A program made the translations under genes and the position numbers. Positions 1-64,000 of a stretch of DNA of 64,000 nucleotides are shown here, piece after piece. The stretch is taken from contig JAWCNV010000010.1 in the NCBI GenBank assembly GCA_038848185.1, positions 1,361 through 65,360 on the forward strand, in the 5' to 3' direction. Every line of letters begins with the position of its first letter. Position 1 is the first letter of the stretch. The notes below the pieces were generated by a model. The model ran no database searches. It worked only from the letters and a program-made list of their open reading frames with translations, and was not told where the DNA came from. This DNA comes from Thermoproteota archaeon (GTDB lineage Archaea; Thermoproteota; EX4484-205; JAAOZP01).

Positions 1-112
1 TGAAATCGTTAGGGAGATAGTATATTCGGGTGGAATGGTTCTTTCAGTAAACGTTGTCCATCCCTCTCTCGAGGAAGTTTACTTGAAGCTGGTTAAGGAG
101 GGGTCAGCTTGA
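1..112 (+). CDS. ABC transporter ATP-binding protein, C-terminal fragment (gene begins upstream of window)
   Basis: Open frame from the window edge (frame 2) ending ...HPSLEEVYLKLVKEGSA*, a typical ABC ATPase C-terminus; its stop TGA 110-112 overlaps the TTG start of the downstream ABC-2 permease. Confidence 0.5.
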   Translation, partial: EIVREIVYSGGMVLSVNVVHPSLEEVYLKLVKEGSA

Positions 113-933
113 GGTTAAACAGGGTTATGCTCGTATTCAAGAAGGATTGGCTTGAGATAAAGAGGAACCGAGAGGTGTTGCTTCCCATAATTATCATACC
201 TCTTCTTTTCTCCATAGGCGTTCCATTGATATTTATGGTTGGCACCATGGTGACTCCTGAATCCTCCTCACCAATGGAGGATCTTGAAAACTTGGTCAGA
301 AGCCTGCCTGAACATGAGAGAAACGAGGTGCTTCAAATGACTGTCCCGCAAGCAGCCGTATATGTCATTACTCTATACATGTTCGCTCCGTTCTTCCTGA
401 TAATCCCGGTTATGGCTTCCAGCGTGATAGCGTCAGACAGTTTTGCAGGGGAGAAGGAGAGGAGGACTATTGAGGCCCTTCTAGCAACACCAATATCGGA
501 CTCTGAACTGTTTTTAGGAAAGGTACTGGTTTCCTTCATCCCGTCTTTTACAGTTACAATAATTTCTTTTACAACGTATTCTATTTTAGTAGATGTTCTC
601 TCCTTCAGCATTTTCAACGGCAGGCTTCTGCTTCCCAACTTGGTTTGGATCATGCTGATATTTTGTCTTTCGCCAGCGATGGCGTTTACAAGTATTTGCC
701 TGACAGTCCTAGTTTCAGCCAGGGTTAAGGGCTTCAGGGAGGCTCAGCAGATTAGTGGGGTGTTGCTTCTTCCAATAATAATGTTAATGTTCGGACAGAT
801 TTCCGGGGTGGTTATGTTTGGACCCGTGGTTATCGGAATCTTAACGATATTTTTTATACTTATCGACTACGTGATACTGCGCTTAAGTGTAAGAGCATTT
901 AAACGGGAGGAAGTTCTATCGAAACTTGTGTAA
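109..933 (+). CDS. ABC-2 family transporter permease (6 TM)
   Basis: 274 aa hydrophobic protein with about 6 predicted TM segments, immediately downstream of and overlapping the ATPase fragment; classic ABC-2 exporter arrangement. Alternative ATG start at 127. Confidence 0.65.
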   Translation: MRLNRVMLVFKKDWLEIKRNREVLLPIIIIPLLFSIGVPLIFMVGTMVTPESSSPMEDLENLVRSLPEHERNEVLQMTVPQAAVYVITLYMFAPFFLIIPVMASSVIASDSFAGEKERRTIEALLATPISDSELFLGKVLVSFIPSFTVTIISFTTYSILVDVLSFSIFNGRLLLPNLVWIMLIFCLSPAMAFTSICLTVLVSARVKGFREAQQISGVLLLPIIMLMFGQISGVVMFGPVVIGILTIFFILIDYVILRLSVRAFKREEVLSKLV

Positions 934-1059
934 ATACTGGGGATGTCGAGCTGTAAACTCAGTAATGAGGGTTGATGGAGTGAAACTGGTTAAATCCTTT
1001 TCTATGGGTTCGATAGGCTGAAGAAATATAAGAAGGATGCTTCACTTTTAACATGATGA

Positions 1060-1482
1060 ATGTTGAAAATCTTTGAGAGTGAACTTGGAATTAGGACGAA
1101 AGGTGAATCAGATATTGTTGACATTACTGGTGAGGTTGAGCGAATCGTTTCAAAGACAGGTATTAGAAACGGTATTGTTAACATTTTCGTACCTGGGTCA
1201 ACTGGTGCTGTAACCACGATAGAGTACGAGCCTGGTTTATTGAAAGACTTGCCGAATGCATTGGAGAAGATTGCACCTAAGAATGCTTATTACGAGCATG
1301 AGAAGATGTGGCATGATGGAAACGGTCATTCACATGTCAGGGCGTCAATACTTGGTTCAAGCATAACGATCCCGGTCAAAGATGGTGGTCTGAGGCTCGG
1401 CACTTGGCAGCAGCTGGTTTTCTTAGAACTGGATGTGAGGCCGAGGAGCAGAACTCTCGTTGTAACCTGCTTAGGAGAATGA
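1060..1482 (+). CDS. YjbQ/UPF0047 family protein (secondary thiamine-phosphate synthase-like)
   Basis: 140 aa; family-typical segments DITGEV, VNIFVPGSTGAVTTIEYEPGL and HDGNGHSHVRASILG...LGTWQ (all read from the ORF track). Confidence 0.8.
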   Translation: MLKIFESELGIRTKGESDIVDITGEVERIVSKTGIRNGIVNIFVPGSTGAVTTIEYEPGLLKDLPNALEKIAPKNAYYEHEKMWHDGNGHSHVRASILGSSITIPVKDGGLRLGTWQQLVFLELDVRPRSRTLVVTCLGE

Positions 1483-1491
1483 TTATGGAAA

Positions 1492-2838
1492 ATGGTTGAT
1501 GTAAAGATAAGCATTATAGGAGCTGGCAGCGCCGTTTTCTCCATAAGTCTGATTAAAGACCTGTGTTTAACCCCCAACCTGTCGGGAAGCACCATAAGCC
1601 TAATGGACATAAACCGGGAGAGGCTGGACGCAGTATACTCAATCTGCACCAGGTATGCTGAGGAGACAGGCATTAAGCTGAGGCTGGAGAAGACGCTAAA
1701 CCGAAAGGAATCTCTTAAAGACGCTGATTTCGTCGTTAACACGGTGCTTACAGCCAGCTACGAGAGGCTTAGAGAAGGCTGGTCGATAGCGCGGAAGCTG
1801 GGCTACAGGTTTGGCGGAAGCTACCACATTATGCATGATGAAGCATTCTGGATAAACTTCTACCAGTTCAAATTCTTCGACTCGCTGATGAGAGACATTC
1901 TTGAAATCTGCCCGAACGCATGGTATATTCAGCTTGCAAACCCTGTTCTAGCAGGTGTAACATATCTCGGTAGAAAGTATGGGAACGTTAAAACTATTGG
2001 TCTCTGCCACGGTTTCAGTGGAATCTACAATGTAGTCAGGGTTCTAGGGCTTGAGAGCAGCAAGGTTAGTTTCAAGATACCTGGGGTAAACCATTTCATC
2101 TGGCTGACAAGCTTCACCTACAAGGGGGAGAATGCTTTTCCGCTTTTAGACGATTGGGTTGCTAGAGACGCTGAAAAATACTGGGAGAAAATTAACCCAA
2201 GCAGCGATTTAGGCCCTAAGGCAGTTGACCTCTATAAGAGATTCGGAGTTTTTCCGATTGGTGATACTTGTACTCCTGGAGGAGGCTCATGGCCATGGTG
2301 GTACCATACTGATAAGGAAACTGAAAGAAGGTGGAGGGAGAATCCTGAGGCATGGTGGGAAGGCTTCTTCTCATATGGTCGGAGGACTGTGGAGGAGATA
2401 ATGAGGCTATCCGGAGATACTAGGAGGGTTACAGAAGTTTTCCCGGCTGAGAAATCCGGCGAGATGATCGTGCCCATAATAGAGTCTATAGCCTGCAATA
2501 TTCCAAGGGTTTTCCAGGTTAACATAATTAATTCAGAAGGCTTCGTGCCGGGGGTTCCAGCAGATTTCGAGGTTGAAGTGCCAGCCGAAGTAAGCAGAAG
2601 AGGAGTTCAAGGAATTAGGGTCAACGGTTTACCGAAGCCTTTGGTCGCCTATATTCTTAGGGACCGGGTGGCACCTGTAGAGGTAGAGCTTGAAGCATAT
2701 AAGAATGGTAGCAGGGATAGACTGTTAGAGCTTATAGAGATGGATCCTTGGACAAAGTCCGAAGAGCAAGCGAGAAGCTTACTGAACAAAATACTCTCAT
2801 TACCTCATCATGAAGAAATGCGTCAACATTATAAATAG
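1492..2838 (+). CDS. aglA: Glycoside hydrolase family 4, NAD(+)/Mn-dependent alpha-glucosidase (AglA-like)
   Basis: N-terminal Rossmann motif KISIIGAGSAVFSISLIKDLC...LSGSTISLMDI, CHGF Cys motif and GVNHFIWL. Strong resemblance (from memory) to Thermotoga maritima AglA over the whole N-terminal half. Confidence 0.85.
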   Translation: MVDVKISIIGAGSAVFSISLIKDLCLTPNLSGSTISLMDINRERLDAVYSICTRYAEETGIKLRLEKTLNRKESLKDADFVVNTVLTASYERLREGWSIARKLGYRFGGSYHIMHDEAFWINFYQFKFFDSLMRDILEICPNAWYIQLANPVLAGVTYLGRKYGNVKTIGLCHGFSGIYNVVRVLGLESSKVSFKIPGVNHFIWLTSFTYKGENAFPLLDDWVARDAEKYWEKINPSSDLGPKAVDLYKRFGVFPIGDTCTPGGGSWPWWYHTDKETERRWRENPEAWWEGFFSYGRRTVEEIMRLSGDTRRVTEVFPAEKSGEMIVPIIESIACNIPRVFQVNIINSEGFVPGVPADFEVEVPAEVSRRGVQGIRVNGLPKPLVAYILRDRVAPVEVELEAYKNGSRDRLLELIEMDPWTKSEEQARSLLNKILSLPHHEEMRQHYK

Positions 2839-2923
2839 AGAAGTTGAACGAGTTCAATGAATTTGTTATTTCATTAAACAGGCAGATGGAAAAGTTTTAA
2901 AAACGCTGGCTGGTCGAGACTTC

Positions 2924-3727
2924 ATGAAAATCAATAATCATATTCACACTACGTTCAGCGATGGTTCCTCCAGCATACTGGATTACTGTGAGGCTGCGAT
3001 CCGGAAAGGATTTGGGGAAATAGCTTTCACAGACCATTTAACTATTCATCCAGATGGTTCAGCGGAGCCACACTCCTTAAACATGCTTAAACTGGAGAGT
3101 TATGTGAGAGAGGTGGAAAAGGTTTCAGAGGAATATAGGGATAAGTTAACCGTGAGACTTGGTGTAGAAGTCGACTATATTCCTGGAAATGAGGAGCTGG
3201 TGGAGAAAGTCCTAGGACGCTATGATTTTGACCTTATAATAGGCAGCGTGCACTTCGTCGAGGGAATCTGCATAGATTCTCGGAGGCAGAGGACTTTAAT
3301 GGAGAATGAAATAAGTAAGAATGGTTTTGACAGCTTCTATTCTAAATACCTCTATCTGGTTGGAAAAGCAGTGGAAACAGGTTTCTTCAATATTGTTGGC
3401 CACATGGATCTTGTGAGAATATGGGGGTTTAACCCTAGTAACGGTTTCTCCGAGGAGCAGAAAGTATTAAGCCTTGTCAAGCAGCATGGAACGTGTCTAG
3501 AAGTGTCTTCAAGAGGGTTGCGGCAACCTATTAACTCAATATATCCTTCTCGTAGAATCATGAGAAAGGCTCGTGAACTAGATATACCTGTAACAATAGG
3601 TACTGACGCCCATTCTGTTGAAGAGATAGATTATGCTTACGATTTTTTAAAGAGCTACATAAAAACGTTTGACTACGGCAGTATCGCTACCTTCAGTAAA
3701 CGGAGCATTGTAGAGAAAAAGCTCTGA
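2924..3727 (+). CDS. PHP-domain phosphoesterase (histidinol-phosphatase HisJ-like family)
   Basis: PHP motifs HIHTTFSDG (HxH...D) and FTDH, GSVHF, GHMD and TDAH His-rich metal-ligand motifs; 267 aa. Confidence 0.65.
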   Translation: MKINNHIHTTFSDGSSSILDYCEAAIRKGFGEIAFTDHLTIHPDGSAEPHSLNMLKLESYVREVEKVSEEYRDKLTVRLGVEVDYIPGNEELVEKVLGRYDFDLIIGSVHFVEGICIDSRRQRTLMENEISKNGFDSFYSKYLYLVGKAVETGFFNIVGHMDLVRIWGFNPSNGFSEEQKVLSLVKQHGTCLEVSSRGLRQPINSIYPSRRIMRKARELDIPVTIGTDAHSVEEIDYAYDFLKSYIKTFDYGSIATFSKRSIVEKKL

Positions 3728-3777
3728 ACAATGTTTCAGATGGAAGCTGTGGAAATTAGAGTTTAAGACTATGTCCG

Positions 3778-3990
3778 TTAAGAAAAGCCCTTGAGGTGTT
3801 CCTTAAGTTTCTTAACGTTCTCTTCATTTTTAGATCTCCTTCTGAGATCTACTGGTAGTCCAAGCCTCTTAGCCTGATTAACTGTTAAACCCGCCTCTTT
3901 CAATTCTCCTAAGGAAAAGCCTCTTGCCCCCCTCCAGGATAAGGTGATTCCTCTTCTCCTCTTAGCCAAGGGTAAGATTTCATCACTCAT
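3778..3990 (-). CDS. rpl13e: 50S ribosomal protein L13e
   Basis: 70 aa; RGARGFSLGELKEAGLTVNQAKRLGLPVDLRRRSKNEENVKKLKEHL matches the conserved core of eukaryotic/archaeal L13e (GRGFSLEEL...GI.VD.RRRN). TATA-like AAATAAAATTTAAAAG about 30-40 nt upstream on the minus strand. Confidence 0.8.
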   Translation of the reverse strand: MSDEILPLAKRRRGITLSWRGARGFSLGELKEAGLTVNQAKRLGLPVDLRRRSKNEENVKKLKEHLKGFS

Positions 3991-4128
3991 TTCAAATCAT
4001 ATGATTCCTAATAACTCTTTTAAATTTTATTTCAAGCCCGTTAGCTTCGATAAGGAAAAGCCGTTTTTTCTCGATGTACATTATTAGAAAGAATAATGAA
4101 ATGAAATTTCAATGTAGAGTGAGAGGCT

Positions 4129-5148
4129 CTATTCTAAATACTCGTATAGCTCCCTTGGCTGAAGCTCTTTTAACCTGTCTGTTTGTTGAACAATATGCCT
4201 CCTTATGTCTATGCAGAGGTGACATTTAGAGATGTATCCTTCATCTTTCTCCTTGTAGCTGAATTCTTTTACGGCAAAATCATAAAGACTCCGGATGCTT
4301 GTGGTAAGTGCACGTAATATAGGTTTATCCTGAAGAGTTATTCCTTGGGTTAAAGAACTTATGTCTCTAGCATCTCCAAGAGATATTCCGCCGCAATATC
4401 CAGTCATATAGTTAAAGTAGTTGTCTATATGGATATGCCAGTTCCTTGTTAACTCACGTATGCAGGACTCGTTGAAGAACTCTTCAGCGGGATGCTTTAC
4501 GAAAAGATTCTTAAGCTTATAGCACGCTCTTCCCATCGGGAGAAGCTCAGCGTATCGCAATGCCTCCTTGTCTTTTTCCAAATATTTTTCCAAGGTTAGG
4601 GTGCCTTTAATATTGAGGCTTTTAAATCGACGGTAATATGTTTCCTGGTATATCATAGCATTTTCGCCGAAAACTTCCCTACCTATCCTAATGGCTCTTT
4701 CAGTTTGCTCAAAAGGAACCTGCTCCAGTATGAAGGGGTTTACGCTAATCAATATCCCTTTTAACCCTGCCTCCTTCAAAACGGTAAGCTTCTCTTTAAC
4801 ATGTTCTTCGCTTGTGCACCAGAAGCAATTGGTTTCAACAAATGTAGATGGGATTTTAAGCCTGTTCGCAATCTTAACCGCGTCCAGTAGAAGATTGAAG
4901 TTCAGGAAAGGTTCTCCACCAGTGAAATGTAATCCATGGTTTACACTTACATCCTCACGGCCATAAGGGCTTGGCTTGATCCGAGGGGCTAACTGCTTTA
5001 AAATCAACTCGACACCATTCTTAGTAAGCCAGTCTGCTCTCCAAAAAGGTGAACAGGCATACATGCAATGCTTGCACGTGCCTCCACACTTATAGGAAAG
5101 GATTAGTCCTGCCGAGATCGGCTCAGGTATGTGAAGCCGGTTCACCAA
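4129..5148 (-). CDS. Radical SAM domain protein (function unknown; extra C-terminal Cys motifs)
   Basis: N-terminal CGGTCKHCMYAC (CxxxCxxC), SAM-binding FTGGEPFLNF, additional C-terminal cysteines (GYCGG, KCHLC). Starts only 22 nt after the GH5-like gene stop, so likely co-transcribed. Confidence 0.75.
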   Translation of the reverse strand: MVNRLHIPEPISAGLILSYKCGGTCKHCMYACSPFWRADWLTKNGVELILKQLAPRIKPSPYGREDVSVNHGLHFTGGEPFLNFNLLLDAVKIANRLKIPSTFVETNCFWCTSEEHVKEKLTVLKEAGLKGILISVNPFILEQVPFEQTERAIRIGREVFGENAMIYQETYYRRFKSLNIKGTLTLEKYLEKDKEALRYAELLPMGRACYKLKNLFVKHPAEEFFNESCIRELTRNWHIHIDNYFNYMTGYCGGISLGDARDISSLTQGITLQDKPILRALTTSIRSLYDFAVKEFSYKEKDEGYISKCHLCIDIRRHIVQQTDRLKELQPRELYEYLE

Positions 5149-5170
5149 TTCTTCATACTACCGGTTTTTC

Positions 5171-7955
5171 TCATCTTTCGAAAACTATCTCATACCAGAT
5201 TGTCCTGAACTCTGACCCGATAGTGAAAGACTTGTAGGAGCCTTCGCTGGATACTGGTACCTCCATGACCCTGTTTCCAAGGTTATCCAGTCCCCAAACC
5301 TTCATCCCCGCCTCAGTTTTGATCTTGATTGTTGCAGGAACCCCCTCAACCAAGGTTGGTGCGGAACCCCAGTCTCTGCCGCATGTTATCCGACCATTAA
5401 ATATCTCAATCTCAGTGAGTTCATTAGCCTCCCACTTTAACAGCTCTCTGCTACCATTATAGTCTCTGAGGGCCATACCCGTGTTTGTCACATAGCCGGC
5501 AGCCACTAGGAGCGCTTTTTCACAATGTTCCAGGTTCTCGCCATCGAGCGACGAGAATGCTATGACGCTCCAGCCATCCAATAGTGAATCACCCGGCTCA
5601 ACAATAATCGTTCCAAAGTCGAATAGTCTCCCCCCTCCGAAGCCTATGATGCCAATACTCTTCGGCGTGTTCACCGTAATAACTCCCCTACCTGCATTCG
5701 ACGTGTCCCATGTCACCTCCTCATTGTCCGACCTGTAGGTTGATCCAGAAACCCTTATGTCGCTGAAGTTGCTGAATTCAGTGCCCCAGACATCTATCTC
5801 CGTCCTATGCAGCAGAGATAACAGGGGGTTCAGCCCTACGTGTTTAGCGTCTGGCAGACCCCAAGCCCAGACCTGCCTATTAAGCAAGTTCATCTCGTCC
5901 TCCCTAGTCAGCTTCGCGACAACAAGCTTGTTTGCTGGCTTAACATCTCCTCTAACAAATATTAGGTGTGCAGGTATCAGCATGGCCATGTGGATAGGGT
6001 GCTGATCCATGTCGAAGAACCCTCTTATCTTCGAGGAGTTCCAATTGCCCCTGCTACCGTAGGCGAACATGAATACTCCATCCCAATCCTGTAGAGCAGC
6101 ATAAGTAGCTATAGTCAAGACTGCTTCAGCATCATACATGTTTGGCGCAGGATGACCATACTCTGTTACGAAATGAGGCTTGTTCAGAACGTTCTTTACG
6201 GCTAAGCCAACTATTGTGCTATCCCTAGGGTTGTTCACCATCGGCTTGTTTTCCACATACCAGTTTACTGGATCCCAAGAAGTACCGGGAAACTGCGGGT
6301 GCTGCCAGTAGGCGTGAGTATCAACTATATCCATTTCCGACATTATGCTCGGTGGGCTGCAGCTGCTGCTGATCGTCCCTATGACGAGTGCTTTTGATCG
6401 TAATTCCTCCTTTATGAAATTGCGCATATTTAGGAAGAACTCCTCCTCCAAGTAGTAGAGAAACTCTAACCAATCGCTGTCGGCATAGGTTCTTCGACGG
6501 TTCACCCAATCTTCGAAGGATACTATCTCAACCGTACCCTGCTCAAGACTCTCCCCCTCCCTGAGGGAGCCCCAAGTGCTTCTAAGGAAGTTTGTGGACC
6601 CATACTTTAATAGGAGATAATTGTTCCACTTGTCCCTCAGCCTGCTCTTGAAAACTTCTGGAAGCTTATCTAGAACGCCCATAAGCCAGGAGTTTATGAG
6701 CCCCTGCTCGTTAACTATCTCGACAAAAGCTATCGCCGGGTCCTCAGCATAGGTCATGCCGGTATAGGGGTTGAAATGGGTAAGAAGTTGTTCAGCATAT
6801 TCCTTCTCAAGATTCTCGATCTCTTCCATGAAGAATCCTAGGGCCTGATGATCCTTCCATTCTATGGACTCAATTTCTCTTGGCAAGCCGTCCTCGGGCG
6901 TAAACCTCCTCGCTACGAGCAGGTTGAGGTCTACATATATCCCGTTCTCCTTAAGCTGGTATATGAAGTAGTCTAGTTTGTCAAGTGCCTCCTCGCTCAG
7001 GAGCCTAGTGCCCAGGAGAGGCTTTAGAGCCCCCCAGCTCGTCCACCCTTGGGAATCCTTCTCGAAATCGAAGATGGGGGTAAAGGCTTGGCTGTTTGGA
7101 TCAGACCATCCAAAAGCGTCTATATAGAAGTTGCCGCTCCACTCCCTACCCGTCCACTCTCCAACTATAACTCCTACTGCTTTCACTCTGGTAGGGTCGC
7201 ATTTGGGAAAGCCTATTTGAGATGGGGGGTTGACGCTCAGATCCCAGCTTAATTGAACCCATTGGTCGCCCTTGCTGCTGAAGCTAGTTATGTCTGGGCC
7301 AGCGTCCCCCCAGTTCCATTTATCGTCCATTATGAATATCTTAGCCTGAATATTTATGGTTGCAGCCTCCTCTGGAACCTTCATCCAAACCGATAGCTTC
7401 TTGTTGCTCAAGTCCATTGGGGTGTCGAGGATGACTTGTACCCCTCCAGTATCGCCCAAGCTGCGGTTGAAGTAGAGTTTAAGGCTTCCTGAGCCATGGT
7501 ATGCTTCAGCAACCGTTTGGGAAACGCCGCCAACTTCAAAAATGTTGTATTCCCAGTTCGCGTCTAAACCATGAAAGCGCACAGCATTAACTCCAAACTT
7601 GGCTAGCCTCGCAGCAATCTTCTCAGCCTCATCCTTCTCCGGGAAACAAGCACCTCCTCCAATATTAACACCTAGGAACTTTATTCTTTTTCCATCGACG
7701 TAAAGATGGCTGTCACTCCCCACCGTTACGTAACCAAGATTCCCAGCAGGCTTTTCGAGTCTCTCACTAAGGCTAACCACCGTTTTACTATAATCATCCC
7801 ATGGAAGGTGAAACGGAAAAATTCTGCTTCCGACTACTATCGGTTCTGGCGTCGTTTGGGTTCCTAGTTTAGGCATGCTTTTGAGAAGGATTAAAAATAA
7901 GATAAAGATTATGATTGCACCCAATACGGTAATGACTGAAACTTCCTTTTTCATT
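5171..7955 (-). CDS. Membrane-anchored extracellular clan GH-A (GH5-like) glycoside hydrolase with inserted CBM-like beta-sandwich domain
   Basis: Start trimmed to MKKEVSVITVLGAIIIFILFLILLK (N-terminal TM/signal anchor; ATG rc at 7953-7955). TIM-barrel motifs FLGVNIGGG, GVNAVRFHGL, GIYVDLNL, acid/base VEIVNEQG (NEP-type) and nucleophile HFVTEYGHP (TE[YF]G). A roughly 155-aa domain (AYHGSGSLKLYF...FYIDAFGW) is inserted after beta-2 and is homologous to the CBM-like module of the 558-aa protein at 33529-35205. Confidence 0.7.
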
Positions 7956-8156
7956 GGGTTTCCTACCTCATGGGAGAAAAATAAACATTGCGGGCATAAG
8001 TGAGGACATTCTAAGTATTCGGATGAGAATTTTCTCCATACGCTATTAGCCGAAAAGATTACATGTTTAGCCTTCACCGCGCAACATCCAGAATGTCCTT
8101 GAAAACTAGCATAATTTAGGTTTATTAGTGCCGTCAAGTCTAAGATAACTTGGAAA

Positions 8157-8864
8157 ATGAAGACGCGTAACTCGGTTTCAGATAAAGATCGAGAGATAAT
8201 CAGGCGCTTAATGGAGGTTCGCACCTCTGACGTGATAGACGCTTTAGACAGGTATAATGTCCACGGTTCAACAATAGTTTCAGAGGAGATAAAGCCTCTT
8301 TTCAACGATATAAAGATGGCTGGGGTTGCATTAACCCTACGCCTCCTTAAGACAAAGGAGCCGATTCCAACAATGACTCCAGAAGAGTATGAACAGTATG
8401 TTGCAGACTGGTATGGTAAAAGAAACAATGCTGAACTCTTCCTAAAGATAGCTGAGCCTGGGCATGTTCTGGTTGCTGACGCAGGCGGATACACTCAAGT
8501 CGGCTTCTGGGGGTCCCTCATAGCATTAATAGCTAGGGATAAGGGTATAACTGGTCTGGTTATAGATGGTGGCTGCAGAGACGTTGGGGAGATTAGAAAG
8601 GAGAGGTTTCCTGTTTTCTGCAGAGGAGTTGGACGTACAGAAACCATTGGCAGACAGGAGCTTCGCCCTGAGGACATTAACATACCTGTTACTATCGGAG
8701 GGGTTCTAGTTGAGCCCGGGGACTTCATAATGGGTGACGATGATGGTGTTGTCGTCATACCTAGAAATCTGGCTGAGGCTGTGTCCCAAAGAGCCTTAAA
8801 ACAGTTTCAGGAGGACCGTAGAAATCAAAAGCCTTATCTTGAAAAATTCGGAATCCGGCTCTAA
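8157..8864 (+). CDS. RraA family protein (RraA/DlpA-like; 4-hydroxy-4-methyl-2-oxoglutarate aldolase / demethylmenaquinone methyltransferase-like fold)
   Basis: 235 aa; VLVADAGG, GGCRDVGEI, FIMGDDDGVVVIP motifs typical of the RraA-like family. Confidence 0.65.
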   Translation: MKTRNSVSDKDREIIRRLMEVRTSDVIDALDRYNVHGSTIVSEEIKPLFNDIKMAGVALTLRLLKTKEPIPTMTPEEYEQYVADWYGKRNNAELFLKIAEPGHVLVADAGGYTQVGFWGSLIALIARDKGITGLVIDGGCRDVGEIRKERFPVFCRGVGRTETIGRQELRPEDINIPVTIGGVLVEPGDFIMGDDDGVVVIPRNLAEAVSQRALKQFQEDRRNQKPYLEKFGIRL

Positions 8865-8878
8865 GGGAGGCTGAAAGA

Positions 8879-9325
8879 ATGGAGTACTGGGAAACCCGAT
8901 TAGGGAGAATAATCGTCTTCAGGTGCGACAGGGGAGAGGACCTTTTAAAAACTATTGAGAAAGTTGCTAACGAGAATAATGTTGTTAACGGAGTCATTGT
9001 CTCGGCGATAGGCACCCTTGGAAAATGCCGTATACACCGAGTTACCTCAAAAGGTCTGCCTCCTGAGGAAGCGTATATTGAGATAGATGGGCCGCTAGAA
9101 GTCAACTCTGTTGACGGGATTATTGCAAACGGGAAGCTTCATGCACATATCTCTGTTTCAGACAGTAAGGCAACTTATGGAGGCCACTTGGAACCCGGAA
9201 GCCCAGTCCTATATTTAGCTGAGATAGTTTTAGCTGAGATGATCGGTGTCTTTTTCAACCGTGAATTCGATGAGAAAACCCGTCTAAGCCTCTTGAAAGA
9301 GGCTTCAAAGGGGAAAGATGATTAG
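8879..9325 (+). CDS. PPC (DUF296) domain protein
   Basis: 148 aa; IVFRCDRGEDLL...GVIVSAIGTL...HAHISVSD pattern of the plants-and-prokaryotes-conserved PPC domain. Confidence 0.5.
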   Translation: MEYWETRLGRIIVFRCDRGEDLLKTIEKVANENNVVNGVIVSAIGTLGKCRIHRVTSKGLPPEEAYIEIDGPLEVNSVDGIIANGKLHAHISVSDSKATYGGHLEPGSPVLYLAEIVLAEMIGVFFNREFDEKTRLSLLKEASKGKDD

Positions 9326-9419
9326 GACTGTCTACTCAAAGTGAATTATTGCCCACCAGTGTCCTGCAAACATTGTATGAAAAACTATTTAATTAGCTTT
9401 TAAAGAGAACCAACGTAGC

Positions 9420-9773
9420 ATGGTTAACTACATTCAGGTTTTTACATGTACTGAAAAGAAGGAGGATGCTGAAAAGATTGCTAGAACACTGTTAGAGAGG
9501 AGACTGGCAGGTTGCATTCAGATAATTGGTCCAGTATCAAGCTTATACTGGTGGAAAGGGAAAATCGAGGAGGCTGAGGAATGGCTCTGCATAATAAAAA
9601 GTGAGAAAAGCCTTTACGAGGAGCTTGAGAAAACGATTAAGGAGAATCATCCGTATGCTGTTCCGGAAATAATAAGTATTCCAATCATTACTGGGAGTAA
9701 AGAATATCTTAATTGGCTTAGTGATATACTTTTAAGTCAAAATAAAGGAAGTGGTGAAGATAATAGCTATTGA
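9420..9773 (+). CDS. cutA: Divalent-cation tolerance protein CutA
   Basis: 117 aa; VFTCTEKKEDAEKIARTLLERRLAGCIQIIGPVSSLYWWKGKIEE...PYAVPEIISIPI matches the CutA1 family signature. Confidence 0.85.
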   Translation: MVNYIQVFTCTEKKEDAEKIARTLLERRLAGCIQIIGPVSSLYWWKGKIEEAEEWLCIIKSEKSLYEELEKTIKENHPYAVPEIISIPIITGSKEYLNWLSDILLSQNKGSGEDNSY

Positions 9774-9862
9774 AGAAACCATGTTAAGAAATATGCTGCT
9801 CCAAAAACATAATGGTGAAAGCAGCATCACATACTATAAGGCTCTTTCCATTTCTTTCTATT

Positions 9863-11056
9863 CTAAACAGTATGCTTCTTCTTTCTTCGAACATAAAGGA
9901 TTATTATTACGAGTATTACTACAACTATTATTGGAAGCGCCAATTGAAGGATCCTGCTTGTCATACCTCCACTATTCTCCGCTTCCTCGGCTTCTTTCAT
10001 AATGTTTAAAGATTCGCTCAACAAGCTTCTCGCTCCCTCAATATCTCCAACCATTATTTTATCGAAAGCGGAATGCGCTTTTAGATAAGCTTCACGAGCA
10101 AGGTTCTTGGCAGAGGAGTCTTTATACGAGGCTATGGCGTTTCTCGCAGAATCCTCCGCCTTTCCTAGTTCAACAATAAGGTCTATCATGTCCTTGTTTC
10201 CCTCGTAGCCTCCTAGACCATGTATATAGAGTGCAATCCTAAGGGTCTTAGAATCGCCCTTCTTCATCGCACCTTTACCGAAATCAGTTAGCCTGAAATG
10301 TGCATTGTAATTAGTGTATGTCTCGTTACTCCCCCTGTTATCGCCTATGCCAAAACCTTTGAATAGGGATGGAGCTATGTTTATCATGGTTATTCCTTCA
10401 CCCAGAGTGCTGAAATCCATCCAGTAGGTCATTCGGCTAGTGTCGTAAAGAGATATATTAGGGTCATATTCAGCCGGAAGATTCACTCTTACTACGGTAT
10501 TCTCTCTAAAGACTTCTGCATAACTACCTCCAAAAAGGCTTACGGGGAACTCCCAGAATCCCCAGCCTACCCTGTTTATATCGCTCGAGTCTTCAACAGC
10601 CGTTAGATTTGAATCTATAAGTATCAAACCATTTTTTGAAACCGTTATCTTTGTGACGATATCTAGAACATGGACATTGTATCTGCCGAAAAACGTTGCT
10701 GTCACGTAATCAGGCTTTTCCTCTACAATTGGTGAAGCAGTTGCATTAGATCCATAAACCTGTTGCCAGTCGCCCTCCCAAATAAACCATCCTCCCGCGC
10801 CAGTGAAATTTATCTGCGATATTGCTATGCTAGAAATGCCTCCGTTGCTATTGATCGTTATTTTAAATTCCTCCGCGGTTCCACTTATAACGGTTATGGT
10901 AACGTTTGTCTCACCGGCCACGACTAAAAGCCTCTTGGCTTCTTGCACATACGGGTTCAAAACTTTAGCAAGTTGTGGAGATGCAAACCCGATTAGAGGA
11001 TTCAGCGTGAGAATAATCAGGAAAACCAGCATTAACACTGCAAACTTGTTCTTCAA
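9863..11056 (-). CDS. Secreted protein with C-terminal TM anchor (signal peptide ... IIVVVILVIIILYVRRKKKHTV); member of a three-paralog surface-protein family in this window
   Basis: N-terminal signal MKNKFAVLMLVFLIILTL, C-terminal hydrophobic helix plus basic tail. Paralogous to 32106-33263 and to the N-terminal domain of 33529-35205 (shared NGGI...KNGLILI and LYIHGxGGYEGNK blocks). Divergently transcribed from cassette A. Confidence 0.7.
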   Translation of the reverse strand: MKNKFAVLMLVFLIILTLNPLIGFASPQLAKVLNPYVQEAKRLLVVAGETNVTITVISGTAEEFKITINSNGGISSIAISQINFTGAGGWFIWEGDWQQVYGSNATASPIVEEKPDYVTATFFGRYNVHVLDIVTKITVSKNGLILIDSNLTAVEDSSDINRVGWGFWEFPVSLFGGSYAEVFRENTVVRVNLPAEYDPNISLYDTSRMTYWMDFSTLGEGITMINIAPSLFKGFGIGDNRGSNETYTNYNAHFRLTDFGKGAMKKGDSKTLRIALYIHGLGGYEGNKDMIDLIVELGKAEDSARNAIASYKDSSAKNLAREAYLKAHSAFDKIMVGDIEGARSLLSESLNIMKEAEEAENSGGMTSRILQLALPIIVVVILVIIILYVRRKKKHTV

Positions 11057-11360
11057 GGGTCAATATAAAGCTTTGACACAATAGTATAAAAACTTTATCT
11101 CGTCACTTAGCTAATTCACCATGTAACAGTGAAGGTTCTAACCGCTGGAGGAGGAAAAAGACATGATGATTGCTATAATGTCAGCAAACTAATTATTTTT
11201 GCAGGTGGGGCAATGGTATTTCAATGATATAGAGCATTTATCGCCTTCTATGAAGCTAATAACCACTGGACAGTTACCTGATGATTCTTTTCATGCTCCT
11301 TTTCTCCTGAAAGGTATCTGGAAGCGGGGGAAAGTATTTCAGGAAGTGTTTAACGAGTTA

Positions 11361-11371
11361 AGCTTATAAAC
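11361..11371 (+). promoter_or_regulatory. TATA box (CTTATAAA) for cassette A first gene
   Basis: TTATAAA centred about 30 nt upstream of ATG 11397, typical archaeal promoter spacing; an imperfect inverted repeat TTAACGAGTTAA lies immediately upstream (BRE-proximal). Confidence 0.45.
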
Positions 11372-11396
11372 CGCGTCTTATATCTAACCTTAAACA

Positions 11397-14300
11397 ATGC
11401 GCCACATATCGTTTACCGGTCTCAGGACCCCCCTGATACTTTCACTATTGGTCTTGATGCTTTTAACGCAGCTGACTTTCGTAACAGGATCCGTATCTTC
11501 GAGCAAAAGTAGTCCAGTCCAAATAAGCGATATTGGTAGTTTGAGCTTTGAAAACATCTTGGGGCATGTTGAAACCCTATCAGGATTCGGTTCCCGTGTT
11601 GTCGGTTACGATGGTTTCTTTGAGGCTGCTGACTATATTAAAGCATACTGGTCCTCTTTAGGCTTTGAGGTACGTGAAGAGAAATTTGACATGGTGACGC
11701 CTATCGTTGAAGACTGCTCTATAAAAGTAGAGACGGGTGATGGAACCATATTAGAGTTTGAGGCTTATCCACTTTGGCCTAATCACGTAAATCCTTGTCC
11801 CTACACAAGTCCTGAAGAGGGAGACAGGCTCATATACGTTGAAGGAGGGATTCCGGAAGATTTTGACGGCTCAAACCCGAAGGAAGCATTCGTCCTAATG
11901 GAATTTAATAATCGTTGGTATTGGAAGAACGCTGCTCTATTCGGTGCAAAAGGCATAATATTTCTTGAACCGGAAGAAACTACCGGTATCCAAGCTATTC
12001 AAAAAGTGTTCAGTATTCCAATAAACTTCCCTCGCCTATATGTAAGAGGCCAAACCGCCTCATATCTGAAGAATCTTGTAAAGCAAAGAGGAGAAGTCAA
12101 GATATGGGTAAACTCCAAGATGAAATGGGAACAGAAGAAAGTATCCAACATAATCGCAGTCATAGAGGGTTCTAACCCTGATACGAGAGACAAAGTGGCT
12201 GTCATAGGTGCTTACTATGATTCCTGGTCGATTGTGCCACAGCTTTCACCAGGTGCCACAGACTCCATAGGGATATCTTTCCTGTTAGAGCTTGGCAGGC
12301 TTTTAAAGGATACTCCTCCGGAAAGAACTGTCTGGCTAGTAGCTTTCGCAGGGCATTATCAAGGTTTGGCAGGTGGCAGGGAATTCATGGAGAAACATTT
12401 TGACGAGTTAGCTAGTAAACTTGAGATGATGTTAAGCGTTGACTTGGCGAGTGAGAGCGATATTTTAGCTGTTTACGCAACCGGTTCAATGTATGGGTAC
12501 TTGCAGCCACAGACGCTTTTAGCCAGATACAGTAGGTGGTTAGGTGATATCTTTTCAAAGTGGAAACCTGCTATTGAGAGTGCTATGGGTGAGGAGTATC
12601 ATGTGATAAACGGGGTCACTTGGTCAGACCCGAATTGGATAAGAAGTTCTCGCCCCTTCGAGCCTTTTCCAATATACTTCGAAGCCGAGATTTTCACCGA
12701 AGCCTGTTACGGTGGTGGTTTAGGTTTCGTTACAACGAACACCTTCAAAATATACCAGTATACGCCGTTAGACACAGTCGACAAGTTGATTCAAGATAAT
12801 ATTAGGAAACAAGTAAGCTTCCTGTGGCCAATACTGTACAATTGCGTTAACATGGAGGTAACTTACTTCCTTGCTCCAAAAAGGATAGCAACTGACTGGG
12901 GGTTAATCACTCTAACGATTCAGCTGGCTACGTATGATAAGATTACCGACTGGTTTAGAAGCTACTATCATGAGGATGCGATTTTTCTGGTTTCTGTTAG
13001 TGGGATTTCGTCTTCTCAGCAGCAAGTGGTTTACGCAGGTTTCTCAGCCCCCTCTTCAATAGGCTCTTTAAGAAGTGCTGTGGTACAGGGTGTGACAGTT
13101 GGACTGTTTGCCTCCTCTTCTGGTGTAAGCCAAGGGCAGGTTCAGCAGGGTTCGCTTGCAACCCCTCTTGGGTTCACCATGGTTGCTAAGCCTGATGCTC
13201 AAGGGCAGGTAGTTATTAAAGGAATAAGGCCTTTAACAGGTATTGACGTGCAAGCATACGTTATTGATCCGGAAACTGGAAAAATATTATGTGCAACAGA
13301 CACCGGGCCATTTGGAACCACCAAACTTAGGTATGGTGGTCTTTTCGGACAAGCCGCTGCAGCCGCAGCACCAACCCTTACCGCAGGTATGGAGGCACTA
13401 GTTTATCTCGCAGCATCAGGTGAGGGCGCTCGCTCTTTTAACCTCTTTGCCCCGCCATGGTGGCGATACGTTCCAATCATTAACGTTTCGTCGATCGCGA
13501 TATTAGGGCTTATTGATCCAGTTAACATTAAGGATGCGGCAGGACTGACACTAGAGGTCTACAACTTCATTTCTCACAGCTACCTTATTTGGAGAGATAC
13601 TCTTTCACCATGGCCAGAAACCATGGCTTTCATTCAACCAGATGTTCCTGTCGAAATCTTGATAAAAAGCGGAGGACGAATAGTGGCTATTTTAAACAAT
13701 GCCTCCAGCAAGTATCCTGAGGGTCAAGGCTACCTGCTTAAGCATGGTGAGACAAAAATCTTAACGATGTTTGATGCTGTAGATAGTGTGTTTTATCTTG
13801 CTCAGGCTAGAGCCGGCTTTTTGATGGAAAGAATGTCAGCAAATCCGAAGCTTGTACTCCATCTTGAGAAGATGAACAGTTTCAGAAAAGCCTCGGAAGA
13901 AGATCTGCAGAATGGGAAACTAGGTGAGTTCTACTCCCTATCTATTGCCTGCTGGCAATATGCGTTGCATGCTTACCTTTCTTCCTTCGAGCTAACATAT
14001 GACGTTGTTAATACAGCGTCTTTCTTCTTCTTCCTATCGGCCGCCTTCATAATTCTGGTTGCTAGGTTAATCGCAAGAAGAGAAGCCGGGGTAAAGCGTA
14101 TGATGTATATAATCGCTTTATTCTTAGTGGTAAATGTGCTTTTAGGATTAATTCATCCTGGTTACGCTATTTCATCAAATATCTGGATGCTTATAAATGG
14201 GTTGGCCATAATCCTGTTCTCAATCCTCTTGGTTTACGTTGTGATAGATGAGTTTAATGATGCTGTGAAAAGCATAAGCCAATCAATCCTTGGCTATCAT

Positions 14301-16055
14301 AAATCTGACATTGAGAGAAACAGCTTCATATTCTCCGCTTTCTCCATCGGTGTGGAAAACCTCAAAAAGAGGTATATTAGAACTGCTTTAACATTATCGA
14401 CCATCATAATAACCGTCCTTGCAATGACCATGTTCACAACTATGGGTTTAGTCGTTACGTCATATAAGACAGAGTTAGGCACGATGCCTGCTTACACAGG
14501 TTTCCTCATAAAGAAACCATTGCCTGACATCATTAATGTTCCCCTATCCGAGCTTTATATGATGGGAATAAATGATATTGCGTCACAAGGGCTCGGAGAA
14601 TTCCAAGCTTGCCCAAGAACTTGGATATATCCTCCGGGCATGAAGATGTTTGTAACATGGGCTAATGCGACGAAGTCAAGCATTAGGGCAATATTAGGAA
14701 TCACTCCAGAGGAGGCTAAATTATTAGAGCCTGCGCTTTCCTCTGGCACTACTTTCATGGAAGGTGCGGAGCGAGTAGCTTTGGTTAGTAGCGGTCTCGC
14801 CAGCCAGCTGAGTGAAGACCTTGGTATAGAGGTTAAGGTTGGTACTTCGATTAGTATTTACGGTATGCCTGTCACAGTCGTAGGGATCCTAGACGATGAG
14901 TTAAGCAAATCTGTTTTCAAAGACTTGGATGGTGGCGATTTTGTGCCCCTCAACCCAACCTCCTCACTTACGAGCGGAGCGCCGGTTTACCTCGATGTTA
15001 AAGAGGTACTAATTGTTCCCTATGATTTTGCAAGAAATGTCTTCAACGCTCAGCCTAACATCATCGTTTTACACTCCGGCACATCTATTAAAACTGAGGA
15101 TTTGGGTCAGCGTGCTTATGACTTGGCTTTGATACTACCCTTTGACATCTTCTTCGGCTCAATGCAGCATGAGTCCTCAGGCAAGGTTGCAACCAGAGAT
15201 GTATACTTAATCAGTGGAACTGAAAACATGCTGGTGCCTTTAACAATCTCTGCCTTAACGATTTTATCAATGATGCTGAGTGCAGTTTACGAAAGAACAA
15301 AGGAGATTACGACGCTTAGTACTCTAGGGCTTTCGCCACGCCACATCGGGTCAATCTTCCTAATAGAGTCAATAGCACTGGCTTTTATCGGCAGCTTCAT
15401 CGGCTATATAACGGGGGCAGGAGTAATGACTCTCTTATGGAGGCTGAACATGTTTCCCAAAGAATTGATTCCGAATGTGTCTTCAGGAGTAATAATTATA
15501 GTCATGGGTGTGATAATATTAGTTACGGTACTATCATCTGTTTACCCAATAGTTAGAGCCTCAAAACTAGCAACCCCGTCGTTACTGAGAAAGTGGCAGA
15601 TCGGAAGCAAACCGGTTGAAGACAGGTGGAGCGTAGCTTTACCCTTCAACGCTACTACCTCAGAGACGCTAGGGGTCTTAGAGTTTCTAGCTGAGTATTT
15701 TGAGGCTTCGTCTTCCACAAGCGGGAGGGCAGGACTCTTCATCCTCCTTAAGCCTGCAGAAATAATACAGGAGGATAATAGAAAAATCTTGAAAGTGCAG
15801 TTACAACTATCACCATTTGACGCTGGAATAATTCAAAATCTTGAAGTAGTTTGCCAGAGGATTGGTACCGATAGATATGGCTTCGGAATCCTGATAAATA
15901 GACTATTGGGCACGGAAAACCTTTGGGTTACGGCCAACAAGAACCTTCTCAGCGAACTTCGTAAACAGTTCCTATTCTGGAGGGCTCTTGGCGTAAGTGA
16001 TAAGGCAAAGTATATAGAGCGAGGGGAACGGAGGCAGAGCACTAGTAAGGAGTGA
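11397..16055 (+). CDS. Giant membrane protein: signal peptide, PA domain, degenerate M28-peptidase-like ectodomain, 3 TM, MacB/FtsX-type permease unit, conserved non-ATPase cytoplasmic C-terminal domain (cassette A, 'L' subunit)
   Basis: 1552 aa. Signal MRHISFTGLRTPLILSLLVLMLL. PA-like GDRLIYVEGG...AALFGAKGIIFLEPEE. M28-like VAVIGAYYDSWS...PGATDSIGISFLLELGR with metal ligands substituted (H to Y; DD to TD; EE to GH). MacB-type TM1 LKKRYIRTALTLSTIIITVLAMTMFT (around 14360-14460). FtsX core AVYERTKEITTLSTLGLSPRHIGSIFLIESIALAFIGSFIGY (around 15280-15400). About 170-aa C-terminal tail, no Walker A. Confidence 0.7.
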   Translation: MRHISFTGLRTPLILSLLVLMLLTQLTFVTGSVSSSKSSPVQISDIGSLSFENILGHVETLSGFGSRVVGYDGFFEAADYIKAYWSSLGFEVREEKFDMVTPIVEDCSIKVETGDGTILEFEAYPLWPNHVNPCPYTSPEEGDRLIYVEGGIPEDFDGSNPKEAFVLMEFNNRWYWKNAALFGAKGIIFLEPEETTGIQAIQKVFSIPINFPRLYVRGQTASYLKNLVKQRGEVKIWVNSKMKWEQKKVSNIIAVIEGSNPDTRDKVAVIGAYYDSWSIVPQLSPGATDSIGISFLLELGRLLKDTPPERTVWLVAFAGHYQGLAGGREFMEKHFDELASKLEMMLSVDLASESDILAVYATGSMYGYLQPQTLLARYSRWLGDIFSKWKPAIESAMGEEYHVINGVTWSDPNWIRSSRPFEPFPIYFEAEIFTEACYGGGLGFVTTNTFKIYQYTPLDTVDKLIQDNIRKQVSFLWPILYNCVNMEVTYFLAPKRIATDWGLITLTIQLATYDKITDWFRSYYHEDAIFLVSVSGISSSQQQVVYAGFSAPSSIGSLRSAVVQGVTVGLFASSSGVSQGQVQQGSLATPLGFTMVAKPDAQGQVVIKGIRPLTGIDVQAYVIDPETGKILCATDTGPFGTTKLRYGGLFGQAAAAAAPTLTAGMEALVYLAASGEGARSFNLFAPPWWRYVPIINVSSIAILGLIDPVNIKDAAGLTLEVYNFISHSYLIWRDTLSPWPETMAFIQPDVPVEILIKSGGRIVAILNNASSKYPEGQGYLLKHGETKILTMFDAVDSVFYLAQARAGFLMERMSANPKLVLHLEKMNSFRKASEEDLQNGKLGEFYSLSIACWQYALHAYLSSFELTYDVVNTASFFFFLSAAFIILVARLIARREAGVKRMMYIIALFLVVNVLLGLIHPGYAISSNIWMLINGLAIILFSILLVYVVIDEFNDAVKSISQSILGYHKSDIERNSFIFSAFSIGVENLKKRYIRTALTLSTIIITVLAMTMFTTMGLVVTSYKTELGTMPAYTGFLIKKPLPDIINVPLSELYMMGINDIASQGLGEFQACPRTWIYPPGMKMFVTWANATKSSIRAILGITPEEAKLLEPALSSGTTFMEGAERVALVSSGLASQLSEDLGIEVKVGTSISIYGMPVTVVGILDDELSKSVFKDLDGGDFVPLNPTSSLTSGAPVYLDVKEVLIVPYDFARNVFNAQPNIIVLHSGTSIKTEDLGQRAYDLALILPFDIFFGSMQHESSGKVATRDVYLISGTENMLVPLTISALTILSMMLSAVYERTKEITTLSTLGLSPRHIGSIFLIESIALAFIGSFIGYITGAGVMTLLWRLNMFPKELIPNVSSGVIIIVMGVIILVTVLSSVYPIVRASKLATPSLLRKWQIGSKPVEDRWSVALPFNATTSETLGVLEFLAEYFEASSSTSGRAGLFILLKPAEIIQEDNRKILKVQLQLSPFDAGIIQNLEVVCQRIGTDRYGFGILINRLLGTENLWVTANKNLLSELRKQFLFWRALGVSDKAKYIERGERRQSTSKE

Positions 16056-16061
16056 TAAGGA

Positions 16062-17942
16062 ATGGAAGAAGTCAAGCAGAAGGGGCTTACATGGAGGGCT
16101 GTTCTAGCAATCATATTCGTAGTGTTCGTCATAGAGCCAGCGATAGTTTACAACTGGCTGGTCAGTGGTCTTTGGGGGCTACCTCTTCAAAGCTGGGCAG
16201 TCATATTGCTATGGATTGGCTTGGCAAGGCTTCTAGGCTCCTCATTAAGCTCCAAGGAGATTTTTGTCATAAGAATGGTGGAGACAACAGGTCTAATGTT
16301 CACCGGCTACTACTTTGCATACTTACTGCGTAACCAGTATTTCGCAAATTCTGAAATAGCAGCACTGTTTGGCATGCAGGATCAAATACCCCCGTTCTTC
16401 TCGCCTCTTGGAGAGTTCGCCCAGAGATCCATGCTACAAAGGACATTTTTCGACTTTGCTTGGGCTCTGCCCATACTGGTCTCCGTTGTTATACCTGTAG
16501 TGCTCGTCGCAGTCGCCAATTATGTGCTTGGTCTGCTTGCCTTCAGACTCTACGTGCAGGAGGAGAAGCTGGAGTTTCCACTAGCCTCATGGGACGCTAG
16601 GACGATGAAAGCCTTCGGTGAAAGAGACAAAAGCCTGATCAAATATATTGCTCTCTCCATAATGGGTGGATTCCTTTACTCTGTAATGAGCCAAGGGCTC
16701 ACTACCATACTGGGGGTACCCCTGTTTCCACGCTATACCATAGATCTAACCAACATAGTTGAGACTATGCTTCCGGGGGCCTCGTTCTCCTTCAGCCTAG
16801 ATTTGTTATCTTATATAACTGGCTTCATCCTACCGATTCAATTTACAGCTGCGCAATTCATATCTTCAGTTGCACTATCTATTTTCGGAAACTATTACGT
16901 GACAGTTAACGATTTATGGCCTGCTGAGAGCAAATGGCAGGCTGGCCAAGGTTATCTCTGGATCTACCAGAGGTCTTCACTCTACTTCTGGAATAGCTTC
17001 ACAATAGGGTGGGGCATAGCAATGGCTGTAATTCCACTCTTGATAAGGTATAAGTCAGTCGTCAGAGCATTTACAAGAGTTGGTAGTGGTCTCGGAAAAA
17101 CGGAGAAAGGCAGTAGACTGCTTTCCAGCAAATTCCTTATTCTTATATACTTGGCTACTGCAGGAGCATCCATACTCATCACGAAGATTCTCATACCTGA
17201 CTTTCCTCTATGGGTCCTCGTGCTCTTCACGCTAGGAATCTCGTTTGTGATGACTCTGCTACAAACACACTCTGCAGGGATCACCGCCGGGTTTAGCGTC
17301 CCCTATCTTAGGGAAACCATGATATACTTTAGCGGTTACGATAGGATTGACATATGGTTCGCACCACCTGACATGATGCTTTTCCTCGGAGGATCAGGTA
17401 TAGCTCAACAGCTTAAGCAAGCATCTATGCTGGGCGTGGAAATAGAGGAGTATACTAAAGCGTATTTCCTAATGGTCTTCCTTGGGCTCTTGGGAAGCTT
17501 TATATTCGTTTCTCTCTTCTGGAGCCTCAGCCCTATACCCGGGTGGGCATACCCCTACACGATTTCAGCATGGCCTGTGGAAGCATTGAACTTCTGGAGG
17601 TGGCAAACCTGGCTCTGGTCTGGTTATCTCTTTAGAAGAGAAATGATGTTAACAGGTATTGGTGTCTCTACTGTGCTCTACCTGATATCGGACCTTGTTT
17701 TCCACATGCCTTCTTTCCCGATTGCAATGATGTCCGGAATGCTGATGGTTCCAAACATAGCTCTATCACAATTCCTGGGTTCCGTAATATCTGTAGGCAT
17801 AAGCAGGTTTTTAGGTAAGAAACTATGGGATGAAAACAAAGGGTTCTTTGTGATAGGTTTATCACTCGGAGACGGTCTCTTTTCCACAATTTTAAGGGTC
17901 CTAACATTGATAGGCAGGTCAGTATGGCTTAAGCCCTACTAA
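16062..17942 (+). CDS. Polytopic Trp-rich membrane protein, subfamily P1 (cassette A)
   Basis: 626 aa, 12 or more hydrophobic segments; homolog of 41143-43107 (GLTWRAVLAIIFVVFVIEPAIVYNWLVSG vs GLTWKTVLAIIFSSFIIQPAVIYLYLVSG); contains EKLEFPLAS motif; starts 7 nt after the upstream stop. Confidence 0.65.
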   Translation: MEEVKQKGLTWRAVLAIIFVVFVIEPAIVYNWLVSGLWGLPLQSWAVILLWIGLARLLGSSLSSKEIFVIRMVETTGLMFTGYYFAYLLRNQYFANSEIAALFGMQDQIPPFFSPLGEFAQRSMLQRTFFDFAWALPILVSVVIPVVLVAVANYVLGLLAFRLYVQEEKLEFPLASWDARTMKAFGERDKSLIKYIALSIMGGFLYSVMSQGLTTILGVPLFPRYTIDLTNIVETMLPGASFSFSLDLLSYITGFILPIQFTAAQFISSVALSIFGNYYVTVNDLWPAESKWQAGQGYLWIYQRSSLYFWNSFTIGWGIAMAVIPLLIRYKSVVRAFTRVGSGLGKTEKGSRLLSSKFLILIYLATAGASILITKILIPDFPLWVLVLFTLGISFVMTLLQTHSAGITAGFSVPYLRETMIYFSGYDRIDIWFAPPDMMLFLGGSGIAQQLKQASMLGVEIEEYTKAYFLMVFLGLLGSFIFVSLFWSLSPIPGWAYPYTISAWPVEALNFWRWQTWLWSGYLFRREMMLTGIGVSTVLYLISDLVFHMPSFPIAMMSGMLMVPNIALSQFLGSVISVGISRFLGKKLWDENKGFFVIGLSLGDGLFSTILRVLTLIGRSVWLKPY

Positions 17943-17955
17943 AACAGGCATCTGA

Positions 17956-17990
17956 ATATTTTTTTCCTAGTTTTTGATTATTGTTTTCAT
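17956..17990 (+). terminator. T-tract terminator candidate (ATATTTTTTTCC...TTTTTGATTATTGTTTTC)
   Basis: T7 run beginning 16 nt after the stop of the 626-aa gene; archaeal terminators are oligo-T tracts. Confidence 0.4.
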
Positions 17991-18003
17991 TATATGCTAG
18001 TAA

Positions 18004-18014
18004 AACTTATATAC
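18004..18014 (+). promoter_or_regulatory. TATA-like element (ACTTATATACT) for the 683-aa gene
   Basis: Centred about 34 nt upstream of ATG 18044. Confidence 0.35.
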
Positions 18015-18043
18015 TTCCAAACATCCTATTAGACGATGGTAAA

Positions 18044-20032
18044 ATGGCTGAAGAAGTTAAAAGTGCTTTAACACCCAAAATGTGGATATTCCTAATAGCG
18101 CTCTCGGTTTTGATGAGCCTTATCGGAGTATCGGCAGCGCCTTTCGCACCCTCATGGGCTTGGTCAACAGTCATGGGTTCTTTCACAGGTCCGATCGTAG
18201 TTCTGTTCATACTACTACTACTCTCTAAGGCTCTTAAGCTGCAGGGTTTAGGTCTTCAGAAGCTTGGTCTAGTATACACGGTATCATCAATATCCCTAAT
18301 CTTCTGCTGGAGCATGATTCCCTATGGTATACTCCACAACTCAGCAAACATGCGCATGGTAACATACGACCCATACACCACAGCACTTGCAGACCAGTTT
18401 GTTTTCGGACCGCGTGCAGAGGTAGCTTCCCAAATCCAGACGGGTGGCGCACTACACCTCGTAGGCGAATGGGCCCCCTGGATGGGATGGTGGTCAGCTT
18501 ACGCCATACTGTGGCTGGTGTTCTGGGTCGGATGGCTAGCATTGCTCCACGAGAGATGGATAGAGGTGGAGAAGCTACCTTTCCCGGCTGCTCTAACTGG
18601 AACACTGCAGATACAGCTGATAGCTGGTCCTGAAAAGGACGGCCGGCTCAAATACTTCCTAGTGGGTGTTGCGATAGGCGCATTAGTCATATTGCCGATA
18701 GTAGTACATGCACTCTACCCCGCCTTCCCCGACATATATGGTTGGACGGCTGACCCATATCTTCCATGGTGGATGGGCACGCTGAACCTTGCCGGAGTGC
18801 CTGCCGCATCAGCAATCCCTGTTATGAGCTTCCTTCCAGTGAACCCGATGGCTTACGCACTTTTCCTACTGTTCCCAACGAAAATACTCTTCTCAATATG
18901 GATATTCAGTCTACTAGGCGTGATCATACCGGCACAGATAGCGTGGTACATGGGCTACTACTCTGGAATACAAACGGCTGGTTGGAGAGCTGACTACCTG
19001 CTGTACCAAGAGCCGTTCAAGTATGGTGGCATATGGGTAGGCGCATTCGTAGGACTAGCCTTAATCTGGTTCGTTCTTAACGTACCCTACATGAAGAGCC
19101 TGTTCTCAAAATCTGTCGACGTCAGTAAAAAGGCTATTGCCCCCATGATGGGATGGATTATGATAATAGTGTCCACCATAGGGCTAATCGCTCTACTAAT
19201 CGTAGCAGGTGCTAATCCACTCGGCTCAATACTGATAGTTGTATCCATGTGGCTACTCTACATGGGTACGATGAGAGTATACGGCTTCGGCAGCATCGCT
19301 GGCTCAGCTTGGACCTCGCCCATAGACTGGCGTCAATTCCCGTGGATTACGAAGTATGTTTGGCACCCGGGAATGACGGCGGAGATGCTTAGCGCTAACC
19401 CGGCACTGGCCAAAGAATACTGTACGACCATGATGCTTACCAACAGGTTCACCGGAGAAATGATGGGTGAGATCAACACTCAATTCGGAATGTTATTCGC
19501 CATGCCGCTGTGCTACAAGGTTGGATACGATACTGGGACACATCCAAGAGACATAACTATGCTGATGCTGGTTTCAGGCATAATCTCAGCTGTGATAGGT
19601 TTCACACTATCTGTCGTGTTCGACTACGCTGCAGGGACAGCTAACACTCCCATGGGCATGTACGACGCTTGGTGGATATGGGTCTTTGCAGTACCAGGAA
19701 CCGTTGAGACCATACCTACAAGCGAACCTTTCTGGCCGTACCTATTAGCCGGTATCATCCTTTCTGCAGTACTGAGCTTCCTCAACTTCCGCTTCGCATG
19801 GTGGCCACTGGATCCTGCGGGTGTATGCGTTGCCCTTGGAGCAGGACCCGGAGGATGGATGCTTCCTGCGTTAGTCGGGTGGATCATTAAGACTGTGGCT
19901 GTGAGAATGGGTGGCTCTAAGCTTCACGACAACGTCATCATACCTATCGCCGTAGGGGTACTGGTTGGCTACTGGTTCCTCTGGTTCCTAGGGTCAATCA
20001 TAGGGCTCATAAAGTTCTTCATCCCTGCATAA
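18044..20032 (+). CDS. Polytopic Trp-rich membrane protein, subfamily P2 (cassette A)
   Basis: Start moved to MAEEVKSALTPKMW (ATG 18044) by homology to MAEEAAEVPS start of paralog 36020-37993. The ORF-track TTG at 17981 lies within the terminator/promoter region. Contains EKLPFPAAL motif; C-terminal GGSKLHDNVIIPIAVGVLVGYWFLWFLGSIIGLIKFFIP conserved with paralog. Confidence 0.65.
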   Translation: MAEEVKSALTPKMWIFLIALSVLMSLIGVSAAPFAPSWAWSTVMGSFTGPIVVLFILLLLSKALKLQGLGLQKLGLVYTVSSISLIFCWSMIPYGILHNSANMRMVTYDPYTTALADQFVFGPRAEVASQIQTGGALHLVGEWAPWMGWWSAYAILWLVFWVGWLALLHERWIEVEKLPFPAALTGTLQIQLIAGPEKDGRLKYFLVGVAIGALVILPIVVHALYPAFPDIYGWTADPYLPWWMGTLNLAGVPAASAIPVMSFLPVNPMAYALFLLFPTKILFSIWIFSLLGVIIPAQIAWYMGYYSGIQTAGWRADYLLYQEPFKYGGIWVGAFVGLALIWFVLNVPYMKSLFSKSVDVSKKAIAPMMGWIMIIVSTIGLIALLIVAGANPLGSILIVVSMWLLYMGTMRVYGFGSIAGSAWTSPIDWRQFPWITKYVWHPGMTAEMLSANPALAKEYCTTMMLTNRFTGEMMGEINTQFGMLFAMPLCYKVGYDTGTHPRDITMLMLVSGIISAVIGFTLSVVFDYAAGTANTPMGMYDAWWIWVFAVPGTVETIPTSEPFWPYLLAGIILSAVLSFLNFRFAWWPLDPAGVCVALGAGPGGWMLPALVGWIIKTVAVRMGGSKLHDNVIIPIAVGVLVGYWFLWFLGSIIGLIKFFIPA

Positions 20033-20052
20033 ATCGTTCGTATAAAAACCCG

Positions 20053-20080
20053 GATATTTTTTTCCTCATGTCTTTTCAAA
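20053..20080 (+). terminator. T-tract terminator candidate (GGATATTTTTTTCCTCATGTCTTTTC)
   Basis: Same ATATTTTTTTCC motif as at 17956, beginning 21 nt after the stop of the 683-aa gene. Confidence 0.4.
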
Positions 20081-20143
20081 ACCAGAATCACTATTAAATT
20101 TAATAACTGCCAGCGGACAATAAGGATAGTTGGAGTGAAGTTA

Positions 20144-20154
20144 AATTTATAAGT
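20144..20154 (+). promoter_or_regulatory. TATA box (AAATTTATAAG) for the 485-aa gene
   Basis: Centred about 29 nt upstream of ATG 20178. Confidence 0.45.
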
Positions 20155-20177
20155 AAGAGTCTCCTCCCCGTGTCTTC

Positions 20178-21635
20178 ATGAAAAACTCGTTTAACCACGT
20201 GAAAGGCTTTCTCCTTGCAATCATACTCATAATGTCTCTGAACATTCTGCTTCTAACGCCTCAGACCGAATACGTTTACTATGGTGTTATTCCAGAAAGA
20301 ATCTATGATTATGACCCCATCCAAGAAACAGACTTATCAAAAGGCTGGAGACTAGTACAGGCGACCGTAGCCACGCAAGGCTACATCTCTATCCTTGCTT
20401 CGCAGGACGGTACTCAGGTGAGAGTCTACACTCTTCCAGGAAAGGAGCTTGTCTCAGAATTCTCACTTAACTCTATGGAGAAGCGTTACGTTCCTCTTCC
20501 GAACGGAACCATGTTCAAGGTTGTTTCGAACAAGCTGGTTTCAGTCCTGCTAATATCTCCACCACCCAGAGGAATCCCGGGAGTTAACGCTACGGAGGGA
20601 CCTATTACAACAGGCTTCTACCTTTCTGTTGAGGGAGCATACGTTGGCAAGGAGTTCGTGATAGAGACTTCACAGGGGCTCTTAGGGCTTCTCCACACCA
20701 TATTTGCCGTGGAGGATGCTGAGGTAACGTTGACCGCTGAAGACGGAACTACACAAACCTTCAAGCTTAAGGCAAACACGTACAGAGAGTTGCAGCCTAA
20801 GCCTCTGAAAGCCTACAGGATAACCTCAACCGGAAACATAATGATTCAAGGCGGTTATATGGATGTTACAGGAACCAATATGCCGAGAAGCTTCTTCATA
20901 CCTTCAGCCGAAGGCGGCTTCGTAGGCAGAAGATTCTACTCCGGTGCCAGTGACACATCCGATGAAGGAATTTTACAGGAGGAAAACTGGTTCGTCATAT
21001 CTGCCTTGGAGGACGCTAAGGTCACAGTCTGGGACCTCTATAACCAGAAGGCTGCTACAGAGATCACTGTTAAGGCTGGGGAGCAGGCTTACGTTAAATG
21101 GGTCGAGATTAAAGTGTTTGAGGAAATAGCATTTGACAGTGATAAGCCGATAACTGTTCAGTTCCTCCACAGCGGCAGCATTAAAAGAGGCTATGGTATA
21201 GCCACTGGTGCAGGCTTCACCTACATGTGTATTAGGCCTAACGAGGATACTCCGTTCGTCCTACCGACAAACTCCACCATCTACGCATACCTCTTCACCA
21301 GTGAGGACGCTAACATCGTGGTCGACGACGTACCAATGACCCTCAGGCCAGACGAGCCCTGGATACTATCCACCCCGGGGCCTCACACAGTCAGGTCGAA
21401 CAAGAACCTGGTTCTCCTCCTGCTGCACTACCCGCTAATACCTCCAAACCAAGGCATAAACGGCTTCGGTGTTCCGGTACCGTGCGTTCAAACAGTTAGC
21501 GTAACTCCAAGCGTCACCCTGCGCCCACTGGGAGGAGAGGGGGCAGCAATCCCGACAAACTACATAATCATAATAGTGGTGGTAGTGGTCATAGTCGTGG
21601 TCGTCGCCGTCTTAATGAGAAGAAGAAAGAAGTAA
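20178..21635 (+). CDS. Secreted beta-rich protein with C-terminal TM anchor (…IIIIVVVVVIVVVVAVLMRRRKK), cassette A-specific
   Basis: 485 aa; N-terminal signal/TM MKNSFNHVKGFLLAIILIMSLNILLL; C-terminal poly-I/V helix plus RRRKK; no recognisable catalytic motifs. Confidence 0.6.
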   Translation: MKNSFNHVKGFLLAIILIMSLNILLLTPQTEYVYYGVIPERIYDYDPIQETDLSKGWRLVQATVATQGYISILASQDGTQVRVYTLPGKELVSEFSLNSMEKRYVPLPNGTMFKVVSNKLVSVLLISPPPRGIPGVNATEGPITTGFYLSVEGAYVGKEFVIETSQGLLGLLHTIFAVEDAEVTLTAEDGTTQTFKLKANTYRELQPKPLKAYRITSTGNIMIQGGYMDVTGTNMPRSFFIPSAEGGFVGRRFYSGASDTSDEGILQEENWFVISALEDAKVTVWDLYNQKAATEITVKAGEQAYVKWVEIKVFEEIAFDSDKPITVQFLHSGSIKRGYGIATGAGFTYMCIRPNEDTPFVLPTNSTIYAYLFTSEDANIVVDDVPMTLRPDEPWILSTPGPHTVRSNKNLVLLLLHYPLIPPNQGINGFGVPVPCVQTVSVTPSVTLRPLGGEGAAIPTNYIIIIVVVVVIVVVVAVLMRRRKK

Positions 21636-21644
21636 CCAACAGTA

Positions 21645-21660
21645 ATCTTTTTCTTTAATC
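21645..21660 (+). terminator. T-tract terminator candidate (ATCTTTTTCTTTAATC)
   Basis: Pyrimidine/T-rich tract 12 nt after the stop at 21635. Confidence 0.35.
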
Positions 21661-21715
21661 AGTATTTAAAGCCTAGGTTGCTAAGTGCTAGGGGAAAAAT
21701 TTTTAAGGGTTAGCA

Positions 21716-24700
21716 ATGGGGCTTTCCTTCATGCCGGTAAAAGCGAGGATACTTATGCTGGTTTATCTGCTTATTATTCTTTTTGCACTTTTCTCCATGA
21801 AAGTGAACGCTACTCCCGATAGCCTGATAGAAGTCTACGGCAGAGTTCTTAATGCTATGGATGGAAGCCCGGTTGAAGGAGCCACTGTTCTCATCCGGGA
21901 TGTTTCAGACCCGTCGATAAACCCTGTTCCGGGAGCAGGAATTTATATCACGGATGAGAAGGGGTCTTACGTGGCAGCTTCCCCTTATATTCGGATTGGT
22001 CACTACTATAGGATTTATGCTTTCAGAGGGGAGCTTCCACAGGGGCCTTTTGACTATGTTCCATCTAAACCCTTAACGTTAAAAATTGAAGAGGGTAAGA
22101 GTTTAAACATTTCTTTCAGGCTGGTTCCCGCTGCCTGCCTTATACTTGAAGGGGACATAATGTATGTTGAGGCCACTGGAACTGCCTTCAGGACCTCGGT
22201 AAGTATTGTTGACCCGTATACGGGAAGCCCGCCAGAAGTGTATGGTGCAGATTATGTTTCAACCTATTGGGCTTCTTCAGACTCTTGGTTCCTAGGCTTA
22301 GCTGAGAGGGTTGTTGTAATACCTGCCAATAAGAAGGTTTACTTAAGGGCAGACTCTTGGTTTCGAGTTGGAACCTACCTAAAGGCTTTCTCCTTCCTCA
22401 TTGATAATAATGGAGAAGGTTTCTCACTGCCTCAAGGTGGCATGCAAAATGTCAGTATCTGGGAGTACCCTTTAAGGAGAAGTTTAGAAATGGTGAGGGA
22501 TGTGCATTCAGAGGTTCTGCAGAAAACCGAGGATTTCTCTAGGTCTGGTTTCATAGTGTTTGATGAGCGGCAACGGCTTGAAGCTGCACGCCAAAAGTAT
22601 TTAGAGTCTCAAGGCCTAATTTATAGTAATCCTAGGGAAAGCTGGTATTCCATGAGAGAGGCTTATACGGAGATTTTGGCGGTTGATAATACTTTGAACT
22701 TCATGAAGTTCGCAGTAGCCACGGAAGCAGTAAGGCTTCCTATTTTTCTATCGGTTATGGCGGTTACGCTGGGCTTCTTTTCTTTTGAAGAAATTAGGAG
22801 AAAATTCTTATCCACATTAATATTTTATCTACTGCTCATATTTTTAATATTCCTGATATATCCTGGTGTTAGTACTTTCAGTAATGAGGATGTTAGAAAC
22901 TTCGTGATCTCGTCACTCATATCAATCTCAATTACTCTGGTTATTGTTTTCTTAATACCGAGGGTTTGGAGAGAACCCAGGGTTGAGGGGGAGGTTTCTC
23001 TTAGAAGTGTATTGAGCATCATTTTTTCAATGTCGAAGAGACAGGTGAGGAAAAGAAGGCTTAGAAGTATTTTCACTTTCCTGAGTCTCTGTATAATGGT
23101 TATGACATTTACTGCACTAACTTCCTTTGGAACAGTTTATGGGCTTAAGTATGAGACCACACCATTTACTAGTTCTAAAAGCGGGTTCCTAGTAAGGATG
23201 AGCAATATGGGTAATCTAACTTTCACCCCTATATCACCATCCGATCTTTCAGTTTTGAATGAAACGAATGAGTTATCTTATATTTCACCTAAGGTGGAAA
23301 GCTTAGGAGACGATCAGGCACTTGGAGAGTTGCTGTCGAGCTCGGGGCACCTCTTAAAGTTTTACGGGATCCTTGGAATAGACTTTAGCAATGAATGGAG
23401 ATATGTTGATGTAACGAATGCAATAACCGGAGACCTGCCTGCAGGGGGTAGTTCTGAAGAGATTGTAGTAAGCTCGCCAATGGCTGATGCATTAGGCATA
23501 AGTATTGGCGATTATGTAAATATATATGTGCGTGGAATAAATGAGCCGATAGAAACCGCTAAAGTTGTCGGTATCTTCAGCGAGTCAACTATAGGGTCAC
23601 TCACAGATCTCGGAGGTGGTAACTACCTGCCCCTGAGGTTTCTTAAGGTTGATGATAGGGTGACGGCTCGGCCATGTAATGCGAGCGACATATTTCTTAT
23701 GGATTGGAGAGGACTGCTCAGCTTGCAGTCTAAAGTGGAGTCTTTGCAACCTAGCGGTACACTTCAACTAGCAGCTATTTCAAGGGTGGCTTTCTCACTT
23801 AGGGAAGATGTGGATGTCGATCTTTCAAAACTAGTTAGACGGTTGACTTTTGTCTTCGGTTATGTTGTGAATATTGTGGGGCAAAACCAGGTTGAAACAT
23901 ACTCTCTAGGGTATTTCTACGAGACTAAGGGTATTGGCGAGATGATAATACCGATCATAATGGTCATGCTTAATACCGGTTCCATAATGCTCAATGTAGT
24001 GTATGAAAGACATAGGGAGATGAAGACTCTGACACTCTTAGGACTGAATCCTGTCCATATCGGATTGATTTTTGTGGCTGAAGCAATCATAATTGGTCTA
24101 ATAGGCGGGGGAATTGGATACGTTGTTGGATTAGGCTTCCAAAGGGTTATAGTTCTTTTTGGACAAGACCTTATGGTGAAGTCTAAAATAGAATGGTGGT
24201 GGAGCTTCATAGGTCTAGCGCTTTCTCTGTTGGTGTCTGTGCTTTCTTCTTGGAGAGCGGCGGCAGTAGCCGTCAAGATATATACCCCCTCAATGGTCAG
24301 GAAAGTTAAGACAGGCAAAGAGGAGAAGAAAATTAGGGAAGAAGAAATATTCAGGATTTTCCAGGGTAGAGAAGTTTCTATGCCTATAAGACTGCATCCT
24401 GTCGAGGTCGACTTCTTCACTGGATATGTGATTACGCGTCTTTCAGAGATGAAGTTTGGGTTTGCTGATCGGGTGGAGGACTTGGAAGAGATGAAGCCCC
24501 AACAGTTTAAGGATGGAAGCGTCCATAAGGGAGTCCACTTTAAGTACTTAAACATGATAAAGGGTCAGCTTCTCGGAACCAAAAACAGGGTCCTCTGCAT
24601 ACAGGATCCTGGGAAAGACTTTTTCAGAGTTTCTCTCGTGTATGAGCCAACTGTGCCAGGGATTCCTGAAGCGGTGGTTAAAAGAGTGGTGGAAATAATC

Positions 24701-24760
24701 AAAGACATATGCTACTCGTGGGTTAAAGAAAAAGACAGGATAGTCGTAGGCTTCAAATAG
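21716..24760 (+). CDS. Large membrane protein: signal/TM, carboxypeptidase-regulatory-like ectodomain, 3 TM, MacB/FtsX-type permease unit, conserved non-ATPase cytoplasmic C-terminal domain (cassette A, 'M' subunit)
   Basis: 1014 aa. Ectodomain VYGRVLNAMDGSPVEGATVLIRD (CarbopepD_reg/prealbumin-like). MacB-type TM1 KRQVRKRRLRSIFTFLSLCIMVMTFTALTSFG (around 23040-23130). FtsX core VVYERHREMKTLTLLGLNPVHIGLIFVAEAIIIGLIGGGIGYVVGLGF (around 23995-24140). About 160-aa cytoplasmic tail homologous to the tail of 38108-41134, no Walker A. Confidence 0.7.
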   Translation: MGLSFMPVKARILMLVYLLIILFALFSMKVNATPDSLIEVYGRVLNAMDGSPVEGATVLIRDVSDPSINPVPGAGIYITDEKGSYVAASPYIRIGHYYRIYAFRGELPQGPFDYVPSKPLTLKIEEGKSLNISFRLVPAACLILEGDIMYVEATGTAFRTSVSIVDPYTGSPPEVYGADYVSTYWASSDSWFLGLAERVVVIPANKKVYLRADSWFRVGTYLKAFSFLIDNNGEGFSLPQGGMQNVSIWEYPLRRSLEMVRDVHSEVLQKTEDFSRSGFIVFDERQRLEAARQKYLESQGLIYSNPRESWYSMREAYTEILAVDNTLNFMKFAVATEAVRLPIFLSVMAVTLGFFSFEEIRRKFLSTLIFYLLLIFLIFLIYPGVSTFSNEDVRNFVISSLISISITLVIVFLIPRVWREPRVEGEVSLRSVLSIIFSMSKRQVRKRRLRSIFTFLSLCIMVMTFTALTSFGTVYGLKYETTPFTSSKSGFLVRMSNMGNLTFTPISPSDLSVLNETNELSYISPKVESLGDDQALGELLSSSGHLLKFYGILGIDFSNEWRYVDVTNAITGDLPAGGSSEEIVVSSPMADALGISIGDYVNIYVRGINEPIETAKVVGIFSESTIGSLTDLGGGNYLPLRFLKVDDRVTARPCNASDIFLMDWRGLLSLQSKVESLQPSGTLQLAAISRVAFSLREDVDVDLSKLVRRLTFVFGYVVNIVGQNQVETYSLGYFYETKGIGEMIIPIIMVMLNTGSIMLNVVYERHREMKTLTLLGLNPVHIGLIFVAEAIIIGLIGGGIGYVVGLGFQRVIVLFGQDLMVKSKIEWWWSFIGLALSLLVSVLSSWRAAAVAVKIYTPSMVRKVKTGKEEKKIREEEIFRIFQGREVSMPIRLHPVEVDFFTGYVITRLSEMKFGFADRVEDLEEMKPQQFKDGSVHKGVHFKYLNMIKGQLLGTKNRVLCIQDPGKDFFRVSLVYEPTVPGIPEAVVKRVVEIIKDICYSWVKEKDRIVVGFK

Positions 24761-24786
24761 ATACCTTAAGCATGTTTCTCATGCGA

Positions 24787-26031
24787 CTACTCTTTTTTCT
24801 TTCTAATCTCTTGAAGCAAAGTTAGGATTTCAATCATGGCTCTGCCATTGTGGTATGCCGCCTTCCAGATTCCAGCCTTGTTTCCAAAAGCCTTTCCGTT
24901 AGGCTTAACCACGCTATACCAATCTCCATTCTTCCAATCAACCTGATATTTCTCTATCCAGTCCAGCGTCTTTGCAAAGTATTTTAGGTAGGAAGGTTCT
25001 CCCGTTAGATGATACATGTAGGCTTCGCATACAAGTGCCTCAGCCTGAATCCACCAGACCTTATCCAACCTGTCTGCAGGCTTATTAATCGGTCCGCTTT
25101 CATAGACTCCTCCCTTCTTATTATCAAAACCGTATTTGGCAGAATAGGCGAAAACCGTTTTATAAAAGTCGGCGAGTACACTTTGGGGAATTTTTAACAG
25201 GTCACAGGCTTTTGCGACGAGCCAAATATTCTCCAAATTATGTCCATATGAGACTCGATCATGCCGGACTCCGTGAAGTGGCGTCCAATCTAAGTGGTGT
25301 GTTTCAGTGCATAAACCATTATTTTTCCGGAGGACCGAATTGCTAAGTATCAAGATTAATTCATGCAGCCGCTCTCTGGCCAACATGTCTCCAGTAGCTT
25401 TGTAAAGGGTTGTTAAAGCCTCAAGTAGGTGAAGATGAGTATTCATCGATTTAAATTCCGGAGGAAAGTAAAAACGCTTTCTTTCTATGGAAGTTGCAGT
25501 TGACCAGTCCTTAGGGAAGTACTCTTTGTACCCACCGTGTAAAGAATCATGTGAATGTTTCTCCATAAGATTAAAGAGGTTTAAAGCCATTTCTAATGCT
25601 TCCTGATCCTTACTGGCCATTGCAAACTCTGAGAGAGCATAGAGCCCGAAGGCTTGACCATACATGACCTTGTCGGGTTTAAGAACTTGGCCTTGATGAT
25701 CAACTTCCCAGAAAAAGCCCCCGTTCTCCAAGTCCCACATGTGGTCACGCAGGAACCGGTAGCCGTGCTTGGCGGCTTCTAGTTCTTCTTTACCGCCCCA
25801 ACCTGTGTTAAAGAGTTGGGAGAAATACCAGACCATGCGTGCCTGTGTCACAATCATTTTGGTTCCCTTACCTATCAGCTTACCATTTATATCGTGGTTC
25901 AGATAATAGCCCCCGTTTTCACTATCTATAGTTCTAGGATACCAGAACGGCTTAATGTTTTCATTCAGAATCTTTTCAAGCCTGTTTTCAACAGAGTCAT
26001 AAAACTTTTCAACATCCTTTATTTCCGACAT
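24787..26031 (-). CDS. N-acylglucosamine 2-epimerase (AGE) superfamily protein, possibly cellobiose/mannobiose 2-epimerase
   Basis: 414 aa, no signal peptide; (alpha/alpha)6-barrel AGE-family hallmarks by eye (Trp/His-rich repeats, overall size); sits in a beta-glycan hydrolase cluster. Confidence 0.5.
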   Translation of the reverse strand: MSEIKDVEKFYDSVENRLEKILNENIKPFWYPRTIDSENGGYYLNHDINGKLIGKGTKMIVTQARMVWYFSQLFNTGWGGKEELEAAKHGYRFLRDHMWDLENGGFFWEVDHQGQVLKPDKVMYGQAFGLYALSEFAMASKDQEALEMALNLFNLMEKHSHDSLHGGYKEYFPKDWSTATSIERKRFYFPPEFKSMNTHLHLLEALTTLYKATGDMLARERLHELILILSNSVLRKNNGLCTETHHLDWTPLHGVRHDRVSYGHNLENIWLVAKACDLLKIPQSVLADFYKTVFAYSAKYGFDNKKGGVYESGPINKPADRLDKVWWIQAEALVCEAYMYHLTGEPSYLKYFAKTLDWIEKYQVDWKNGDWYSVVKPNGKAFGNKAGIWKAAYHNGRAMIEILTLLQEIRKKKE

Positions 26032-26212
26032 TTCCCTTCGAGGAGCCTTCTTATTGGTTTTTAAAAAATCTTTTGGCGTGTCAATACGTTACTCCAGAAA
26101 TTATTTCTTCGCTGCGGAAATTAATGGGAATAGTGGGAATTCTTGAAACACGTTAACAAGGCAATAACACATATACAGATTTCAACTACACTTCTTTAAA
26201 CAGGATTTGGCA

Positions 26213-27295
26213 CTACTTCTCTAAAAAGCTACGTATCAAGTTGAATAGCTCTCTGTCAAGCCTGTCGCCATTGGGAAGCTTCTCTGTCAAGAATTCCTCT
26301 CTACCGGTTTCGATGATTCCAAAGGGGCCTCTTAGGTTCCATTGCGCCCAACCTATTCCATGCTCAGAAAGAATACTTAAGACATCCCTATACCAGTTTA
26401 GCATAGACCTTCTGTTAACCCTAACTGGGAAAATACCAAGTTCGCCACAGTGTACGAATATCCCTTTCTCCTTAAGCTTCAAATAGGGCTTCATCCATTT
26501 TTCAAGCCAAGCCTTATCAACATAGACCCCTTTCCACTTCAGAAAAGCATCTCGGTAAGGAGAATCTACATAGTTATCGAGATTTGGGGCTTCACCAGGA
26601 TACTCGGGCTGCTCCTGATACATGTAATACGGGTAAACCCAGATAGCGCCTAGATGGGTCAGCCAACTGGGCTCATACATATGGAAGCTCTGCCCGAAAA
26701 AGGGGTCATCTATGCTTGGGACAGGCTGATATCCTTCTTCAGTTATGAGACCGTCAGCTATCACTAGACGATCTTCATCAATATCTCTTATGGCCTGCAA
26801 CATTCTCTTACAGAAATCGCGGTAATTGTCTATGCTTGTTGCCTTAGGGTCCCTAGAAGAATCTCCTGCAACAGGCTCATTCACAAGGTTAAAGCTCAGA
26901 TAACGGTTTTCATAATCCTTATACCGTTTAGCGAAAATCCTCCAATGGTATTCGCAGGCATCTGCAGCTTCCTTATCTCTCCAGAGACTTAATGGTTCAA
27001 GAGGCCAGTTAATACAGTACCCGGGTGCCCTATGGAAGCAGATGTTTACATGCACCCCGTATTTCTTACCGAATTCCACAGCCTGATCTATCTCTTTCAA
27101 AACCTTCTCGTTTATATTATAGAAGTTTCCATTGACAATCCAGCATCTATAGTCCATGGGGAGACGCACAAAGTCAAAACCCCATTCCGCCATCCTCTGA
27201 AAATCCAGCTCTAGGAAGGGCTTGTTTCCATGCACCCCAAACTTCTCTAACAGGTTGAATCCTCGCAGATGTCCGAAACGATATATTTCCGCCAT
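26213..27295 (-). CDS. Glycoside hydrolase family 5 (intracellular cellulase/mannanase-type)
   Basis: 360 aa, no signal peptide; acid/base FNLVNEP, nucleophile FVHCGELG, HMYEP motif; starts 4 nt after the upstream GH42-like stop (operon). Confidence 0.8.
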   Translation of the reverse strand: MAEIYRFGHLRGFNLLEKFGVHGNKPFLELDFQRMAEWGFDFVRLPMDYRCWIVNGNFYNINEKVLKEIDQAVEFGKKYGVHVNICFHRAPGYCINWPLEPLSLWRDKEAADACEYHWRIFAKRYKDYENRYLSFNLVNEPVAGDSSRDPKATSIDNYRDFCKRMLQAIRDIDEDRLVIADGLITEEGYQPVPSIDDPFFGQSFHMYEPSWLTHLGAIWVYPYYMYQEQPEYPGEAPNLDNYVDSPYRDAFLKWKGVYVDKAWLEKWMKPYLKLKEKGIFVHCGELGIFPVRVNRRSMLNWYRDVLSILSEHGIGWAQWNLRGPFGIIETGREEFLTEKLPNGDRLDRELFNLIRSFLEK

Positions 27296-27299
27296 TTCT

Positions 27300-29354
27300 C
27301 TACATCCTCCTTAGAAGGTAAGCTGCTCCACGGAAGCTCGGTAGCCTGACTTTAAATCTTACTGCCCCTCCCTGAATCTTCATATCAACAGGACTTTCGC
27401 TAACAAACTCTGTAAGACTATACTTGTTTCCTCCGAGTTTTTGATTTACACATATCTCTGTTTCAGAAGGCTCGTTTAAATGGTTAATAGCTAGAATAAT
27501 GCTTCTGTCCTTTCCTTTCCAAACAGCTGTCTCTACGTCAGGATTGCTTGACTCTGCGGGCGGATCAACTCCAAAACCCTTAAGGGTTCCAGAGATAAAC
27601 AGCCTCACAGCCTCGTTTCGTCTAATGCGAAACGGAAACATTACCGCTAAGTCGTAGTGGCCAGGGTAATTAGAATAGTCCCAACCTATGAGGCTTCCTA
27701 TCTTGACAACCGAGCCTTTTCCATCTCTAAATTGGATGATTGCAGGATCACCATTCTCAAACTTAGCTAGCATCTTCGAGTCTGAAGGTGCCTTCAGCTT
27801 CTCGCATTTGTTTCCCACCGGTACTATTGTTTTAAGCAATCCCATGGACCGTGAAACATTTTCGTCGAAAAAATAGACAACGTAGTCGGCTGAAGGCTTT
27901 TCAACAAGCTCCGGGTATACTGATTTAAAACCTCCTTCCTCTTCTCCAGAATAATCAGTCAGTAAAATGCCTCCATTGTTAACGAAACGCTTGATTTCTG
28001 AGGCGACATTCTCAGGCAGTACTGGGGCACCTATTGTGCAAATCACTTTATAACCGCGTTCCTTCAAAATCCCGTTTACAACCTGTTCTTCAGAGATTAT
28101 ATCAACCGGAAAACCGCTTCTCACAAGCGCCATGTAGAAAAGCAGGTTATCCATGTTATAAGCGTCATCGGCCTTAAGCTCCATGCTTGTCCAAGGATAT
28201 AATAGCGCCACATCTGCCTTGCTTAACTCATAGTCTTTCAGCACTTTGACAAGCCTGTTGAACTCTTCATTAGGTTGAGTTGTCTTACGCCAAAGCTCAA
28301 GGTTCTTCCAGTCTACCCACCATACTATGCCCAGAGCCCCGTGGGCTAGTGTGGAGTAGACCTGTTCAGACATGCTTTCAACAGGAACCTTGTAGCCAAG
28401 CCACGAGTTGAAGGCTTGACCATTAGCTGTGTAAATCTTATCGAAACCCATCGCGGTTCTCAAAATATCCTTAATATATTCGAAGACGTAGATGACGTAA
28501 CGATGGTCAAACTCCAGCGGGTACATGTCCTCGTGGCCCACATCTATTACGCGTGCCATCCTCCATATATCGTTACCAGAGTAAACACATTGATAACTGC
28601 AAGGGTAAAAATCGTTCACCTCGTGTGTAGATAATAGGGGGACTATGCTTTTAGCATATGTAATGAGTTCTCGGAGAAAATTCGGGATTATTTCAGCATG
28701 GTAATCAAACCATTCTTTCCAAAGTGAAACGTTACTCGGTTCCCTCGGCGGCTCTAAACTCATCCAACCAGCGAAACTTGTTCCGTGTTTACGGTTGAAC
28801 TCTCTAATATCACCATATTTTTCAGTCATGCTCCTCCTGAAGCCTTCTACGCAATGTTTACAGTAGCAGCAGGGTTTCAACGGGCCTCCTCCGAACTCTG
28901 GAACCTCCGTCCTATAATATGCTTCATGGATGAAACTCATTAACGGGAGACCGCCTATTCTGTAGAGAGCAGGATGCGAACCATATTTTCTCAGAAACTC
29001 TCCGATCCGCATTTTGCTTTCCTCGAGCAAGTAGGGATGGTTAAAACAACCTATATTTGACCAGCGAGGATCATCTGAAGTCGAGCCGTCTGCGCACACT
29101 ACTTTAACCTCAGGATGCTCCTTTATTGATATGATTGGCATGAATACCGGAACTATTTTGATACCTTGCTCCTCAGCCTTTGTGAAGAAATAGTTTAACT
29201 TCTCATCCTCCACATACAGTACGAAGAGCCATACATTATTTGCATTAGCTTTCTTCATCTCTTTCAAATACTCTTCTATCTGCTGATTACTAGTCTCCTT
29301 TGAATAGTAGAAATATGCTCCTACGATCGGCTCGCGTAAATATTCTTCTCTCAT
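27300..29354 (-). CDS. GH42-like beta-galactosidase family protein
   Basis: 684 aa; Cys cluster C...PCCYCKHC resembling the Zn site of GH42 beta-galactosidases; C-terminal GATase1-like trimerisation-type region (KVICTIGAPVLP...GGILLTDYSGEE); family assignment tentative. Confidence 0.55.
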   Translation of the reverse strand: MREEYLREPIVGAYFYYSKETSNQQIEEYLKEMKKANANNVWLFVLYVEDEKLNYFFTKAEEQGIKIVPVFMPIISIKEHPEVKVVCADGSTSDDPRWSNIGCFNHPYLLEESKMRIGEFLRKYGSHPALYRIGGLPLMSFIHEAYYRTEVPEFGGGPLKPCCYCKHCVEGFRRSMTEKYGDIREFNRKHGTSFAGWMSLEPPREPSNVSLWKEWFDYHAEIIPNFLRELITYAKSIVPLLSTHEVNDFYPCSYQCVYSGNDIWRMARVIDVGHEDMYPLEFDHRYVIYVFEYIKDILRTAMGFDKIYTANGQAFNSWLGYKVPVESMSEQVYSTLAHGALGIVWWVDWKNLELWRKTTQPNEEFNRLVKVLKDYELSKADVALLYPWTSMELKADDAYNMDNLLFYMALVRSGFPVDIISEEQVVNGILKERGYKVICTIGAPVLPENVASEIKRFVNNGGILLTDYSGEEEGGFKSVYPELVEKPSADYVVYFFDENVSRSMGLLKTIVPVGNKCEKLKAPSDSKMLAKFENGDPAIIQFRDGKGSVVKIGSLIGWDYSNYPGHYDLAVMFPFRIRRNEAVRLFISGTLKGFGVDPPAESSNPDVETAVWKGKDRSIILAINHLNEPSETEICVNQKLGGNKYSLTEFVSESPVDMKIQGGAVRFKVRLPSFRGAAYLLRRM

Positions 29355-29607
29355 TTGTCTTTCAACCCCTTAGCAAGCTTCTAATTTTTATGAGTCTGTT
29401 AATAAAGAAGATTACTGACAAAACAATCACAGCTAAAAATTGCATGGTAAATAACCAACAAAACTTTTCTAAACAACTTTCATGCATAACTGGCATCTGA
29501 CGTACCTATCGATATCGATGGAAGCTTGTTAGTCATTGAAATATTTGTTGAAGATTCGCCGAACCTAATAAGTTTTTTAAACGAAGTTTTTAAAGGCTGA
29601 AAAACTG

Positions 29608-29617
29608 TTAAATATTA
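29608..29617 (+). promoter_or_regulatory. TATA box (TTAAATATTA) for the GH3 gene; divergent promoter region shared with the GH42-like operon
   Basis: Centred about 33 nt upstream of ATG 29646; a second TATA-like element (rc CATAAAAATTA at about 29384-29394) sits 30-40 nt upstream of the minus-strand start at 29354. Confidence 0.4.
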
Positions 29618-29645
29618 CTGATTCATAATTGAACTGTGTTTAAGC

Positions 29646-31955
29646 ATGGGAGAAAGACCAGTTTACCTAGATCCTTGCGCTCCTGTTGAACTTAGGGTAA
29701 AGAGCCTCTTAGAGCGAATGACTCTTGAGGAGAAGATTGCTCAACTCCAATCAGTCTGGCCCAGCATGGTTATTAAAGAAGCATTGACTGAGGAAAAGCT
29801 TAAGGAATTTCTAAGCATTGGAATAGGGGAAATAACACGAGTCTCCGGGGCGTTAGAAGTTAAGCCAGGTGATGGAGCAAGAATAGCCAACGATATACAG
29901 AAGTTCCTTATGGAGAAAACTCGGCTACGAATACCTGCCATAATTCACGAGGAGTGTTTAACAGGCTTCATGGCTAGGGGGGCTACAGTCTTTCCACAGG
30001 CCATAGGCTTAGCCAGCACGTGGGATCCTGAACTCGTTGAGAAAGTGGCATCAGTCATCAGAAGGCAGATGAGGACTTCAGGAGCACATCAGGGTCTTGC
30101 ACCCGTTCTCGACGTGGTTAAGGATCCGAGGTGGGGTAGGACTGAAGAGACATACGGCGAGGACCCCTATCTAGTTGCACGCATGGGAGTAGCTTATGTC
30201 AAGGGTCTTCAGGGTAAGGATTTAAAGACAGGCATCATAGCTACGGTAAAGCATTTCGCAGCCCATGGTTTTCCGGAAGGAGGAAGAAATTGTGCCCCTG
30301 TTCATGTCTCACCCCGAGAGCTCAGAGAGGTTTTCCTGTTTCCGTTTGAAGCAGCAGTAAAGCTCGGAGGAGTATTATCGCTTATGAATGCTTACCATGA
30401 GGTTGATGGTGTACCATGTGCATCCTCAAAGATACTTCTAACAGACATCTTGAGAGGTGAATGGGGTTTCAAAGGCTTCATCGTATCTGACTATTTTGCA
30501 GTTAGAATGCTGGAGAACTTTCATCATACCGCTCTCGACGCTAAAGATGCTGCTACACAGGCCCTCAGCGCTGGGATAGATATCGAGCTCCCCCATATAG
30601 ACTGCTACGGTGGCCCTTTACTTGAGGCTTTAAAAAATGGAGCAATATCTGAAGAGTTTTTGGATTTAGCCGTCTCAAGAGTTTTAAGCGCGAAGTTTCT
30701 CCTAGGTCTTTTTGAAAATCCCTATGTGGATCCAGAATCGGCTAAAAGCCAGTTTGACACTGAAGCTGATAGGGAGCTTGCTCTCAGGGCAGCCAGGGAG
30801 TCCATAGTCCTTTTGAAAAATGATGGTGTTCTTCCATTAAAGGCTGTTAAATCCATCGCCGTCATAGGGCCTAACGCAAATAGCAAGAGGAATCTTCACG
30901 GCGACTACAGTCTCACGGCTCATATGGATAGCGATCAGAATCGCCCTAGTTATGGGGAGGTGTTCAGAGAGGGGGCTGTGAAAACCGTCAGCATACTGGA
31001 GGGCATTAGGAATAGGGCACCCGAAGGGCTAGTCATTAAATATTCACTTGGTTGCGACATTGCCACCGAGTCAAAAGATGGGTTTAAGGAGGCTTTGGAA
31101 ATCGCCTCAAAATCAGACATAATAATAGCAGTGGTGGGCGAGAAATCAGGGCTATTCGGAACCGGGACATCAGGAGAGGGTTGCGATACACCTTCCCTTA
31201 GACTTCCGGGCGTTCAGGAGGATTTGGTTAAGGAACTCTGCGATACTGGAAAACCTGTTGTACTCATCCTGGTGAATGGCAGACCCATTTCGCTCGGTTG
31301 GATGGCTGAACGGTGCTCAGCAATAATAGAGGCATGGTATCCTGGCGAGGAAGGCGGGAACGCCGTTGCAGACATACTATTTGGGTACTATAATCCGGGG
31401 GGAAAGCTTCCCATCACCTTCCCCCGTGACGTTGGTCAGATTCCATTGAATTATAATATGAAGCCTTCTTCATTCAGAAACTATTTAACCATGGACGCCA
31501 AGCCTTTGTTTCCATTTGGCCATGGGTTGAGTTACACAAGCTTTGAATACAGTGCTCTCAAGATAGAACCAGAGAAAACAAGCACAACTGGACAAGTCAA
31601 GATATGCTTCAAGGTTAAGAATGCTGGAGAATATGCGGGAGACGAGGTTGTTCAGCTTTATGTAAAAGATATTGTGGCCAGTGTCTCTAGACCAGTTATG
31701 GAGCTTAAAGGTTTCAAAAGGATTAGTCTTGAAGCCGGGGAAACAAAGGAGGTTGAGTTCACACTCTTCACTGAACAGCTCGCCTTCTATGATCAATACA
31801 TAAGGTTGATTGTCGAACCCGGGATGTTCGAGGTGATGGTAGGGCGCTCTTCTGAAGACATAAGACTTAGAGGAGAATTCAATATTGCCGGGGAGACGAA
31901 GGTTATTAATAGGAGAACCATCTTCTTCAGCAAAGTAGAAGAATTTAAAGTCTGA
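29646..31955 (+). CDS. Glycoside hydrolase family 3 beta-glucosidase (BglX-like) with C-terminal Fn3-like domain
   Basis: 769 aa; GH3 N-terminal domain motifs, nucleophile-containing GFKGFIVSDY, KHFAAHG, C-terminal beta-sandwich; no signal peptide. Confidence 0.85.
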   Translation: MGERPVYLDPCAPVELRVKSLLERMTLEEKIAQLQSVWPSMVIKEALTEEKLKEFLSIGIGEITRVSGALEVKPGDGARIANDIQKFLMEKTRLRIPAIIHEECLTGFMARGATVFPQAIGLASTWDPELVEKVASVIRRQMRTSGAHQGLAPVLDVVKDPRWGRTEETYGEDPYLVARMGVAYVKGLQGKDLKTGIIATVKHFAAHGFPEGGRNCAPVHVSPRELREVFLFPFEAAVKLGGVLSLMNAYHEVDGVPCASSKILLTDILRGEWGFKGFIVSDYFAVRMLENFHHTALDAKDAATQALSAGIDIELPHIDCYGGPLLEALKNGAISEEFLDLAVSRVLSAKFLLGLFENPYVDPESAKSQFDTEADRELALRAARESIVLLKNDGVLPLKAVKSIAVIGPNANSKRNLHGDYSLTAHMDSDQNRPSYGEVFREGAVKTVSILEGIRNRAPEGLVIKYSLGCDIATESKDGFKEALEIASKSDIIIAVVGEKSGLFGTGTSGEGCDTPSLRLPGVQEDLVKELCDTGKPVVLILVNGRPISLGWMAERCSAIIEAWYPGEEGGNAVADILFGYYNPGGKLPITFPRDVGQIPLNYNMKPSSFRNYLTMDAKPLFPFGHGLSYTSFEYSALKIEPEKTSTTGQVKICFKVKNAGEYAGDEVVQLYVKDIVASVSRPVMELKGFKRISLEAGETKEVEFTLFTEQLAFYDQYIRLIVEPGMFEVMVGRSSEDIRLRGEFNIAGETKVINRRTIFFSKVEEFKV

Positions 31956-32105
31956 ATTAGAAGAAATGCTTAAAGGACGCATCAAGTAGCTTTTTATACT
32001 GTCTTTTTATGAGGAAACGTAAAGTAATGTTTTAAAGGTTTTTTCAGGAAGCAATATTTAAATCTCCTGAAGAGGTTGTATCTTTATATGGGGCATGAAA
32101 GCGGA

Positions 32106-33263
32106 ATGAGGATGGGAGTAAAACCTTTTGCCGTGGCCTGCATATTCTTGCTACTAGTGTTAAAGTCATATTCTATTCTGATTAGCGCACAATTAGAAGG
32201 CATGTTCCAAGTAACTGAGGAAGATAATGAAGTAGAGGTGGCTTATCTTGAAGCCGGTCTAGAGAAATTCAAGGTCATTATAAACAAGAATGGAGGTATC
32301 ACAGAGGTTCAGGTATCTAACATACCATACACCAGTGTCGCCGGCACACAAGTTTGGAGCCTATGGGAGCAGACATGGAACACTGATCCAATGGCACCCC
32401 CAGTTGTTGTGAACAAGGGTGACTACGTTGAAGCAAGGTTTTACGGGAAGTACCGGACCGCTGAACTCTATGTGAAAACCAATTACACTATTTCGAAGAC
32501 TGGATTAATCCTCGTCTCATCCATCATCGAGGCTAAGAGGGATGAGCCATTAATTATGCAGACAGCATGGATGGTCTACTTCTCAACACCTATCTTTGCA
32601 AACGAAAAGGCTTATATCAAGTTTGAGAAAGAGGTAACGGAAGTGCAGCTTCCTGCATCTGTGACTAGTGGCTCATTCTATGGCGGTCAAGATGTCGTCT
32701 ACTGGGTTGACTTCAGCAAGCCCACTGCGGGAATTGCCTTCATAAATATGGCTCCAGGCTCTGAAGATTGGTATGAAACCACTGTGAGAGATGAGAGGCA
32801 ATATGGATACCATGATGTCTACTCCGTATACTTTGCCCACACCGCCTATGGAGAGGGAGCCATGTCCATGGGTGACAAAAGGGTCTCAAAGGTTGCCCTA
32901 TACATTCACGGTCAAGGAGGCTACGAAGGTAACAAGGAGATTCTAGATCTAATATCGGATATTGCTAGTACAAGTGTTGAATGCGAGAAAGCTCTTAAAA
33001 ACGTTGGGGAGAATACTGAAGCTGGGCGGCTGGCTTCCCAAGCAATGGAAAACGTTAACTCGGGACTTGAAAAACTCCTTAAGGGCGACTTCGAAGGTTC
33101 TGAGACTGACCTTGGAAACGCCAAGAAACTGCTTGAAGAAGTCAAGGGCATCGGTGGAGTGTTTGAGAAATCACTTCCTGCAATCGTAGGAGTGATAGTA
33201 ATCGTCGTCATAATAGTGGTGATAGTTACTCGACGTAGAAAAGCAAAGAAAACAATTTCTTAA
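32106..33263 (+). CDS. Secreted protein with C-terminal TM anchor (…IVGVIVIVVIIVVIVTRRRKAKKTIS); paralog of 9863-11056
   Basis: Start chosen at ATG 32106 (MRMGVKPFAVACIFLLLV; the ORF-track TTG at 32076 overlaps the TATA element TCTTTATATGG). Shares NGGITEVQVSNI, KTGLILVSS and VALYIHGQGGYEGNKEILDLI blocks with the paralog. Confidence 0.65.
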   Translation: MRMGVKPFAVACIFLLLVLKSYSILISAQLEGMFQVTEEDNEVEVAYLEAGLEKFKVIINKNGGITEVQVSNIPYTSVAGTQVWSLWEQTWNTDPMAPPVVVNKGDYVEARFYGKYRTAELYVKTNYTISKTGLILVSSIIEAKRDEPLIMQTAWMVYFSTPIFANEKAYIKFEKEVTEVQLPASVTSGSFYGGQDVVYWVDFSKPTAGIAFINMAPGSEDWYETTVRDERQYGYHDVYSVYFAHTAYGEGAMSMGDKRVSKVALYIHGQGGYEGNKEILDLISDIASTSVECEKALKNVGENTEAGRLASQAMENVNSGLEKLLKGDFEGSETDLGNAKKLLEEVKGIGGVFEKSLPAIVGVIVIVVIIVVIVTRRRKAKKTIS

Positions 33264-33283
33264 ATCCTTCTTCCTTAAACTAT

Positions 33284-33294
33284 TGTTTTTCTTC
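33284..33294 (+). terminator. T-tract terminator candidate (TTGTTTTTCTT)
   Basis: 20 nt downstream of stop 33263 in a convergent intergenic region. Confidence 0.35.
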
Positions 33295-33509
33295 AATAAT
33301 ATTCTATCCTTAATGCACATTATAGCAACACATCTAGAGAAGCGAGATGCCTGGTGTATACCTGTATCAAGAAGCTGAGACAAACTGTGTGAATTAAATC
33401 CATTGAGCGAGGCTCATAAGGTATTAATGAATATTAAAGATTTAACATTATGAAAAGAGTTCATGGTTTACGAATCACATGCCTATAATTAAGCCTTACG
33501 AATAGTAGA

Positions 33510-33522
33510 TTGATAAAAAACA
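33510..33522 (-). terminator. T-tract terminator candidate (minus-strand TTTTTT)
   Basis: A6 run at 33515-33520 on the plus strand gives T6 on the minus strand about 10 nt after the stop at 33529. Confidence 0.3.
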
Positions 33523-33528
33523 GGAAGT

Positions 33529-35205
33529 TTATTTCTTCCTCTTATTCTTATAGATAATCCCTACGATCATCATGACCACTATGAGTAACAGCCCGATTAT
33601 AGCGTATTGCATGGGTGTTGGAGCTGGTGTCGGTGTAGGAGTTGATGTGGGAGTGGGAGTCGGGGTTGAAGTTGGTGTGGAAGTAGGTGTCGGTGTTGGT
33701 GTGACTGTTGGCGCCGAAGTAGTAAAGTAGTCTATGTAGAGATCGCCGCTCCACGCCGCAACATTCCACTGACCTATTTGAACACCCAGTTTTCTCACAG
33801 CATTTTCCCAAGTAATGTCTTCTCCACCGAGGTCCCAAGTAACTTGAGTCCAGCTTCCTCCAGCTAGGTTTATCGCTGCACTATTCTTCCAGTCCCAGGT
33901 GGCGCTCTGCATGAATATTTGTGCTTTAGCATCTTGCGGAACCCAGACCCATACGGAGAGTAGCTTATCCTGAAAATCTGCTAGGTTGCCCTCAGCAAAA
34001 TATACACATACTCCACCAGCAGCACCGTTTGATGCATCGAAATATGTCTTTAAGCACCCAGCTCCATGATATGCCTTCTCAACGGTCCACATAGCTGAAG
34101 TAAGAGCACCTTGCCCGACGTTTGGGTCGACATCCCAGCCCTGAGTATCTGTCTCAAAATCAAACAGCACCTCCCCAAATACCGGGGTTGGTGTAGGGGT
34201 AGGGGTGGGTTTAGGCGTCGGAGTAGAAGTGGGGATGGGTGTTGGCGATGGAGTAACAGTTGGTAAACCCAAAACTTCTCTTATTGCATTCTCCACCTCA
34301 ACGGTGTATCCTCCATATTGCTGGTAGACCTCTAAGACCCGTTCCACGATATTGGTGTAGGGTTCATAACCGCCAGTGCCATGGAAGAAAAGTGCCATCT
34401 CAGTTACTCTTTCCTCGTTTTCAAGCATAGCGCCCTGTCCCCATCCACCGTGCCAGAAGGTTACGATGAATTTCAGTTCATCCCAGCCTCTTCCATCCTG
34501 TACTATAAAGGCAAGGTTAGCCTCAGGGTTAAGGTTCATAAGGGTGACACCGCCCTCATTCACGCTTAGGTCTACCCAGTTTGGCGGAGGTTTGATAATT
34601 TGAGTGACATCTTGATTTATAAATGTGGATGGTAGGTTTAATTCTTCGGTGCCCCACAAATAATTAATATATATGTTTTTACCGGAATACTCCTCTGTCT
34701 TTAACTTGACAACCCAGCCTGTTGTCCTTATGTTAGGGGCTCCTCCAGATGGTGCTCTCATCGTCAGCCTTATGAATACGAAGCCGAACTTAGTTACCGT
34801 CACCTCCGTAACCAAACTGACAAGATGGGTTTTCGTCTGACTGTAACACGTTATTTTGGTATAGGTATCCCTCTCCTCTATTGTTGGTTCATCGACAACT
34901 GTTCCCCATGTCTGTTCCCAGTCATCCATCCAAATGAAGCCTGCTGCTCTTTCAGCAACCTCTACTCCTCGGCTTCTAAGCATGTTTATTCCACCAGTTT
35001 TCCAGAGCTCGATGTAGAAGAGTTCATTATCCTGAGGATCATAAACCCAGACATCTATTATATTACCGGTTTCACGTGGCTGAACCACGATTTTATTTTC
35101 CTCCTGCGCATAAACTTGAATCGGAAAAGGTTGGAAACAAAGCTGTATAAAGTTTAGACAGACGAACATTACTAGAATCATTATTGTTTCCTTCCTCTTG
35201 ATCAT
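33529..35205 (-). CDS. Modular surface protein: signal peptide, surface-paralog domain, Pro/Thr linker, CBM-like beta-sandwich, Pro/Thr linker, C-terminal TM anchor (cassette B terminal gene)
   Basis: 558 aa. Domain 1 homologous to the 397/395-aa paralogs (LWKTGGINML...TKFGFVFI; ALFFHGTGGYEPY). Linker 1 PTVTPSPTPIPTSTPTPKPTPTPTPTP (about 34198-34282). Domain 2 FDFETDTQGW...EKAYHGAGCLKTYF...LSVWVWVPQDA...LYIDYF homologous to the insert of the GH5-like enzyme at 5171-7955. Linker 2 PTVTPTPTPTSTPTSTPTPTPTSTPTPTPAPTP (about 33613-33717). C-terminal TM IIGLLLIVVMMIVGIIYKNKRKK. Confidence 0.75.
   Translation of the reverse strand: MIKRKETIMILVMFVCLNFIQLCFQPFPIQVYAQEENKIVVQPRETGNIIDVWVYDPQDNELFYIELWKTGGINMLRSRGVEVAERAAGFIWMDDWEQTWGTVVDEPTIEERDTYTKITCYSQTKTHLVSLVTEVTVTKFGFVFIRLTMRAPSGGAPNIRTTGWVVKLKTEEYSGKNIYINYLWGTEELNLPSTFINQDVTQIIKPPPNWVDLSVNEGGVTLMNLNPEANLAFIVQDGRGWDELKFIVTFWHGGWGQGAMLENEERVTEMALFFHGTGGYEPYTNIVERVLEVYQQYGGYTVEVENAIREVLGLPTVTPSPTPIPTSTPTPKPTPTPTPTPVFGEVLFDFETDTQGWDVDPNVGQGALTSAMWTVEKAYHGAGCLKTYFDASNGAAGGVCVYFAEGNLADFQDKLLSVWVWVPQDAKAQIFMQSATWDWKNSAAINLAGGSWTQVTWDLGGEDITWENAVRKLGVQIGQWNVAAWSGDLYIDYFTTSAPTVTPTPTPTSTPTSTPTPTPTSTPTPTPAPTPMQYAIIGLLLIVVMMIVGIIYKNKRKK
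33600..33720 (-). repeat. Low-complexity coding repeat (GGTGTnGGn)n encoding Pro/Thr-rich linker
   Basis: Visible in sequence as tandem GGTGTTGGAGCTGGTGTCGGTGTAGGAGTTGATGTGGGAGTGGGAGTCGGGGTTGAAGTTGGTGTGGAAGTAGGTGTCGGTGTTGGTGTG; a second copy at about 34190-34285. Confidence 0.8.
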
Positions 35206-35388
35206 TTCAACATCGAGAGGAAAAAATGTTTTTCCAATATATTAAGCTTTTGAAGCGCTTACTATACCCGAATTTTTTAAAAAAGCCTTTTAAGGGAAAT
35301 CACTAAGAAAGCTAGGTAAACTTGGGTTAACAATCTTTCAGATTAGAAAGTAAGGGCGAAATAATCAGTTAGCTGAAGCCAATTTATT

Positions 35389-36060
35389 CTAACCTGTAGG
35401 ACGCTTAGCTACTGATTCAATAGCCTTCTTGCCTAGTGAAATGATGATCCTCCATACTTCTAGCCAAGCGGCTAGTAATGTAAATATGAGGCCAATCCCA
35501 GATATGAAAATGCCTAGACTCCATTGTGATTTTAGGAAACTGCTATCATAAGATGTTTCGCTTGATGGTGGCGGAAGCCCGCTGAAGACTGTTATCCGCG
35601 TCCAGCCTTGGACGAAGACACCTAAACATATCATCATCAGCGTCGTCCCAATGGTTAAGCCCAAGGCTCTTTTCGTCCAGGTTTTTGCTAAAGCACTAAT
35701 GATAATTATTATAATGGCAATGGGCTGTAGAGTAAGAACACTAGATGTAGGCGGTTTATCCCATCGCCCAGAAAAGACGAGTTTCAGAGTGGTCTCATCA
35801 TACTGTTGCCATAGAGGGTAGACTTTCCACTGCACCTCTCTACCATCTAAGTTACCGTTTAACTCGTACCAAGGAAGGAATAAGCTTACTGTGAGCAGTG
35901 CTCCGGCGATAAGCCCCAGACTGTTTCTACCGCCTTCCAATGGGTCGGGTCGACGCTGACTGTTTATAAAACTAACTCTTAAGCATGATGCATAGAGAAA
36001 AAGAAATAGGGTTTTCCTCTTAGAATGGGAAGAAGAATCTGATGATGCCGAGTACAGCAC
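35389..36060 (-). CDS. Small multi-TM membrane protein, cassette B-specific
   Basis: ORF-track GTG start at 36060 overlaps the upstream gene by 41 nt; an in-frame TTG at 35940 (…PDP-L-EGGRNSLGLIAGALLTVSLFLPWY) would give a 183-aa, non-overlapping protein with about 4 TM. Start uncertain. Confidence 0.45.
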   Translation of the reverse strand: MLYSASSDSSSHSKRKTLFLFLYASCLRVSFINSQRRPDPLEGGRNSLGLIAGALLTVSLFLPWYELNGNLDGREVQWKVYPLWQQYDETTLKLVFSGRWDKPPTSSVLTLQPIAIIIIIISALAKTWTKRALGLTIGTTLMMICLGVFVQGWTRITVFSGLPPPSSETSYDSSFLKSQWSLGIFISGIGLIFTLLAAWLEVWRIIISLGKKAIESVAKRPTG

Positions 36061-37993
36061 TGAGGAATAGCGCTAGGTTCCAGCCAACCATTATTCCAAC
36101 TGCAAGTGGAAGCCCCTTGTTCTCCCAGAGCGGGACTCCGCCTACTCTGAATGTTATCTTCTTGAGTACGTATGCGATCGTCCAGCTTGTTAGCATGAAG
36201 GTGTTGACTCCTGCCACACCGGCCCATACTCCTATGGGGTCGAGTGGGAACTTGAACCATAGCATTCTTGCTAAGTATATGACAACTATTACTATTCCGC
36301 CAGCTATAGCTGACCAGACCCAATTCCAGTCGGGCGACGGGTACTGCTGCATCCTAGTGGGATCATGGAGCATGTACATCCACCATCCATCCGTAGTTAG
36401 GCTCCTGTAGAGTTTTGATCCAAACATGTGTCTGAGCTGGAGTGCGAGTGGGAATGAGACTATTGCGGAGACCACCATTGAAATGGTCATTGCTATAGCT
36501 ATATCGCGGAGGTTCGTGCCAGTAGCCTTTGCTATTCTGAATGTAATCATGACGTCAGAGTTATTTGTCCAGTTGAGAACGTTCTGGGGTCTATTTATCA
36601 TAAGGTAGTCATTCACCATAGGTGCCGTAACCTTGCTTGCAGTTACACCCGTATACATCCAGTTGATCCAGCCTGGAGACTCCATCCAGTCGCCGAGCCA
36701 TGGGCCTCCGTAACCAGCGCTTCGCGCACGTACGCTCCCATGAAGGAAATGCACGAAAATTATCATGCCTGCCCCTAGGAGGCTGGTTGCACCTATTTCG
36801 ACATTTGCAACAAATAGGAGCACTATTGCCACAAAAAATATGATGCAGCTGAACCTGAAGGGTATCGGTTCTTGAGCATCCACCTTAGGGTCAGGTTTAC
36901 GAGCCCACTTTAATGTTTGAACAAGGTAACGCCAGTTTAAGACAATCCATGTCAATATTATTGCGGTAACCATGCCGTATGATGCCATGGCATAGAAGTA
37001 GAATGGTGCTCCCTGTCCCAGCACATCTCGCTTGGTAGTTACCTCCGAGACTGTTAAGGCAGTCGAGTAGTAGCCAAAGTAATAAGCTATCTGAGGAAGG
37101 ACGATCATGAATACTATGTTAGAGATAATTCCTGAGAGCAGTATATCCGTAGGTATCAGGTAGGCGAAAGCTATTGCTGAAGGATTGAACTGTAAGCCGT
37201 TCAGACCTACCAGCGTCTCCTTAAGTGGCGTTTTAGTAGTATCTATAGTGAAGAGAGCCCAAGATATCCAGGGGTCCTTTCCCAAACCATATATGTCTGG
37301 GAACCATGGGAACACATATTTCAAAGCCTGCGGCAGGAATATCAGAAAGCCTATTATACCGCCTATCAAGAGAAGTAGCCTCCTTCCCTTCCTTTCCTCA
37401 GCCTTTGAAAGGTCCATAATAAGTTCAGTGCCCGTGTATGAGGAAGGATATGGAAGCGCTTCCACATCCATCCATTGGCGCCTATAAATACTCATTAGAC
37501 TGAGCATGAAGACCCACCATAGTATTGAAAGCAGTATCCATCCTGAGAGCGCAGGCAGATATTCTCCCCACGGTACTTCAACTCCTCCTTTAAGCTGGAG
37601 ACGTGCAATATCCAATGTTGGACCCCAGAGCATTGAGAACCATTGCCTCCACTGGGGGTTGTATAATCTTGAAGTCAACATGTTATCAAGTATACCCATG
37701 GGGACATTTCCATAGGAGTACATGACCGTGACTGTGAATGTAGCCCAGAGTACTGTGAGAAGCTTCGCATTTATCTTCTTCAGCCTCGGGAGCCCCTCCC
37801 CCAGAAGTAGAAGTATACTTAGGATTATCAGGCCTATGTTTCCAGGGCTGAAAGTACTGCCTCCCACCCAGCTTGGGCTGAAAGCGGTCACCGTTATGCT
37901 GAATGCTGAGAGAATTGCTGCTATAATCGCTGTGATAACCATCATCAAAGGAGTCATTATTCTTGAGGGAACTTCAGCCGCTTCTTCGGCCAT
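36020..37993 (-). CDS. Polytopic Trp-rich membrane protein, subfamily P2 (cassette B)
   Basis: 657 aa; MAEEAAEVPS start; VEALPYPSSYTG motif; C-terminal GGVPLWENKGLPLAVGIMVGWNLALFLSAVLGIIRFFFPF homologous to 18044-20032. Confidence 0.65.
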   Translation of the reverse strand: MAEEAAEVPSRIMTPLMMVITAIIAAILSAFSITVTAFSPSWVGGSTFSPGNIGLIILSILLLLGEGLPRLKKINAKLLTVLWATFTVTVMYSYGNVPMGILDNMLTSRLYNPQWRQWFSMLWGPTLDIARLQLKGGVEVPWGEYLPALSGWILLSILWWVFMLSLMSIYRRQWMDVEALPYPSSYTGTELIMDLSKAEERKGRRLLLLIGGIIGFLIFLPQALKYVFPWFPDIYGLGKDPWISWALFTIDTTKTPLKETLVGLNGLQFNPSAIAFAYLIPTDILLSGIISNIVFMIVLPQIAYYFGYYSTALTVSEVTTKRDVLGQGAPFYFYAMASYGMVTAIILTWIVLNWRYLVQTLKWARKPDPKVDAQEPIPFRFSCIIFFVAIVLLFVANVEIGATSLLGAGMIIFVHFLHGSVRARSAGYGGPWLGDWMESPGWINWMYTGVTASKVTAPMVNDYLMINRPQNVLNWTNNSDVMITFRIAKATGTNLRDIAIAMTISMVVSAIVSFPLALQLRHMFGSKLYRSLTTDGWWMYMLHDPTRMQQYPSPDWNWVWSAIAGGIVIVVIYLARMLWFKFPLDPIGVWAGVAGVNTFMLTSWTIAYVLKKITFRVGGVPLWENKGLPLAVGIMVGWNLALFLSAVLGIIRFFFPF

Positions 37994-38107
37994 TTTTTAC
38001 ATCGTTGATAAAAAATGACTTGCTGTATATAAAACTTACCTTCGTGAAATATTTATGTTCGCTTCATTCAGCGGATTGCAATATTACGTTTAAACTAGGT
38101 TGAGGTT

Positions 38108-41100
38108 TTACATTCTCGGAGGTGCTTTATGAGCCGAGGGTCTTCTTTTAGTCCAATCTATCGCGATATCATAGACTAGTTTCATCACTCTTTCTCTTAT
38201 TACCTCAGGCATACCTTCCTGCTCAGCTGTTGAATGGAGATACATTCTGAACCATTCTTCACCCGGCTTACACTCCAACCTTATCTTATTAGACATAGAG
38301 AAGGTTTTGCCTCTCTGTACAAACACGTACCTGAAGCCGAGCAAATACATTTCAGTTCCATCCGGTGTCTTCACGTTCTCTATTTGACCCAGATCCTCTA
38401 CCCTCTCAGAGAATCCTCCAGTGCGTTCCTTAAGCCTGTCTTGAAGATGACCCGTTAGGAACTCAACTTCCTCCCTCCTAGCCTTTATGGGTATGGAGAG
38501 CACACGTTCACCATATGCCTTGTATATCTCCTCATGTCTCTTAACTTCCTCCTCTGGAGTTAGCTTAACCTTTCTCTTAAGCGAAGGCACAGCTAGGCTT
38601 GCTGCTTTCAAGGATGGTGGTATTGCGGAAGCTACGGATATGAGTAGACCCACTACAATGCTTAGCATACTGGCCTCCCAATGGAGGTTCTCAGAAATAC
38701 CGACTTGGATAAATCTTGAAACATAACTCATGGTTCTGAAGAAGCTTAAGCCCAACAAGTATCCGAAGCCTCCACCTAATAGGCCCATGGTTGCAGACTC
38801 CGCGATAAAGACTAGGGCTATGTGCATCGGGTTGAAGCCGAGAGTAGTATAGATGAATATCTCTCTCCGTCTCCTGTCAACGACATCATACATAAGCCTC
38901 ATTAAAAACATCATTAAGATTATTAGCGGTGGAAGTATGTCTAGGAACCGTATCTCAATCATCGTCCCCAGATAATAGTGTAGAATTTTACCTTCATGAC
39001 TAAGCCACACGTGGAATCCTCTTGCCCATGCTTGGGTTTGAATGAAACTCGTCACAGATGCATCTTCAGGATTATTGAATTCGATTATCAATCTCGAGAT
39101 TGAGATCGGTAGTGAATAGGGTTTTGACGAAAGCTCAAGTGCCTTTTGCAAGCTTAAGATTATCACTTGGGAGGCATTGCAATACGCTAACTTGCCCTCA
39201 ACAATGACTCTAGGAGTATAAGGTTCACCGTTTAACTCCTTCTTGTTGTTAAACTCATCATCGTTGAACACGCCGGCAACTTTCACTGGGACTTCGAATA
39301 CAAAGCCTCCGGAAGAGAACTTGAGCGTAACATTGTCGCCAGGTTTTACACGAAGGGTTTGAGCAGTAATATAGGAAACCATTATGGAATAATCGTTACT
39401 AATGTAACTTCCACTAGCCAGCTCAAGGCTAACATACTTCGTATCCAGCTCGGGGTTTATACCTATCATCCCGAGTAGCGAGGCCCTCCCGTTTTCAGAT
39501 ATGAGCTGAACGGAATATTGACCAATCGTGGGTAGTGACTCCATTTTCGGAGAAACAGACTTCACATTTGTCTCATTTCTAATCTGTGCCATAGTGATAA
39601 TGTCGATTGGTACAAATAAACCCTCTGTTTCTCCAATGTTCTTCATAAACACCCATTCTTCAGAAGAGCTTCCGACAGTCTCAGAGTTTAAGCCGAATAT
39701 TGAGGTTACTGACGTTAAAGTCGTGGCCATCGAGATAAGTATACAGATCGACACTATGATCAGGGTGGAACTGAACCTTCTGAGCTTCACATACCTCTTA
39801 CCAAGCGTGAACGCTACTGCTAGTGCAGACCTTAACGGGACCTTCGTTGGAGAACTTGCCTCGTGAATGATTTTTTGAAACAAAGACATGAATAGTAACC
39901 CGGAAAGGAATGCTGCTGAAACCGATAAGTAGAATAAGTTTGAGAACCTGGTTAGTATCAAAGGTATTCCTGGATAGAGATAGTAGAAGCATGCATTAAT
40001 TATTGTGAATGACAGGATGAAGAGGGGCAATCTAATTGTTAGCTTGCTTTTCTCCGTGATGAAGAGGGTAAGCATGATGGAAAACACGGTTAAGAATATG
40101 GGTAGGAGCAAGGCGCCTTTCTCAGCAATATTCTTCATGCCTTCAATCTCGTTAACAATATATCTTGTAGCATAGACATATGCTTCCCTAAGTTTTCCCT
40201 GAAGTTCAACCGATATTTCACCGTAATTTATCTTTTCTCTGGCTTCCACTATCCTATCATCAACCTTTTCCTTAGCATCACCCTTAAGAGACGATAAGAA
40301 GAAACCGAATCTCTCAGCCTCATATATTTTCTCCCACATTAATTTGGAGGCTTCTTCAACTTTTGACAAAGACCATGAGTATGCAGATATTGTTATGTCA
40401 ATACTCTCAAGAGCACCCTGGTGCAGGGTGAAGGGCTTGTCACCATTCCTTACGATGAAGGTTTGGTCAATAACTCCAGGTTGTGAAGCGATCACTCTAA
40501 GCTCGATAGGTCTATTCGCAGGGACGATAACTATTGTCCAGTAGCTGGTTGAGATCACTGGGCTGAGCCAGTTGGGGTTAACGAAGTATGATGTAACATT
40601 GTCCCCGTAGAATGGAGTATAATCTCCAATATTGGGGTCTATTGCGCTGTTAAGAACCTCGCCACTCTCTGGGTCGATAACCTGAACTTTCAGAGAAGTC
40701 GAGTACCTTGCCGTGAAAATGTTCCATGCCTCGCCAGTTATGTTTAAGGCTGCTCCAGGTACAAGCCTTAAGTCTAACTCTATCGTTTCTCCAGGCTCCG
40801 GGAAAAGGGTTTTTTCTACGGTGGATGGTGCAAAAACCATGAACCCGTTCTCCTCCTTGTATGCATATACTCTGTATGAATGTGGAAAGCCTGATTCAAC
40901 CTCCAGCTCATAGTATCCTGCGGAGTCTGTCTCCAGAACGGCGAGCAGTCTCTGCCGATACCAGTCTATTATCACTACGGAAACGCTTGACAGAGCATTC
41001 CCATTAACATCGGTTACTCTTCCACGTAGAACTGCTGTTTCACCCCCTGTCTGGGCTGAGACGCCTATTAACATGGTTCCGAGGAATAGGTAAAATGTCA

Positions 41101-41134
41101 GGATGGCTATTGTTCTTTTTCTCATTACTAACAC
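38108..41134 (-). CDS. Large membrane protein: signal/TM, carboxypeptidase-regulatory-like ectodomain, 3 TM, MacB/FtsX-type permease unit, non-ATPase cytoplasmic tail (cassette B 'M' subunit)
   Basis: 1008 aa; AVLRGRVTDVNGNALSSVSVVIID...AGYYELE (CarbopepD_reg-like); MacB TM1 KRYVKLRRFSSTLIIVSICILISMATTLTSV; FtsX core MYDVVDRRRREIFIYTTLGFNPMHIALVFIAESATMGLLGGGFGYLLGLSF; tail VEFLTGHLQDRLKE...FSERVEDLGQ homologous to VDFFTGYVITRLSE...FADRVEDLEE of 21716-24760. Confidence 0.7.
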   Translation of the reverse strand: MLVMRKRTIAILTFYLFLGTMLIGVSAQTGGETAVLRGRVTDVNGNALSSVSVVIIDWYRQRLLAVLETDSAGYYELEVESGFPHSYRVYAYKEENGFMVFAPSTVEKTLFPEPGETIELDLRLVPGAALNITGEAWNIFTARYSTSLKVQVIDPESGEVLNSAIDPNIGDYTPFYGDNVTSYFVNPNWLSPVISTSYWTIVIVPANRPIELRVIASQPGVIDQTFIVRNGDKPFTLHQGALESIDITISAYSWSLSKVEEASKLMWEKIYEAERFGFFLSSLKGDAKEKVDDRIVEAREKINYGEISVELQGKLREAYVYATRYIVNEIEGMKNIAEKGALLLPIFLTVFSIMLTLFITEKSKLTIRLPLFILSFTIINACFYYLYPGIPLILTRFSNLFYLSVSAAFLSGLLFMSLFQKIIHEASSPTKVPLRSALAVAFTLGKRYVKLRRFSSTLIIVSICILISMATTLTSVTSIFGLNSETVGSSSEEWVFMKNIGETEGLFVPIDIITMAQIRNETNVKSVSPKMESLPTIGQYSVQLISENGRASLLGMIGINPELDTKYVSLELASGSYISNDYSIMVSYITAQTLRVKPGDNVTLKFSSGGFVFEVPVKVAGVFNDDEFNNKKELNGEPYTPRVIVEGKLAYCNASQVIILSLQKALELSSKPYSLPISISRLIIEFNNPEDASVTSFIQTQAWARGFHVWLSHEGKILHYYLGTMIEIRFLDILPPLIILMMFLMRLMYDVVDRRRREIFIYTTLGFNPMHIALVFIAESATMGLLGGGFGYLLGLSFFRTMSYVSRFIQVGISENLHWEASMLSIVVGLLISVASAIPPSLKAASLAVPSLKRKVKLTPEEEVKRHEEIYKAYGERVLSIPIKARREEVEFLTGHLQDRLKERTGGFSERVEDLGQIENVKTPDGTEMYLLGFRYVFVQRGKTFSMSNKIRLECKPGEEWFRMYLHSTAEQEGMPEVIRERVMKLVYDIAIDWTKRRPSAHKAPPRM

Positions 41135-41142
41135 CTCTTAAA

Positions 41143-43107
41143 CTAGTATGGCAATAGCCATACCGATCTTCTCATTAGGAAGATTGCTGAATATAGAGTA
41201 TTCATCATACCATCCCCTAGCATAACTCCGATCACCATCATGTTTCGATACCTGTACCAACGATCCTTACCAATTATTTGCGAAAACAGTCTGCTGCCAA
41301 GTAGCGACCCTATTAGAAGCGCTTGCGACCATGCTATCGGATTTACTCCGCCAGCGTTCCACCAGAACCCGCCGCTTATGAAGGAAATTAGGAACCAAGG
41401 TGCGCGAAGCACCAAGTCCATCACCGCGTAAACTATTGAGCCTACAGCAAATGAGCCAAGGATGAGTTTATCGTCGAAGAAGCGTCCTGTCCATGTCCAT
41501 TGAAGATTTCTAACAAACTCTGCAGCCTCCGTGACCCATCCAGTAACAGTATAGGGGTACGCTTGCGACGGAAACGGCTGTATCGACCAGAACAGGTTGA
41601 CAAATAGGAAGCTGCTAAGCAGGCCCAATACAGCTACAAGTATAAACGCCTTAACATAGTTGCTGTGTCTGACTCCACAGATATCTGCCCCCCTAAGGGC
41701 CTGAGCTATATCCCCACCGCCTTGAAAGACCTGTATCGGTGCGAAAAGGATAAGTTGACTGGTAAACCCTGAATAGTGAACTATTAGTTCCTTCTGATAG
41801 GGGATGTTGAGGCTACCGTAGGTAACACCTGCTGAGAAGGTTGCTACAAATGATGCGAAGAAAGACCATCCCATAGTATATGCTATGATTAAAGGCAGGA
41901 TACCTATGAGATCAGGCACAAGTATAAGGTTCAGCCCTATAGAGCCCACGGTTGCAAGGAAGAAGATGCCGAGCAACAAGTAGGGGCTCGGCATTTTTCC
42001 ACCTATCTCGCCAACCGCCCTCATCTCCTTCAGAGTGTTGACGAGCCTCTTGAATACCGTTGGATGCAGGAGAAATGGTATGACTATAGTTGCAAGAGAC
42101 AGGCCTATGTGGATGCTTATGAAGAAGTAGATGACAGACCTGTCAAGTATTTGCCAGCTTTCCCAACTCTTTATTGCCTGAATATTAACTTCTGGTGGCC
42201 AAAGGTTCATGGCGGTGAACAAGTGTGTTCCAACAAAGTAGTATGCAAGAGAACCAAGAAACTGGGCTACGGCAACGCCCGGCGGGAGTAGGAAGCCCGC
42301 TACGTAATGCACCGGGTTGATCGAGACTGTGTAGGTTGCCCCTGGGAATAGATCCACTAGAAACCTTGTGAGGTCTATAGCCTGAGGTATTGAGGTGCCG
42401 CCTCCCCCAAGTATGTTGTAAATTACGTTTGGGATAAAGCTCCTAACAGTGTTTATAAGCACTCCCGCGACCGCGGACAGCATAAGGACTCTGAGCGTTG
42501 TCGGTTCCCTCTCTGCTAGGGTCAGCACTGTCCTAGCTTCAGCTGTGGCAGCTGGGAACTCTAGCTTTTGTACTCTAACATAGAGGGCGTAGGCGAAGTA
42601 TCCGATTGAAATATTCGCCATAACGTTGAATGTTATCGTGAGAACATTGAGGAGTATAGGTATTAGTAGGGCGGAGTCAAGCAGCACCCAGCTCTCCAAG
42701 TAGAGTCGGGATGCTAAAGAAGGGCTTGGAGCCCACCAGTCAGGTATTATGTTGGCTAAGCCGTATATTAAAGGGTATTCTGTGCTCCTAATGTACGTGT
42801 ATCTGATTGGAGCTAGGAAAGTCATGGGCAGGGCTCCCCACCAACCGGTGATCCCGCCGAGGGCACCTGTTATCCCTCCCAGAGCAGTTATGATGAAAGT
42901 TTCCTCCTTAGTAAGCGGGGAGCCCAGAAGCCTAGCTAACTGTGTCCATAGGAGTATGACTATCCACGCTTGGAACGGTAGCCATTGCCCGCTAACAAGG
43001 TATAGGTAAATTACTGCAGGCTGAATTATGAAGGAGCTGAAGATTATTGCTAGAACAGTCTTCCATGTTAATCCTTTTCCAAGCGCTTCTTGTTTCTCTT
43101 GAGCCAT
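41143..43107 (-). CDS. Polytopic Trp-rich membrane protein, subfamily P1 (cassette B)
   Basis: 654 aa; homolog of 16062-17942; QKLEFPAATAEART motif; C-terminal MLGDGMMNTLYSAIFLMRRSVWLLPY vs LSLGDGLFSTILRVLTLIGRSVWLKPY. Confidence 0.65.
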   Translation of the reverse strand: MAQEKQEALGKGLTWKTVLAIIFSSFIIQPAVIYLYLVSGQWLPFQAWIVILLWTQLARLLGSPLTKEETFIITALGGITGALGGITGWWGALPMTFLAPIRYTYIRSTEYPLIYGLANIIPDWWAPSPSLASRLYLESWVLLDSALLIPILLNVLTITFNVMANISIGYFAYALYVRVQKLEFPAATAEARTVLTLAEREPTTLRVLMLSAVAGVLINTVRSFIPNVIYNILGGGGTSIPQAIDLTRFLVDLFPGATYTVSINPVHYVAGFLLPPGVAVAQFLGSLAYYFVGTHLFTAMNLWPPEVNIQAIKSWESWQILDRSVIYFFISIHIGLSLATIVIPFLLHPTVFKRLVNTLKEMRAVGEIGGKMPSPYLLLGIFFLATVGSIGLNLILVPDLIGILPLIIAYTMGWSFFASFVATFSAGVTYGSLNIPYQKELIVHYSGFTSQLILFAPIQVFQGGGDIAQALRGADICGVRHSNYVKAFILVAVLGLLSSFLFVNLFWSIQPFPSQAYPYTVTGWVTEAAEFVRNLQWTWTGRFFDDKLILGSFAVGSIVYAVMDLVLRAPWFLISFISGGFWWNAGGVNPIAWSQALLIGSLLGSRLFSQIIGKDRWYRYRNMMVIGVMLGDGMMNTLYSAIFLMRRSVWLLPY

Positions 43108-43123
43108 TTCATCCTCCTCCTGT

Positions 43124-46100
43124 TTAAGCCTCCTTCTGTAATAGTTCCCCTAATTTTTCACCCTCCTTAATATAGTGTTCTCTCAGGCTTGGAGGCATTG
43201 TCCTCCATATGAGAAGCTGTCTGCGCTGAGTATCTATGAACGCTTTGTTAGAGGTTATCCAGTTCTTCGTAATGCCGCTTCTTCTAACGAAGTATAGGGT
43301 CAAAGTATATCTTTTCATCTGGGACACGGCTTCCACATCAAAATCCTCCACTATTGCAAGGTCGAACGGTGCAAGCCTTATTCTAGAGTGTAGCCTTTTA
43401 ACCACTTTATCGCCCTCCCTCTGCTCGCTGAAACTTATTTCCTCAGGTGCAAATAGCCCTGTCTTCTCAAGACCGCTATAGGCTTGGAGAAACTCTTTTA
43501 TGAATGCAAGTATACCCATTAGTTCCCTTTCACTTGTAGCCACGAAGGGAAGCGGCACGGTCCAGTAGTCACCAACCGGCTCCGGGATTTTCCATTTACG
43601 TTCAAGACTGGGTGTCACAAGCTGCCACGCTTTTAAAGCGGGATAAAGCGTCGCCACAAGTTGTATAAAGATGGCGAGCAATATGACGATGAATATGAAG
43701 GATGAAGCGAAATTGGGGAAGAACTCAGTAAAATTATAGAAGCCAAGCCTTGTCATCGCCGATATGCCGACGATTCCAAACACGTAGCCAAGTACACTGC
43801 TCAACAAGCCATAGACAATGGATTCTGACAGGAATATTCCTGCTGTCTGGCTTGGAGAAGCCCCGACCACGACGTAGACCGAAACCGATTTTATTCTTTC
43901 ATAGAGTGTTCCAATTGTTATGTTCAGTATTGATATCCCAGCTATTATTAGAGGTATGATAAGGGTCTCAGCACCCATGAAGGTAAACCAAGACCTAGCT
44001 GTAAGCTCCCAAACATCCCCCATGGTCCAGCCCTCTAGGCTGGTATACTTAGTTAAACCATAGATGATATATGTGTCGAGCCTATAGACGAGTTCACGTG
44101 CAAAAGGCTCTATTTCAGAATCGTTGAAAGGTTTAATTGCGATACTCATAAGCTGTAGGGAGGATGGACCGAATAATTTTATAGCGAGGTCGAACGGTAT
44201 GATGGTGACCTCGTCGCCAAGCAGGTGTGGCGGGACTGCCCCTATGCCTGTCCCGATTACAATAGGGTCCTTAGGTGTTATTGGCTCCCCATCCAAATCT
44301 ATAAGCCCGCTGGTAAAACCCATCTCTTCGGCACCACCACCGTAGAGCGCGCTACCGTCAAACAGCCCTATTACAGTGAGATTAAGCCCCCAGATTGCTA
44401 TCTGGCTTCCCGGCCCTATCGTAGAATTCAGTTCTTCAGAGAGCCTAGACGCCAATGATTGGCTTATGAGTATGGAGTATAGCTCTCCAGAGTAGAACCA
44501 TCTTCCTCTAACCCCTATTCTGCTCCATATCCCTGTAACTGATTGCTCTTCAGGAGCCATTGCAAGTACTGCATAGACTCTGGCTAATTGTTTGGAAGCG
44601 TTCCAGTATATGTAAGCCCTACCGCCTGATCCAGCTGGGGGATAATACCAGCCTCTCGGAACGACATAAGCCCTGTCACTTAGCTCATACTCCAGCTGGT
44701 ATAATAGTTCTATTGGTATAGCCGTCCAAGGTCTCTGTCTTACTAATATGCCGCTATAGGAGACAGGTATATCGACATTCTTCTCCATTCCCATGGGAGC
44801 GACCTTTCTAGGCTCCGCGACGGATGTTAGTGAGGTGAAAGTTATGAGGGCGAATGTTATTAGAGTTGTTGATGTTAACGTTAGTATTGTTCTAAAGGGT
44901 CTTTTCTTCATCCACTGCACACCTAAACCTAAAGCTGTTGTTAGGAGTGCGCTTGTTGTCGAGGCGGCTGCATGTACTCCTAAGATTTTTGAACTTACTA
45001 TTCTGGTGCTTGTTGAAGCCTCGGTGTATAGAAAGGTTAATAGGATGACTATAAGGGAAGCGACACCCAAGCTTATCAATATCATTAACAAGTTGTTTGC
45101 AAGATGAAAACTTGGATGAAATAAGAGTAGCAGTATAGTCAGCGCCATCGTAATTAATATTACTCCGCTTGCCCTCTTTAAACCCGAATACCCGAGTATG
45201 AGCCTTTCAAAGACGTATGCAAAGGGCAATAGTAGCAAGAAGAAGAGGGCTGTCGTGGCTATTACGTTTTCAACAAGAATTCTTGTTTCAGCATATGCCT
45301 TCTGCTCATAGCTCCAAACTGGGTATGATAAGCCGTATGCTTTCGAGTATTGATTCTCATTCAGTGAGACAAGGGCATCATCAAGGTATCTTTTTGAAAG
45401 ACTGTGGTAGAGAAGTATCATGGGGTTGATTACCCCATAGCTCATTGATGTTGAAACTCTAGCATCATTCAGGGAGAAGAGTCCCTCCGCGCATGCAAGC
45501 GGACCATAGTTTACTATGATTGCTTCCCCTTTCTCTCTAACCCTATACCCACTGAGGCTCCTCATATCCTTGCCAGTGAGATTAGCTAGAACACTCCAGA
45601 CCATTCCTGTTCCACTATGGTATATCACTATCTCTATTGGTTCTCCAACTTCTGTAAAGAATACGTGGTCTCCAAAGACGGTCGACCCTGTCCACTTGCT
45701 CCAACGCACAGGATAGCCATGGGAGAAAGCGTTGTAAGCTGTGGGATTTAACGAGCTAGACAGGTCCCTCGGGTTTAGCACACCCTGAAGCACGATTGAG
45801 CCGCATTCAAATAGGGGTGCGTAAGCCCAGATGTTAGAGGCAGTTATTGCAACATCTGTTCTAGCTATTCTTCCTCCCGCACCGAACCTGTAACCCCAGT
45901 CTAGGGCCATATAGACTGCTCCGTTAGACGAGTTAACGGCCAAGGCGAAGAAATAAGTCGGAGCATTCTGGCCTGTGTATGGCTTCAGACCCTTGATTGT
46001 TGCTACACCATTCTCATCAGGCTTCACTATTACTGAGAAGGTTCCGGTTGCCCCAGAACCTAGGCACTCGGTTCCTGTGGTAACCCCTTGGAAGGAGCCT

Positions 46101-47749
46101 GAGTAATAAACAATTATATCGCTCCACAGTTTCGGGTTCCTCTCCTCAGTTATCGGGTCTAAGAAGTCTGTGGTGAAGTTGTAGGTTGCAGCTATGATGT
46201 TAAGTGTTGAGAAACCCCACTCCGTTGAAAACCTTATAGCTCTTCCCGCCGATAATGGTAGGGCAGGTTCGTTGAGCAATGCATAGCTAATGCCTGTAAT
46301 AAAGTATACTTGCTTGAAAACATTATTGAAGTTAACCTTATCAAATGTGTCGAGTGGCGTCATGTGATATGTGAGAAGATCGTTGACTGTTAGTATTGTT
46401 AATCCTCCGCCACTAGCTGCTGCAGTGAATGGTTCAGAGTCGTAAGCTGTTGAACCGAATCTTACTGGTAGGGAGATGCGTGAAAACGGTGGAGTTGTGA
46501 GCTGGATTGCGTCATAGAAGTTGGCACCGTAAGTCGTATCATTAAGTGCCTTCCTTAAAGCAGGAAGGTAAAAGCTGAACACTCTTATGATAAGCGGAGT
46601 ATACTTAACGTTGAGGGATTGAATTATTGTATACGCGTAGGTTGAGCCTCTATTTACTATAGCTAGTTGATCAGAACCATAACTCAAATCTAGACTTATA
46701 AACAGTTTGATCTTGGTTCCTATCTCTTCGAAGTGTCTGTCAATGAACTCTCTTGCTCCCCATAGGGATTGGAAGTGTCCGGAGGTGAATAATAATATAA
46801 CTGATCTTTTAGGCCTGTTTTCAGCGAGAAACCTTGCAACCTCCAGCAAGACCGAGGGCCCTATGGATTCCGTAGCGCCGGGTGCTAACGCAGGTGTTAG
46901 AGAGTAGGAGTCATAATAGGCTGATAAGACAACGTATTCTCTACTTAGCTCTGGATCAGAGCCTTCTATAAGCCCAACAATATTCGGGACTTCCAGTCTC
47001 TCCCATGTCATTTTCGAATCTATCCAGATGGTTGTCTCACCACCTCTCTCTTCAACGTAGTCGACAAGCCTTCGCGAGTCCCTTGAGCTTAGGAGGTATT
47101 TCGGAAAACTTGTAGGGTTATTGTAAATCTTTTGAGAGGCTTCTTCTCTCACAGTATCCCTAGGGTAAGTATATACTACCCCCTTAGCTCCAAACATTAA
47201 AGCGTATCTGAAGAGCCATTTAGAGTTGAAATCCATTATTACGAATTTACCTGCAACATCCTTCTCATTGAAATCTTCAAAAGAGGTTCCGCCGACGTAA
47301 ATTGCCTTATCTCCCTCAGGGGGACTCTTATAGCTATTGGTGTTAAGGAAGTTCGGCTGGCACATGTAAGCTTTCAATTCTGTCCCGTCTTCAAGAGTTA
47401 TCTTCGCACCCCAGTCAACATATGATGTTAAAGTATAATACTCGTAGAAACTACTATTATTACCATATGGCTTAACACCTATAGTATTCAAATAATCAGC
47501 GATGTAGCTTGCTGCCTCTAGGAAACCAGAATGGCCCGGCATCCTTGATTCGAGGCTTGTGAAGTACTTTACATGGCTCATTATCAGATCTTGCCCCCCG
47601 TAATCCTTGAAGAATGTTGGCACTATACTTAGGTCGATCTCCTCTTCTTGAGCTAATGCTTTAGAATTAGGCAACAGGTAAAACGTTAGGAGAAACAGTG
47701 TCAATAGAGCCAATGGAAAACGCGTTTTACTTCCATACATCTGCCTCAT
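43124..47749 (-). CDS. Giant membrane protein: signal peptide, PA domain, degenerate M28-like ectodomain, 3 TM, MacB/FtsX permease unit, non-ATPase cytoplasmic tail (cassette B 'L' subunit)
   Basis: 1541 aa; signal MRQMYGSKTRFPLALLTLFLLTFYLL; M28-like YVVLSAYYDSYSLTPALAPGATESIGPSVLLEVARFL with the same ligand substitutions as 11397-16055; MacB TM1 MKKRPFRTILTLTSTTLITFALITFTSL; FtsX core YERIKSVSVYVVVGASPSQTAGIFLSESIVYGLLSSVLGYVFG; tail homologous to the tail of the 1552-aa paralog. Confidence 0.7.
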   Translation of the reverse strand: MRQMYGSKTRFPLALLTLFLLTFYLLPNSKALAQEEEIDLSIVPTFFKDYGGQDLIMSHVKYFTSLESRMPGHSGFLEAASYIADYLNTIGVKPYGNNSSFYEYYTLTSYVDWGAKITLEDGTELKAYMCQPNFLNTNSYKSPPEGDKAIYVGGTSFEDFNEKDVAGKFVIMDFNSKWLFRYALMFGAKGVVYTYPRDTVREEASQKIYNNPTSFPKYLLSSRDSRRLVDYVEERGGETTIWIDSKMTWERLEVPNIVGLIEGSDPELSREYVVLSAYYDSYSLTPALAPGATESIGPSVLLEVARFLAENRPKRSVILLFTSGHFQSLWGAREFIDRHFEEIGTKIKLFISLDLSYGSDQLAIVNRGSTYAYTIIQSLNVKYTPLIIRVFSFYLPALRKALNDTTYGANFYDAIQLTTPPFSRISLPVRFGSTAYDSEPFTAAASGGGLTILTVNDLLTYHMTPLDTFDKVNFNNVFKQVYFITGISYALLNEPALPLSAGRAIRFSTEWGFSTLNIIAATYNFTTDFLDPITEERNPKLWSDIIVYYSGSFQGVTTGTECLGSGATGTFSVIVKPDENGVATIKGLKPYTGQNAPTYFFALAVNSSNGAVYMALDWGYRFGAGGRIARTDVAITASNIWAYAPLFECGSIVLQGVLNPRDLSSSLNPTAYNAFSHGYPVRWSKWTGSTVFGDHVFFTEVGEPIEIVIYHSGTGMVWSVLANLTGKDMRSLSGYRVREKGEAIIVNYGPLACAEGLFSLNDARVSTSMSYGVINPMILLYHSLSKRYLDDALVSLNENQYSKAYGLSYPVWSYEQKAYAETRILVENVIATTALFFLLLLPFAYVFERLILGYSGLKRASGVILITMALTILLLLFHPSFHLANNLLMILISLGVASLIVILLTFLYTEASTSTRIVSSKILGVHAAASTTSALLTTALGLGVQWMKKRPFRTILTLTSTTLITFALITFTSLTSVAEPRKVAPMGMEKNVDIPVSYSGILVRQRPWTAIPIELLYQLEYELSDRAYVVPRGWYYPPAGSGGRAYIYWNASKQLARVYAVLAMAPEEQSVTGIWSRIGVRGRWFYSGELYSILISQSLASRLSEELNSTIGPGSQIAIWGLNLTVIGLFDGSALYGGGAEEMGFTSGLIDLDGEPITPKDPIVIGTGIGAVPPHLLGDEVTIIPFDLAIKLFGPSSLQLMSIAIKPFNDSEIEPFARELVYRLDTYIIYGLTKYTSLEGWTMGDVWELTARSWFTFMGAETLIIPLIIAGISILNITIGTLYERIKSVSVYVVVGASPSQTAGIFLSESIVYGLLSSVLGYVFGIVGISAMTRLGFYNFTEFFPNFASSFIFIVILLAIFIQLVATLYPALKAWQLVTPSLERKWKIPEPVGDYWTVPLPFVATSERELMGILAFIKEFLQAYSGLEKTGLFAPEEISFSEQREGDKVVKRLHSRIRLAPFDLAIVEDFDVEAVSQMKRYTLTLYFVRRSGITKNWITSNKAFIDTQRRQLLIWRTMPPSLREHYIKEGEKLGELLQKEA

Positions 47750-47974
47750 TCCGATAAATGGACAAGGTGAATTCTAGTAAATAAGTTTTATATCCCTTAA
47801 GTATCCCCATTTCGTCTAAGACTTTAATTTAATACGATGGATGCCTACTTGTTTTCTTAATACATTAAAAAGGCTTATAGAGCTGATTCATTGTTTAATG
47901 AAACTGTTAGGATCAGTATCGGCTAAACCCTGTAGGGAAAACATTAAATCTTGAGATGAACGCTTTCCCACTAA

Positions 47975-49258
47975 ATGGCCGAGGAACAGTTCTTCCAAAT
48001 GTTCCTTAACAGGCTACATGAATCAGTAGGCAGGCTGACTCCTCTGGAGCTTCACTCATCTCCCTTTAAAAACGCATATTTATCTAAGTGGAATGCTTGT
48101 GAAGAATCAGCTAAGCCTAGCGGCACAATAGTGGCATGTGACGGTAGTATTGGAGAGTCAAGTTTCTCAGGCGGCCTCGTAGTCTTGGTTGCCCGAGCCA
48201 TAGCCCACATCTACACTATAGAGGGAGGTCTCAAAAGCATCATGGAGGTTGATACTGCGGCGAATTATAGGCTACAAGGCAGGTCCCTGTTCATGAAGAC
48301 GCTGGAGCTGAGGGTTCTAAGAAAAGCTTTGGAGAAGGCTTTGCAGGAGCATGAAACTGCACTTGGCATATTTGACGGAAGCCTCTACCTTACTTTCCTC
48401 CACTACAGGGAACACCTTAGGAGAGTCTCATGGATATTTGAGAAGTATGTTAGGGAACTGGCTTCACTCCTTAAGTTGGCTGAGAAAAATGTTGCTATAG
48501 TAGGCCTGTCTAAAGATAGCGACATTAACTATCTTAGAGCTAAGGTCATGCTGGATATTGTTAAGAGCTTTGACGCTAATTTTATTCTTGAAGTCAAGCG
48601 TGGAAGAAGTATAAAGAAGATTCGTGAAAAGCTCGTGGAGAAGGCTGAGGATGAGTCCGAGGACTCTGTGCTCCAAGCATGCATAGAGGAGCTTGATAAG
48701 GATCTTTCTGATGAAGGAGTTTACAGCGAACTCGTGCCTAACCCCGGCTTCACGACGCCTTTGCTGCTAGCTCCACAGACCCTTTTCCTAACAGGAGAAT
48801 CAAAGACAAGAAGCTGGTGGGACACAAGCTTCAGGAGGCTTCTCGAAAAAGATGCCGCTTTAAAAAAGGTTCTCGAAGCGCTCGACGAGTACTTCTCCAT
48901 GCCCCCTATAGCGTTATCATACTGGAGACCTGCCGGAATGCTTGGAGTCTACAGGCTTGATGTTCCTTCAAGTCTACTGGGTTACAAAGGGTCTTGCGGA
49001 GACCTCTCGGACGATATGTTTATGGATGACGATGCTCCTTTAAGAAGGCTGAGGGAGACGATCAGTTTTTTAAACTGGATGAAGCATGGTCCTCATGTCG
49101 CATACCCGCTTGTGGAGGTCGACACCATAGCTAGGCTGGACAGAGAGCTTTACAAGAATGCTTACGAGCCAGTTATCGTGGATGAGCTTAAGAGGAGAGG
49201 CTTTAAAGTAAGCCCTAGGAGGAGAAGCATTAGGGACATGGTGTTGAGGGGATACTGA
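47975..49258 (+). CDS. nurA: NurA 5'-3' nuclease
   Basis: 427 aa; NurA catalytic motif IVACDGSIGE; first gene of a nurA-herA-mre11-rad50 cluster; stop TGA overlaps herA ATG by 1 nt (TGATG). Confidence 0.75.
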   Translation: MAEEQFFQMFLNRLHESVGRLTPLELHSSPFKNAYLSKWNACEESAKPSGTIVACDGSIGESSFSGGLVVLVARAIAHIYTIEGGLKSIMEVDTAANYRLQGRSLFMKTLELRVLRKALEKALQEHETALGIFDGSLYLTFLHYREHLRRVSWIFEKYVRELASLLKLAEKNVAIVGLSKDSDINYLRAKVMLDIVKSFDANFILEVKRGRSIKKIREKLVEKAEDESEDSVLQACIEELDKDLSDEGVYSELVPNPGFTTPLLLAPQTLFLTGESKTRSWWDTSFRRLLEKDAALKKVLEALDEYFSMPPIALSYWRPAGMLGVYRLDVPSSLLGYKGSCGDLSDDMFMDDDAPLRRLRETISFLNWMKHGPHVAYPLVEVDTIARLDRELYKNAYEPVIVDELKRRGFKVSPRRRSIRDMVLRGY

Positions 49259-50814
49259 TGGAGCCACTTGGAAGGGTAATAGAAGAGTCAACCCCATATG
49301 GGTTCGTTTTTAAAACAGGCATAGATAATCCGATAGCTCTCCACGACTATGTTTTCGCGGAGGTAAATAATTTTGCGGATGGAAAGTTGGAGAAGGTTAG
49401 GGTTTTAGCAGAGATCGTTGACCTAAGTTCTAAAAACCCTCTTGCGACGGAAAGGTTGACTGCTGAGCAGCAGGTGTCACCATATTCCTACAAGCTGGTT
49501 TCGGCAGAGGTAATAGGGTATCTTAAAGCCGGGAGGATCATGAGGCCGAAGGTTGCTCCAGACCCTAACACTCCTGTCTACAGGGCTGATGATGAGTTTC
49601 TCCAAGCATTCTTCTCAGGAGTAAAGAGGAGGATACCTCTGCATGTAGCTATGCTTCTTAACAGACCTATGGTTAAGGTTCCTATACATCTCCAGGATCT
49701 CCAGTTCCACCTAGGCGTTTTCGCAGCCACTAGAGCCGGGAAATCATATTTTGCCGGCAGGTTGATCGAGGAGATTCTTGTAAACACGCCTTTCCCAGTG
49801 GTCGTTATAGATATTCATGCGGACTACGTTATGATGGATAGGCTGGTTAAAGAAGGTAGACATGGTGACTTCAACATTGTTGTATACTATCCGCCTGGTG
49901 CTCCCAGAGTAGGCGGGGTGACTGCTGAGCAGAGGGAGCTCCAACTGAGCCCTGAGCATCTGACATACGAGGCGATAATCGCACTTCTCGGAACTACTCT
50001 TGGGGAAAGGCAGAAAATAGTTTTGAGAAACATTTTGAGGGGGCTTAAATCGGAAAAACGGCCTTTTGGGCTGGGGGATATAACTGCCTTAATCAGGAGT
50101 AAGCTGGAGGAAACCGATAATGATAGTAAGCCGGTGCTTAAGGGAGAGGACAGAGCGAGGTATGAGAGTCTTCTCGCTAGGTTGGAAGACTTGGGAGAAG
50201 AGGTTTCGCTTCCCCCAACCGGAATGAGTATTTCCGAGTTGCTGTCTCCAAAGACGCTAAGCGTCATCTGTTTAAACGGGTTGCGTTCAAAGGTTCAAGA
50301 CGCATATGCAAGTATAATCATAGATACCTTGTTCAGACACCAGGTTTCAAGCAAGAATGACGAGAAGAACTTTATCCCTGTCTTTCTCTTCATTGAGGAG
50401 GCTCATCGTATAGCTTCTGAGAAGAGCGGCGGGTATGCTGTCAAAACCATATCCACGGCGATAAGGGAGGGCGCTAAGTTTGGGCTCTTTATAACTCTGA
50501 TAAGTCAGCGTCCAAGAAACATAGACCCAGACATATTGAGCAATGTCGGGAATTACGCGGTGATGAGGATAACTAACCAGCAGGATCAGAACGTCATAGA
50601 GAATGCTAGTGAAAGCTTTTACCACAGGCTTATAGAAGACCTTCCAGGTCTAAACCAGGGAGAGGCTGTGCTCGTCGGGCCTTTCGTACCTCTTCCAGCA
50701 CACGTGAAAACTCTAGAGAGGAAGACAGTTCACCATGGTGTAACTCCTGAGCTAAGCAATATCATGGAGAGGATTAATGAGCAGCTTAAGCAAAGGGAAG
50801 CAGGCAAATGGTGA
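49258..50814 (+). CDS. herA: HerA bipolar DNA helicase (FtsK/HerA-type ATPase)
   Basis: 518 aa; P-loop GVFAATRAGKSYFAG, Walker B/DExH-like VFLFIEEAHRIA; genomic context between nurA and mre11. Confidence 0.75.
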   Translation: MEPLGRVIEESTPYGFVFKTGIDNPIALHDYVFAEVNNFADGKLEKVRVLAEIVDLSSKNPLATERLTAEQQVSPYSYKLVSAEVIGYLKAGRIMRPKVAPDPNTPVYRADDEFLQAFFSGVKRRIPLHVAMLLNRPMVKVPIHLQDLQFHLGVFAATRAGKSYFAGRLIEEILVNTPFPVVVIDIHADYVMMDRLVKEGRHGDFNIVVYYPPGAPRVGGVTAEQRELQLSPEHLTYEAIIALLGTTLGERQKIVLRNILRGLKSEKRPFGLGDITALIRSKLEETDNDSKPVLKGEDRARYESLLARLEDLGEEVSLPPTGMSISELLSPKTLSVICLNGLRSKVQDAYASIIIDTLFRHQVSSKNDEKNFIPVFLFIEEAHRIASEKSGGYAVKTISTAIREGAKFGLFITLISQRPRNIDPDILSNVGNYAVMRITNQQDQNVIENASESFYHRLIEDLPGLNQGEAVLVGPFVPLPAHVKTLERKTVHHGVTPELSNIMERINEQLKQREAGKW

Positions 50815-50820
50815 GACGCG

Positions 50821-52107
50821 ATGAAGATAGGAGTTTTCGCTGACACCCACGTAGGGAGGAGCATACCTAGGGAAGTCGGCGAACTTAGGAGAAACGCTTA
50901 CCGTCATGCTTTCACCCAGGCTATCAACATTTTCATAGAGGAGAAAGTGGAGTGCGTGATCCATGCAGGAGACCTCTTTGAGAAACGCAGTATGACGTCT
51001 GAGGACAGTGTTTTCGTCAAGGAAGAGTTGCAACGCCTAGTCAACTCTATTCGTGAGGAACATGGTAGAGAGGTATCCATATTCCTCATCAGAGGAAACC
51101 ATGATGGTGCCCCTGACAATAATGCTATAGATTTCGTGAAGCATCCTCTCGCAAAATATCTTAAGGTGGTAGGCGAGGCCACGATAAGAGGGGAGGAGGA
51201 ATCCTATTTTTTTAACGGCATCCGGTTAATAGGTCTACCTTACCATCCCTACATATTGCATGTTTTCAAGAACGTGAAGGATGTAATCCAGAGAGAGTTT
51301 AACAGGGAGGGGGAGATTAAGATTCTTACGATACACAGTTTTATTCAGAGTTATCACGAGATTCCTCCCGGAGTACCTCAGCACAACTATCTTACAGTAA
51401 GGGATTTCGACGAGCTTGGAGCTGATTTGGTTTTAGCCGGCCACTACCATGGAAAGGTTAATCCGATGGAGAGCAATAAGGTGCTTTTCCTAACACCCGG
51501 TGCAACTGAGGCGGTTGACCTGTCTGATGAGGGTCCTTTTGGCGTCTACGTGCTAGACGGGAGACAAGCAAAGTTCATACCGATAAAACCTCTGCATGAA
51601 ATACGCAACATCAAAGTAGATTCAAAGGGCTCTGTGAAACCCTATGAATGGTTTGTCGAGCAATCTGTTCGTGAGATAGATGCTTATTACTCTGATCTTC
51701 AGGCTAGGGGTGCTGATGGGATACTGCGCCTAGTTTTAAGCGGATCCACTGAGGATGATCCGCGTAACATAGACGTATCCCTCCGGAAGGAGGTTGCGAA
51801 GAGAACTGCCTCAACTAGGTTGCTGCATATTGACTTGGTTAACCGTGTTGAAGACATTAAGCAGAAAGCAGTATTTTCTAAGCTTGGTAGCGGACTTGAC
51901 TATGCGATGGAGATTTTGAAACCCCTTGGGGGAATGTCTGGGGAAGCGATGAAGATTGTGGAGGAGTTGAGTATAACTCTCGATGAAAAGGCAAGTCAGA
52001 GAACAGGGCTTCTCACAGACTCTGATAGGAGCCGTTTCATAAAACGCTGGATTCAGGTTTTGGAGAAGACGGGTGGTTGCGATGAGCGGCTTAATCGAAA
52101 CACTTAG
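50821..52107 (+). CDS. mre11: Mre11 DNA double-strand-break repair nuclease
   Basis: 428 aa; phosphoesterase motifs GVFADTHVG (D-x-H), HAGDLFE (GD), IRGNHDG (GNHD), GHYH. Confidence 0.85.
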   Translation: MKIGVFADTHVGRSIPREVGELRRNAYRHAFTQAINIFIEEKVECVIHAGDLFEKRSMTSEDSVFVKEELQRLVNSIREEHGREVSIFLIRGNHDGAPDNNAIDFVKHPLAKYLKVVGEATIRGEEESYFFNGIRLIGLPYHPYILHVFKNVKDVIQREFNREGEIKILTIHSFIQSYHEIPPGVPQHNYLTVRDFDELGADLVLAGHYHGKVNPMESNKVLFLTPGATEAVDLSDEGPFGVYVLDGRQAKFIPIKPLHEIRNIKVDSKGSVKPYEWFVEQSVREIDAYYSDLQARGADGILRLVLSGSTEDDPRNIDVSLRKEVAKRTASTRLLHIDLVNRVEDIKQKAVFSKLGSGLDYAMEILKPLGGMSGEAMKIVEELSITLDEKASQRTGLLTDSDRSRFIKRWIQVLEKTGGCDERLNRNT

Positions 52108-54073
52108 ACTCCGGAACCTGGAGCGTTATAGGAGGGTTGAGCTAGATTTCTCAGCTGGGCTCAACCTCATAAAAGGTAGGAATTCAACAGGTAAAACCAC
52201 TCTACTTAATGCGTTGACATTCGCGCTTTTCGGCGAGGTTCCGGAGGCTAGGCCAAGGCTACTGGTTTCAAAGCTACCGGGCTCGGGGGAGATGAGTGTG
52301 TACGTAAAGTTCAGAAGCCCAGTTAGCGGCCAGATTGTTGAAGTCGAGAGAAGAGGCAGTTTAGACAGGAATGGGGATTACAGGACTGGAGAACGATTAC
52401 TCCGGGTTGACGGTAAAAACATATCTCTGGAGAGCGAGGAAGATTTGAGGAGCAAGATTACTGAACTTCTCGGGATGAGTTTAAGGAAGTTTCTCAACCT
52501 AGTTTATATTAGACAGGGTAGGTTAACGGAAATACTGGAGCCGCAGAGAGAACACATGGACTCGGTGATGGGGATAACGCTGTTAAGAGAGCTGCGTGAA
52601 CAGCTGGATGAAGCACGAAGGGAGCTGGAGAGGTTTAACGGGAAGGATGTTGCAACCGAGATTCAGAATCTTGAGGGTCAAATGCCTGAGTTAGATTCAA
52701 GCCTCAAACAGGTTGACGAAGATATTAGCTGGTTGAATAAGGAGGTTCAGGAGCTTGAAAACCTTCTGAAGAAAGCTGAGTCAATTGAGTTAAGCGAGCT
52801 TCTCGACCATATTAAGAAGAGAGAGGAGGTTGAGGAGGAATTGAAGAAGTTTAACTCAAGGATACAGGAGCTTCTTGAAAATGCTGGTGCCTCTTCGGTT
52901 GAGGAGTTGGAGGCTAAAATAAGTTTAGGCGAGAAGGAGTTGGAGGCTTTGAAAGCTACCAGAGATAGTCTGAAGAAGGAGCTTGACGCCTCCATGGAGA
53001 AATGGTTAAACTTGAAAAGCAGTGTTTCAAACCTTGAGAAACAAATAAGGGAACACGAGTCCCTTGCCGGAAGCGGGGTTTCTAAATGCCCTACATGCGG
53101 CCAAGACCTGCAACCCTCTGTTATCCAAAGGCTCTTGGAGGAAGATCGTGACTTGTTAGCCAGAGTGAGGCTTGAGGAGGCTGAGGCGAAAAAGTTTTAC
53201 GACTTGAAAAACTCTGAGTTTCAAAACATTGTTGAAAAAATAAACGCGGCTGAAGGCGAGTGCTCAAGAATGAAAACTTTGAGAAACCGTTTAAGAGAAC
53301 ACTTGAATTCTACCGAAGCCTTCAGGAAAACAAGGGATAGCACCTTAGTTGCAATAAGTGAGAAGCTAGCCGTCCTCGGCCTACCTTTCACTTCCGAGGA
53401 TCCTGAGTTAAAGCTGAAACTAGCACAGCAACTCCCCCTTCAACCAGACGAATTGGCTAAAAGGAGAAGTGAACTTGCTGAGAAGAAGGGAAGCCTAGAA
53501 AGGAAGACAAGTATTAGAATGGAGACCCGCAAGAAGCTGGAGGAATATAGGCGGCTACTTAACGAGCTTAAACGAAGGATGGAGAAGGCTGGCCTCGCAC
53601 ACAGGCTCTCACAATCTTTCGACCAAGCTGTTGAAACTAGGAGGAGAGAGCTGATAAAACGCATAGAGTTCAGAGCATTAGAGTACTATAGGGCTATGAC
53701 AGATCAGCATGTTTACGACGCTATAATCATAAACCCAGAGGACTATTCCGTTTCAGTGCATCCGAAAGGGTTAACGGATCCTATTCCAGCAACCAGAGTA
53801 GGAGGAGGACACCAGACTATTCTCGCCCTGGCCATACGCCTCGCCCTCCTCAACGCTCTAAGCCTGAATTCACTACTAATACTTGACGAGCCTACCTACG
53901 GCGTTGACTCCGAAAACCTTCCTCAAGTTGCAAGCTATATAGGGGAAGCCTCCAAGCAACTCTCCCAGATGATGCTCGTAACCCACTACAATATTTGCGA
54001 GGAAGAGGCTTCAAACATCATAGAAGTAAGTGTTCAAGAAGACGGGTCGTCCAAAGCCGAGATTAAAACATAG
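52082..54073 (+). CDS. rad50: Rad50 ATPase (short-arm variant)
   Basis: ATG 52082 (MSGLIETLRLRNLERY; the ORF-track GTG at 52073 is also possible). Walker A GRNSTGKTT, zinc-hook CPTCGQDL, signature/Walker B LLILDEPTYGVD, D-loop. Only about 663 aa versus about 880 aa in characterised archaeal Rad50s. Overlaps the mre11 3' end by 26 nt. Confidence 0.85.
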   Translation: MSGLIETLRLRNLERYRRVELDFSAGLNLIKGRNSTGKTTLLNALTFALFGEVPEARPRLLVSKLPGSGEMSVYVKFRSPVSGQIVEVERRGSLDRNGDYRTGERLLRVDGKNISLESEEDLRSKITELLGMSLRKFLNLVYIRQGRLTEILEPQREHMDSVMGITLLRELREQLDEARRELERFNGKDVATEIQNLEGQMPELDSSLKQVDEDISWLNKEVQELENLLKKAESIELSELLDHIKKREEVEEELKKFNSRIQELLENAGASSVEELEAKISLGEKELEALKATRDSLKKELDASMEKWLNLKSSVSNLEKQIREHESLAGSGVSKCPTCGQDLQPSVIQRLLEEDRDLLARVRLEEAEAKKFYDLKNSEFQNIVEKINAAEGECSRMKTLRNRLREHLNSTEAFRKTRDSTLVAISEKLAVLGLPFTSEDPELKLKLAQQLPLQPDELAKRRSELAEKKGSLERKTSIRMETRKKLEEYRRLLNELKRRMEKAGLAHRLSQSFDQAVETRRRELIKRIEFRALEYYRAMTDQHVYDAIIINPEDYSVSVHPKGLTDPIPATRVGGGHQTILALAIRLALLNALSLNSLLILDEPTYGVDSENLPQVASYIGEASKQLSQMMLVTHYNICEEEASNIIEVSVQEDGSSKAEIKT

Positions 54074-54145
54074 ATGACCAGCCGCCTAGGTCTCCTAGGA
54101 TTCAGGTGTGAATATCTAGCTTGATTGACTTGTATTCTATATCAT

Positions 54146-55285
54146 TCAATCCCAAAGCGCATCTAGCTTGATCGACTTATTGGGTAGGATTGCTGTATAG
54201 TGATTCAATCCAACAGGGTCATCGAGCGAGAAGGGCCCTTGCCACTTATTATGGGTCGGAGCACCGAAACAGATCTCTGCTTTAAGTTCAGTTAAATTAT
54301 AAATTACTGAAAACAAGGTTCCGAAATAGTCGGTGTAGTAATGTCCGCAGACTCCTTCATATATTTCCTTGGAGAGTATGTCTCTGACTGTTTCTCTACT
54401 AATGTTGGGTGATGCCTGTGATAATCGTTTATCAATCAGTTCAAACCTCCTCTTGGAATTTCTCAGTATCCAATCGCCAGCGTATTCTTGATATTTCACC
54501 ATGTCTGGTAGGAAATAATGGTTGGTTGAAAACAAGAATCCTTCAGTTGAGTCTGGGCCTATTCTTTTAAACGAGCTTTTTCCATCAAAGAACTGTACCA
54601 AAGTAGCTTTATTGTTTTTATCTGTCACCAAGAAGCTCCAGTATCCGCCAACCGGCATTTTCTCCAAGTGTTCTACTGCCTCGTCTACTGTTCTACAATT
54701 CTCCAGCAGGGTCCTAACTACTAGGAAGAAGTTGAATCCTCTTTTCGCAGGCTCTCTTTTGAAGATTCCACATCCTGCGAATGTGACACACAGCCCGTGG
54801 GAGTTAATTCCATCATCTCGACCGAGAAAGTATTCTGAAAAACCCATGTGCTTCACCTTCCCCTTAATTCTGACGGTGCACAGGCGGAAATCATTCATCT
54901 CATGATGGTATTCATAGCTCCTCCCCACGTAGACATGTTTATCACGGGTTGATGAGGACAGCACAGCTATTTGGCTACAGTTACCAGGCTGGTATATTGG
55001 GGGATTATAGATTTGGAGTTTTTCAGGCCCGACTCCAATACTGTCAGCTAAACCCTGTATCTCCTCGGTAATGCCGGGGCAATTCTCCTCGTAGAAAGAC
55101 TGAAGATCCTCGAAGCTGCTGAAACCAAGCTTGCTTGCGTTGACCTCTGCGGAGGAGAACCATTTTGCTGCTTCCGGGCTCTGTCTCTTAAGAACTTCCC
55201 CCTGTTGCCATCCAACCTCGTAACTAGAACCTTCCAATACTAGGTGTTGAAATTCCTTCCTTATCATAGTGTAGTCTTGGCTCAA
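54146..55285 (-). CDS. Peptidase C45 / acyl-CoA:6-aminopenicillanic acid acyltransferase-like Ntn-hydrolase
   Basis: 379 aa; internal GNCSQIAV, a candidate autoproteolytic Gly-Cys N-terminal nucleophile site as in the C45/choloylglycine hydrolase superfamily. Confidence 0.5.
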   Translation of the reverse strand: MSQDYTMIRKEFQHLVLEGSSYEVGWQQGEVLKRQSPEAAKWFSSAEVNASKLGFSSFEDLQSFYEENCPGITEEIQGLADSIGVGPEKLQIYNPPIYQPGNCSQIAVLSSSTRDKHVYVGRSYEYHHEMNDFRLCTVRIKGKVKHMGFSEYFLGRDDGINSHGLCVTFAGCGIFKREPAKRGFNFFLVVRTLLENCRTVDEAVEHLEKMPVGGYWSFLVTDKNNKATLVQFFDGKSSFKRIGPDSTEGFLFSTNHYFLPDMVKYQEYAGDWILRNSKRRFELIDKRLSQASPNISRETVRDILSKEIYEGVCGHYYTDYFGTLFSVIYNLTELKAEICFGAPTHNKWQGPFSLDDPVGLNHYTAILPNKSIKLDALWD

Positions 55286-55444
55286 TTATACTCCTTCTCC
55301 ATGTTCTTAGCACTATTAGACCTTATAAGACTTCTATAAACCGTCGAGAAGCAGGTCTAGCCCTAATGACTATATCCCGCTCCATGTAACCTAAATAATC
55401 GAGACAAAAGTTATATTTCTGAGCATGCTGTTGATTACGGTTGG

Positions 55445-55930
55445 TTGAGCATGAGGGTGTTGATAACCTACTACTCAAAAACTGGGAACACAGAAAGAAT
55501 GGCACGAGCTGTAGTGGCTGGGGTGAAGGAGGCTAAAGGGGTCATTGTTAAGCTTAAACGAGTTGAGAAAACTTCCTTGAAAGACCTGCTTGAGTCGGAC
55601 GTTATAATAGTAGGGTCTCCAACCTACTACGGGTTAATGGCTGCTCCTGTGAAAAGACTTTTGGATGAAAGCGTTAAGATACATGGGAAGCTTGAAGGAA
55701 AGGTTGGAGGTGCATTCACATCCTCGGGAGGAAGTGCAACAGGGGCTGAAACAACACTCATGTCGATATTGCAAGCCCTACTTGTCCACGGCATGATTAT
55801 CCAAGGGAATCCGGAGGACAAGCATTATGGGGTTGCTTGTGTGGGGAAACCGGGCAAGAAGGATCTTGAACAATGTATGAGGCTCGGTAAAAGACTTACT
55901 GTGCTAGCCTTACGTTTGATTAAAACCTGA
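55445..55930 (+). CDS. Flavodoxin-like FMN-binding protein (WrbA/NAD(P)H-quinone oxidoreductase-like)
   Basis: 161 aa; VLITYYSKTGNTERMA (flavodoxin phosphate-binding loop T/S-x-T-G-x-T), VIIVGSPTYYG. Confidence 0.8.
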   Translation: MSMRVLITYYSKTGNTERMARAVVAGVKEAKGVIVKLKRVEKTSLKDLLESDVIIVGSPTYYGLMAAPVKRLLDESVKIHGKLEGKVGGAFTSSGGSATGAETTLMSILQALLVHGMIIQGNPEDKHYGVACVGKPGKKDLEQCMRLGKRLTVLALRLIKT

Positions 55931-55943
55931 TTCTTTCTAAGCA

Positions 55944-56390
55944 TTATTTTCCAACAAGCTTTTCAGCAACTATTCTCGCAACTTCTTCGAGTAACAGTTT
56001 ATCCTCGTCGCTGAACGCATTTAAAAGATCACTGTCTACATCTATCTCTCCCATCACCCTCTCTCCGAAAACTATTGGGACAACAATTTCAGACTTGGTG
56101 GAGAGGAAGCACGCAATATATCTAGGTTCCTTACTAACATCAGGGACTATGACTGTTTCCCCTATTCGAGCAGCCAAGCCACAGATGCCCTCCCCCATCT
56201 TTATCCTAACATGCTCCGTCTCCTGCTCCCCGGAGAAAGCCCGCAAAACTAGGAAACCATCTTCCACCATGTATATCCCTACCCAAGAATAGTGTTTTCT
56301 AGATTCCCTAAGTATGTCTACAACCTTCTTCAGAAACTCGTCGTCCCTCTCAATGAATAACCCCCGGATCCTTTGTGTGACGCTGAACAT
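55944..56390 (-). CDS. GAF-domain protein (free methionine-(R)-sulfoxide reductase-like)
   Basis: 148 aa; GAF-type GEGICGLAARIGETVIVPDV and conserved Cys residues. Confidence 0.6.
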   Translation of the reverse strand: MFSVTQRIRGLFIERDDEFLKKVVDILRESRKHYSWVGIYMVEDGFLVLRAFSGEQETEHVRIKMGEGICGLAARIGETVIVPDVSKEPRYIACFLSTKSEIVVPIVFGERVMGEIDVDSDLLNAFSDEDKLLLEEVARIVAEKLVGK

Positions 56391-56513
56391 ACTATTCGTA
56401 TGAATGCTAACGTAGAAAAATCTTTTTTATCGAAGCTCTTTTCGTCTGTTCAATGCGTTTAAGCTCTTTGAGTAACCCTTATCGCTGAAGTGGATTCTAC
56501 ACTATGCCTTGTG

Positions 56514-56696
56514 CTAAATCTTCGATGCTTGTTCTCCCCGAGTCCCCCAGTTGCTTCTCGGCACATCATGAATAATTATGTTAAGCCATTCGGGTTTCAC
56601 GCCGATTTCCTCAAATGCTCTCGTTATGCCCTTTATGAGTTTCTCCTTCTGCTCCTCCGTGCGTCCCTCCCACATTTCAACTATGACAACAGGCAT
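56514..56696 (-). CDS. 4-oxalocrotonate tautomerase family protein
   Basis: Start trimmed to MPVVIVEMWEGRTEEQKEKLIKGITRAFEEIG (Pro-1 tautomerase hallmark MP.I.V...EGRT); 60 aa, the typical 4-OT size. The ORF-track N-terminal extension of 21 aa is not supported. Confidence 0.7.
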   Translation of the reverse strand: MPVVIVEMWEGRTEEQKEKLIKGITRAFEEIGVKPEWLNIIIHDVPRSNWGTRGEQASKI

Positions 56697-56793
56697 TTCA
56701 ACCACTGTATTTTTAATCTGCCACGACCGTATTAAAGGTTTGCGATTTACGCTAATCATTCTCCAGAATTTTAAAACTCTTAACGAGGACTTT

Positions 56794-57627
56794 TTATTGC
56801 ACTGAGATCGTTAATGTGCACGCATACCTTGTTTCACTCCATTCCGCATAGGGGAAATAGGCTTCGATAATGTAGATGCCGCTTTTTTCGAACACATAGT
56901 TATATTCTGCGTGAATCGTATTGCCTGGCATTAAAGTACGGGTTTGAACAACTTGAATGCATGATTTTTCGAAGTCTTGATCTGTTGGGAAAAGTTCAAT
57001 CCTCTCATTGTTTGGAGTCTGAAGATATACTTTGAAATCCGGAGAGCATGGCGTTGGAGATACATATGAGAAATTCTTCTGCATGGGATTCATAGCTGTT
57101 GGGAATATTTTCAGTGTTTCACCCCTGTTAACAACCAGCTTATCCGTCTTGAGATAAAACATTATCTCCCAGCAGCCTGATGCAAAACTATTCACTCCAC
57201 GCAATAGGCTAATGAAATACGCGAGTTCCTTAGGTGGTTCTCCACTAACATCCGTCCAGTAATAGGTTACCGTCCTACCATTACTATAAATACTCAGGTT
57301 GTAGATGAAGTAGTCCGCTCCACCTGTTGGTTCCAGTTTTAAGCCGTCGGGGTATGCTTTAAGAAGCAGGGTCATCCTACCTGCCAGTTCATCCAATAGT
57401 GGGCGAGGTATTACCGTGGAATTCTCCACATTTCTAGCTAGATCGCTGAAAACAACGCTACCGTTTGCATAACACTCAAATCTCTCCATCCTCGCCCAGA
57501 AACCGCCGGAAACAACCAGCTCCATGATTTTTCCACGATCTTTTTGAAAGCTGAATATCATTATGACTACTGCTCCAATCAGAATCATCACTGTTAAAGC
57601 CAAGAGATAGAGGTATGTTTTCATCAT
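56794..57627 (-). CDS. Hypothetical membrane-anchored (N-terminal TM) exported protein
   Basis: 277 aa; MMKTYLYLLALTVMILIGAVVIMIF anchor; no recognisable motifs. Confidence 0.45.
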   Translation of the reverse strand: MMKTYLYLLALTVMILIGAVVIMIFSFQKDRGKIMELVVSGGFWARMERFECYANGSVVFSDLARNVENSTVIPRPLLDELAGRMTLLLKAYPDGLKLEPTGGADYFIYNLSIYSNGRTVTYYWTDVSGEPPKELAYFISLLRGVNSFASGCWEIMFYLKTDKLVVNRGETLKIFPTAMNPMQKNFSYVSPTPCSPDFKVYLQTPNNERIELFPTDQDFEKSCIQVVQTRTLMPGNTIHAEYNYVFEKSGIYIIEAYFPYAEWSETRYACTLTISVQ

Positions 57628-57784
57628 ATTCGTGATAGTTCTTTCTCTTAAACAGTATTTATTACTATTCTTTAGAACAAGCTTAGGAAGAGTGTTCTAA
57701 AACTAGAACAGGCTCCTCTGTTAACTCTTTAGACACGCTTACTGCAAAAAACTTATTTTCTACCTGTGTATATCCCTCACTGGA

Positions 57785-58813
57785 TTGCTAGACATCCATC
57801 ATAAGGACGGGCTCCTGAAGGCTCTGGAAGGCTTTAAGACATTTACCTTAGAGAACGAGGCGGGGTCAACAGTTGTAACTGAATATGGGGCTAGAATACT
57901 GGGGGTATTTGCCGGAGGACGATCGAACCCGTTTTGGGTTCAAAGAAACCTGAGGGAGTTAGCCGGCAGAAAAGATTGGAATATTGGTGGCAACAGGCTT
58001 TGGATCTCTCCGGAAAGAAACTTCTTCTACAGGAAGCCAAGTAACTTTGAAGAATGGTTCTGCCAGCAATCACTTGACCCTGGCAGCTGGCGGGTCGAAA
58101 GCTCCAGCAAGAGTAGCGTTACGCTGGAGGAAGAGCTAGAGCTCGAAGACCTTTTCAACGAGACTAAGATTAGCCTCTCCTTATCTAGACAAGTTTCATC
58201 TTCAGGAATTAGGGTGAAGAAAGGTCTAGATTGCATCAAACTTAAGGTTAGGGAAGCAATGTTTGTAAGAGGCTGCCTCAAAAACGGTATAAACCTGTGG
58301 ACCCTTACGCAGATACGGCCAAGTGGCACAGTGTTAACACCGACGTGCCCAAAAGCTAAGCCGATACATTATTTTAGTAAGATACCTAGAGATAGGCTGA
58401 GGATCTCTCGAGACCATGTTTCATTCAAGATAGACGGGATGGCTGTCTACAAGCTTGGAATAATGCCGGAGAACATGGTTCAACCGGGCTCATCAAGCAT
58501 ACTTTACTACGTGGAGCATGGGGTTAACGATGTTTTCCTTATTTCGATGAAAACCATGATGGCTCCTGTGAGCCAAGAGGAGTGTCTGGATGTGGCTAGG
58601 GCTGATCCTTCAGGCCCAAGAGGATGCGTACAATCCTATAATTCTGGTTCAGACCTAGGATTCGGCGAAATTGAACTGCACTTCAAGCCTGCTGTAAAGG
58701 TTAAGGATTCCTGGATATCTTATGCTGACTATAATATAGATGTTTTCGCAGGCAAACGTGGAGAGGTATTGAGAATCTTGAGGAAAACTATTCCAAAGCC
58801 TTTCCTCTTCTGA
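57785..58813 (+). CDS. Hypothetical cytoplasmic protein
   Basis: 342 aa, long ORF with no recognised motifs; Ser-rich acidic linker (SSSKSSVTLEEELELED). Confidence 0.4.
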   Translation: MLDIHHKDGLLKALEGFKTFTLENEAGSTVVTEYGARILGVFAGGRSNPFWVQRNLRELAGRKDWNIGGNRLWISPERNFFYRKPSNFEEWFCQQSLDPGSWRVESSSKSSVTLEEELELEDLFNETKISLSLSRQVSSSGIRVKKGLDCIKLKVREAMFVRGCLKNGINLWTLTQIRPSGTVLTPTCPKAKPIHYFSKIPRDRLRISRDHVSFKIDGMAVYKLGIMPENMVQPGSSSILYYVEHGVNDVFLISMKTMMAPVSQEECLDVARADPSGPRGCVQSYNSGSDLGFGEIELHFKPAVKVKDSWISYADYNIDVFAGKRGEVLRILRKTIPKPFLF

Positions 58814-58848
58814 AGACCTCAGATTCCAGTTTGATGAGACTGTTTTAA

Positions 58849-59661
58849 TTATTGGCTGTTGAAGTCGTGCAAAACGTATTTTATCTCGTTTTTCTCAACC
58901 CAGCATTCGAGTAGGTTATTGTTCTTCAACGGAATCCAGTTTCCCATAAAAGTTTTCTCAGAAGCTACTGTAAGGTTATCCACATCAGGGTTGAAGCACA
59001 TTTCGAACACTGGAGAGTCCCCGTAGCATATGGATTTTCCAGGGTTAGTTAAATATCTCGTAAATGCGTAAAGCTTCTCCCCGTCTGAGAATATTGTGTT
59101 CAGACTAGTGAATGGGGCTTCGAACCTGCTAGGCTTCTCTTCTAGAAATATTTCCATCAAGGTTTTTTCAACAGTCCTGAAAGCAGTGACTATGTCTTTC
59201 TCCTTCTCGATTAAGCTGAGCAGTAGGTAGAAATATGCTTCACTATCATTATAGCTTTTTACCAGCCCCCCATAGGAGCCGAGTCTCTTAATCACTTCAT
59301 CAGGTATATTAATCGAACCATTATGCACCAAAAGATAGTTTAAATAATGGAATGGCTGAGAGTTCTCAGGCGATATCAATTTTTCACGCGGCAATCCTCT
59401 AGGGTTACTGGCCTTCCTCACATGGGCAATTATTATCCTGCCCCTGGTGGATTTAACAACCTCCTCAAACCTGTCTTCCTCCTCATATACTGCTTTTTCA
59501 GACTTGAATACGATGGGAACCCGCCCGGCGTAGAAACCTATTCCCCACCCGTCTGACTGCTTACCCTTAACCGCCTGCTTAAAAATAGCACACTCCGCCT
59601 CCAGCAGATGGTTTTCAACACTACCGGTTCCAACGAAAATCGCGCCTAGGAGCCTACACAT
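58849..59661 (-). CDS. Class II (Ntn) glutamine amidotransferase domain protein (YafJ/EgtC-like)
   Basis: 270 aa; N-terminal MCRLLGAIF (Cys-2 nucleophile after Met removal), GWGIGFY, HVRKAS motifs. Confidence 0.7.
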   Translation of the reverse strand: MCRLLGAIFVGTGSVENHLLEAECAIFKQAVKGKQSDGWGIGFYAGRVPIVFKSEKAVYEEEDRFEEVVKSTRGRIIIAHVRKASNPRGLPREKLISPENSQPFHYLNYLLVHNGSINIPDEVIKRLGSYGGLVKSYNDSEAYFYLLLSLIEKEKDIVTAFRTVEKTLMEIFLEEKPSRFEAPFTSLNTIFSDGEKLYAFTRYLTNPGKSICYGDSPVFEMCFNPDVDNLTVASEKTFMGNWIPLKNNNLLECWVEKNEIKYVLHDFNSQ

Positions 59662-59710
59662 AGCTCTGCATCTCTGTGAAACATTATTTATGCGTTTTCA
59701 CGAGGATTCT

Positions 59711-60385
59711 TCAAATTCTTCCAGACACCCACATGACCGCGTTCTTCAAAATTTTCAACACGTTTCTATTTCTGAAAGTAGGGTAAGTCTCGTGCCCAGG
59801 TCTAAAGTAGAAGACCCTGCCCTTCCCTACTTTCCATGTTAAACCCGATCTGAAAACCGCGCCGTCAGCTTCAAAAACCGAGATGAAAACCGTGTCCTGA
59901 GGCTTCGGCACTGCAAAGGGCTCACCATACATCTCCTCGCTTTTTAAAACAAAGTCTTTAATCCCTCTGGCTATAGGGTGCTTCCTGTTGAAGACATGTA
60001 TTAGCTCTGGTAAACCATCCTCCCTCCAGCTGCCTAAGCCACAGTCCGTGCCTAAGAGTGTCTTAAATGGCTTTGAGAAATGAGCTGAGTGCAAGGCTAT
60101 GAAACCCATCCCGTTCTCCCTAACTTTTTTAACAATATTTTCAACCTTATCATCATTCACCTCGCTATGCTTCATGTGACCCCACCATACAAGTACGTCC
60201 ACAGGCTTCAAGAGTTCTAGGCTAAGGCCCTGATCAGGATCGTTTAAACCGGATGCTCTTGCCTCCATCCCTTGAGAATTAAGGAAGGATGCGATAGCCC
60301 CATTTATGCCGTTTGGATAAGACTGTTCAGGCTCAGTCCTCTCAGACCATACTAGAACGCGTATTCTCCCTTTTTTAGACGGCAT
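59711..60385 (-). CDS. ThuA-like protein (GATase1-like fold, 'trehalose utilisation' family)
   Basis: 224 aa; RVLVWSE...DVLVWWGHMKHSEV...IALHSA pattern resembling the ThuA domain. Confidence 0.5.
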   Translation of the reverse strand: MPSKKGRIRVLVWSERTEPEQSYPNGINGAIASFLNSQGMEARASGLNDPDQGLSLELLKPVDVLVWWGHMKHSEVNDDKVENIVKKVRENGMGFIALHSAHFSKPFKTLLGTDCGLGSWREDGLPELIHVFNRKHPIARGIKDFVLKSEEMYGEPFAVPKPQDTVFISVFEADGAVFRSGLTWKVGKGRVFYFRPGHETYPTFRNRNVLKILKNAVMWVSGRI

Positions 60386-60448
60386 GGTTAAGCCTGTCTT
60401 AACTTGGTAAAAAGTTTTTTGGAAACATTTGCTCTTCTCTGCTCTAAT

Positions 60449-62392
60449 CTACTTGCTTAGGGGAGACAAGTGGGCTACGTAACCTCCGCCTGAAGCCATC
60501 TTCGCCACGAGCATATCTTTAGAAGATACTTCAAGCTTATACTTGCGGACTCTGTCAGGATAATCATCTGCGTCTGGAGCATCTTCAAAAATAAGTGCAA
60601 CATACCTAGCGTCATCGAGGAAACTCAATGGTATTTTGAGGGTTCTAGCCTCCCAGTTGGTCATGCTTCCTATGAACCAGTCTGAGCCATGCTTTCTTGC
60701 AATAGTTATGTACTCGCCGACCTCGCCGTTTATGACCTTAGTTTCATCCCATGTAGTTGGAACTATCTTCAGAAACTCTAGACCTGGTTGGCCTCGATAA
60801 TTATAGGGTGAGTCGCAGAGGACCTGAAGCGGGCTCTCATATACGACTAGCATTGCCAGCTGATGGCAGCGTGTACCCATTACGAATGGAGCTGTGCTCT
60901 GAGGCTTGAAGGTTGTCTTAGTTGCGTGGCGGAAACCACCCGGAGTAAAATCCATGGGTCCTGCCAGCATTCTTGTAAAAGGTATTGTCGCAGTATGTTC
61001 GGGAGTGACAAGGTCACTCCACTTGTTATACTCATTACCCAAAACTCCTTCACGCGTTATCAGATTGGGGTATGTTCTTCGAAAGCCGTCAGGCTTATAC
61101 GCACCGTGAAAATCTACGATCAGGTGGTGTTCAGCAGCCTTTCTAACAACCCTATGGTAGAAGTTTACCATCTCCTGGTCATCGCGATCCATGAAGTCTA
61201 TCTTAACCCCAGCAATTCCCCATTTCTCGTAGAGCGGAAATGCTTCATCAATCTTTCTCTCAATATCTTTCCAGTAGAGCCAGATTAGTATTCTAACATT
61301 CCTTTTCCCAGCAAACCTGATGAGTTCATTAAGATCTAGCTCTGGAATACTTTTCGTGACGTCTGCATTCGGGTTATTAGGCTCACCGTACCATCCTGCG
61401 TCTACAAGCGTGTATTCAAAACCCATTTCGGCAGCAAACTCCACGAAATACTTCATTGTTTCAGTATTCATCCCTATTTTGAACTTCGCGTCAGGAATAT
61501 AGCCGCCGCACCACCAATCCCACGTTGCCCTACCGGGCTTAATCCAAGAAACATCTTTTATTGCGCATGGCTCGTTGAGGTTCAGGATAATGTTGGACTC
61601 TATGAGGTCACCGGGCTTCTGCCCAATCATGATTACTCTCCACGGCGAGTAGCGGGGTGTTGTTGAACGCACTAAAACCCCTGGCTCATCCAGACGAGGT
61701 GAAAGAGTTGAAACAAGAGCGTAGGGTTTAACACCTGTCCCCGCAAGATACATTCCCGCCCAGTCAGTTATGTTTGCCTCAGCTATCGCAACCCATCTAG
61801 TCTCATCCACTTTAATAAGCAATGGTAATCCTATTATTGAAGAAGGCAGTATTTGACTCAGAGTCTTCTTCTCGAAAACAGCCTCCTGAGAAGAAATGTA
61901 GGAACCGTAGTTTGCCATCCAAACAGCGTGGTTTGATGCGAAATGGAATTCTGAACGCTCGTTGACAAGCCTGAAAACCTCCATCCCCGGCTGCTTCGGA
62001 AGAAAATAGCGGAAAGCTACCCCATCGTTATAGGCACGGAAAAACAGCTCTAGGCTTCTATTAGGCTCCTCTTCCTCCTTAAGCCAGAGATGCAGCTCAT
62101 TACACAGGTTTAAGACGTTTCTACACTTACCATGGACTGTCTGCCAACTCTCGTTTACTGCCCTCCTCTCCTCTTTCACCAAGACTAGGTTTCTAGCTAA
62201 AGGCGGCGAATCCTTGAAATCCACACCGAGCGGAGAGTCTAACAGTATCTCCTTATCCTTGAAGACAATCGAGTAGTATAGACGCTTACCAGAAGGATAA
62301 GGTTCAATCCTTTCTCTCAAAGAAATGTTAACTTTCACCTGTTCATCAGGAGATGAAACACTTGTTGATTGCAAACCTGGAGCCTGCTTCAT
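60449..62392 (-). CDS. Glycoside hydrolase family 97-like alpha-glycosidase
   Basis: 647 aa; central TIM-barrel with FEYTLVDAGWY and GVKIDFMDRDDQEMVNFY (resembling the GH97 KVDFM.RDDQ block, recalled from memory), REGVLGNEY; first gene of the GH97 - ThuA-like - GATase II operon. Confidence 0.55.
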   Translation of the reverse strand: MKQAPGLQSTSVSSPDEQVKVNISLRERIEPYPSGKRLYYSIVFKDKEILLDSPLGVDFKDSPPLARNLVLVKEERRAVNESWQTVHGKCRNVLNLCNELHLWLKEEEEPNRSLELFFRAYNDGVAFRYFLPKQPGMEVFRLVNERSEFHFASNHAVWMANYGSYISSQEAVFEKKTLSQILPSSIIGLPLLIKVDETRWVAIAEANITDWAGMYLAGTGVKPYALVSTLSPRLDEPGVLVRSTTPRYSPWRVIMIGQKPGDLIESNIILNLNEPCAIKDVSWIKPGRATWDWWCGGYIPDAKFKIGMNTETMKYFVEFAAEMGFEYTLVDAGWYGEPNNPNADVTKSIPELDLNELIRFAGKRNVRILIWLYWKDIERKIDEAFPLYEKWGIAGVKIDFMDRDDQEMVNFYHRVVRKAAEHHLIVDFHGAYKPDGFRRTYPNLITREGVLGNEYNKWSDLVTPEHTATIPFTRMLAGPMDFTPGGFRHATKTTFKPQSTAPFVMGTRCHQLAMLVVYESPLQVLCDSPYNYRGQPGLEFLKIVPTTWDETKVINGEVGEYITIARKHGSDWFIGSMTNWEARTLKIPLSFLDDARYVALIFEDAPDADDYPDRVRKYKLEVSSKDMLVAKMASGGGYVAHLSPLSK

Positions 62393-62504
62393 CTACCGCT
62401 CATCATGCTGGACGTATTCAAAACCTGTATTAAAATCTAAGCCACTCAACAAATTACTTTAAAACAGTAAGTTTTTATATGCCGGCATCAGTTTTACAAA
62501 TATC

Positions 62505-62771
62505 ATGGTTGAGCTTGTATCTATAGTAGGGCTGATAATAGGGGTTGCAATAGGCTACGTTATAGCGAAGGCTCTTAAAGTCGCCATCATAGTCGGGCTG
62601 ATAATAGTTGTTTTAGCATACTTGGGGGTCACGGTTGTTTCGAGAAGCCAGTTTGAAGACTTCCTAAGAATCATAATGCCAGCACTCGAATGGATCAAGG
62701 CCTTCATAGAGTCGTCGCAATTGTTTGCAATAGGCCTGTTAATCGGGTTCGCAATCGGGCTTCTAAAGTAA
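62505..62771 (+). CDS. Small membrane protein (3 TM), unknown function
   Basis: 88 aa hydrophobic ORF with Gly/Ile/Ala-rich helices. Confidence 0.4.
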   Translation: MVELVSIVGLIIGVAIGYVIAKALKVAIIVGLIIVVLAYLGVTVVSRSQFEDFLRIIMPALEWIKAFIESSQLFAIGLLIGFAIGLLK

Positions 62772-62888
62772 AAATAAACATCATTTGATTAAGACATATT
62801 TCCAAGCATCGGGTTTTAGTTTAAGCAGTTTCTAAAAACCTCAGACTACACTGCTTTATGACGGTGTGCATACTCATAGCCATTTGGC

Positions 62889-62906
62889 AGCACATTATAA
62901 TGTGCT
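62889..62906. promoter_or_regulatory. 18-bp perfect palindrome AGCACATTATAATGTGCT (candidate dimeric regulator operator)
   Basis: Read directly; its reverse complement is identical; lies in a 325-nt intergenic region about 190 nt upstream of the 63097 gene. Confidence 0.35.
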
Positions 62907-63096
62907 ACTCTGGTTTAAGCACTTAATGTTTATATGTTTATTAAACAAGTGAATGTCGGAATTCGACGTTTAATCTTCTATTTAAACATATCTTTCAGAA
63001 TCATTTCAGAATTGTTTCTGAAAGGTCCAGACCCATAGACCATCACAACACTTATATCTCTCTAACGGGAGAACCCCGAGGGGTGATGTTAGGGAT

Positions 63097-63471
63097 ATGA
63101 ATATGAGGGTTGAAAACCCTGATAAGAATTACAGGAGAAGAATAATGGTGACAGTGCTACTGATCAGCATTATCTTCTCCTTAAGCGTAATAATTGTCAT
63201 AGCTGTTCACCTTTCTGAACGCAAGGAAGCAACTAGTGCCCGCGGAGTATGGCGTTACGCGTCTGTAAGTGCGGACAGAGGAGCAGACGGGAAATTGTAT
63301 AACATTTACCATGGGTATGGTTACGCTCCGCCCTGCACACCTATGCCAGTCCAACAGTTACCCAGCTACAATCATACTTCAACATATGCATGGACAAGAC
63401 AGCGTATTAAAGTATATATTAATAATCAGTGGGTAGATGATCCTCCTGAGCTATACGTAGACATACCTTGA
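63097..63471 (+). CDS. Hypothetical protein with N-terminal TM anchor
   Basis: 124 aa; MVTVLLISIIFSLSVIIVIAV anchor; Tyr/Trp-rich C-terminal region. Confidence 0.4.
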   Translation: MNMRVENPDKNYRRRIMVTVLLISIIFSLSVIIVIAVHLSERKEATSARGVWRYASVSADRGADGKLYNIYHGYGYAPPCTPMPVQQLPSYNHTSTYAWTRQRIKVYINNQWVDDPPELYVDIP

Positions 63472-63518
63472 GGACTCAGCTTCTCCTTCTTCTTTTTTTA
63501 TTTTTCTCGTTGCTCTTA

Positions 63519-64000
63519 ATGTCGCCTGAGCGTTCCAGTGCCCAGGTCAGGTTTGACTGGATTAAACCAGGCTCCTACGCAGTCTACGAGTTGAGCACCC
63601 TCTTCCTCGTCAAGCTTAATGAAACCAGTTACTGGTATTATCTTTCTTCTGAGGATTTGCGCGAGCTTTATCCTGAGGCCACTATTGCCCACTACGGCTT
63701 CGAGATTCTTGAGGTTGAAGATGGGTATGCCCTGCTCAGAGTCTGGCTTAACGAGAGCATTGTGCTGCCACGGATATTCAACACCTCCAGCTTAAGCTGC
63801 CTAGTCTGGGTTGACATTGAAACCAGGGATCTTGTTGACAGGGAGACTGGCGAGGTCTGGGGTAAGTGCCCCTTCTGGATCTACCCGGATGAGGCTGGGA
63901 GGAAGGATGTGGTAGCTTTAACAGACTTCCTGGGGAAGAGGATAGTGTGGGACAACATAACGATATGGAGCGAGTGGGCTAAGAGCCACGGAGTAAAGGA
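63519..64000 (+). CDS. Hypothetical protein, 5' fragment (continues beyond window)
   Basis: ATG 63519 opens a 160-codon frame with no stop to the window end (MSPERSSAQVRFDWIKPGSYAVYELSTLFLV...). Confidence 0.35.
   Translation, partial: MSPERSSAQVRFDWIKPGSYAVYELSTLFLVKLNETSYWYYLSSEDLRELYPEATIAHYGFEILEVEDGYALLRVWLNESIVLPRIFNTSSLSCLVWVDIETRDLVDRETGEVWGKCPFWIYPDEAGRKDVVALTDFLGKRIVWDNITIWSEWAKSHGVK

Follow-up and report, generated by a model that had tools for sequence, protein, structure and literature searches.

Proteins with the FtsX/MacB fold have, to our knowledge, been described only as the membrane part of machines driven by ATP (LolCDE, FtsEX, MacB and BceAB). A gene for such a protein, located in a cassette free of ATPase genes, is present in the 64-kb stretch of DNA analysed here (the window), which raises the question of what the protein does and how it is energised. 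The region of interest (14350-16055) encodes residues 985-1552 of a 1552-aa open reading frame (11397-16055, + strand). The gene has also been annotated by NCBI on contig JAWCLK010000009.1 of the archaeal MAG GCA_038850895.1. The features of its cassette and of a second, paralogous cassette are as follows, where letters denote families and identities are pairwise between the two cassettes:

11397..16055, + strand: A1552, giant FtsX-fold membrane protein (Pfam, TM map, more than 190 homologous clusters)
12045..12836, + strand: M28-like ectodomain core of A1552, aa ~217-480 (alignment to the M28 peptidase 3iib)
14016..14246, + strand: block of three extra TM helices in A1552, aa 874-950, ahead of the FtsX unit (hydropathy)
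14388..15533, + strand: FtsX unit of A1552 (Pfam MacB_PCD aa 996-1186 and FtsX aa 1282-1391; PDB matches)
15549..16052, + strand: cytoplasmic tail of A1552, aa 1385-1552, a helix-grip/TBP-like α+β domain, non-NTPase
16062..17942, + strand: B626, polytopic, divergent DUF6785/6784-like (OPT-superfamily-like) paralogue (HHalign to the C family)
17981..20032, + strand: C683, DUF6785 + DUF6784 polytopic membrane protein, OPT-like (Pfam)
20178..21635, + strand: D485, extracellular β-propeller-like protein (TM map, family profile)
21716..24760, + strand: E1014, FtsX-fold protein of ~1000 aa (Pfam FtsX, AlphaFold2 model, Foldseek)
35389..36060, - strand: F223, small protein with four TM helices that ends cassette 2 and is also found in the cassette-2 orthologue L117
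36020..37993, - strand: C657, DUF6785/DUF6784 protein of cassette 2 (Pfam DUF6785 1.1e-25; 28% identity to C683)
38108..41134, - strand: E1008, E1014 paralogue of cassette 2 (28% identity)
41143..43107, - strand: B654, B626 paralogue of cassette 2 (37% identity)
43124..47749, - strand: A1541, A1552 paralogue of cassette 2 (31% identity)

The four large proteins (A1552, E1014, A1541 and E1008) are FtsX/MacB-fold (type VII ABC-like) membrane proteins, as the original prediction had proposed. All four match the Pfam family FtsX above its gathering score (E = 4.2e-16, 7.2e-13, 2.5e-10 and 7e-9, respectively). A1552 also matches MacB_PCD (E = 2e-9); this match is below threshold in the other three proteins but is among the precomputed matches of many homologues of A and E. 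Sequence matches in the PDB are LolF, LolC and YtrF, all three found for the FtsX unit of A1552, and Spr0695. In Foldseek, an AlphaFold2 model of the complete E1014 protein matches LolE, LolC, MacB and HrtB with E-values down to 5e-10. The TM core of this model is of low confidence (pLDDT <50, aa 737-884).

The hydropathy map of the large proteins gives the order TM helix, ectodomain, three TM helices, TM helix, periplasmic core domain (PCD), three TM helices and tail, and the predicted inside loops are enriched in K+R, which supports an orientation with both the N-terminus and the tail inside. In A1552, an N-terminal TM helix and an ectodomain of ~840 aa are followed by the 3-TM block, TM1 of the FtsX unit (aa 998-1022), a MacB-type PCD (aa 1023-1278), TM2-4 (aa 1279-1379) with the coupling-helix motif ERxxEI between TM2 and TM3, and the tail. 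E1014 contains an N-terminal TM helix, an Ig-like/CarboxypepD_reg-like ectodomain, the 3-TM block, the FtsX unit and a helix-grip tail. The three extra TM helices and the large ectodomain that had been described ahead of each FtsX unit are seen in this map, and both motifs quoted for TM1 and the FtsX core (ENMRKRxxRTxLTL before TM1 and VYERxREIxxxSxxGLSPxHI...GY) are kept in the family alignments. In both A and E, conservation is highest in the cytoplasmic segment before TM1 and in the ERxxEI coupling-helix region, on which the nucleotide-binding domain (NBD) docks in canonical type VII systems.

The 3-TM block of A1552 is homologous to that of E. No similarity between this block and the FtsX block was detected by HHalign (probability <1%), and Pfam gave nothing relevant at E<=10; a degenerate second FtsX unit made of the N-terminal TM helix, the ectodomain and the three TM helices is therefore not claimed. 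Weak Foldseek matches over the whole length to BceB, a tandem permease (probability 0.6-0.77), leave a structural duplication conceivable.

No Walker A ([AG]xxxxGK[ST]) or LSGGQ motif and no ABC_tran match were found in the ten cassette proteins, and a tblastn search with a MacB-type NBD gave nothing better than E=0.57 in the six frames of the window, so that the cassettes are ATPase-free as predicted. The ABC ATPase encoded just outside the window, ~11 kb from A1552, was rejected as the missing partner: it is a DrrA-family protein (NCBIfam, 320.6 bits with a cutoff of 312.45) that shares an operon with an ABC-2 permease of its own, rather than a cognate ATPase conserved with the cassette. In one Bathyarchaeia clade a similar DrrA/ABC-2 pair, likewise self-contained, lies at a distance of 1.5-3 kb from A and stands beside a complete FecCD system. 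Related loci were collected by a search built on an alignment of 11 closer sequences, and those flanked by 3 kb or more on each side were taken as well-flanked (22 A loci and 25 E loci). Any ABC ATPase occurs near A in six of the 22 A loci, all from one Bathyarchaeia clade, and these ATPases are parts of complete DrrA+ABC-2 and FecCD/binding-protein systems. A MacB-type NBD adjoins 0/22 A loci and 1/25 E loci, and ABC_tran was absent from four gene-called neighbourhoods, two of them bacterial.

A LolD/MacB/MJ0796-type NBD is encoded directly upstream of one E-type relative (locus L054), on the same strand and with no other permease nearby, in the order NBD-E-DUF6785-X-Y. The E protein of this locus is 35% identical to E1014 over its full length, including the tail. 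Its NBD has its best PDB matches in MJ0796 (2.4e-72), MacB, LolD, YbbA, YtrE and FtsE, and its best NCBIfam matches in LolD and MacB. The fold and the tail are thus compatible with an ATPase, which makes one encoded elsewhere, among the three explanations originally offered, a serious possibility.

The earlier statement that FtsX-type proteins always work with an ATPase, and that none is present here, holds for the cassettes themselves and was overstated as a rule, given L054 and the orphan duplicated permeases already named. The latter (ADOP, 'Acidobacterial duplicated orphan permease', TIGR03434) are described in their curated family entry as of unknown function and essentially never next to an ABC ATPase gene. 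ADOP is the best NCBIfam match of A1552 (E=6.3e-10), although at 37.8 bits with a cutoff of 622.3, and the other three large proteins score lower. Like A and E, the ADOP proteins are large members of the FtsX family without an adjacent ABC ATPase gene. They differ in having two recognisable PCD+FtsX repeats, where only one FtsX unit is detectable here, and in lineage, as A and E occur in Thermoproteota and Armatimonadota. Neither an M28 ectodomain nor a helix-grip tail has been described for ADOP, nor has a DUF6785 partner.

With the type VII ABC systems (MacB, LolCDE, FtsEX, YbbAP, HrtBA and BceAB), the large proteins have in common the 4-TM FtsX unit, in which a long TM1 is followed by an extracytoplasmic MacB-type core domain and the ERxxEI motif lies between TM2 and TM3, and the best sequence or fold matches are LolC/E/F, MacB, YtrF, Spr0695 and HrtB. 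A and E differ from these systems in the lack of a fused or adjacent NBD (except at L054), in four added TM helices and a second ectodomain of very large size ahead of the FtsX unit, and in a helix-grip domain of ~165 aa after TM4. A differs further in its linkage to an OPT-like polytopic protein (20/22 loci) instead of an ATPase.

The tail after TM4 (aa 1385-1552 in A1552 and aa ~885-1010 in E1014) is a confidently folded domain without a P-loop, probably of the helix-grip fold, and is confined to this FtsX-fold family, which bears out the proposal of a conserved, non-ATPase cytoplasmic tail. The secondary-structure elements of the A and E tails occur in identical order with a weak N-terminal motif in common, and both tails match structures of the Bet v1/SRPBCC type (the E1014 tail by Foldseek). 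The two conserved tail families originally distinguished do exist as two types, but these have one common fold rather than separate ones. No Pfam match to the tail was found at E<=10. The tail differs from SRPBCC (Bet v1, START, AHSA1) and KA1 domains in being fused to the C-terminus of a membrane protein and is 5-10% identical to these comparators; the binding of a ligand or lipid by it is putative.

The conserved partner of A, which the original prediction overlooked, is a DUF6785-like polytopic protein. Among the well-flanked A loci, B is near A in 20/22 and C in 17/22, and the A-B gap is 20 nt or less, or the genes overlap, in 27 of 28 loci; A and one or two DUF6785/6784-type proteins (B and C) form a conserved, translationally coupled module. 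The B/C-type proteins contain ~620-720 aa with a dozen or more hydropathy peaks. C683 and C657 exceed the Pfam cutoff for DUF6785, and all 22 C-family members match DUF6785/6784. B is undetected by Pfam and is homologous to C over the full length (HHalign probability 99.9%, E=3.7e-33). The OPT profile (PF03169) is matched by 2/22 C-family members (best 2.2e-8), and weak precomputed OPT matches exist for one B and one C homologue and for neither the B nor the C proteins of the window; these sequence matches weakly suggest that B and C are distantly OPT-like. No solved structure was found with the C-family profile among PDB sequences. Pairing with an FtsX fold is not a known feature of OPT transporters, and no DUF6785/6784 member was characterised in the literature searched, which held nothing relevant on these domains, on orphan or duplicated FtsX permeases or on Bathyarchaeota FtsX/M28/OPT proteins. 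The module provides a first functional context for DUF6785/DUF6784.

The genes of the window include GH4, GH3, GH5, GH42, GH97, GlcNAc 2-epimerase, Mann_GBD proteins and ThuA, and no polytopic carrier other than those of the cassettes was found in it. The cassettes are thus the sole candidate for an uptake system in an island of glycoside hydrolases that has no conventional sugar transporters. Neighbouring genes across the loci encode TrmB, xylose-isomerase-like, GFO/IDH/MocA, UxuA and PfkB proteins, and surface-anchored Mann_GBD paralogues travel with the cassette in L117. D485 has an N-terminal signal/TM segment and a C-terminal TM anchor. The D family profile matches 8-bladed propellers (Tako8, 1.4e-12) and WD40 proteins, and D recurs near A, sometimes in 3-4 copies.

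The homologues of A have been named M28 family peptidases, and A could be an active membrane-anchored enzyme that trims extracellular peptides for an OPT-like peptide transporter. Pfam Peptidase_M28 matches are significant (1.6e-11 in A1552 and 1.1e-12 in the other A), the region matches 3iib, 6hc6 and 2ek8, and members of the OPT family do transport oligopeptides. The match is partial, covering only the first half of the profile, and in the alignment of A1552 with 3iib HxDS is replaced by YYDS, EE by HY and YHHTPxDT by YQYTPLDT. Among 117 family members, the first His ligand is Tyr in 89 (Y273), the catalytic/ligand Glu-Glu pair is His-Tyr/Trp, the last His ligand is gone, and the bridging Asp alone is kept (D289; D in 82 and E in 25); H320 occurs in 112 of these members and Q322 in 99. 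Judged by these residues, the ectodomain is catalytically dead; the neighbouring genes, moreover, belong to carbohydrate and not peptide catabolism, and an active peptidase is very improbable. M28-fold ectodomains with degenerate sites, presumably for binding, are also carried by the transferrin receptor and nicastrin, whose active relative is GCPII; these are single-pass eukaryotic proteins without an FtsX unit and are compared by analogy only. PA-domain matches (PF02225) occur in the A homologues P0092 and P0113, and A1552 matches the GCPII-like structure 4twe. The label 'M28 family peptidase' in Bathyarchaeia/Thermoproteota MAGs is probably wrong and can feed claims of extracellular protein degradation by these archaea. 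The proposal of an obligate LolCE-like heterodimer, in which one 1550-aa and one 1010-aa protein together make up the functional unit of a cassette, fares little better and is decidedly unlikely. Each cassette of the window does contain one A and one E, the two agree in the 3-TM block, in the FtsX unit and in the fold of the tail, and they lie on the same contig in L012, L025, L029, L053, L056, L057, L059, L061, L063, L117 and L121. Yet only 2/22 A loci have an E within 3 kb, and 8/25 E loci have an A within that distance, many E genes being solitary in unrelated contexts; bacterial members have only C+A or A+B, without E. Clustering gave no conserved E neighbour (the best cluster occurs in 7/46 loci), and E-E' tandem pairs (L074, L075 and L102) suggest that E proteins partner each other. 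MacB and FtsX normally form homodimers, and separate A and E homo-oligomers are more likely.

How the FtsX unit is energised is the point on which the remaining readings divide. The one tentatively preferred, at somewhat less than an even chance, is that the module is an uptake device centred on a secondary transporter, with an FtsX unit that lacks dedicated ATPase coupling. It is also quite possible that A and E work as conventional type VII ABC permeases, powered by a LolD/MacB-type ATPase from another part of the genome, which may serve all four paralogues in the way that MsiK/MsmX-type ATPases each serve many sugar importers; the helix-grip tail would then be an added regulatory or membrane-tethering domain, and A would perform ATP-driven mechanotransmission on a cell-surface substrate together with B/C. 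The genuine type VII NBD of L054, the conservation of the coupling-helix and pre-TM1 segments above all other parts of A and E, and the use of an ABC ATPase by every characterised FtsX-fold protein known to us speak for such an ATPase. Against it, linkage of a MacB-type NBD to A (0/22 loci; 1/25 for E) was never acquired in a family spanning two domains of life, and unlinked NBDs are unusual for type VII systems (FtsEX, LolCDE, BceAB, HrtAB and MJ0796/0797). The NBD-E gap in L054 (271 nt) is unlike the tight A-B coupling, and E proteins 70-73% identical to that of L054 lack an NBD, lie in unrelated contexts and showed no synteny with L054. A third reading, which is unlikely, combines an FtsX/MacB fold without any ABC ATPase with physical coupling to the OPT-like secondary carrier: a B/C cycle driven by the proton-motive force would drive the FtsX unit and ectodomain, or capture by the ectodomain would gate the carrier, and the helix-grip tail would replace the NBD on the cytoplasmic face. 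If this is true, a 'type VII ABC' membrane domain would be energised by non-ABC means, and the system would represent a new kind of archaeal glycan uptake. Either the energisation of the FtsX fold is broader than thought, or shared trans-acting type VII ATPases have gone unrecognised.

In the preferred secondary-transporter reading, B and C would be putative carriers driven by the proton-motive force, and A, together with E where present, would be a membrane-embedded surface receptor or scaffold. The dead M28/PA-type ectodomain and the MacB-type periplasmic domain of A would capture an oligomeric substrate and pass it to B/C, and D and other C-terminally anchored surface proteins would probably aid capture. 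The substrate is probably an oligosaccharide or glycoconjugate, as judged from gene context only, because the glycoside-hydrolase island contains no other solute carrier. The FtsX unit would have lost its dedicated ATPase coupling, and the tail may be a cytoplasmic element that stabilises or regulates this unit, possibly by binding a membrane lipid or small hydrophobic ligand.

The lack of an ATPase gene beside the FtsX-fold giants, the lipid-binding-like tail and the transporter-like partner of A together mark a widespread, unstudied module of FtsX-fold giants with an OPT-like partner and no linked ATPase. The family comprises more than 1,100 clusters at 50% identity in two domains of life and is found in Thermoproteota (Bathyarchaeia, Thermofilaceae and Brockarchaeota) and Armatimonadota, and the A-B/C pairing also occurs in the Armatimonadota bacteria.

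DUF6785 proteins are also encoded by solitary genes, which lie beside corrinoid/URO-D methyltransferase genes. On their own, proteins of the B/C type are found next to catabolic genes, where substrate carriers usually sit.

Two paralogous cassettes encoding FtsX-fold giants were identified by ORF listing and Pfam scans within a glycoside-hydrolase-rich island of the window. Each cassette contains an FtsX-fold protein of about 1550 aa (A), an FtsX-fold protein of about 1010 aa (E) and two polytopic partners (B and C).

Features of the two cassettes and of the genes flanking them
Cassette 1, + strand: A1552 (11397-16055), B626, C683, D485 (20178-21635) and E1014 (21716-24760)
Cassette 2, - strand: A1541 (43124-47749), B654, E1008, C657 and F223
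35389-36060, - strand: F223, small 4-TM protein at the end of cassette 2
9863-11056, - strand: p397, protein with N-terminal signal/TM and C-terminal TM anchor
32076-33263, + strand: p395, protein with N-terminal signal/TM and C-terminal TM anchor
33529-35205, - strand: p558, protein of 558 aa with N-terminal signal/TM and C-terminal TM anchor

The pairwise identities between the cassettes are 31, 37, 28 and 28% for A, B, C and E, respectively, and A can be aligned with E across the three-TM block and the FtsX unit. F223 has no family match and is kept in L117 (13127-13678), a cassette-2 orthologue.

All four large proteins match Pfam FtsX above the gathering score (E from 4e-16 to 7e-9), and A1552 also matches MacB_PCD, the periplasmic core domain (PCD) of MacB (2e-9). 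The best solved-structure matches of the FtsX unit are LolF, LolC, YtrF and Spr0695. The AlphaFold2 model of whole E1014 (mean pLDDT 73), in which the ectodomains and tail are confident and the TM core is not, matches LolE, LolC, MacB and HrtB with Foldseek E values down to 5e-10. The FtsX/MacB fold proposed in the original prediction is thus borne out by the Pfam and Foldseek matches, and the motifs quoted there were found and are conserved in the family. The domain order by hydropathy is TM, ectodomain, three TM, TM, PCD, three TM and tail; K and R are distributed as expected for a cytoplasmic tail and a cytoplasmic TM2-TM3 loop.

The ectodomain of A has M28 aminopeptidases as its best solved-structure matches. 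An alignment with 3iib, an M28 peptidase, together with counts of family columns revealed that the first zinc-ligand His is replaced by Tyr in 89 of 117 members, that the catalytic/ligand Glu-Glu pair has become His-Tyr/Trp and that the final His ligand is absent; the bridging Asp is the only one retained. Judged by these residues, the M28 domain of A is predicted to be catalytically dead and looks like a binding module. Because the zinc-ligand and catalytic residues are replaced, the database name "M28 family peptidase" carried by homologues of A is probably misleading.

The cytoplasmic tail that follows TM4 was modelled for A1552 from its last 168 residues and a 67-sequence alignment (pLDDT 90.2, pTM 0.84). 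The model shows the element order β-α-β-β-β-β-β-α-α, a probable helix-grip-type α+β fold in agreement with the claim that the tail is not an ATPase. The E tail has an identical element order in the E1014 model and matches SRPBCC and Bet v1 structures within the whole-protein fold search. HHalign links the A and E tails weakly (42% probability) through the post-TM4 motif TPSxxRKW...LPF/MP...E, and neither tail has a Pfam match at E<=10. Given the shared element order, the two tail families originally proposed are better regarded as a single fold. When the A tail was searched exhaustively with HMMER against 1.84 billion representatives, 1,174 clusters were obtained at E<=1e-3. All matches have the domain at their extreme C-terminus and the shorter ones are A-type gene calls truncated at the N-terminus, which at the sequence level marks the tail domain as family-specific.

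Homologues of A form more than 190 clusters at 90% identity in Bathyarchaeia, Thermofilaceae, other Thermoproteota and Armatimonadota. The gene neighbourhoods examined came from genomes for A (39 loci) and from metagenomes for E (70 loci), with several gene-called neighbourhoods in addition; every ORF was classified by phmmer, using as references the cassette proteins and two probes for the ABC nucleotide-binding ATPase domain (NBD). Of the 22 A loci flanked by at least 3 kb on each side, 20 contain B, 17 contain C, 7 contain D and 2 contain E. The spacing of A and B was <=20 nt or an overlap in 27 of 28 loci, and Armatimonadota have C-A or A-B only. Of the 25 E loci with the same margins, 8 contain A, 4 contain B, 3 contain C and 5 contain a second E. 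Clustering revealed no constant neighbour of E (the commonest family occurs in 7 of 46 loci), and E proteins 70-73% identical occupy unrelated contexts. By these counts and contexts, E is mostly a solitary gene and A mostly occurs without E. The LolCE-like heterodimer of A and E that was originally thought likely is therefore unsupported as an obligate pairing. E1008-like and E1014-like genes are adjacent or close in three loci (L074:3098-9731, L075:6538-12997 and L102:9893-18704); these tandems suggest that, where E pairs at all, E partners E in some genomes.

C is a DUF6785+DUF6784 protein by Pfam. B has no Pfam match and is homologous to C over its full length (HHalign probability 99.9%, E=3.7e-33). 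A few members of the C family match the OPT oligopeptide-transporter profile (best 2.2e-8), other precomputed matches being weak; no solved-structure relative of the C family was detectable by sequence, and a literature search found no papers on the DUF6785/DUF6784 families. FtsX-free DUF6785/6784 proteins in two other loci (L051:10001-14450 and L052:251-7932) adjoin genes for B12-binding corrinoid and URO-D (MtaA-like) methyltransferase proteins, which is the usual place of substrate carriers. These proteins may be carriers for methylated substrates, and their position leads us to regard B and C as putative secondary carriers.

The island encodes GH4, GH3, GH5, GH42 and GH97 enzymes, N-acylglucosamine 2-epimerase, ThuA and DUF6786 proteins; neither a conventional sugar transporter nor a binding protein was found in the window. 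Its polytopic proteins are B and C, besides an ABC-2 permease at the edge and F223. The paralogues p397, p395 and p558 (25-33% identity) flank both cassettes, and D485 is a β-propeller-like protein anchored in the same way. p558 shares a mannanase-type galactose-binding domain with a 1107-aa ORF (5171-8494), these being the two window proteins with such domains, and the orthologous locus L117 retains p395-like and p1107-like genes. Neighbouring genes differ from locus to locus; recurrent ones are TrmB sugar regulators, xylose-isomerase-like TIM barrels, GFO/IDH/MocA oxidoreductases, UxuA and PfkB. Capture and uptake of oligosaccharides or glycoconjugates is favoured as the role on the basis of the glycoside hydrolase island, the lack of a conventional sugar transporter and the sugar-gene neighbours. 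B and C would be the carriers of such an uptake device, and A, with E and D, would provide surface receptor or scaffold components. This ATPase-independent, carrier-centred model is given a little less than an even chance.

No Walker A or LSGGQ motif occurs in the ten cassette proteins, and tblastn of all six frames of the window with a MacB-type NBD gave a best E of 0.57. The predicted absence of a linked ATPase is confirmed accordingly, and the description of FtsX-fold giants without ATPase motifs is upheld as a whole by the Pfam, structure, motif and six-frame searches. Just beyond the window lies a DrrA-family ABC ATPase (L001 8115-9053, above the NCBIfam cutoff), which shares an operon with an ABC-2 permease (window 109-933); the pair is about 11 kb away from A1552. 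It was rejected as the missing FtsX partner, being of the DrrA type with its own ABC-2 permease and not of the FtsX-pairing kind. An ABC ATPase occurs <=3 kb from A in six loci, all of one Bathyarchaeia clade, as part of a complete DrrA+ABC-2 pair; a complete FecCD/binding-protein/ATPase importer lies farther off. A Pfam scan of 148 neighbour ORFs detected ABC_tran five times, in sampled loci of this clade. The pair is located 1.5-3 kb from A with a TrmB regulator between (L034:6611-8370; equivalents in L040, L041, L042, L043 and L046), and its recurrence is probably a coincidence because these are self-contained exporters.

Energisation of A and E by an ATPase encoded elsewhere is the rival explanation. 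In another locus (L054:8932-19499), an operon-like row starts with a LolD/MacB-type ATPase gene and continues with genes for an E-type FtsX protein, a DUF6785 protein and two unknowns (589 and 637 aa); ADP-ribosylglycohydrolase and GH129 genes come next. The E-type protein shares 35% identity with E1014 along the whole length, tail included. The 265-aa ATPase, 271 nt upstream on the same strand, contains the motifs GPSGSGKTT, FQTFNLIPVLTALENV, LSGGQQQRVAIARAL and ILADEPTGNLD; its best PDB matches are MJ0796 (2.4e-72), Spr0694, MacB, LolD, YbbA, YtrE and FtsE, its best NCBIfam matches are LolD, MacB, DarD, DevA and FtsE, and no other permease lies nearby. This genuine NBD directly upstream of an E-type protein shows that the FtsX fold and tail are compatible with a type VII NBD. 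Of about 47 E loci, L054 is the only one with a linked NBD. Both families are best conserved in the cytoplasmic pre-TM1 segment and around the coupling helix, which also speaks for an ATPase acting in trans. That arrangement is rated only slightly less probable than the carrier-centred model, and "no ATPase at all" is unproven for A and E.

The closest known systems are type VII ABC permeases and orphan ADOP permeases. The A and E proteins fall outside ADOP by score and architecture, and the cassettes lack the NBD of a complete type VII system. Two features are new: a conserved architecture of predicted dead M28 ectodomain, three-TM block, FtsX unit and probable helix-grip tail, and the A-B/C partnership of an FtsX-fold protein with a linked OPT-like protein. 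Literature searches found no description of either.

Several further observations were made. In some Bathyarchaeia, the D family forms three to four tandem paralogues by A-B modules (L012:2720-7282; L013:3-1058, 7681-12131). The DUF6786 protein at window 57785-58813, of an uncharacterised family in the same Pfam batch as DUF6784/6785 and in the same glycan island, is encoded next to ThuA, class-II glutamine amidotransferase and GH97 genes. Cassette 2 is directly adjoined, in divergent orientation, by a complete NurA-HerA-Mre11-Rad50 operon for DNA-end resection (window 47975-54073), and a ribosomal protein L13e gene is present on the same contig. The longest ORF (1107 aa, 5171-8494, - strand) overlaps an RraA-like gene (8157-8864, + strand); since the NCBI product for this ORF has 927 aa, its true start probably lies downstream, near 7954.

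Follow-up and report, generated by a model that had tools for sequence, protein, structure and literature searches.

Genes at the locus

The window, meaning the whole 64,000-nucleotide stretch of Thermoproteota archaeon DNA that was analysed, encodes four large membrane proteins, one P1 and one P2 protein in each of two cassettes, A and B.

16062-17942, + strand: P1A, an open reading frame of 626 aa present at these coordinates; putative divergent OPT/YSL-superfamily transporter
18044-20032, + strand: P2A, 662 aa from its ATG; Pfam DUF6785 and DUF6784, putatively a divergent OPT-superfamily branch
36020-37993, - strand: P2B, 657 aa; DUF6785 and DUF6784, orthologue-like partner of P2A
41143-43107, - strand: P1B, 654 aa; paralogue of P1A

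The 683-aa form of P2A that begins at a TTG (17981) is probably overextended at its N terminus. A better start appears to be the ATG at 18044, which the public record uses and which aligns with Met1 of P2B. An earlier, sequence-only reading of this DNA had described the proteins as polytopic and Trp-rich, and this is the case: all four are polytopic and contain 3.5-5.4 % Trp. The corresponding values are 0.8-1.8 % for the neighbours L_A, M_A and GH3, and 3.4 % for an epimerase-family neighbour.

The same reading had recognized four distant homologues in two orthologous pairs, and both BLASTP and profile comparison confirm this. P1A and P1B share 37 % identity over their full length (E 3e-120, BLASTP), and P2A and P2B 28 % (E 1e-56). 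BLASTP detects no significant similarity between P1 and P2, with only the stretch around a shared motif aligning (E 0.73). At the level of profiles, however, the two are homologous from end to end: alignment A1 matches A2 at 98.8 % (E 1.2e-16, 552 columns), and a deeper DUF6785 alignment, A5, matches a Thermoproteota-only P1 alignment, A4, at 99.6 % (hhalign; E 1.8e-24, 597 columns).

Placement in the OPT/Yellow-Stripe superfamily

The proteins had not been placed in any known family by eye, but profile and fold now assign both P1 and P2 to the OPT/Yellow-Stripe superfamily. We consider it very probable that all four are highly divergent OPT/Yellow-Stripe-like proteins (PF03169, TC 2.A.67) that adopt the OPT fold and are of the carrier type. 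On sequence comparison, P1A and P1B belong to a clade that lacks a Pfam model and is related to bacterial proteins named "peptide transporter" or "OPT/YSL family transporter"; P1A itself has no match in Pfam or NCBIfam. P2A and P2B are members of DUF6785 (PF20581) plus DUF6784 (PF20580), for which Pfam states no function and which represents, as judged from profiles, a divergent OPT branch. P2A scores 39.8 bits against DUF6784 and 28.5 bits against DUF6785, both above the curated cut-offs, and P2B scores 90.7 bits against DUF6785. All 60 sampled P2 relatives match DUF6785, 58 of them also match DUF6784, and the DUF6785 family comprises 3846 representatives (50 % clustering, E <= 0.001). No mention of DUF6785 or DUF6784 was found in the literature searched; here they are tied to the OPT/YSL superfamily by both profile and fold.

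Two observations count against this placement. PF03169 gives no direct match to any of the four proteins, even at E <= 10, and neither NPG nor KIPPR, the signature motifs of eukaryotic OPT proteins, was found in them. The evidence for the assignment comes from intermediate sequences, comparison of profiles with one another, and predicted structure. The P1 relatives P0055 and P0053 match PF03169 at 70 and 38.9 bits, respectively (cut-off 25.8; profile positions 105-623), as do five of the 60 sampled DUF6785 members (best E 1e-13). Relatives of both P1 and P2 therefore lie above the cut-off for the family whose prokaryotic clusters were surveyed by Gomolplitinant & Saier (2011, PMC3061005), whereas the four window proteins lie below detection. 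Their length and helix count nevertheless fit those of prokaryotic members (~16 TMS, 620-690 aa; PMC3061005). Comparison with a bacterial OPT-like alignment, A3, gave a match to A4 at 100 % (hhalign; E 1.9e-64) over 602 columns that extend to a common C-terminal ...LPY, and to A5 at 98.9 % (E 1.3e-17, 541 columns).

Template-free AF2 models were obtained for P1A (pLDDT 87.9) and P2B (pLDDT 75.1, pTM 0.81). In Foldseek searches with each, the sole significant PDB matches were the structures 7wst/7wsr of barley YS1 (HvYS1), a member of the YSL branch, with E ~4e-10 and TM 0.64-0.69 for P1A and E 2.6e-8 and TM 0.60-0.65 for P2B. The remaining PDB matches of both models had E >= 0.04 and TM <= 0.16, and these sub-significant entries, among the best 50 listed, include pyrophosphatases and MFS and APC-type carriers. 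HvYS1 is alike in overall fold (TM 0.60-0.69) and comparable in size (~600-680 aa), and shares the many long helices and a conserved extreme C terminus, which in YS1 provides a strand of the dimer interface (PMC9691689). Sequence identity to HvYS1 is ~14 %, and no sequence-level match to its PDB chain was detected.

The sequence-only reading had proposed comparison with several other folds. That the proteins are GT-C glycosyltransferases or oligosaccharyltransferases (STT3/AglB, YfhO, MptA-like), or RND/MMPL or ABC-2 proteins, is suggested by their large, polytopic, Trp-rich look in a glycan-related locus and by nothing more, and we give it next to no credence: YS1 alone was found at E <= 0.001 in both PDB searches, none of these folds is among the best 50 PDB matches listed, and there was no Pfam match to these families at E <= 10. 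Their placement by family and fold would therefore make the four transporters of the carrier type, as opposed to channels or GT-C enzymes. The terms "channel" and "flippase-like," used in the earlier reading, also sit poorly with the solved member of the fold, which is a proton-coupled elevator-type importer (PMC9691689).

A conserved motif

Each protein carries one copy of an E-x-L-P-F/Y-P motif.

16563-16580, + strand: EKLEFP of P1A (aa 168-173)
18569-18586, + strand: EKLPFP of P2A
37445-37462, - strand: EALPYP of P2B
42553-42570, - strand: QKLEFP of P1B, with Q where the other three have E

The strings occur exactly as originally quoted and constitute a true family signature. Scanning of all six frames (stop-free stretches of 100 aa or more) revealed three occurrences of E.L[PE][FY]P in 25,270 residues, all within these proteins. 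Residues F172 and P173 of P1A are invariant and L170 is nearly so in alignment A1; E178 and P181 of P2B are invariant and P183 is nearly so in A2. The bacterial consensus, DVERLPFPMAP, contains the same motif. On these alignments it is the best-conserved segment common to all these branches of the superfamily. In the P1A model it falls between a long helix (132-167) and a short one (173-187), and we infer from the models that this junction of a long transmembrane helix with a short helix would connect the transport core to the scaffold domain.

Linkage to giant FtsX-type proteins

Both cassettes also encode very large FtsX-domain proteins, L and M.

11397-16055, + strand: L_A, 1552 aa; signal peptide, large extracellular part, MacB-like periplasmic and FtsX domains (Pfam, TM scan); stop codon 6 nt upstream of the P1A start
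20178-21635, + strand: X485, 485 aa; predicted to be surface-anchored, with a signal peptide, C-terminal TM helix, and RRRKK tail
21716-24760, + strand: M_A, 1014 aa; second FtsX-domain giant of cassette A (Pfam FtsX, 49.1 bits)
38108-41134, - strand: M_B, 1008 aa; second FtsX-domain giant of cassette B, between P1B and P2B (Pfam)
43124-47749, - strand: L_B, 1541 aa; paralogue of L_A with M28 and FtsX domains (Pfam); stop codon 16 nt upstream of the P1B start

The genetic tie to FtsX-fold proteins, noticed from the window, extends well beyond it. In all 25 archaeal loci for which upstream DNA is available, L lies directly upstream of P1, with a junction of -31 to +25 nt, and 22 of 29 archaeal loci also contain P2. 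Outside the Thermoproteota, a giant FtsX protein adjoins the P1-like gene in six of seven loci and DUF6785 does so in L006, L007/L008, and L044, and the trio of giant FtsX, P1, and DUF6785 recurs in bacteria. Counterparts of M_A are found in some related loci only, and the gene order L-P1-M-P2 is kept in two (L024 and L033). The N terminus of M_A has a weak CarboxypepD_reg-like match (17.1 bits, under the 32.3-bit cut-off). Homologues of X485, which has no Pfam match, occur in many related loci, with four copies in L013.

This linkage of OPT-type genes with giant FtsX genes is the new element. Although the four are members of an established permease superfamily, the neighbouring genes are not unrelated to them. 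Equally, DUF6785 is found alone beside corrinoid methyltransferase genes (URO-D, B12-binding), and no FtsX gene adjoins one of the P1-like genes, so neither family strictly needs L. Together with the ability of YS1 to function without accessory proteins (PMC9691689), this would speak for P1 and P2 being ordinary stand-alone secondary transporters whose proximity to L and M reflects co-regulation and not partnership. We regard this as unlikely in view of the uniformly tight L-P1 junctions of the archaeal loci and the persistence of the trio in distant bacteria amid otherwise unrelated neighbours, as is typically seen for proteins that form a single complex.

The domain content of L (MacB_PCD and FtsX) and M (FtsX) resembles that of the type VII ABC systems MacB, LolCDE, and FtsEX, from which L differs by ~850 extra extracellular residues that include an M28-like domain. 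Compared with solved M28 peptidases, Tyr replaces the first His ligand of this domain, His-Tyr replaces Glu-Glu, and one His of the C-terminal HH motif is also substituted. From these residues, the domain is degenerate in both L_A and L_B, and without catalytic residues. To our knowledge, no type VII ABC system paired with OPT-fold carriers has been described.

Direction of transport and cargo

YS1, the solved member, is a homodimeric, H+-coupled, elevator-type importer (PMC9691689). By analogy, import by P1 and P2 would be coupled to ions. HvYS1 carries Fe(III)-phytosiderophore as a homodimer, whereas here two very divergent paralogues accompany the FtsX giants in each cassette, and the working unit may be a P1/P2 heterodimer. 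This would cooperate physically with L and M, whose large extracellular parts, including the catalytically dead M28-like domain, could offer a platform on which substrate is captured outside the cell. The conserved arrangement suggests that the FtsX giants and P1/P2 make up an undescribed composite uptake system, and we put forward import coupled to L and M as a plausible model, though one to which we assign a little less than an even chance. FtsX/MacB-type proteins normally require an ABC ATPase, and the lack of a gene for one from both the window and the archaeal loci counts against it; in bacteria, a MacB/LolD-like ATPase and a small FtsX protein are also part of the module.

The FtsX/MacB-type proteins MacB, LolCDE, and FtsEX act at the outer face of the membrane, and none of them is an importer. 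This, the tight coupling of L with P1, and the ATPase of the bacterial modules could instead point to exporters or flippase-like carriers that pass a glycan, lipid-linked sugar, or envelope component to MacB-like L/M. Such a role seems quite improbable: the archaeal loci have no ATPase to drive a MacB-type extruder, the enzymes encoded nearby are catabolic and cytoplasmic, no glycosyltransferase or polymerase genes were seen in the window, YS1, the sole solved member, imports (PMC9691689), and the family literature consulted describes uptake alone (PMC3061005).

For the import model, the cargo in this Thermoproteota archaeon would most likely be β-mannan- or β-glucan-derived oligosaccharides, bound for the cytoplasmic-type glycosidases encoded between the two cassettes; we propose this tentatively, at well short of even confidence. 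Within the window are genes for a GlcNAc-2-epimerase-family protein, GH5, GH42-like, and GH3 enzymes without signal peptides, as well as surface-anchored Mann_GBD proteins, GH4, and GH97. It contains no classical sugar transporter, and the only other transporter-like gene is an ABC-2 permease (109-933). Sugar-metabolism families are plentiful among the neighbours of the archaeal loci and include AP_endonuc_2 (six), Gfo/Idh/MocA (six), GH130 (three), TrmB (three), and UxuA (two).

The cargoes of characterized OPT members are tetra- and pentapeptides, glutathione, or metal-nicotianamine (PMC3061005), which are peptides or metal chelates and not sugars. In keeping with the name OPT, P1 and P2 might be importers of oligopeptides, or of peptide-like metabolites, with L delivering peptides at the cell surface. 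The name "peptide transporter" has been given to bacterial relatives, L carries a domain of the M28 peptidase family, and bacterial copies of the module lie among genes with a link to peptides (M19 dipeptidase, S58 and S9 peptidases, PqqD-like), which counts against a sugar cargo. We view a peptide cargo as possible but somewhat unlikely, as the His and Glu-Glu catalytic/metal-binding positions are gone from the M28 domains of both L_A and L_B and the transporter names are putative annotations. Moreover, glycoside hydrolase and sugar-metabolism genes dominate both the window and the archaeal loci, and no peptidase family is one of the 25 that occur most often beside the latter.

As of the 2011 survey, no prokaryotic OPT homologue had been biochemically characterized (PMC3061005), and any extrapolation to substrate and direction therefore starts from the members in plants and fungi. 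A text search of that survey (PMC3061005) found no mention of an association with FtsX. For one prokaryotic OPT subcluster, genome context had already led to a prediction of oligosaccharide uptake (PMC3061005).

The four membrane proteins and their signature motif

Each of the two paralogous gene sets in the window, cassettes A and B, encodes a pair of related membrane proteins, denoted P1 and P2.

16062-17942, + strand: P1A, 626 aa
17981/18044-20032, + strand: P2A, 662 aa from the ATG at 18044, or 683 aa from a TTG
36020-37993, - strand: P2B, 657 aa
41143-43107, - strand: P1B, 654 aa

The sequence-only reading had described these as four Trp-rich membrane ORFs sharing the motif E-x-L-(P/E)-(F/Y)-P, and this description holds. 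The ORFs are present, their Trp content is 3.5-5.4%, and in a six-frame translation of the window (stop-free stretches of at least 100 aa) the pattern E.L[PE][FY]P is confined to these proteins. Identity is 37% between P1A and P1B (E 3e-120) and 28% between P2A and P2B (E 1e-56). In the public record, P2A begins with the ATG at 18044, whose Met aligns with Met1 of P2B; the 683-aa version initiated at TTG is therefore probably too long.

P1 and P2 had also been called distantly related. By BLASTP there is no significant match between them and the motif stretch alone is aligned, but profile-profile comparison reveals homology over the full length of the proteins, well past the motif. The first P1 and P2 alignments matched over 552 columns (98.8%, E 1.2e-16), the former including members of a bacterial OPT-like clade. 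With P1 sequences restricted to Thermoproteota and Bathyarchaeia, and P2 represented by 60 diverse DUF6785 proteins taken from an exhaustive HMMER search (3846 representatives), the match extended over 597 columns (99.6%, E 1.8e-24).

Placement in the OPT/YSL superfamily

Pfam and NCBIfam scans gave the P2 proteins only the names of domains of unknown function. P2A exceeds the curated cut-offs for DUF6785 (PF20581, 28.5 bits) and DUF6784 (PF20580, 39.8 bits), whereas P2B clearly matches DUF6785 (90.7 bits, cut-off 25) and falls just under the cut-off for DUF6784 (23.6 against 26.4 bits). P1A and P1B matched no Pfam or NCBIfam model, DUF6785 and DUF6784 included. None of the four proteins matched PF03169, the OPT oligopeptide transporter family, even at E <= 10.

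The connection to that family is made through relatives. The list of P1 homologues (n = 55), all encoded on metagenome contigs or in MAGs of Thermoproteota, Bathyarchaeia, or Thermofilaceae, grades into PF03169 carriers: two individual P1 relatives, P0055 and P0053, score 70 and 38.9 bits, respectively, over profile positions 105-623. P0055 belongs to a clade of >4000 bacterial proteins listed at NCBI under the name "peptide transporter" or "OPT/YSL family transporter"; an NCBIfam scan of the relatives bearing the former name found nothing. The Thermoproteota and Bathyarchaeia P1 alignment matches this bacterial OPT-like clade over its whole length (E 1.9e-64, 602 columns), through a common C-terminal ...LPY. 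For P2, a first alignment of 13 sequences matched the clade over 99 columns only, and the set of 60 DUF6785 proteins matched it over 541 (E 1.3e-17); five of these 60 match PF03169 directly, the best with E 1e-13. Sequence-profile searches of PDB chains with the P1, P2, and bacterial OPT-like alignments gave only chance matches to ALK kinase (E ~2). The NPG and KIPPR motifs are absent from all four proteins; these are signatures of eukaryotic OPT proteins, found in "many" members of the family (Koh et al. 2002, as quoted in PMC3061005).

Because the transitive, profile, and fold tests succeeded and the direct tests for PF03169 and for NPG/KIPPR failed, we file the four proteins as divergent, non-canonical members of the OPT/YSL superfamily (PF03169, TC 2.A.67), falling into two subfamilies. 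The sequence-only reading could not assign them by eye to any known transporter or glycosyltransferase family; they can now be assigned to a known superfamily. The bacterial OPT-like clade has the consensus DVERLPFPMAP in the motif region, so the motif is the most conserved signature across this whole prokaryotic part of the superfamily. YSL proteins presumably carry L-T-Y-P-S-G-T-A at the equivalent place.

The predicted fold

Confident template-free AlphaFold2 models were obtained for P1A (pLDDT 87.9, pTM 0.88) and P2B (pLDDT 75.1, pTM 0.81). In Foldseek searches of the PDB, each had exactly two significant matches, both to barley Yellow Stripe 1 (YS1; 7wst and 7wsr), a protein of the YSL branch and the sole solved member of the OPT superfamily that was found. 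For P1A the E values were 3.8e-10 and 9.9e-10 with TM scores of 0.64-0.69, and for P2B 2.6e-8 and 1.4e-7 with TM scores of 0.60-0.65; all other matches had E >= 0.04 and TM <= 0.16. Counting every helix of 13 or more residues, re-entrant and arm helices included, gives 18 for the P1A model and 15 for the P2B model, which approximates the ~16 transmembrane segments in ~600-700 aa typical of OPT proteins (the four have 626-662 aa). According to the authors of the YS1 structure, its fold has no structural homologues (PMC9691689).

The fold comparison originally proposed was with YfhO, STT3/AglB, MptA-like GT-C, ABC-2, and MMPL proteins, and it was YS1 that emerged instead. No glycosyltransferase of the GT-C/oligosaccharyltransferase type (STT3, AglB, YfhO, MptA-like) appears among the 50 best Foldseek matches of either model, nor does any RND or ABC-2 structure, and RND/MMPL, ABC-2, and MOP-flippase folds gave no significant match; Pfam gave no match to any of these families. 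On the Foldseek searches of the PDB, we reject the GT-C/oligosaccharyltransferase, RND/MMPL, ABC-2, and channel readings. Fold and superfamily are both already known, so the novelty does not lie in the type of protein. The placement of DUF6785/DUF6784 and the P1 clade within the OPT/YSL superfamily does appear to be new. It gives a fold and a likely function to two families that had been blank, the unmodelled P1 clade and DUF6785/DUF6784 with its >3,800 cluster representatives, and widens the OPT/Yellow-Stripe superfamily on its prokaryotic side.

YS1 is a homodimer, assembled via its scaffold domains and a C-terminal strand, and operates by a proton-driven elevator mechanism (PMC9691689). By extension, the corresponding unit here would be a P1/P2 heterodimer in which each protomer acts as an ion-coupled elevator carrier. 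The extreme C-termini are invariant within each family (W-L-x-P-Y in P1, F-F-x-P-F/A in P2), a hint of dimer contacts by analogy with YS1, since the C terminus of the latter forms the dimer interface. The P1A model has the motif after a long helix (132-167) and before a short one (173-187), from which we infer that it marks the junction of the transport core with the arm helix leading toward the scaffold.

Linkage to giant FtsX proteins

Each cassette also encodes two giant FtsX-domain proteins, L and M; M (1014 and 1008 aa) additionally shows weak similarity to CarboxypepD_reg.

11397-16055, + strand: L_A, 1552 aa
43124-47749, - strand: L_B, 1541 aa

The N-terminal part of L consists of a signal peptide, ~850 extracellular residues with an M28-family domain, and three TM helices; the C-terminal part is a MacB-like unit (TM, periplasmic core domain, FtsX) followed by a tail of ~150 residues. 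The stop codon of L precedes the start of P1 by 6 nt in cassette A and 16 nt in cassette B. A search by the pattern of the Thermoproteota and Bathyarchaeia P1 alignment, which retrieves archaeal relatives only, yielded 29 loci in GTDB species representatives (Bathyarchaeia, Thermofilaceae, Thermoprotei, Brockarchaeota, and a "Thaumarchaeota" bin); one metagenome locus was examined alongside them. In every archaeal locus with upstream DNA, L is the gene immediately before P1, at a junction of -31 to +25 nt (25/25), as is typical of subunits whose translation is coupled. P2 is found nearby in 22 of the 29 archaeal loci, the exceptions being mostly short contigs, and X485, a surface-anchored 485-aa protein of cassette A, is frequent. 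Among bacterial or unassigned loci, a giant FtsX protein, often M28-matching, adjoins the P1-like gene in six of seven, and DUF6785 does so in L006, L007/L008, and L044. Both the conserved pairing of the P1 clade with DUF6785/DUF6784 and the tight linkage, across both prokaryotic domains, to giant FtsX proteins with a dead M28 domain appear to be new; literature searches on DUF6785, DUF6784, and FtsX with M28 or OPT found nothing relevant.

The M28-like domain is very probably not a peptidase, judging from the loss of its catalytic and metal-binding residues. Aligned to solved M28 aminopeptidases, L_A (the only L protein so compared) has Tyr for the first zinc-ligand His (AYYDSW versus AHLDSW), His-Tyr for the catalytic/ligand Glu-Glu (AGHYQGL versus AAEELGL), and one His gone from the C-terminal HH motif. 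L_B likewise has Tyr for the first His ligand, while its Glu-Glu pair has become His-Phe (GHFQSL). The transferrin receptor and nicastrin contain inactive M28-like domains with a receptor role, and that of L is probably a non-catalytic receptor or scaffold, possibly carrying an inserted PA-like segment.

FtsX/MacB-type proteins normally have an ABC ATPase as partner. In bacterial loci L006 and L007, a MacB/LolD-like ATPase gene and a small FtsX gene lie beside L; a search of the 64-kb window, and of ~10 kb around the module in the archaeal loci, found no ABC ATPase belonging to the module. P1 and P2 could in principle be exporters or flippases that feed a MacB-like extruder, which we consider quite improbable.

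The reading in which the carriers and the giants work together is that a P1/DUF6785 heterodimer is physically coupled to one or two FtsX/MacB giants, from Thermoproteota to Deltaproteobacteria and Planctomycetes, and serves in archaea as an oligosaccharide importer. We put this forward as a possible but doubtful scheme. The FtsX partner of L would be M here, the small FtsX protein in the bacterial loci, or a second copy of L; the LolC/LolE heterodimer is a precedent for such pairing. An oligomeric substrate would be captured or positioned above the carriers by the large ectodomains of L and M and by companions like X485, the extracellular dead-peptidase domain acting as the receptor. L might also transmit conformational work, though the archaeal loci encode no ATPase. 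That P1 and P2 are merely co-regulated with L and M, with no physical complex, seems unlikely given the tight L-P1 junctions; one P1-like gene has no FtsX neighbor and DUF6785 genes also occur alone, so the carriers can exist without L. A gene module conserved in both prokaryotic domains joins OPT-fold carriers with giant FtsX-type proteins, and if it does encode one machine, a secondary carrier would there be combined in a new way with a mechanotransducer or receptor of the MacB-like type.

The solo DUF6785 genes, without L or P1, are at L040:10001-14450 and L041:251-7932 (two copies in the latter), beside genes for a URO-D-type methyltransferase and a B12-binding corrinoid protein, which suggests that other DUF6785 members import substrates of corrinoid-dependent methyl transfer. 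In a Bathyarchaeota MAG, the P2 homologue (L011:3168-5151) is in two pieces ~10 nt apart, covering query residues 1-426 and 425-662; a frameshift, an assembly error, or a pseudogene could explain the break. The end of P2B is overlapped by ~40 nt by the gene for a 223-aa protein with four TM helices and no Pfam match (35389-36060, - strand). This gene also follows P2B in L024 and L033, both cassette-B-type loci, and may encode a further small subunit.

Genomic surroundings and possible cargo

Between the cassettes (24787-35205) lie genes for a GlcNAc-2-epimerase-family protein and GH5, GH42-like, and GH3 proteins, all without signal peptides, and for a surface-anchored Mann_GBD protein; together they look like a beta-mannan/beta-glucan catabolic set. 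The window as a whole encodes surface-anchored Mann_GBD proteins, GH4, GH97, and ThuA, and the one other transporter in its 64 kb is an ABC-2 permease at the left edge. GH130 and TrmB occur in related loci. Among 126 neighboring ORFs counted in the archaeal loci, the commonest families outside housekeeping functions were xylose-isomerase-like TIM barrels, Gfo/Idh/MocA oxidoreductases, GH130 (mannoside phosphorylases), TrmB (sugar regulators), and UxuA, and no peptidase family was among the 25 commonest. A genome-context survey of OPT proteins had already proposed oligosaccharide uptake for one prokaryotic subcluster, and at its date, 2011, no prokaryotic member had been characterized biochemically (PMC3061005).

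The dead M28 domain, the sugar-enzyme neighbors, the lone ABC-2 permease, the census, and the survey proposal lead us to favor, tentatively, oligosaccharide import as the function in this archaeon. The main alternative, peptide import, draws on the OPT name and the M28 domain, but the domain in L is without key catalytic residues and sugar families dominate the archaeal neighborhoods, and we regard it as somewhat doubtful. Substrates probably differ between lineages. Were oligosaccharide import by the composite machine true, it would be the missing sugar-oligomer importer of glycan-degrading loci in uncultured thermophilic archaea, replacing binding-protein-dependent ABC sugar transporters in the glycan-utilization loci of hot-spring Thermoproteota and Bathyarchaeia.

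Three bacterial loci have a conserved pair after the module, a ~300-aa unannotated gene and a PqqD-like gene (L006:14409-15718, L007:14386-15703, L008:6829-8158), and L006 has a radical SAM gene as well. PqqD-like domains are often involved in peptide recognition in RiPP pathways, and in these bacteria the module may have a peptide-related role. Elsewhere in the window, a DUF6786 (PF20583) protein (57785-58813, + strand) is encoded beside the ThuA (59711-60385) and GH97 (60449-62392) genes. Its accession number is the next after those of DUF6784 and DUF6785, and the three may have been defined from one common context. Beside cassette B is a complete NurA-HerA-Mre11-Rad50-like DNA-end-resection operon (47975-54073, + strand; NurA, a DUF87/HerA helicase, a metallophosphoesterase, and an SMC-like ATPase), which is unrelated to the module.

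Follow-up and report, generated by a model that had tools for sequence, protein, structure and literature searches.

In anaerobic bacteria, an epimerase-assisted route for beta-mannan combines a cellobiose 2-epimerase with a GH130 mannosylglucose phosphorylase and an ABC importer. The mannan clusters of Thermotoga maritima and Caldanaerobius polysaccharolyticus rely on solute-binding-protein-dependent ABC importers, and the PULs of Bacteroidota (SusC/SusD) group the genes for surface binders and an endo-enzyme with those for exo-enzymes inside the cell and for an importer dedicated to the same glycan. The known substrates of the OPT family of transporters are oligopeptides, glutathione and metal chelates, and we know of no member of this family that transports sugars.

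Here, a window of 64,000 nucleotides (the whole stretch of DNA that was analysed) from a hot-spring Thermoproteota archaeon was studied; the same gene sets were found in relatives labelled Bathyarchaeia. Four cytoplasmic glycan enzymes are flanked in this window by two copies of a membrane gene set, hereafter named cassettes. While nothing about the enzymes is unusual, the cassette is a transport gene set that has not been described before, and OPT-superfamily permeases encoded in it may replace the usual ABC importer for sugar uptake.

Cytoplasmic enzymes of the island

According to the ORF list, the ORFs of the region 24787-33263 coincided exactly with the positions given for them in an earlier note on this DNA. 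The four enzymes named there (AGE, GH5, GH42-like and GH3) were confirmed by Pfam with E-values far beyond chance. Their reported lack of signal peptides also held, since the four maximal ORFs have polar N-termini and no N-terminal hydrophobic segment; the cytoplasmic location is a call made from N-terminal sequence and hydropathy. All four enzymes being cytoplasmic, imported oligosaccharides are needed. The fifth ORF inside the region encodes a surface-anchored protein, not an enzyme.

The AGE-superfamily epimerase (24787..26031, minus strand; PF07221 GlcNAc_2-epim, E 5.9e-51) gave its best PDB matches with 8h1k (215.7 bits) and the cellobiose 2-epimerase 5zig (213 bits), and scored ~181.6 bits against the cellobiose 2-epimerase sequences 9l8i and 3wkf. 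Equivalents of the epimerase residues R66, H200, H259, E262, W322, W385 and H390 (numbered as in the Rhodothermus marinus cellobiose 2-epimerase) are all there. The 17-residue insertion of 8h1k is missing, and the NCBIfam EpiA score (223 bits) is below the equivalog cut-off of 800. The proposal that this protein fits epimerase-assisted pathways is supported by its cellobiose 2-epimerase-like character and its full catalytic residue set.

The GH5 gene (26213..27295, minus strand; PF00150, E 5.7e-24) follows the GH42-like gene after a gap of 4 bp and encodes an oligosaccharide hydrolase with the NEP acid/base and GELG nucleophile motifs. Its best PDB matches were T. maritima TM1752 (1vjz, E 5.6e-61) and Caldanaerobius Man5B (3w0k, E 4.4e-52). 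Man5B is an intracellular, bifunctional mannanase/glucanase for imported oligosaccharides, chiefly those of the manno- type but cello-oligosaccharides as well (PMC3835425).

The divergent GH42-like protein (27300..29354, minus strand) matched PF02449 (E 3.7e-12) and PF08532 (E 5.2e-08), weakly yet above the curated cut-offs. Its AF2 model (pLDDT 88.9, pTM 0.92) retrieved with Foldseek the GH42 beta-galactosidase 5dfa as top match (E 1.7e-34, TM 0.75, 15% identity), followed by GH35 and GH164 proteins of like architecture. With the GH42 beta-galactosidases (Gan42B, PDB 5dfa/4oif) it shares the three-domain architecture, the conserved glutamate pair and the four-cysteine cluster; H143-E144, E330, C103, C163, C165 and C168 are invariant among 44 homologs. 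The family has homologs in Bathyarchaeia, Thermofilaceae, Chloroflexi and Bacillota. It differs from those enzymes in its low identity and in the residue before the acid/base glutamate, which is His, not Asn, in 44/44 sequences. No characterised member of this GH42-like family was found.

The GH3 gene (29646..31955, plus strand) is divergent from the GH42-like operon and encodes an exo-glycosidase of the beta-xylosidase/beta-glucosidase type with three GH3 Pfam domains (N-terminal, E 2.8e-83; C-terminal, E 9.3e-60; Fn3-like, E 2.6e-25). Its best PDB match was the beta-xylosidase 7zb3 (908 bits), assigned to T. maritima (PMC11071339), and the NCBIfam beta-xylosidase/alpha-L-arabinosidase model gave 825 bits, short of its cut-off (1050). 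With a beta-xylosidase as the nearest match of GH3, the island is more than one for mannan or cellobiose. Two more cytoplasmic glycosidases are encoded in the window: a GH4 protein (1492..2838, plus strand) of the AglA-like alpha-glucosidase or alpha-galactosidase type, and a protein with GH97 Pfam domains (60449..62392, minus strand), which may provide a debranching step and whose best family match was retaining alpha-galactosidase (NCBIfam, 527 bits against a cut-off of 800).

Search for an ABC importer and a phosphorylase

All non-nested ORFs of the window of at least 150 aa were scanned with Pfam, two short ORFs nested in the C1 and GH3 genes being left out. Neither SBP_bac, BPD_transp or ABC_tran domains nor a GH130 or GH94 phosphorylase was present in the 64 kb, as the earlier note had claimed for a classical ABC importer set and for a phosphorylase. 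A conventional importer just outside the window, named in that note as the finding that would speak against it, was likewise missing from the 8.5 kb upstream on the source contig, as was a phosphorylase. The ABC-2 unit at 109-933 pairs with an upstream ABC_tran/DrrA-type ATPase; this is an exporter-type pair, in agreement with its previous description.

The flanking cassettes encode OPT-like permeases and FtsX-type giants

Each cassette encodes four membrane proteins, namely the FtsX-type A and C and the polytopic, ~650-aa B and D. D2 (36020..37993, minus strand) contains DUF6785/DUF6784 (PF20581, PF20580), and its AF2 model (pTM 0.81) matched barley Yellow Stripe 1 in Foldseek (7wst, E 3.4e-08, probability 1.00, TM 0.58-0.64), with the runner-up at E 0.013. 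D1 (17981..20032, plus strand; DUF6785/DUF6784) is its paralog, with 28% identity. B2 (41143..43107, minus strand) and its paralog B1 (16062..17942, plus strand; 37% identity) represent a divergent branch of the OPT family. B2 itself has no Pfam match; however, the B-family profile retrieved 473 clusters, PF03169 (OPT) was matched by 19 of the 43 sampled members, and some members are named 'OPT/YSL family transporter' by their sources. When the profiles of the D and B families were compared with hhalign, 550 columns aligned with 99.7% probability (E 3.6e-27). Both B and D are thus members of the OPT/YSL superfamily, and as candidates for the path of translocation they are much stronger than the FtsX-fold A and C. 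A small protein with four TM segments by hydropathy is encoded downstream of D2 (35389..36060, minus strand); its orthologs come after D in loci L007, L011, L016 and L024. The earlier interpretation stands for the enzymes and for the missing ABC importer and phosphorylase, but its description of the cassettes as FtsX-fold needs correction, since each of them also encodes two OPT/YSL-superfamily permeases, which are recognisable transporter candidates.

A2 (43124..47749, minus strand; 1541 aa) consists of an M28-like pseudo-peptidase ectodomain (PF04389) and an FtsX-type membrane domain (PF02687); its paralog A1 (11397..16055, plus strand; 31% identity) has M28-like, MacB_PCD and FtsX domains. 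The catalytic and metal-binding residues of M28 are replaced in 12/12 orthologs of A that were examined, so the 'peptidase' domain has lost its active site and is predicted to be inactive. C2 (38108..41134, minus strand; ~1010 aa, PF02687) is predicted from hydropathy to cross the membrane eight times; its ectodomains are large and its cytoplasmic tail of ~165 aa lacks a P-loop, and C1 (21716..24760, plus strand) is its FtsX-type paralog (29% identity). No ATPase gene (ABC_tran) was seen beside the cassettes at the ~10 loci inspected.

Surface-anchored proteins

The non-enzymatic ORF of the island, E2 (32076..33263, plus strand), lies 120 bp downstream of the GH3 gene and is co-directional with it. 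In the protein, a signal sequence is followed by a ~270-aa domain, a helical stalk and a C-terminal TM segment with a basic tail, and no relative was found in Pfam, NCBIfam or PDB. Two paralogs are encoded in the window. E1 (9863..11056, minus strand) is divergent from A1 and is likewise surface-anchored. E3 (33529..35205, minus strand) carries a mannanase-type galactose-binding-like (CBM-like) module (PF21253 Mann_GBD_bact, E 3.8e-08) between two Pro/Thr linkers, preceded by the E-family domain and followed by a C-terminal anchor. Orthologs of E2 adjoin cassettes in L011, L016 and L025. A 485-aa protein with a signal sequence and a C-terminal TM segment (20178..21635, plus strand) is also a recurrent neighbour of cassettes. 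The 927-aa secreted or anchored GH5-mannanase-like protein (5171..7954, minus strand; gene start as called on the source contig) has an N-terminal signal anchor and an inserted Mann_GBD module. Its matches to PF21253 and, in PDB, to the GH5 mannanases 8gf3 and 3pz9 were weak; it is a candidate extracellular endo-glycanase, and its homologs adjoin cassettes in L007, L011, L016 and L024.

Linkage of the cassette to glycoside hydrolases in other genomes

In Bathyarchaeia loci L007, L011, L015, L016/L024 and L025, the genes A-B-C-D adjoin GH5, AGE, GH42-like, E-family and 927-aa genes; protein identities are 46-94% and the gene orders vary. In L028, from a distant metagenomic lineage (54% GC), D-A-B-C directly follows genes for a GDSL esterase, a trehalase/MGH1-like GH and a weakly GH42-like protein. 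In L029 (33% GC), where B falls into one cluster with a protein from a Thermoproteales MAG, a D-A-B cassette is one gene away from a cytoplasmic GH51 arabinofuranosidase. A lone D homolog was found amid GHL6/fucosidase-like, GH20b, NamZ and deacetylase genes. The linked loci are mostly of one archaeal class and not fully independent. The earlier claim that the cassettes are the only adjacent candidates for uptake is supported, and their linkage to glycoside hydrolases recurs in other lineages. Cassettes without a glycoside hydrolase neighbour also exist: those of L021/L022 lie amid housekeeping genes, and that of L013 has as neighbours only a galactokinase and a GDPD phosphodiesterase. Distant D homologs adjoin corrinoid methyltransferase genes, which indicates that the family is not sugar-specific.

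Proposed function of the locus

The reading that we prefer, and in which we place about half of our confidence, takes the region for the cytoplasmic half of a locus that serves the use of beta-glycans, most likely beta-mannan or glucomannan together with other beta-linked oligosaccharides, and the OPT-like permeases for its probable importers. Bathyarchaeia have been proposed to favour hemicelluloses and mannans (PMC11697101). In the following scheme we infer the substrate, sugar transport by B and D, what A and C do, and that hydrolysis follows epimerisation. The 927-aa, E-family and 485-aa surface proteins would act on the extracellular polymer by binding and cutting it, two of them (E3 and the 927-aa protein) carrying mannanase-type binding modules. 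The oligosaccharides would enter through B and D, for which gene neighbourhood is the evidence of sugar transport, and the proton gradient that drives other OPT proteins is the probable energy source of this step. A and C, with their large ectodomains, inactive M28-like domain and no nearby ATPase, are probably an extracellular capture or hand-over scaffold of the same complex. In the cytoplasm, GH5 would shorten manno- and cello-oligosaccharides, the epimerase would interconvert reducing-end mannose and glucose of disaccharides, and the GH42-like enzyme and GH3 would free monosaccharides hydrolytically, which would explain why a phosphorylase is not needed. Against this reading, GH3 looks more xylosidase-like than mannan-related, and the substrates of the GH42-like and GH3 enzymes are putative.

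One alternative, possible if somewhat doubtful, is that a conventional importer encoded elsewhere in the genome (CUT1, CUT2, Opp-type ABC or MFS/GPH) feeds the island and that the cassettes serve another envelope task, either peptide or metal-chelate uptake via the OPT-like permeases or surface-protein handling. Their adjacency to GH genes would then reflect shared ancestry in one lineage or a looser clustering for nutrient acquisition. The adjacency recurs, however, in three lineages that are far apart, and the GH families involved differ between them; it is kept among the Bathyarchaeia loci despite the shuffled gene order, and proteins with carbohydrate-binding modules accompany the cassettes. 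The known OPT substrates agree with this alternative, as do the cassettes of L021/L022, the D homologs beside methyltransferase genes and the small portion of the genome inspected (only ~72 kb). The M28-like fold kept in A also favours it, but the replacement of the catalytic residues in all orthologs argues against a surface aminopeptidase that feeds a peptide transporter.

The idea of the earlier note, that the FtsX-fold A and C form the uptake path of an unusual ABC importer with its ATPase encoded elsewhere, is very improbable. The lack of ABC_tran genes at the inspected cassette loci and of a P-loop in the cytoplasmic tails speaks against it, and true permease candidates are encoded in the same cassette; moreover, MacB/FtsX-type proteins transmit force and, to our knowledge, do not conduct substrates across the membrane. 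In its favour are the FtsX and MacB_PCD domains, the large ectodomains and the conservation of A and C with GH genes. That the enzymes recycle glycans made by the archaeon itself, from glycoproteins or exopolysaccharide, and do not serve growth on external polysaccharide, with the cassettes acting in envelope biogenesis, is very improbable as well: the partners in the cassette are all envelope proteins and many neighbours are surface-anchored, but the closest characterised relatives of GH5, the epimerase and GH3 use plant-type beta-1,4 oligosaccharides. The mannanase-type binding modules and the secreted GH5-mannanase-like protein also speak against it, and the GH51 and fucosidase-type genes near the cassette proteins of other lineages suggest foreign glycans.

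Comparison with known systems

As in the epimerase-assisted bacterial beta-mannan route, an epimerase is encoded beside a manno/cello GH5 and the enzymes are cytoplasmic; here the host is an archaeon, GH130 and the ABC importer are missing from the window, and epimerisation is presumably followed by hydrolysis through the GH42-like enzyme and GH3 instead. The mannan clusters of T. maritima and C. polysaccharolyticus contain the closest relatives of GH5 (TM1752 and Man5B), and the beta-xylosidase of T. maritima is the closest to GH3, whereas the neighbours in our locus are OPT-like permeases and FtsX-type giants.

The OPT/YSL superfamily (PF03169, 7wst) agrees with the permeases in the fold of D, the Pfam matches of the B family, the size of ~650 aa and the many TM segments. 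The window proteins themselves remain below the Pfam OPT threshold, D belongs to DUF6785/DUF6784, the superfamily is known to carry peptides and metal chelates rather than sugars, and two such genes are grouped here with two genes for FtsX-type giants. With the Type VII ABC transporters (MacB, LolCDE, FtsEX), A and C share the FtsX C-terminal domain and A1 the MacB periplasmic core domain, and their hydropathy would fit two tandem four-helix units. They differ in having no nucleotide-binding domain, fused or nearby, in any locus seen, in their much larger ectodomains with an inactive M28-like module, and in the tail of C2, which has no recognised fold.

This locus follows the logic of the Bacteroidota PULs, where one cluster encodes the surface binders, the endo-enzyme, the importer and the exo-enzymes of the cell interior, and diverged paralogous copies and GH families that vary by lineage are common to both. 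There is no homology to SusC/SusD and no outer membrane; this locus is built instead from OPT-like permeases, FtsX-type proteins and archaeal surface proteins with a C-terminal anchor.

Organization and location of the island enzymes

All window ORFs of 150 aa or more were scanned against Pfam, except two short ones nested in the C1 and GH3 genes. The minus strand of the island carries the genes of an AGE-superfamily epimerase (24787-26031; PF07221, E 5.9e-51, with 343 of the 347 profile positions covered), a GH5 enzyme (26213-27295; PF00150, E 5.7e-24) and a GH42-like protein (27300-29354), which gave weak matches above the cut-off to GH42 (PF02449, E 3.7e-12) and GH42M (PF08532, E 5.2e-08). 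The plus strand carries the gene of a GH3 protein with all three GH3 domains (29646-31955) and that of E2 (32076-33263), for which no enzyme family was matched. A gap of 4 bp separates the GH42-like gene from the GH5 gene, and the epimerase gene lies 181 bp further on. GH3 is divergent from the GH42-like operon across a 291-bp spacer and is followed after 120 bp by E2. A perfect 12-bp palindrome, ATCGATATCGAT, is present inside this spacer (window 29508-29519) and may serve as an operator. None of the window genes was recognised as a regulator, and the words common to the promoters of the island and of the cassettes were AT-rich and TATA-like, apart from one 11-mer. The orthologous intergenic sequences compared were ~99% identical and thus uninformative on motif conservation.

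The ORF finder returns maximal reading frames, and all four enzymes had polar N-termini without any N-terminal hydrophobic segment. Since even the maximal ORFs start in this way, the cytoplasmic location of the four island enzymes, which the earlier note had deduced from the lack of signal peptides, is well supported. That note had also stated that the window contains no sugar importer composed of solute-binding protein, permease and ATPase, and no phosphorylase. Both statements were borne out among the scanned ORFs, where neither solute-binding proteins, BPD_transp or ABC_tran domains nor GH130 or GH94 matches were detected; MFS matches were likewise absent from these ORFs, and no sugar importer was found in the 8.5 kb upstream of the window. 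The ABC-2 protein at 109-933, previously read as part of an exporter, is paired with an upstream DrrA-type ATPase, which is indeed an exporter arrangement.

The same genes were found in a near-identical sister MAG and in several raw assemblies, and relatives sharing these gene sets go under the names Candidatus Bathyarchaeia or Thermoproteota from 'JZ' hot-spring bins. An archaeal origin is in keeping with the ribosomal L13e gene that lies immediately upstream, with the NurA-HerA-Mre11-Rad50 operon, and with surface proteins that have Pro/Thr linkers and are anchored at the C-terminus. The GC content is even along the window (0.42-0.50), a profile that gave no sign of recent acquisition of the island. 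Rfam and tRNA scans found no RNA genes in the window, and its right end encodes small membrane or secreted proteins. The double-strand-break repair operon (NurA-HerA-Mre11-Rad50, window 47975-54073) is divergent from cassette 2 and has an arrangement typical of archaea. A second cytoplasmic sugar-related group (window 57785-62392) comprises a 342-aa DUF6786 protein, a class-II amidotransferase-like protein, ThuA and a GH97 alpha-galactosidase-like protein.

Specificity of the island enzymes

The best PDB relatives of the epimerase were 8h1k (215.7 bits), the cellobiose 2-epimerase 5zig (213 bits) and 9l8i/3wkf (~181.6 bits), the last two being 412-residue cellobiose 2-epimerase sequences in the match table. 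In a residue-level alignment to 9l8i the window protein retained all seven equivalents of R66, H200, H259, E262, W322, W385 and H390. We take this numbering to be that of the Rhodothermus marinus cellobiose 2-epimerase, and the residues to be the catalytic ones together with the Trp pair that stacks on the non-reducing sugar. The top match, 8h1k, is presumably a mannose epimerase and carries a 17-residue insertion that is absent from the window protein; this absence is the one indication that favours an epimerase of beta-1,4 disaccharides over a mannose 2-epimerase or an enzyme acting on free N-acylglucosamine. With NCBIfam EpiA the score was 223 bits, against an equivalog cut-off of 800, so the protein is a relative and not an equivalog. 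From these comparisons, the window epimerase is best described as cellobiose-2-epimerase-like. In three of the homologous loci a 529-aa protein without Pfam match is encoded directly after the epimerase (L007 16804-18393, L011 14153-15742, L015 15205-16794); in those relatives the epimerase may have its missing partner in this protein, of which no homolog was found in the window.

The GH5 enzyme was closest in the PDB search to Thermotoga maritima TM1752 and Caldanaerobius Man5B. Its acid/base motif NEP is read in LVNEPV, and the nucleophile Glu in HCGELG. Man5B, an intracellular enzyme, has manno-oligosaccharides as its main substrates and also acts on cello-oligosaccharides (PMC3835425). At Man5B position 196 the members of GH5_36 have a 100% conserved Arg where His is canonical (PMC3835425); the window GH5 reads SFHMY at the likely equivalent site, which suggests His. 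The GH3 protein has N-terminal, C-terminal and Fn3-like domains and the SDY nucleophile motif in GFIVSDY. Its closest PDB relative (908 bits) was 7zb3, a beta-xylosidase attributed to T. maritima in PMC11071339, and its best NCBIfam match, beta-xylosidase/alpha-L-arabinosidase, scored 825 bits, under the cut-off of 1050, so that no equivalog-level specificity can be assigned.

The AF2 model of the GH42-like protein (pLDDT 88.9, pTM 0.92) superposed in Foldseek on GH42 beta-galactosidases across three domains with a TM score of 0.75 and ~15% identity, GH35 and GH164 enzymes with this architecture ranking after. Pfam (PF02449, PF08532) and Foldseek agreed on an architecture of TIM barrel, trimerisation domain and beta-sandwich. 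The best profile E value against the PDB was 6.7e-13 and covered only part of the protein. Judged from its sequence and predicted structure, the 27300-29354 protein is filed as GH42-like and not as a member of GH42. The GH164 beta-mannosidase profile matched the middle domain only (E 5.5e-4) and its fold ranked below GH42 and GH35, so GH164 is an unsupported, if still conceivable, candidate for the true family.

The GH42-like family has 78 homologs in Bathyarchaeia, Thermofilaceae, Chloroflexi and Bacillota. In a 44-sequence alignment E144, E330, C103, C163, C165 and C168 were invariant, and their positions in the profile alignment suggest E144 as acid/base, E330 as nucleophile and a Cys4 metal site. 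The dyad His143-Glu144 was also invariant in this alignment, in contrast to the Asn-Glu ('NE') motif of clan GH-A. GH26 mannanases also have His-Glu at the acid/base position and, because they share it, a manno-configured substrate is an attractive guess by analogy. Two bacterial contigs carrying GH42-like genes gave no clue to the substrate, and we know of no characterised member of this His-Glu family.

Surface-anchored proteins

E2 combines a signal sequence, a ~270-aa domain for which no relatives were found, a helical stalk and a membrane anchor at the C-terminus, and it is paralogous to E1 (9863-11056) and E3 (33529-35205), as these are to each other. The E family had no PDB relative and, beyond the membrane anchor, no relation to DUF6786 or to the family of the 485-aa anchored protein of cassette 1. 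The Pfam accession of DUF6786 adjoins those of DUF6784/DUF6785; its similarity to the E family was undetectable. The anchor common to the products of 9863-11056, 20178-21635, 32076-33263 and 33529-35205 is a hydrophobic helix with an RRKK-type tail behind it, lacks a PGF motif, and might act as an anchoring or sorting signal particular to this lineage.

A 927-aa protein (5171-7954) has a signal anchor, weakly resembles GH5 mannanases and bears a mannanase-type binding module as an insertion; E3 carries the same type of module between Pro/Thr linkers. The longest ORF at this locus (5171-8494, 1107 aa) has a GTG start and overlaps an RraA-like gene on the other strand; the 927-aa start with the signal anchor, as called in the source contig, appears more plausible. 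A cytoplasmic GH97 protein, whose best match is a retaining alpha-galactosidase, and a GH4 protein are encoded elsewhere in the window. Together, the 927-aa protein, the E3 module, GH97 and GH4 suggest a galacto- or glucomannan as substrate, and the xylosidase-like GH3 leaves a range wider than mannan open. Bathyarchaeia have been argued to prefer hemicelluloses and mannans (PMC11697101).

FtsX-type and OPT-type proteins of the cassettes

The island lies between two paralogous membrane gene sets whose counterparts are 28-37% identical. Cassette 1, on the plus strand, consists of A1 (11397-16055), B1 (16062-17942), D1 (17981-20032), the 485-aa anchored protein and C1 (21716-24760). Cassette 2, on the minus strand, consists of A2 (47749-43124), B2, C2, D2 (37993-36020), a small 4-TM protein and E3. 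FtsX domains (PF02687) were matched in the giant proteins A1, A2, C1 and C2, and the MacB periplasmic core (PF12704) in A1. Pfam and hydropathy revealed in A and C the four-helix FtsX membrane domain, whose TM1 and TM2 flank an extracytoplasmic domain, and hydropathy suggests two tandem four-helix units with large ectodomains. The cytoplasmic tail of A and C (~165 aa) has no P-loop, and no fused or adjacent nucleotide-binding domain (ABC_tran) was found in A, C or any cassette neighbourhood inspected.

An M28-like module is present in A at residues ~230-460. Active M28 peptidases bind zinc through His, Asp, Glu, Asp and His and have a catalytic Glu. In all 12 orthologs compared, HxD is changed to YYDS and EE to HY/HF (GHY/GHF); the first zinc-binding His is now Tyr, and the last His is variable among them. 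Read from these substitutions, the module is a conserved pseudo-peptidase, reminiscent of nicalin and the transferrin receptor. An active surface aminopeptidase feeding a peptide transporter was considered for it and rejected, the M28 catalytic residues being gone.

One important question is what the ~650-aa polytopic proteins B and D are. D matched DUF6785/DUF6784 in Pfam, with no direct match to PF03169, and these families are named nowhere in the literature searched. The AF2 model of D (pLDDT 75, pTM 0.81) matched only barley Yellow Stripe 1, the one solved OPT/YSL member found (Foldseek E 3.4e-08, probability 1.00, TM 0.58-0.64; next E 0.013). A D profile searched against the PDB by sequence only gave no match, so the OPT link needed the fold search and family transitivity. 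B itself had no Pfam match. A profile of the two window paralogs of B retrieved 473 clusters at 50% identity (224 at E <= 1e-30); 19 of 43 sampled family members matched Pfam OPT (PF03169, best E 2.7e-15), and some carry the source name 'OPT/YSL family transporter'. Comparison of the D and B families with hhalign extended over 550 columns, with a probability of 99.7% and E 3.6e-27. By profile and predicted fold, B and D belong to the OPT/YSL superfamily, and through this tie the window contains four recognisable permease candidates. The superfamily is known for proton-coupled uptake of peptides or metal chelates; the gene context of B and D suggests oligosaccharides as substrate. Distant DUF6785/DUF6784 proteins (26-29% identity; L004 10001-12019, L010 251-2356 and 5935-7932) adjoin URO-D-type methyltransferase and B12-binding corrinoid genes, neighbours suggesting that, in other archaea, methylated substrates too are imported by this family.

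Linkage of the cassettes to glycan genes

In Bathyarchaeia relatives (46-94% protein identity), cassettes of type 2 stand beside the GH5, epimerase, GH42-like, E-family and 927-aa protein genes, in a gene order that varies between L007, L011/L012, L015 and L016/L024. Cassettes of type 1 are likewise linked to glycan genes in L025. In L028 (54% GC) the order D-A-B-C directly follows a GDSL esterase, a trehalase/MGH1-like GH and a weak GH42-like gene; in L029 (33% GC), whose B clusters with a Thermoproteales MAG protein, D-A-B is followed by one small gene and a cytoplasmic GH51 arabinofuranosidase; in L026 (65% GC) a lone D lies amid fucosidase-like, GH20b, NamZ and deacetylase genes. Counter-examples were also found. 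A-B-D lies amid housekeeping genes in L021/L022; the type-1 cassette of another Bathyarchaeia MAG (L013) is followed only by glycerophosphodiester phosphodiesterase and galactokinase genes (19445-21488), with no GH; and corrinoid methyltransferase genes are the neighbours of distant lone D homologs. If ~10% of random archaeal positions have a GH within three genes, a value that was assumed and not measured, GH linkage in 4 of about 6 lineages is unlikely by chance (order 1e-3), as a rough estimate and not a proper test.

Proposed pathway and alternatives

The enzymes add new members to known families, and cytoplasmic catabolism of beta-oligosaccharides, taken alone, is highly probable. The locus as a whole may be viewed as one for glycan utilisation in which the transporter set is unconventional. 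In the proposed pathway, surface proteins would capture and cut the polymer, and the OPT-like B and D permeases would import the oligosaccharides, probably by proton coupling, like other OPT proteins; A and C would act as ectodomain scaffolds in the same complex. Inside the cell, GH5 would trim the oligosaccharides, the epimerase would convert their reducing ends, and the GH42-like and GH3 proteins would hydrolyse them to monosaccharides, a phosphorylase therefore being unnecessary. This modifies the epimerase-phosphorylase pathway with which the earlier note had compared the locus: the cellobiose-2-epimerase-like protein does stand beside a GH5, and its GH130 partner, a mannosylglucose phosphorylase, had no match in the window. 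Every transport step is deduced from context, and the complete chain from surface to monosaccharide through OPT-like import, the likeliest of the readings, seems to us evenly poised between right and wrong.

The main alternative is that a conventional importer is encoded at another place in the genome and that the cassettes take up peptides or chelates or have envelope functions. The loci in which cassette genes keep other company would fit it, and the recurrent GH linkage speaks against it; we consider it a lesser but serious possibility, perhaps somewhat doubtful. The earlier note had named the FtsX-fold cassettes as the only adjacent uptake candidate. The cassettes keep that role; that the FtsX proteins are themselves the importer is very improbable, their membrane domains and position notwithstanding, since B and D are the OPT-superfamily permease candidates.

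Beyond uptake by B and D, the cassettes could represent a new, undescribed type of glycan capture and import machine, a reading that we put forward tentatively. This envelope machine would have four parts, two ATPase-less tandem-FtsX giants with large ectodomains, one of them with a conserved pseudo-M28 module, and two OPT permeases, and would cooperate with C-terminally anchored binding proteins. No description of an A-B-C-D cassette or of its association with GHs was found in the literature. The cassettes are seen here in archaea, as judged from the loci other than the two GC-richer ones. Their paralogs would be tuned to different glycans, a view suggested by their differing neighbourhoods (mannan-type, GH51-type and trehalase/GH42-like-type).

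The uncultured Bathyarchaeia are among the most abundant archaea of anoxic sediments and hot springs, and their uptake of plant-derived sugars has been inferred only from genomes. If the proposed import is correct, B and D would be the first OPT-superfamily members to transport sugars, adding a new substrate class; genome surveys limited to ABC and MFS transporters would under-count archaeal polysaccharide users, and FtsX/MacB-fold proteins would gain an ATPase-free role. The cassette also gives DUF6785/DUF6784 and the B family of ~470 clusters, some members of which are already labelled OPT, a concrete functional hypothesis, and the island offers candidate thermophilic enzymes for the processing of mannan and hemicellulose. 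The cassette machine would be a functional analogue of the bacterial polysaccharide utilisation loci.
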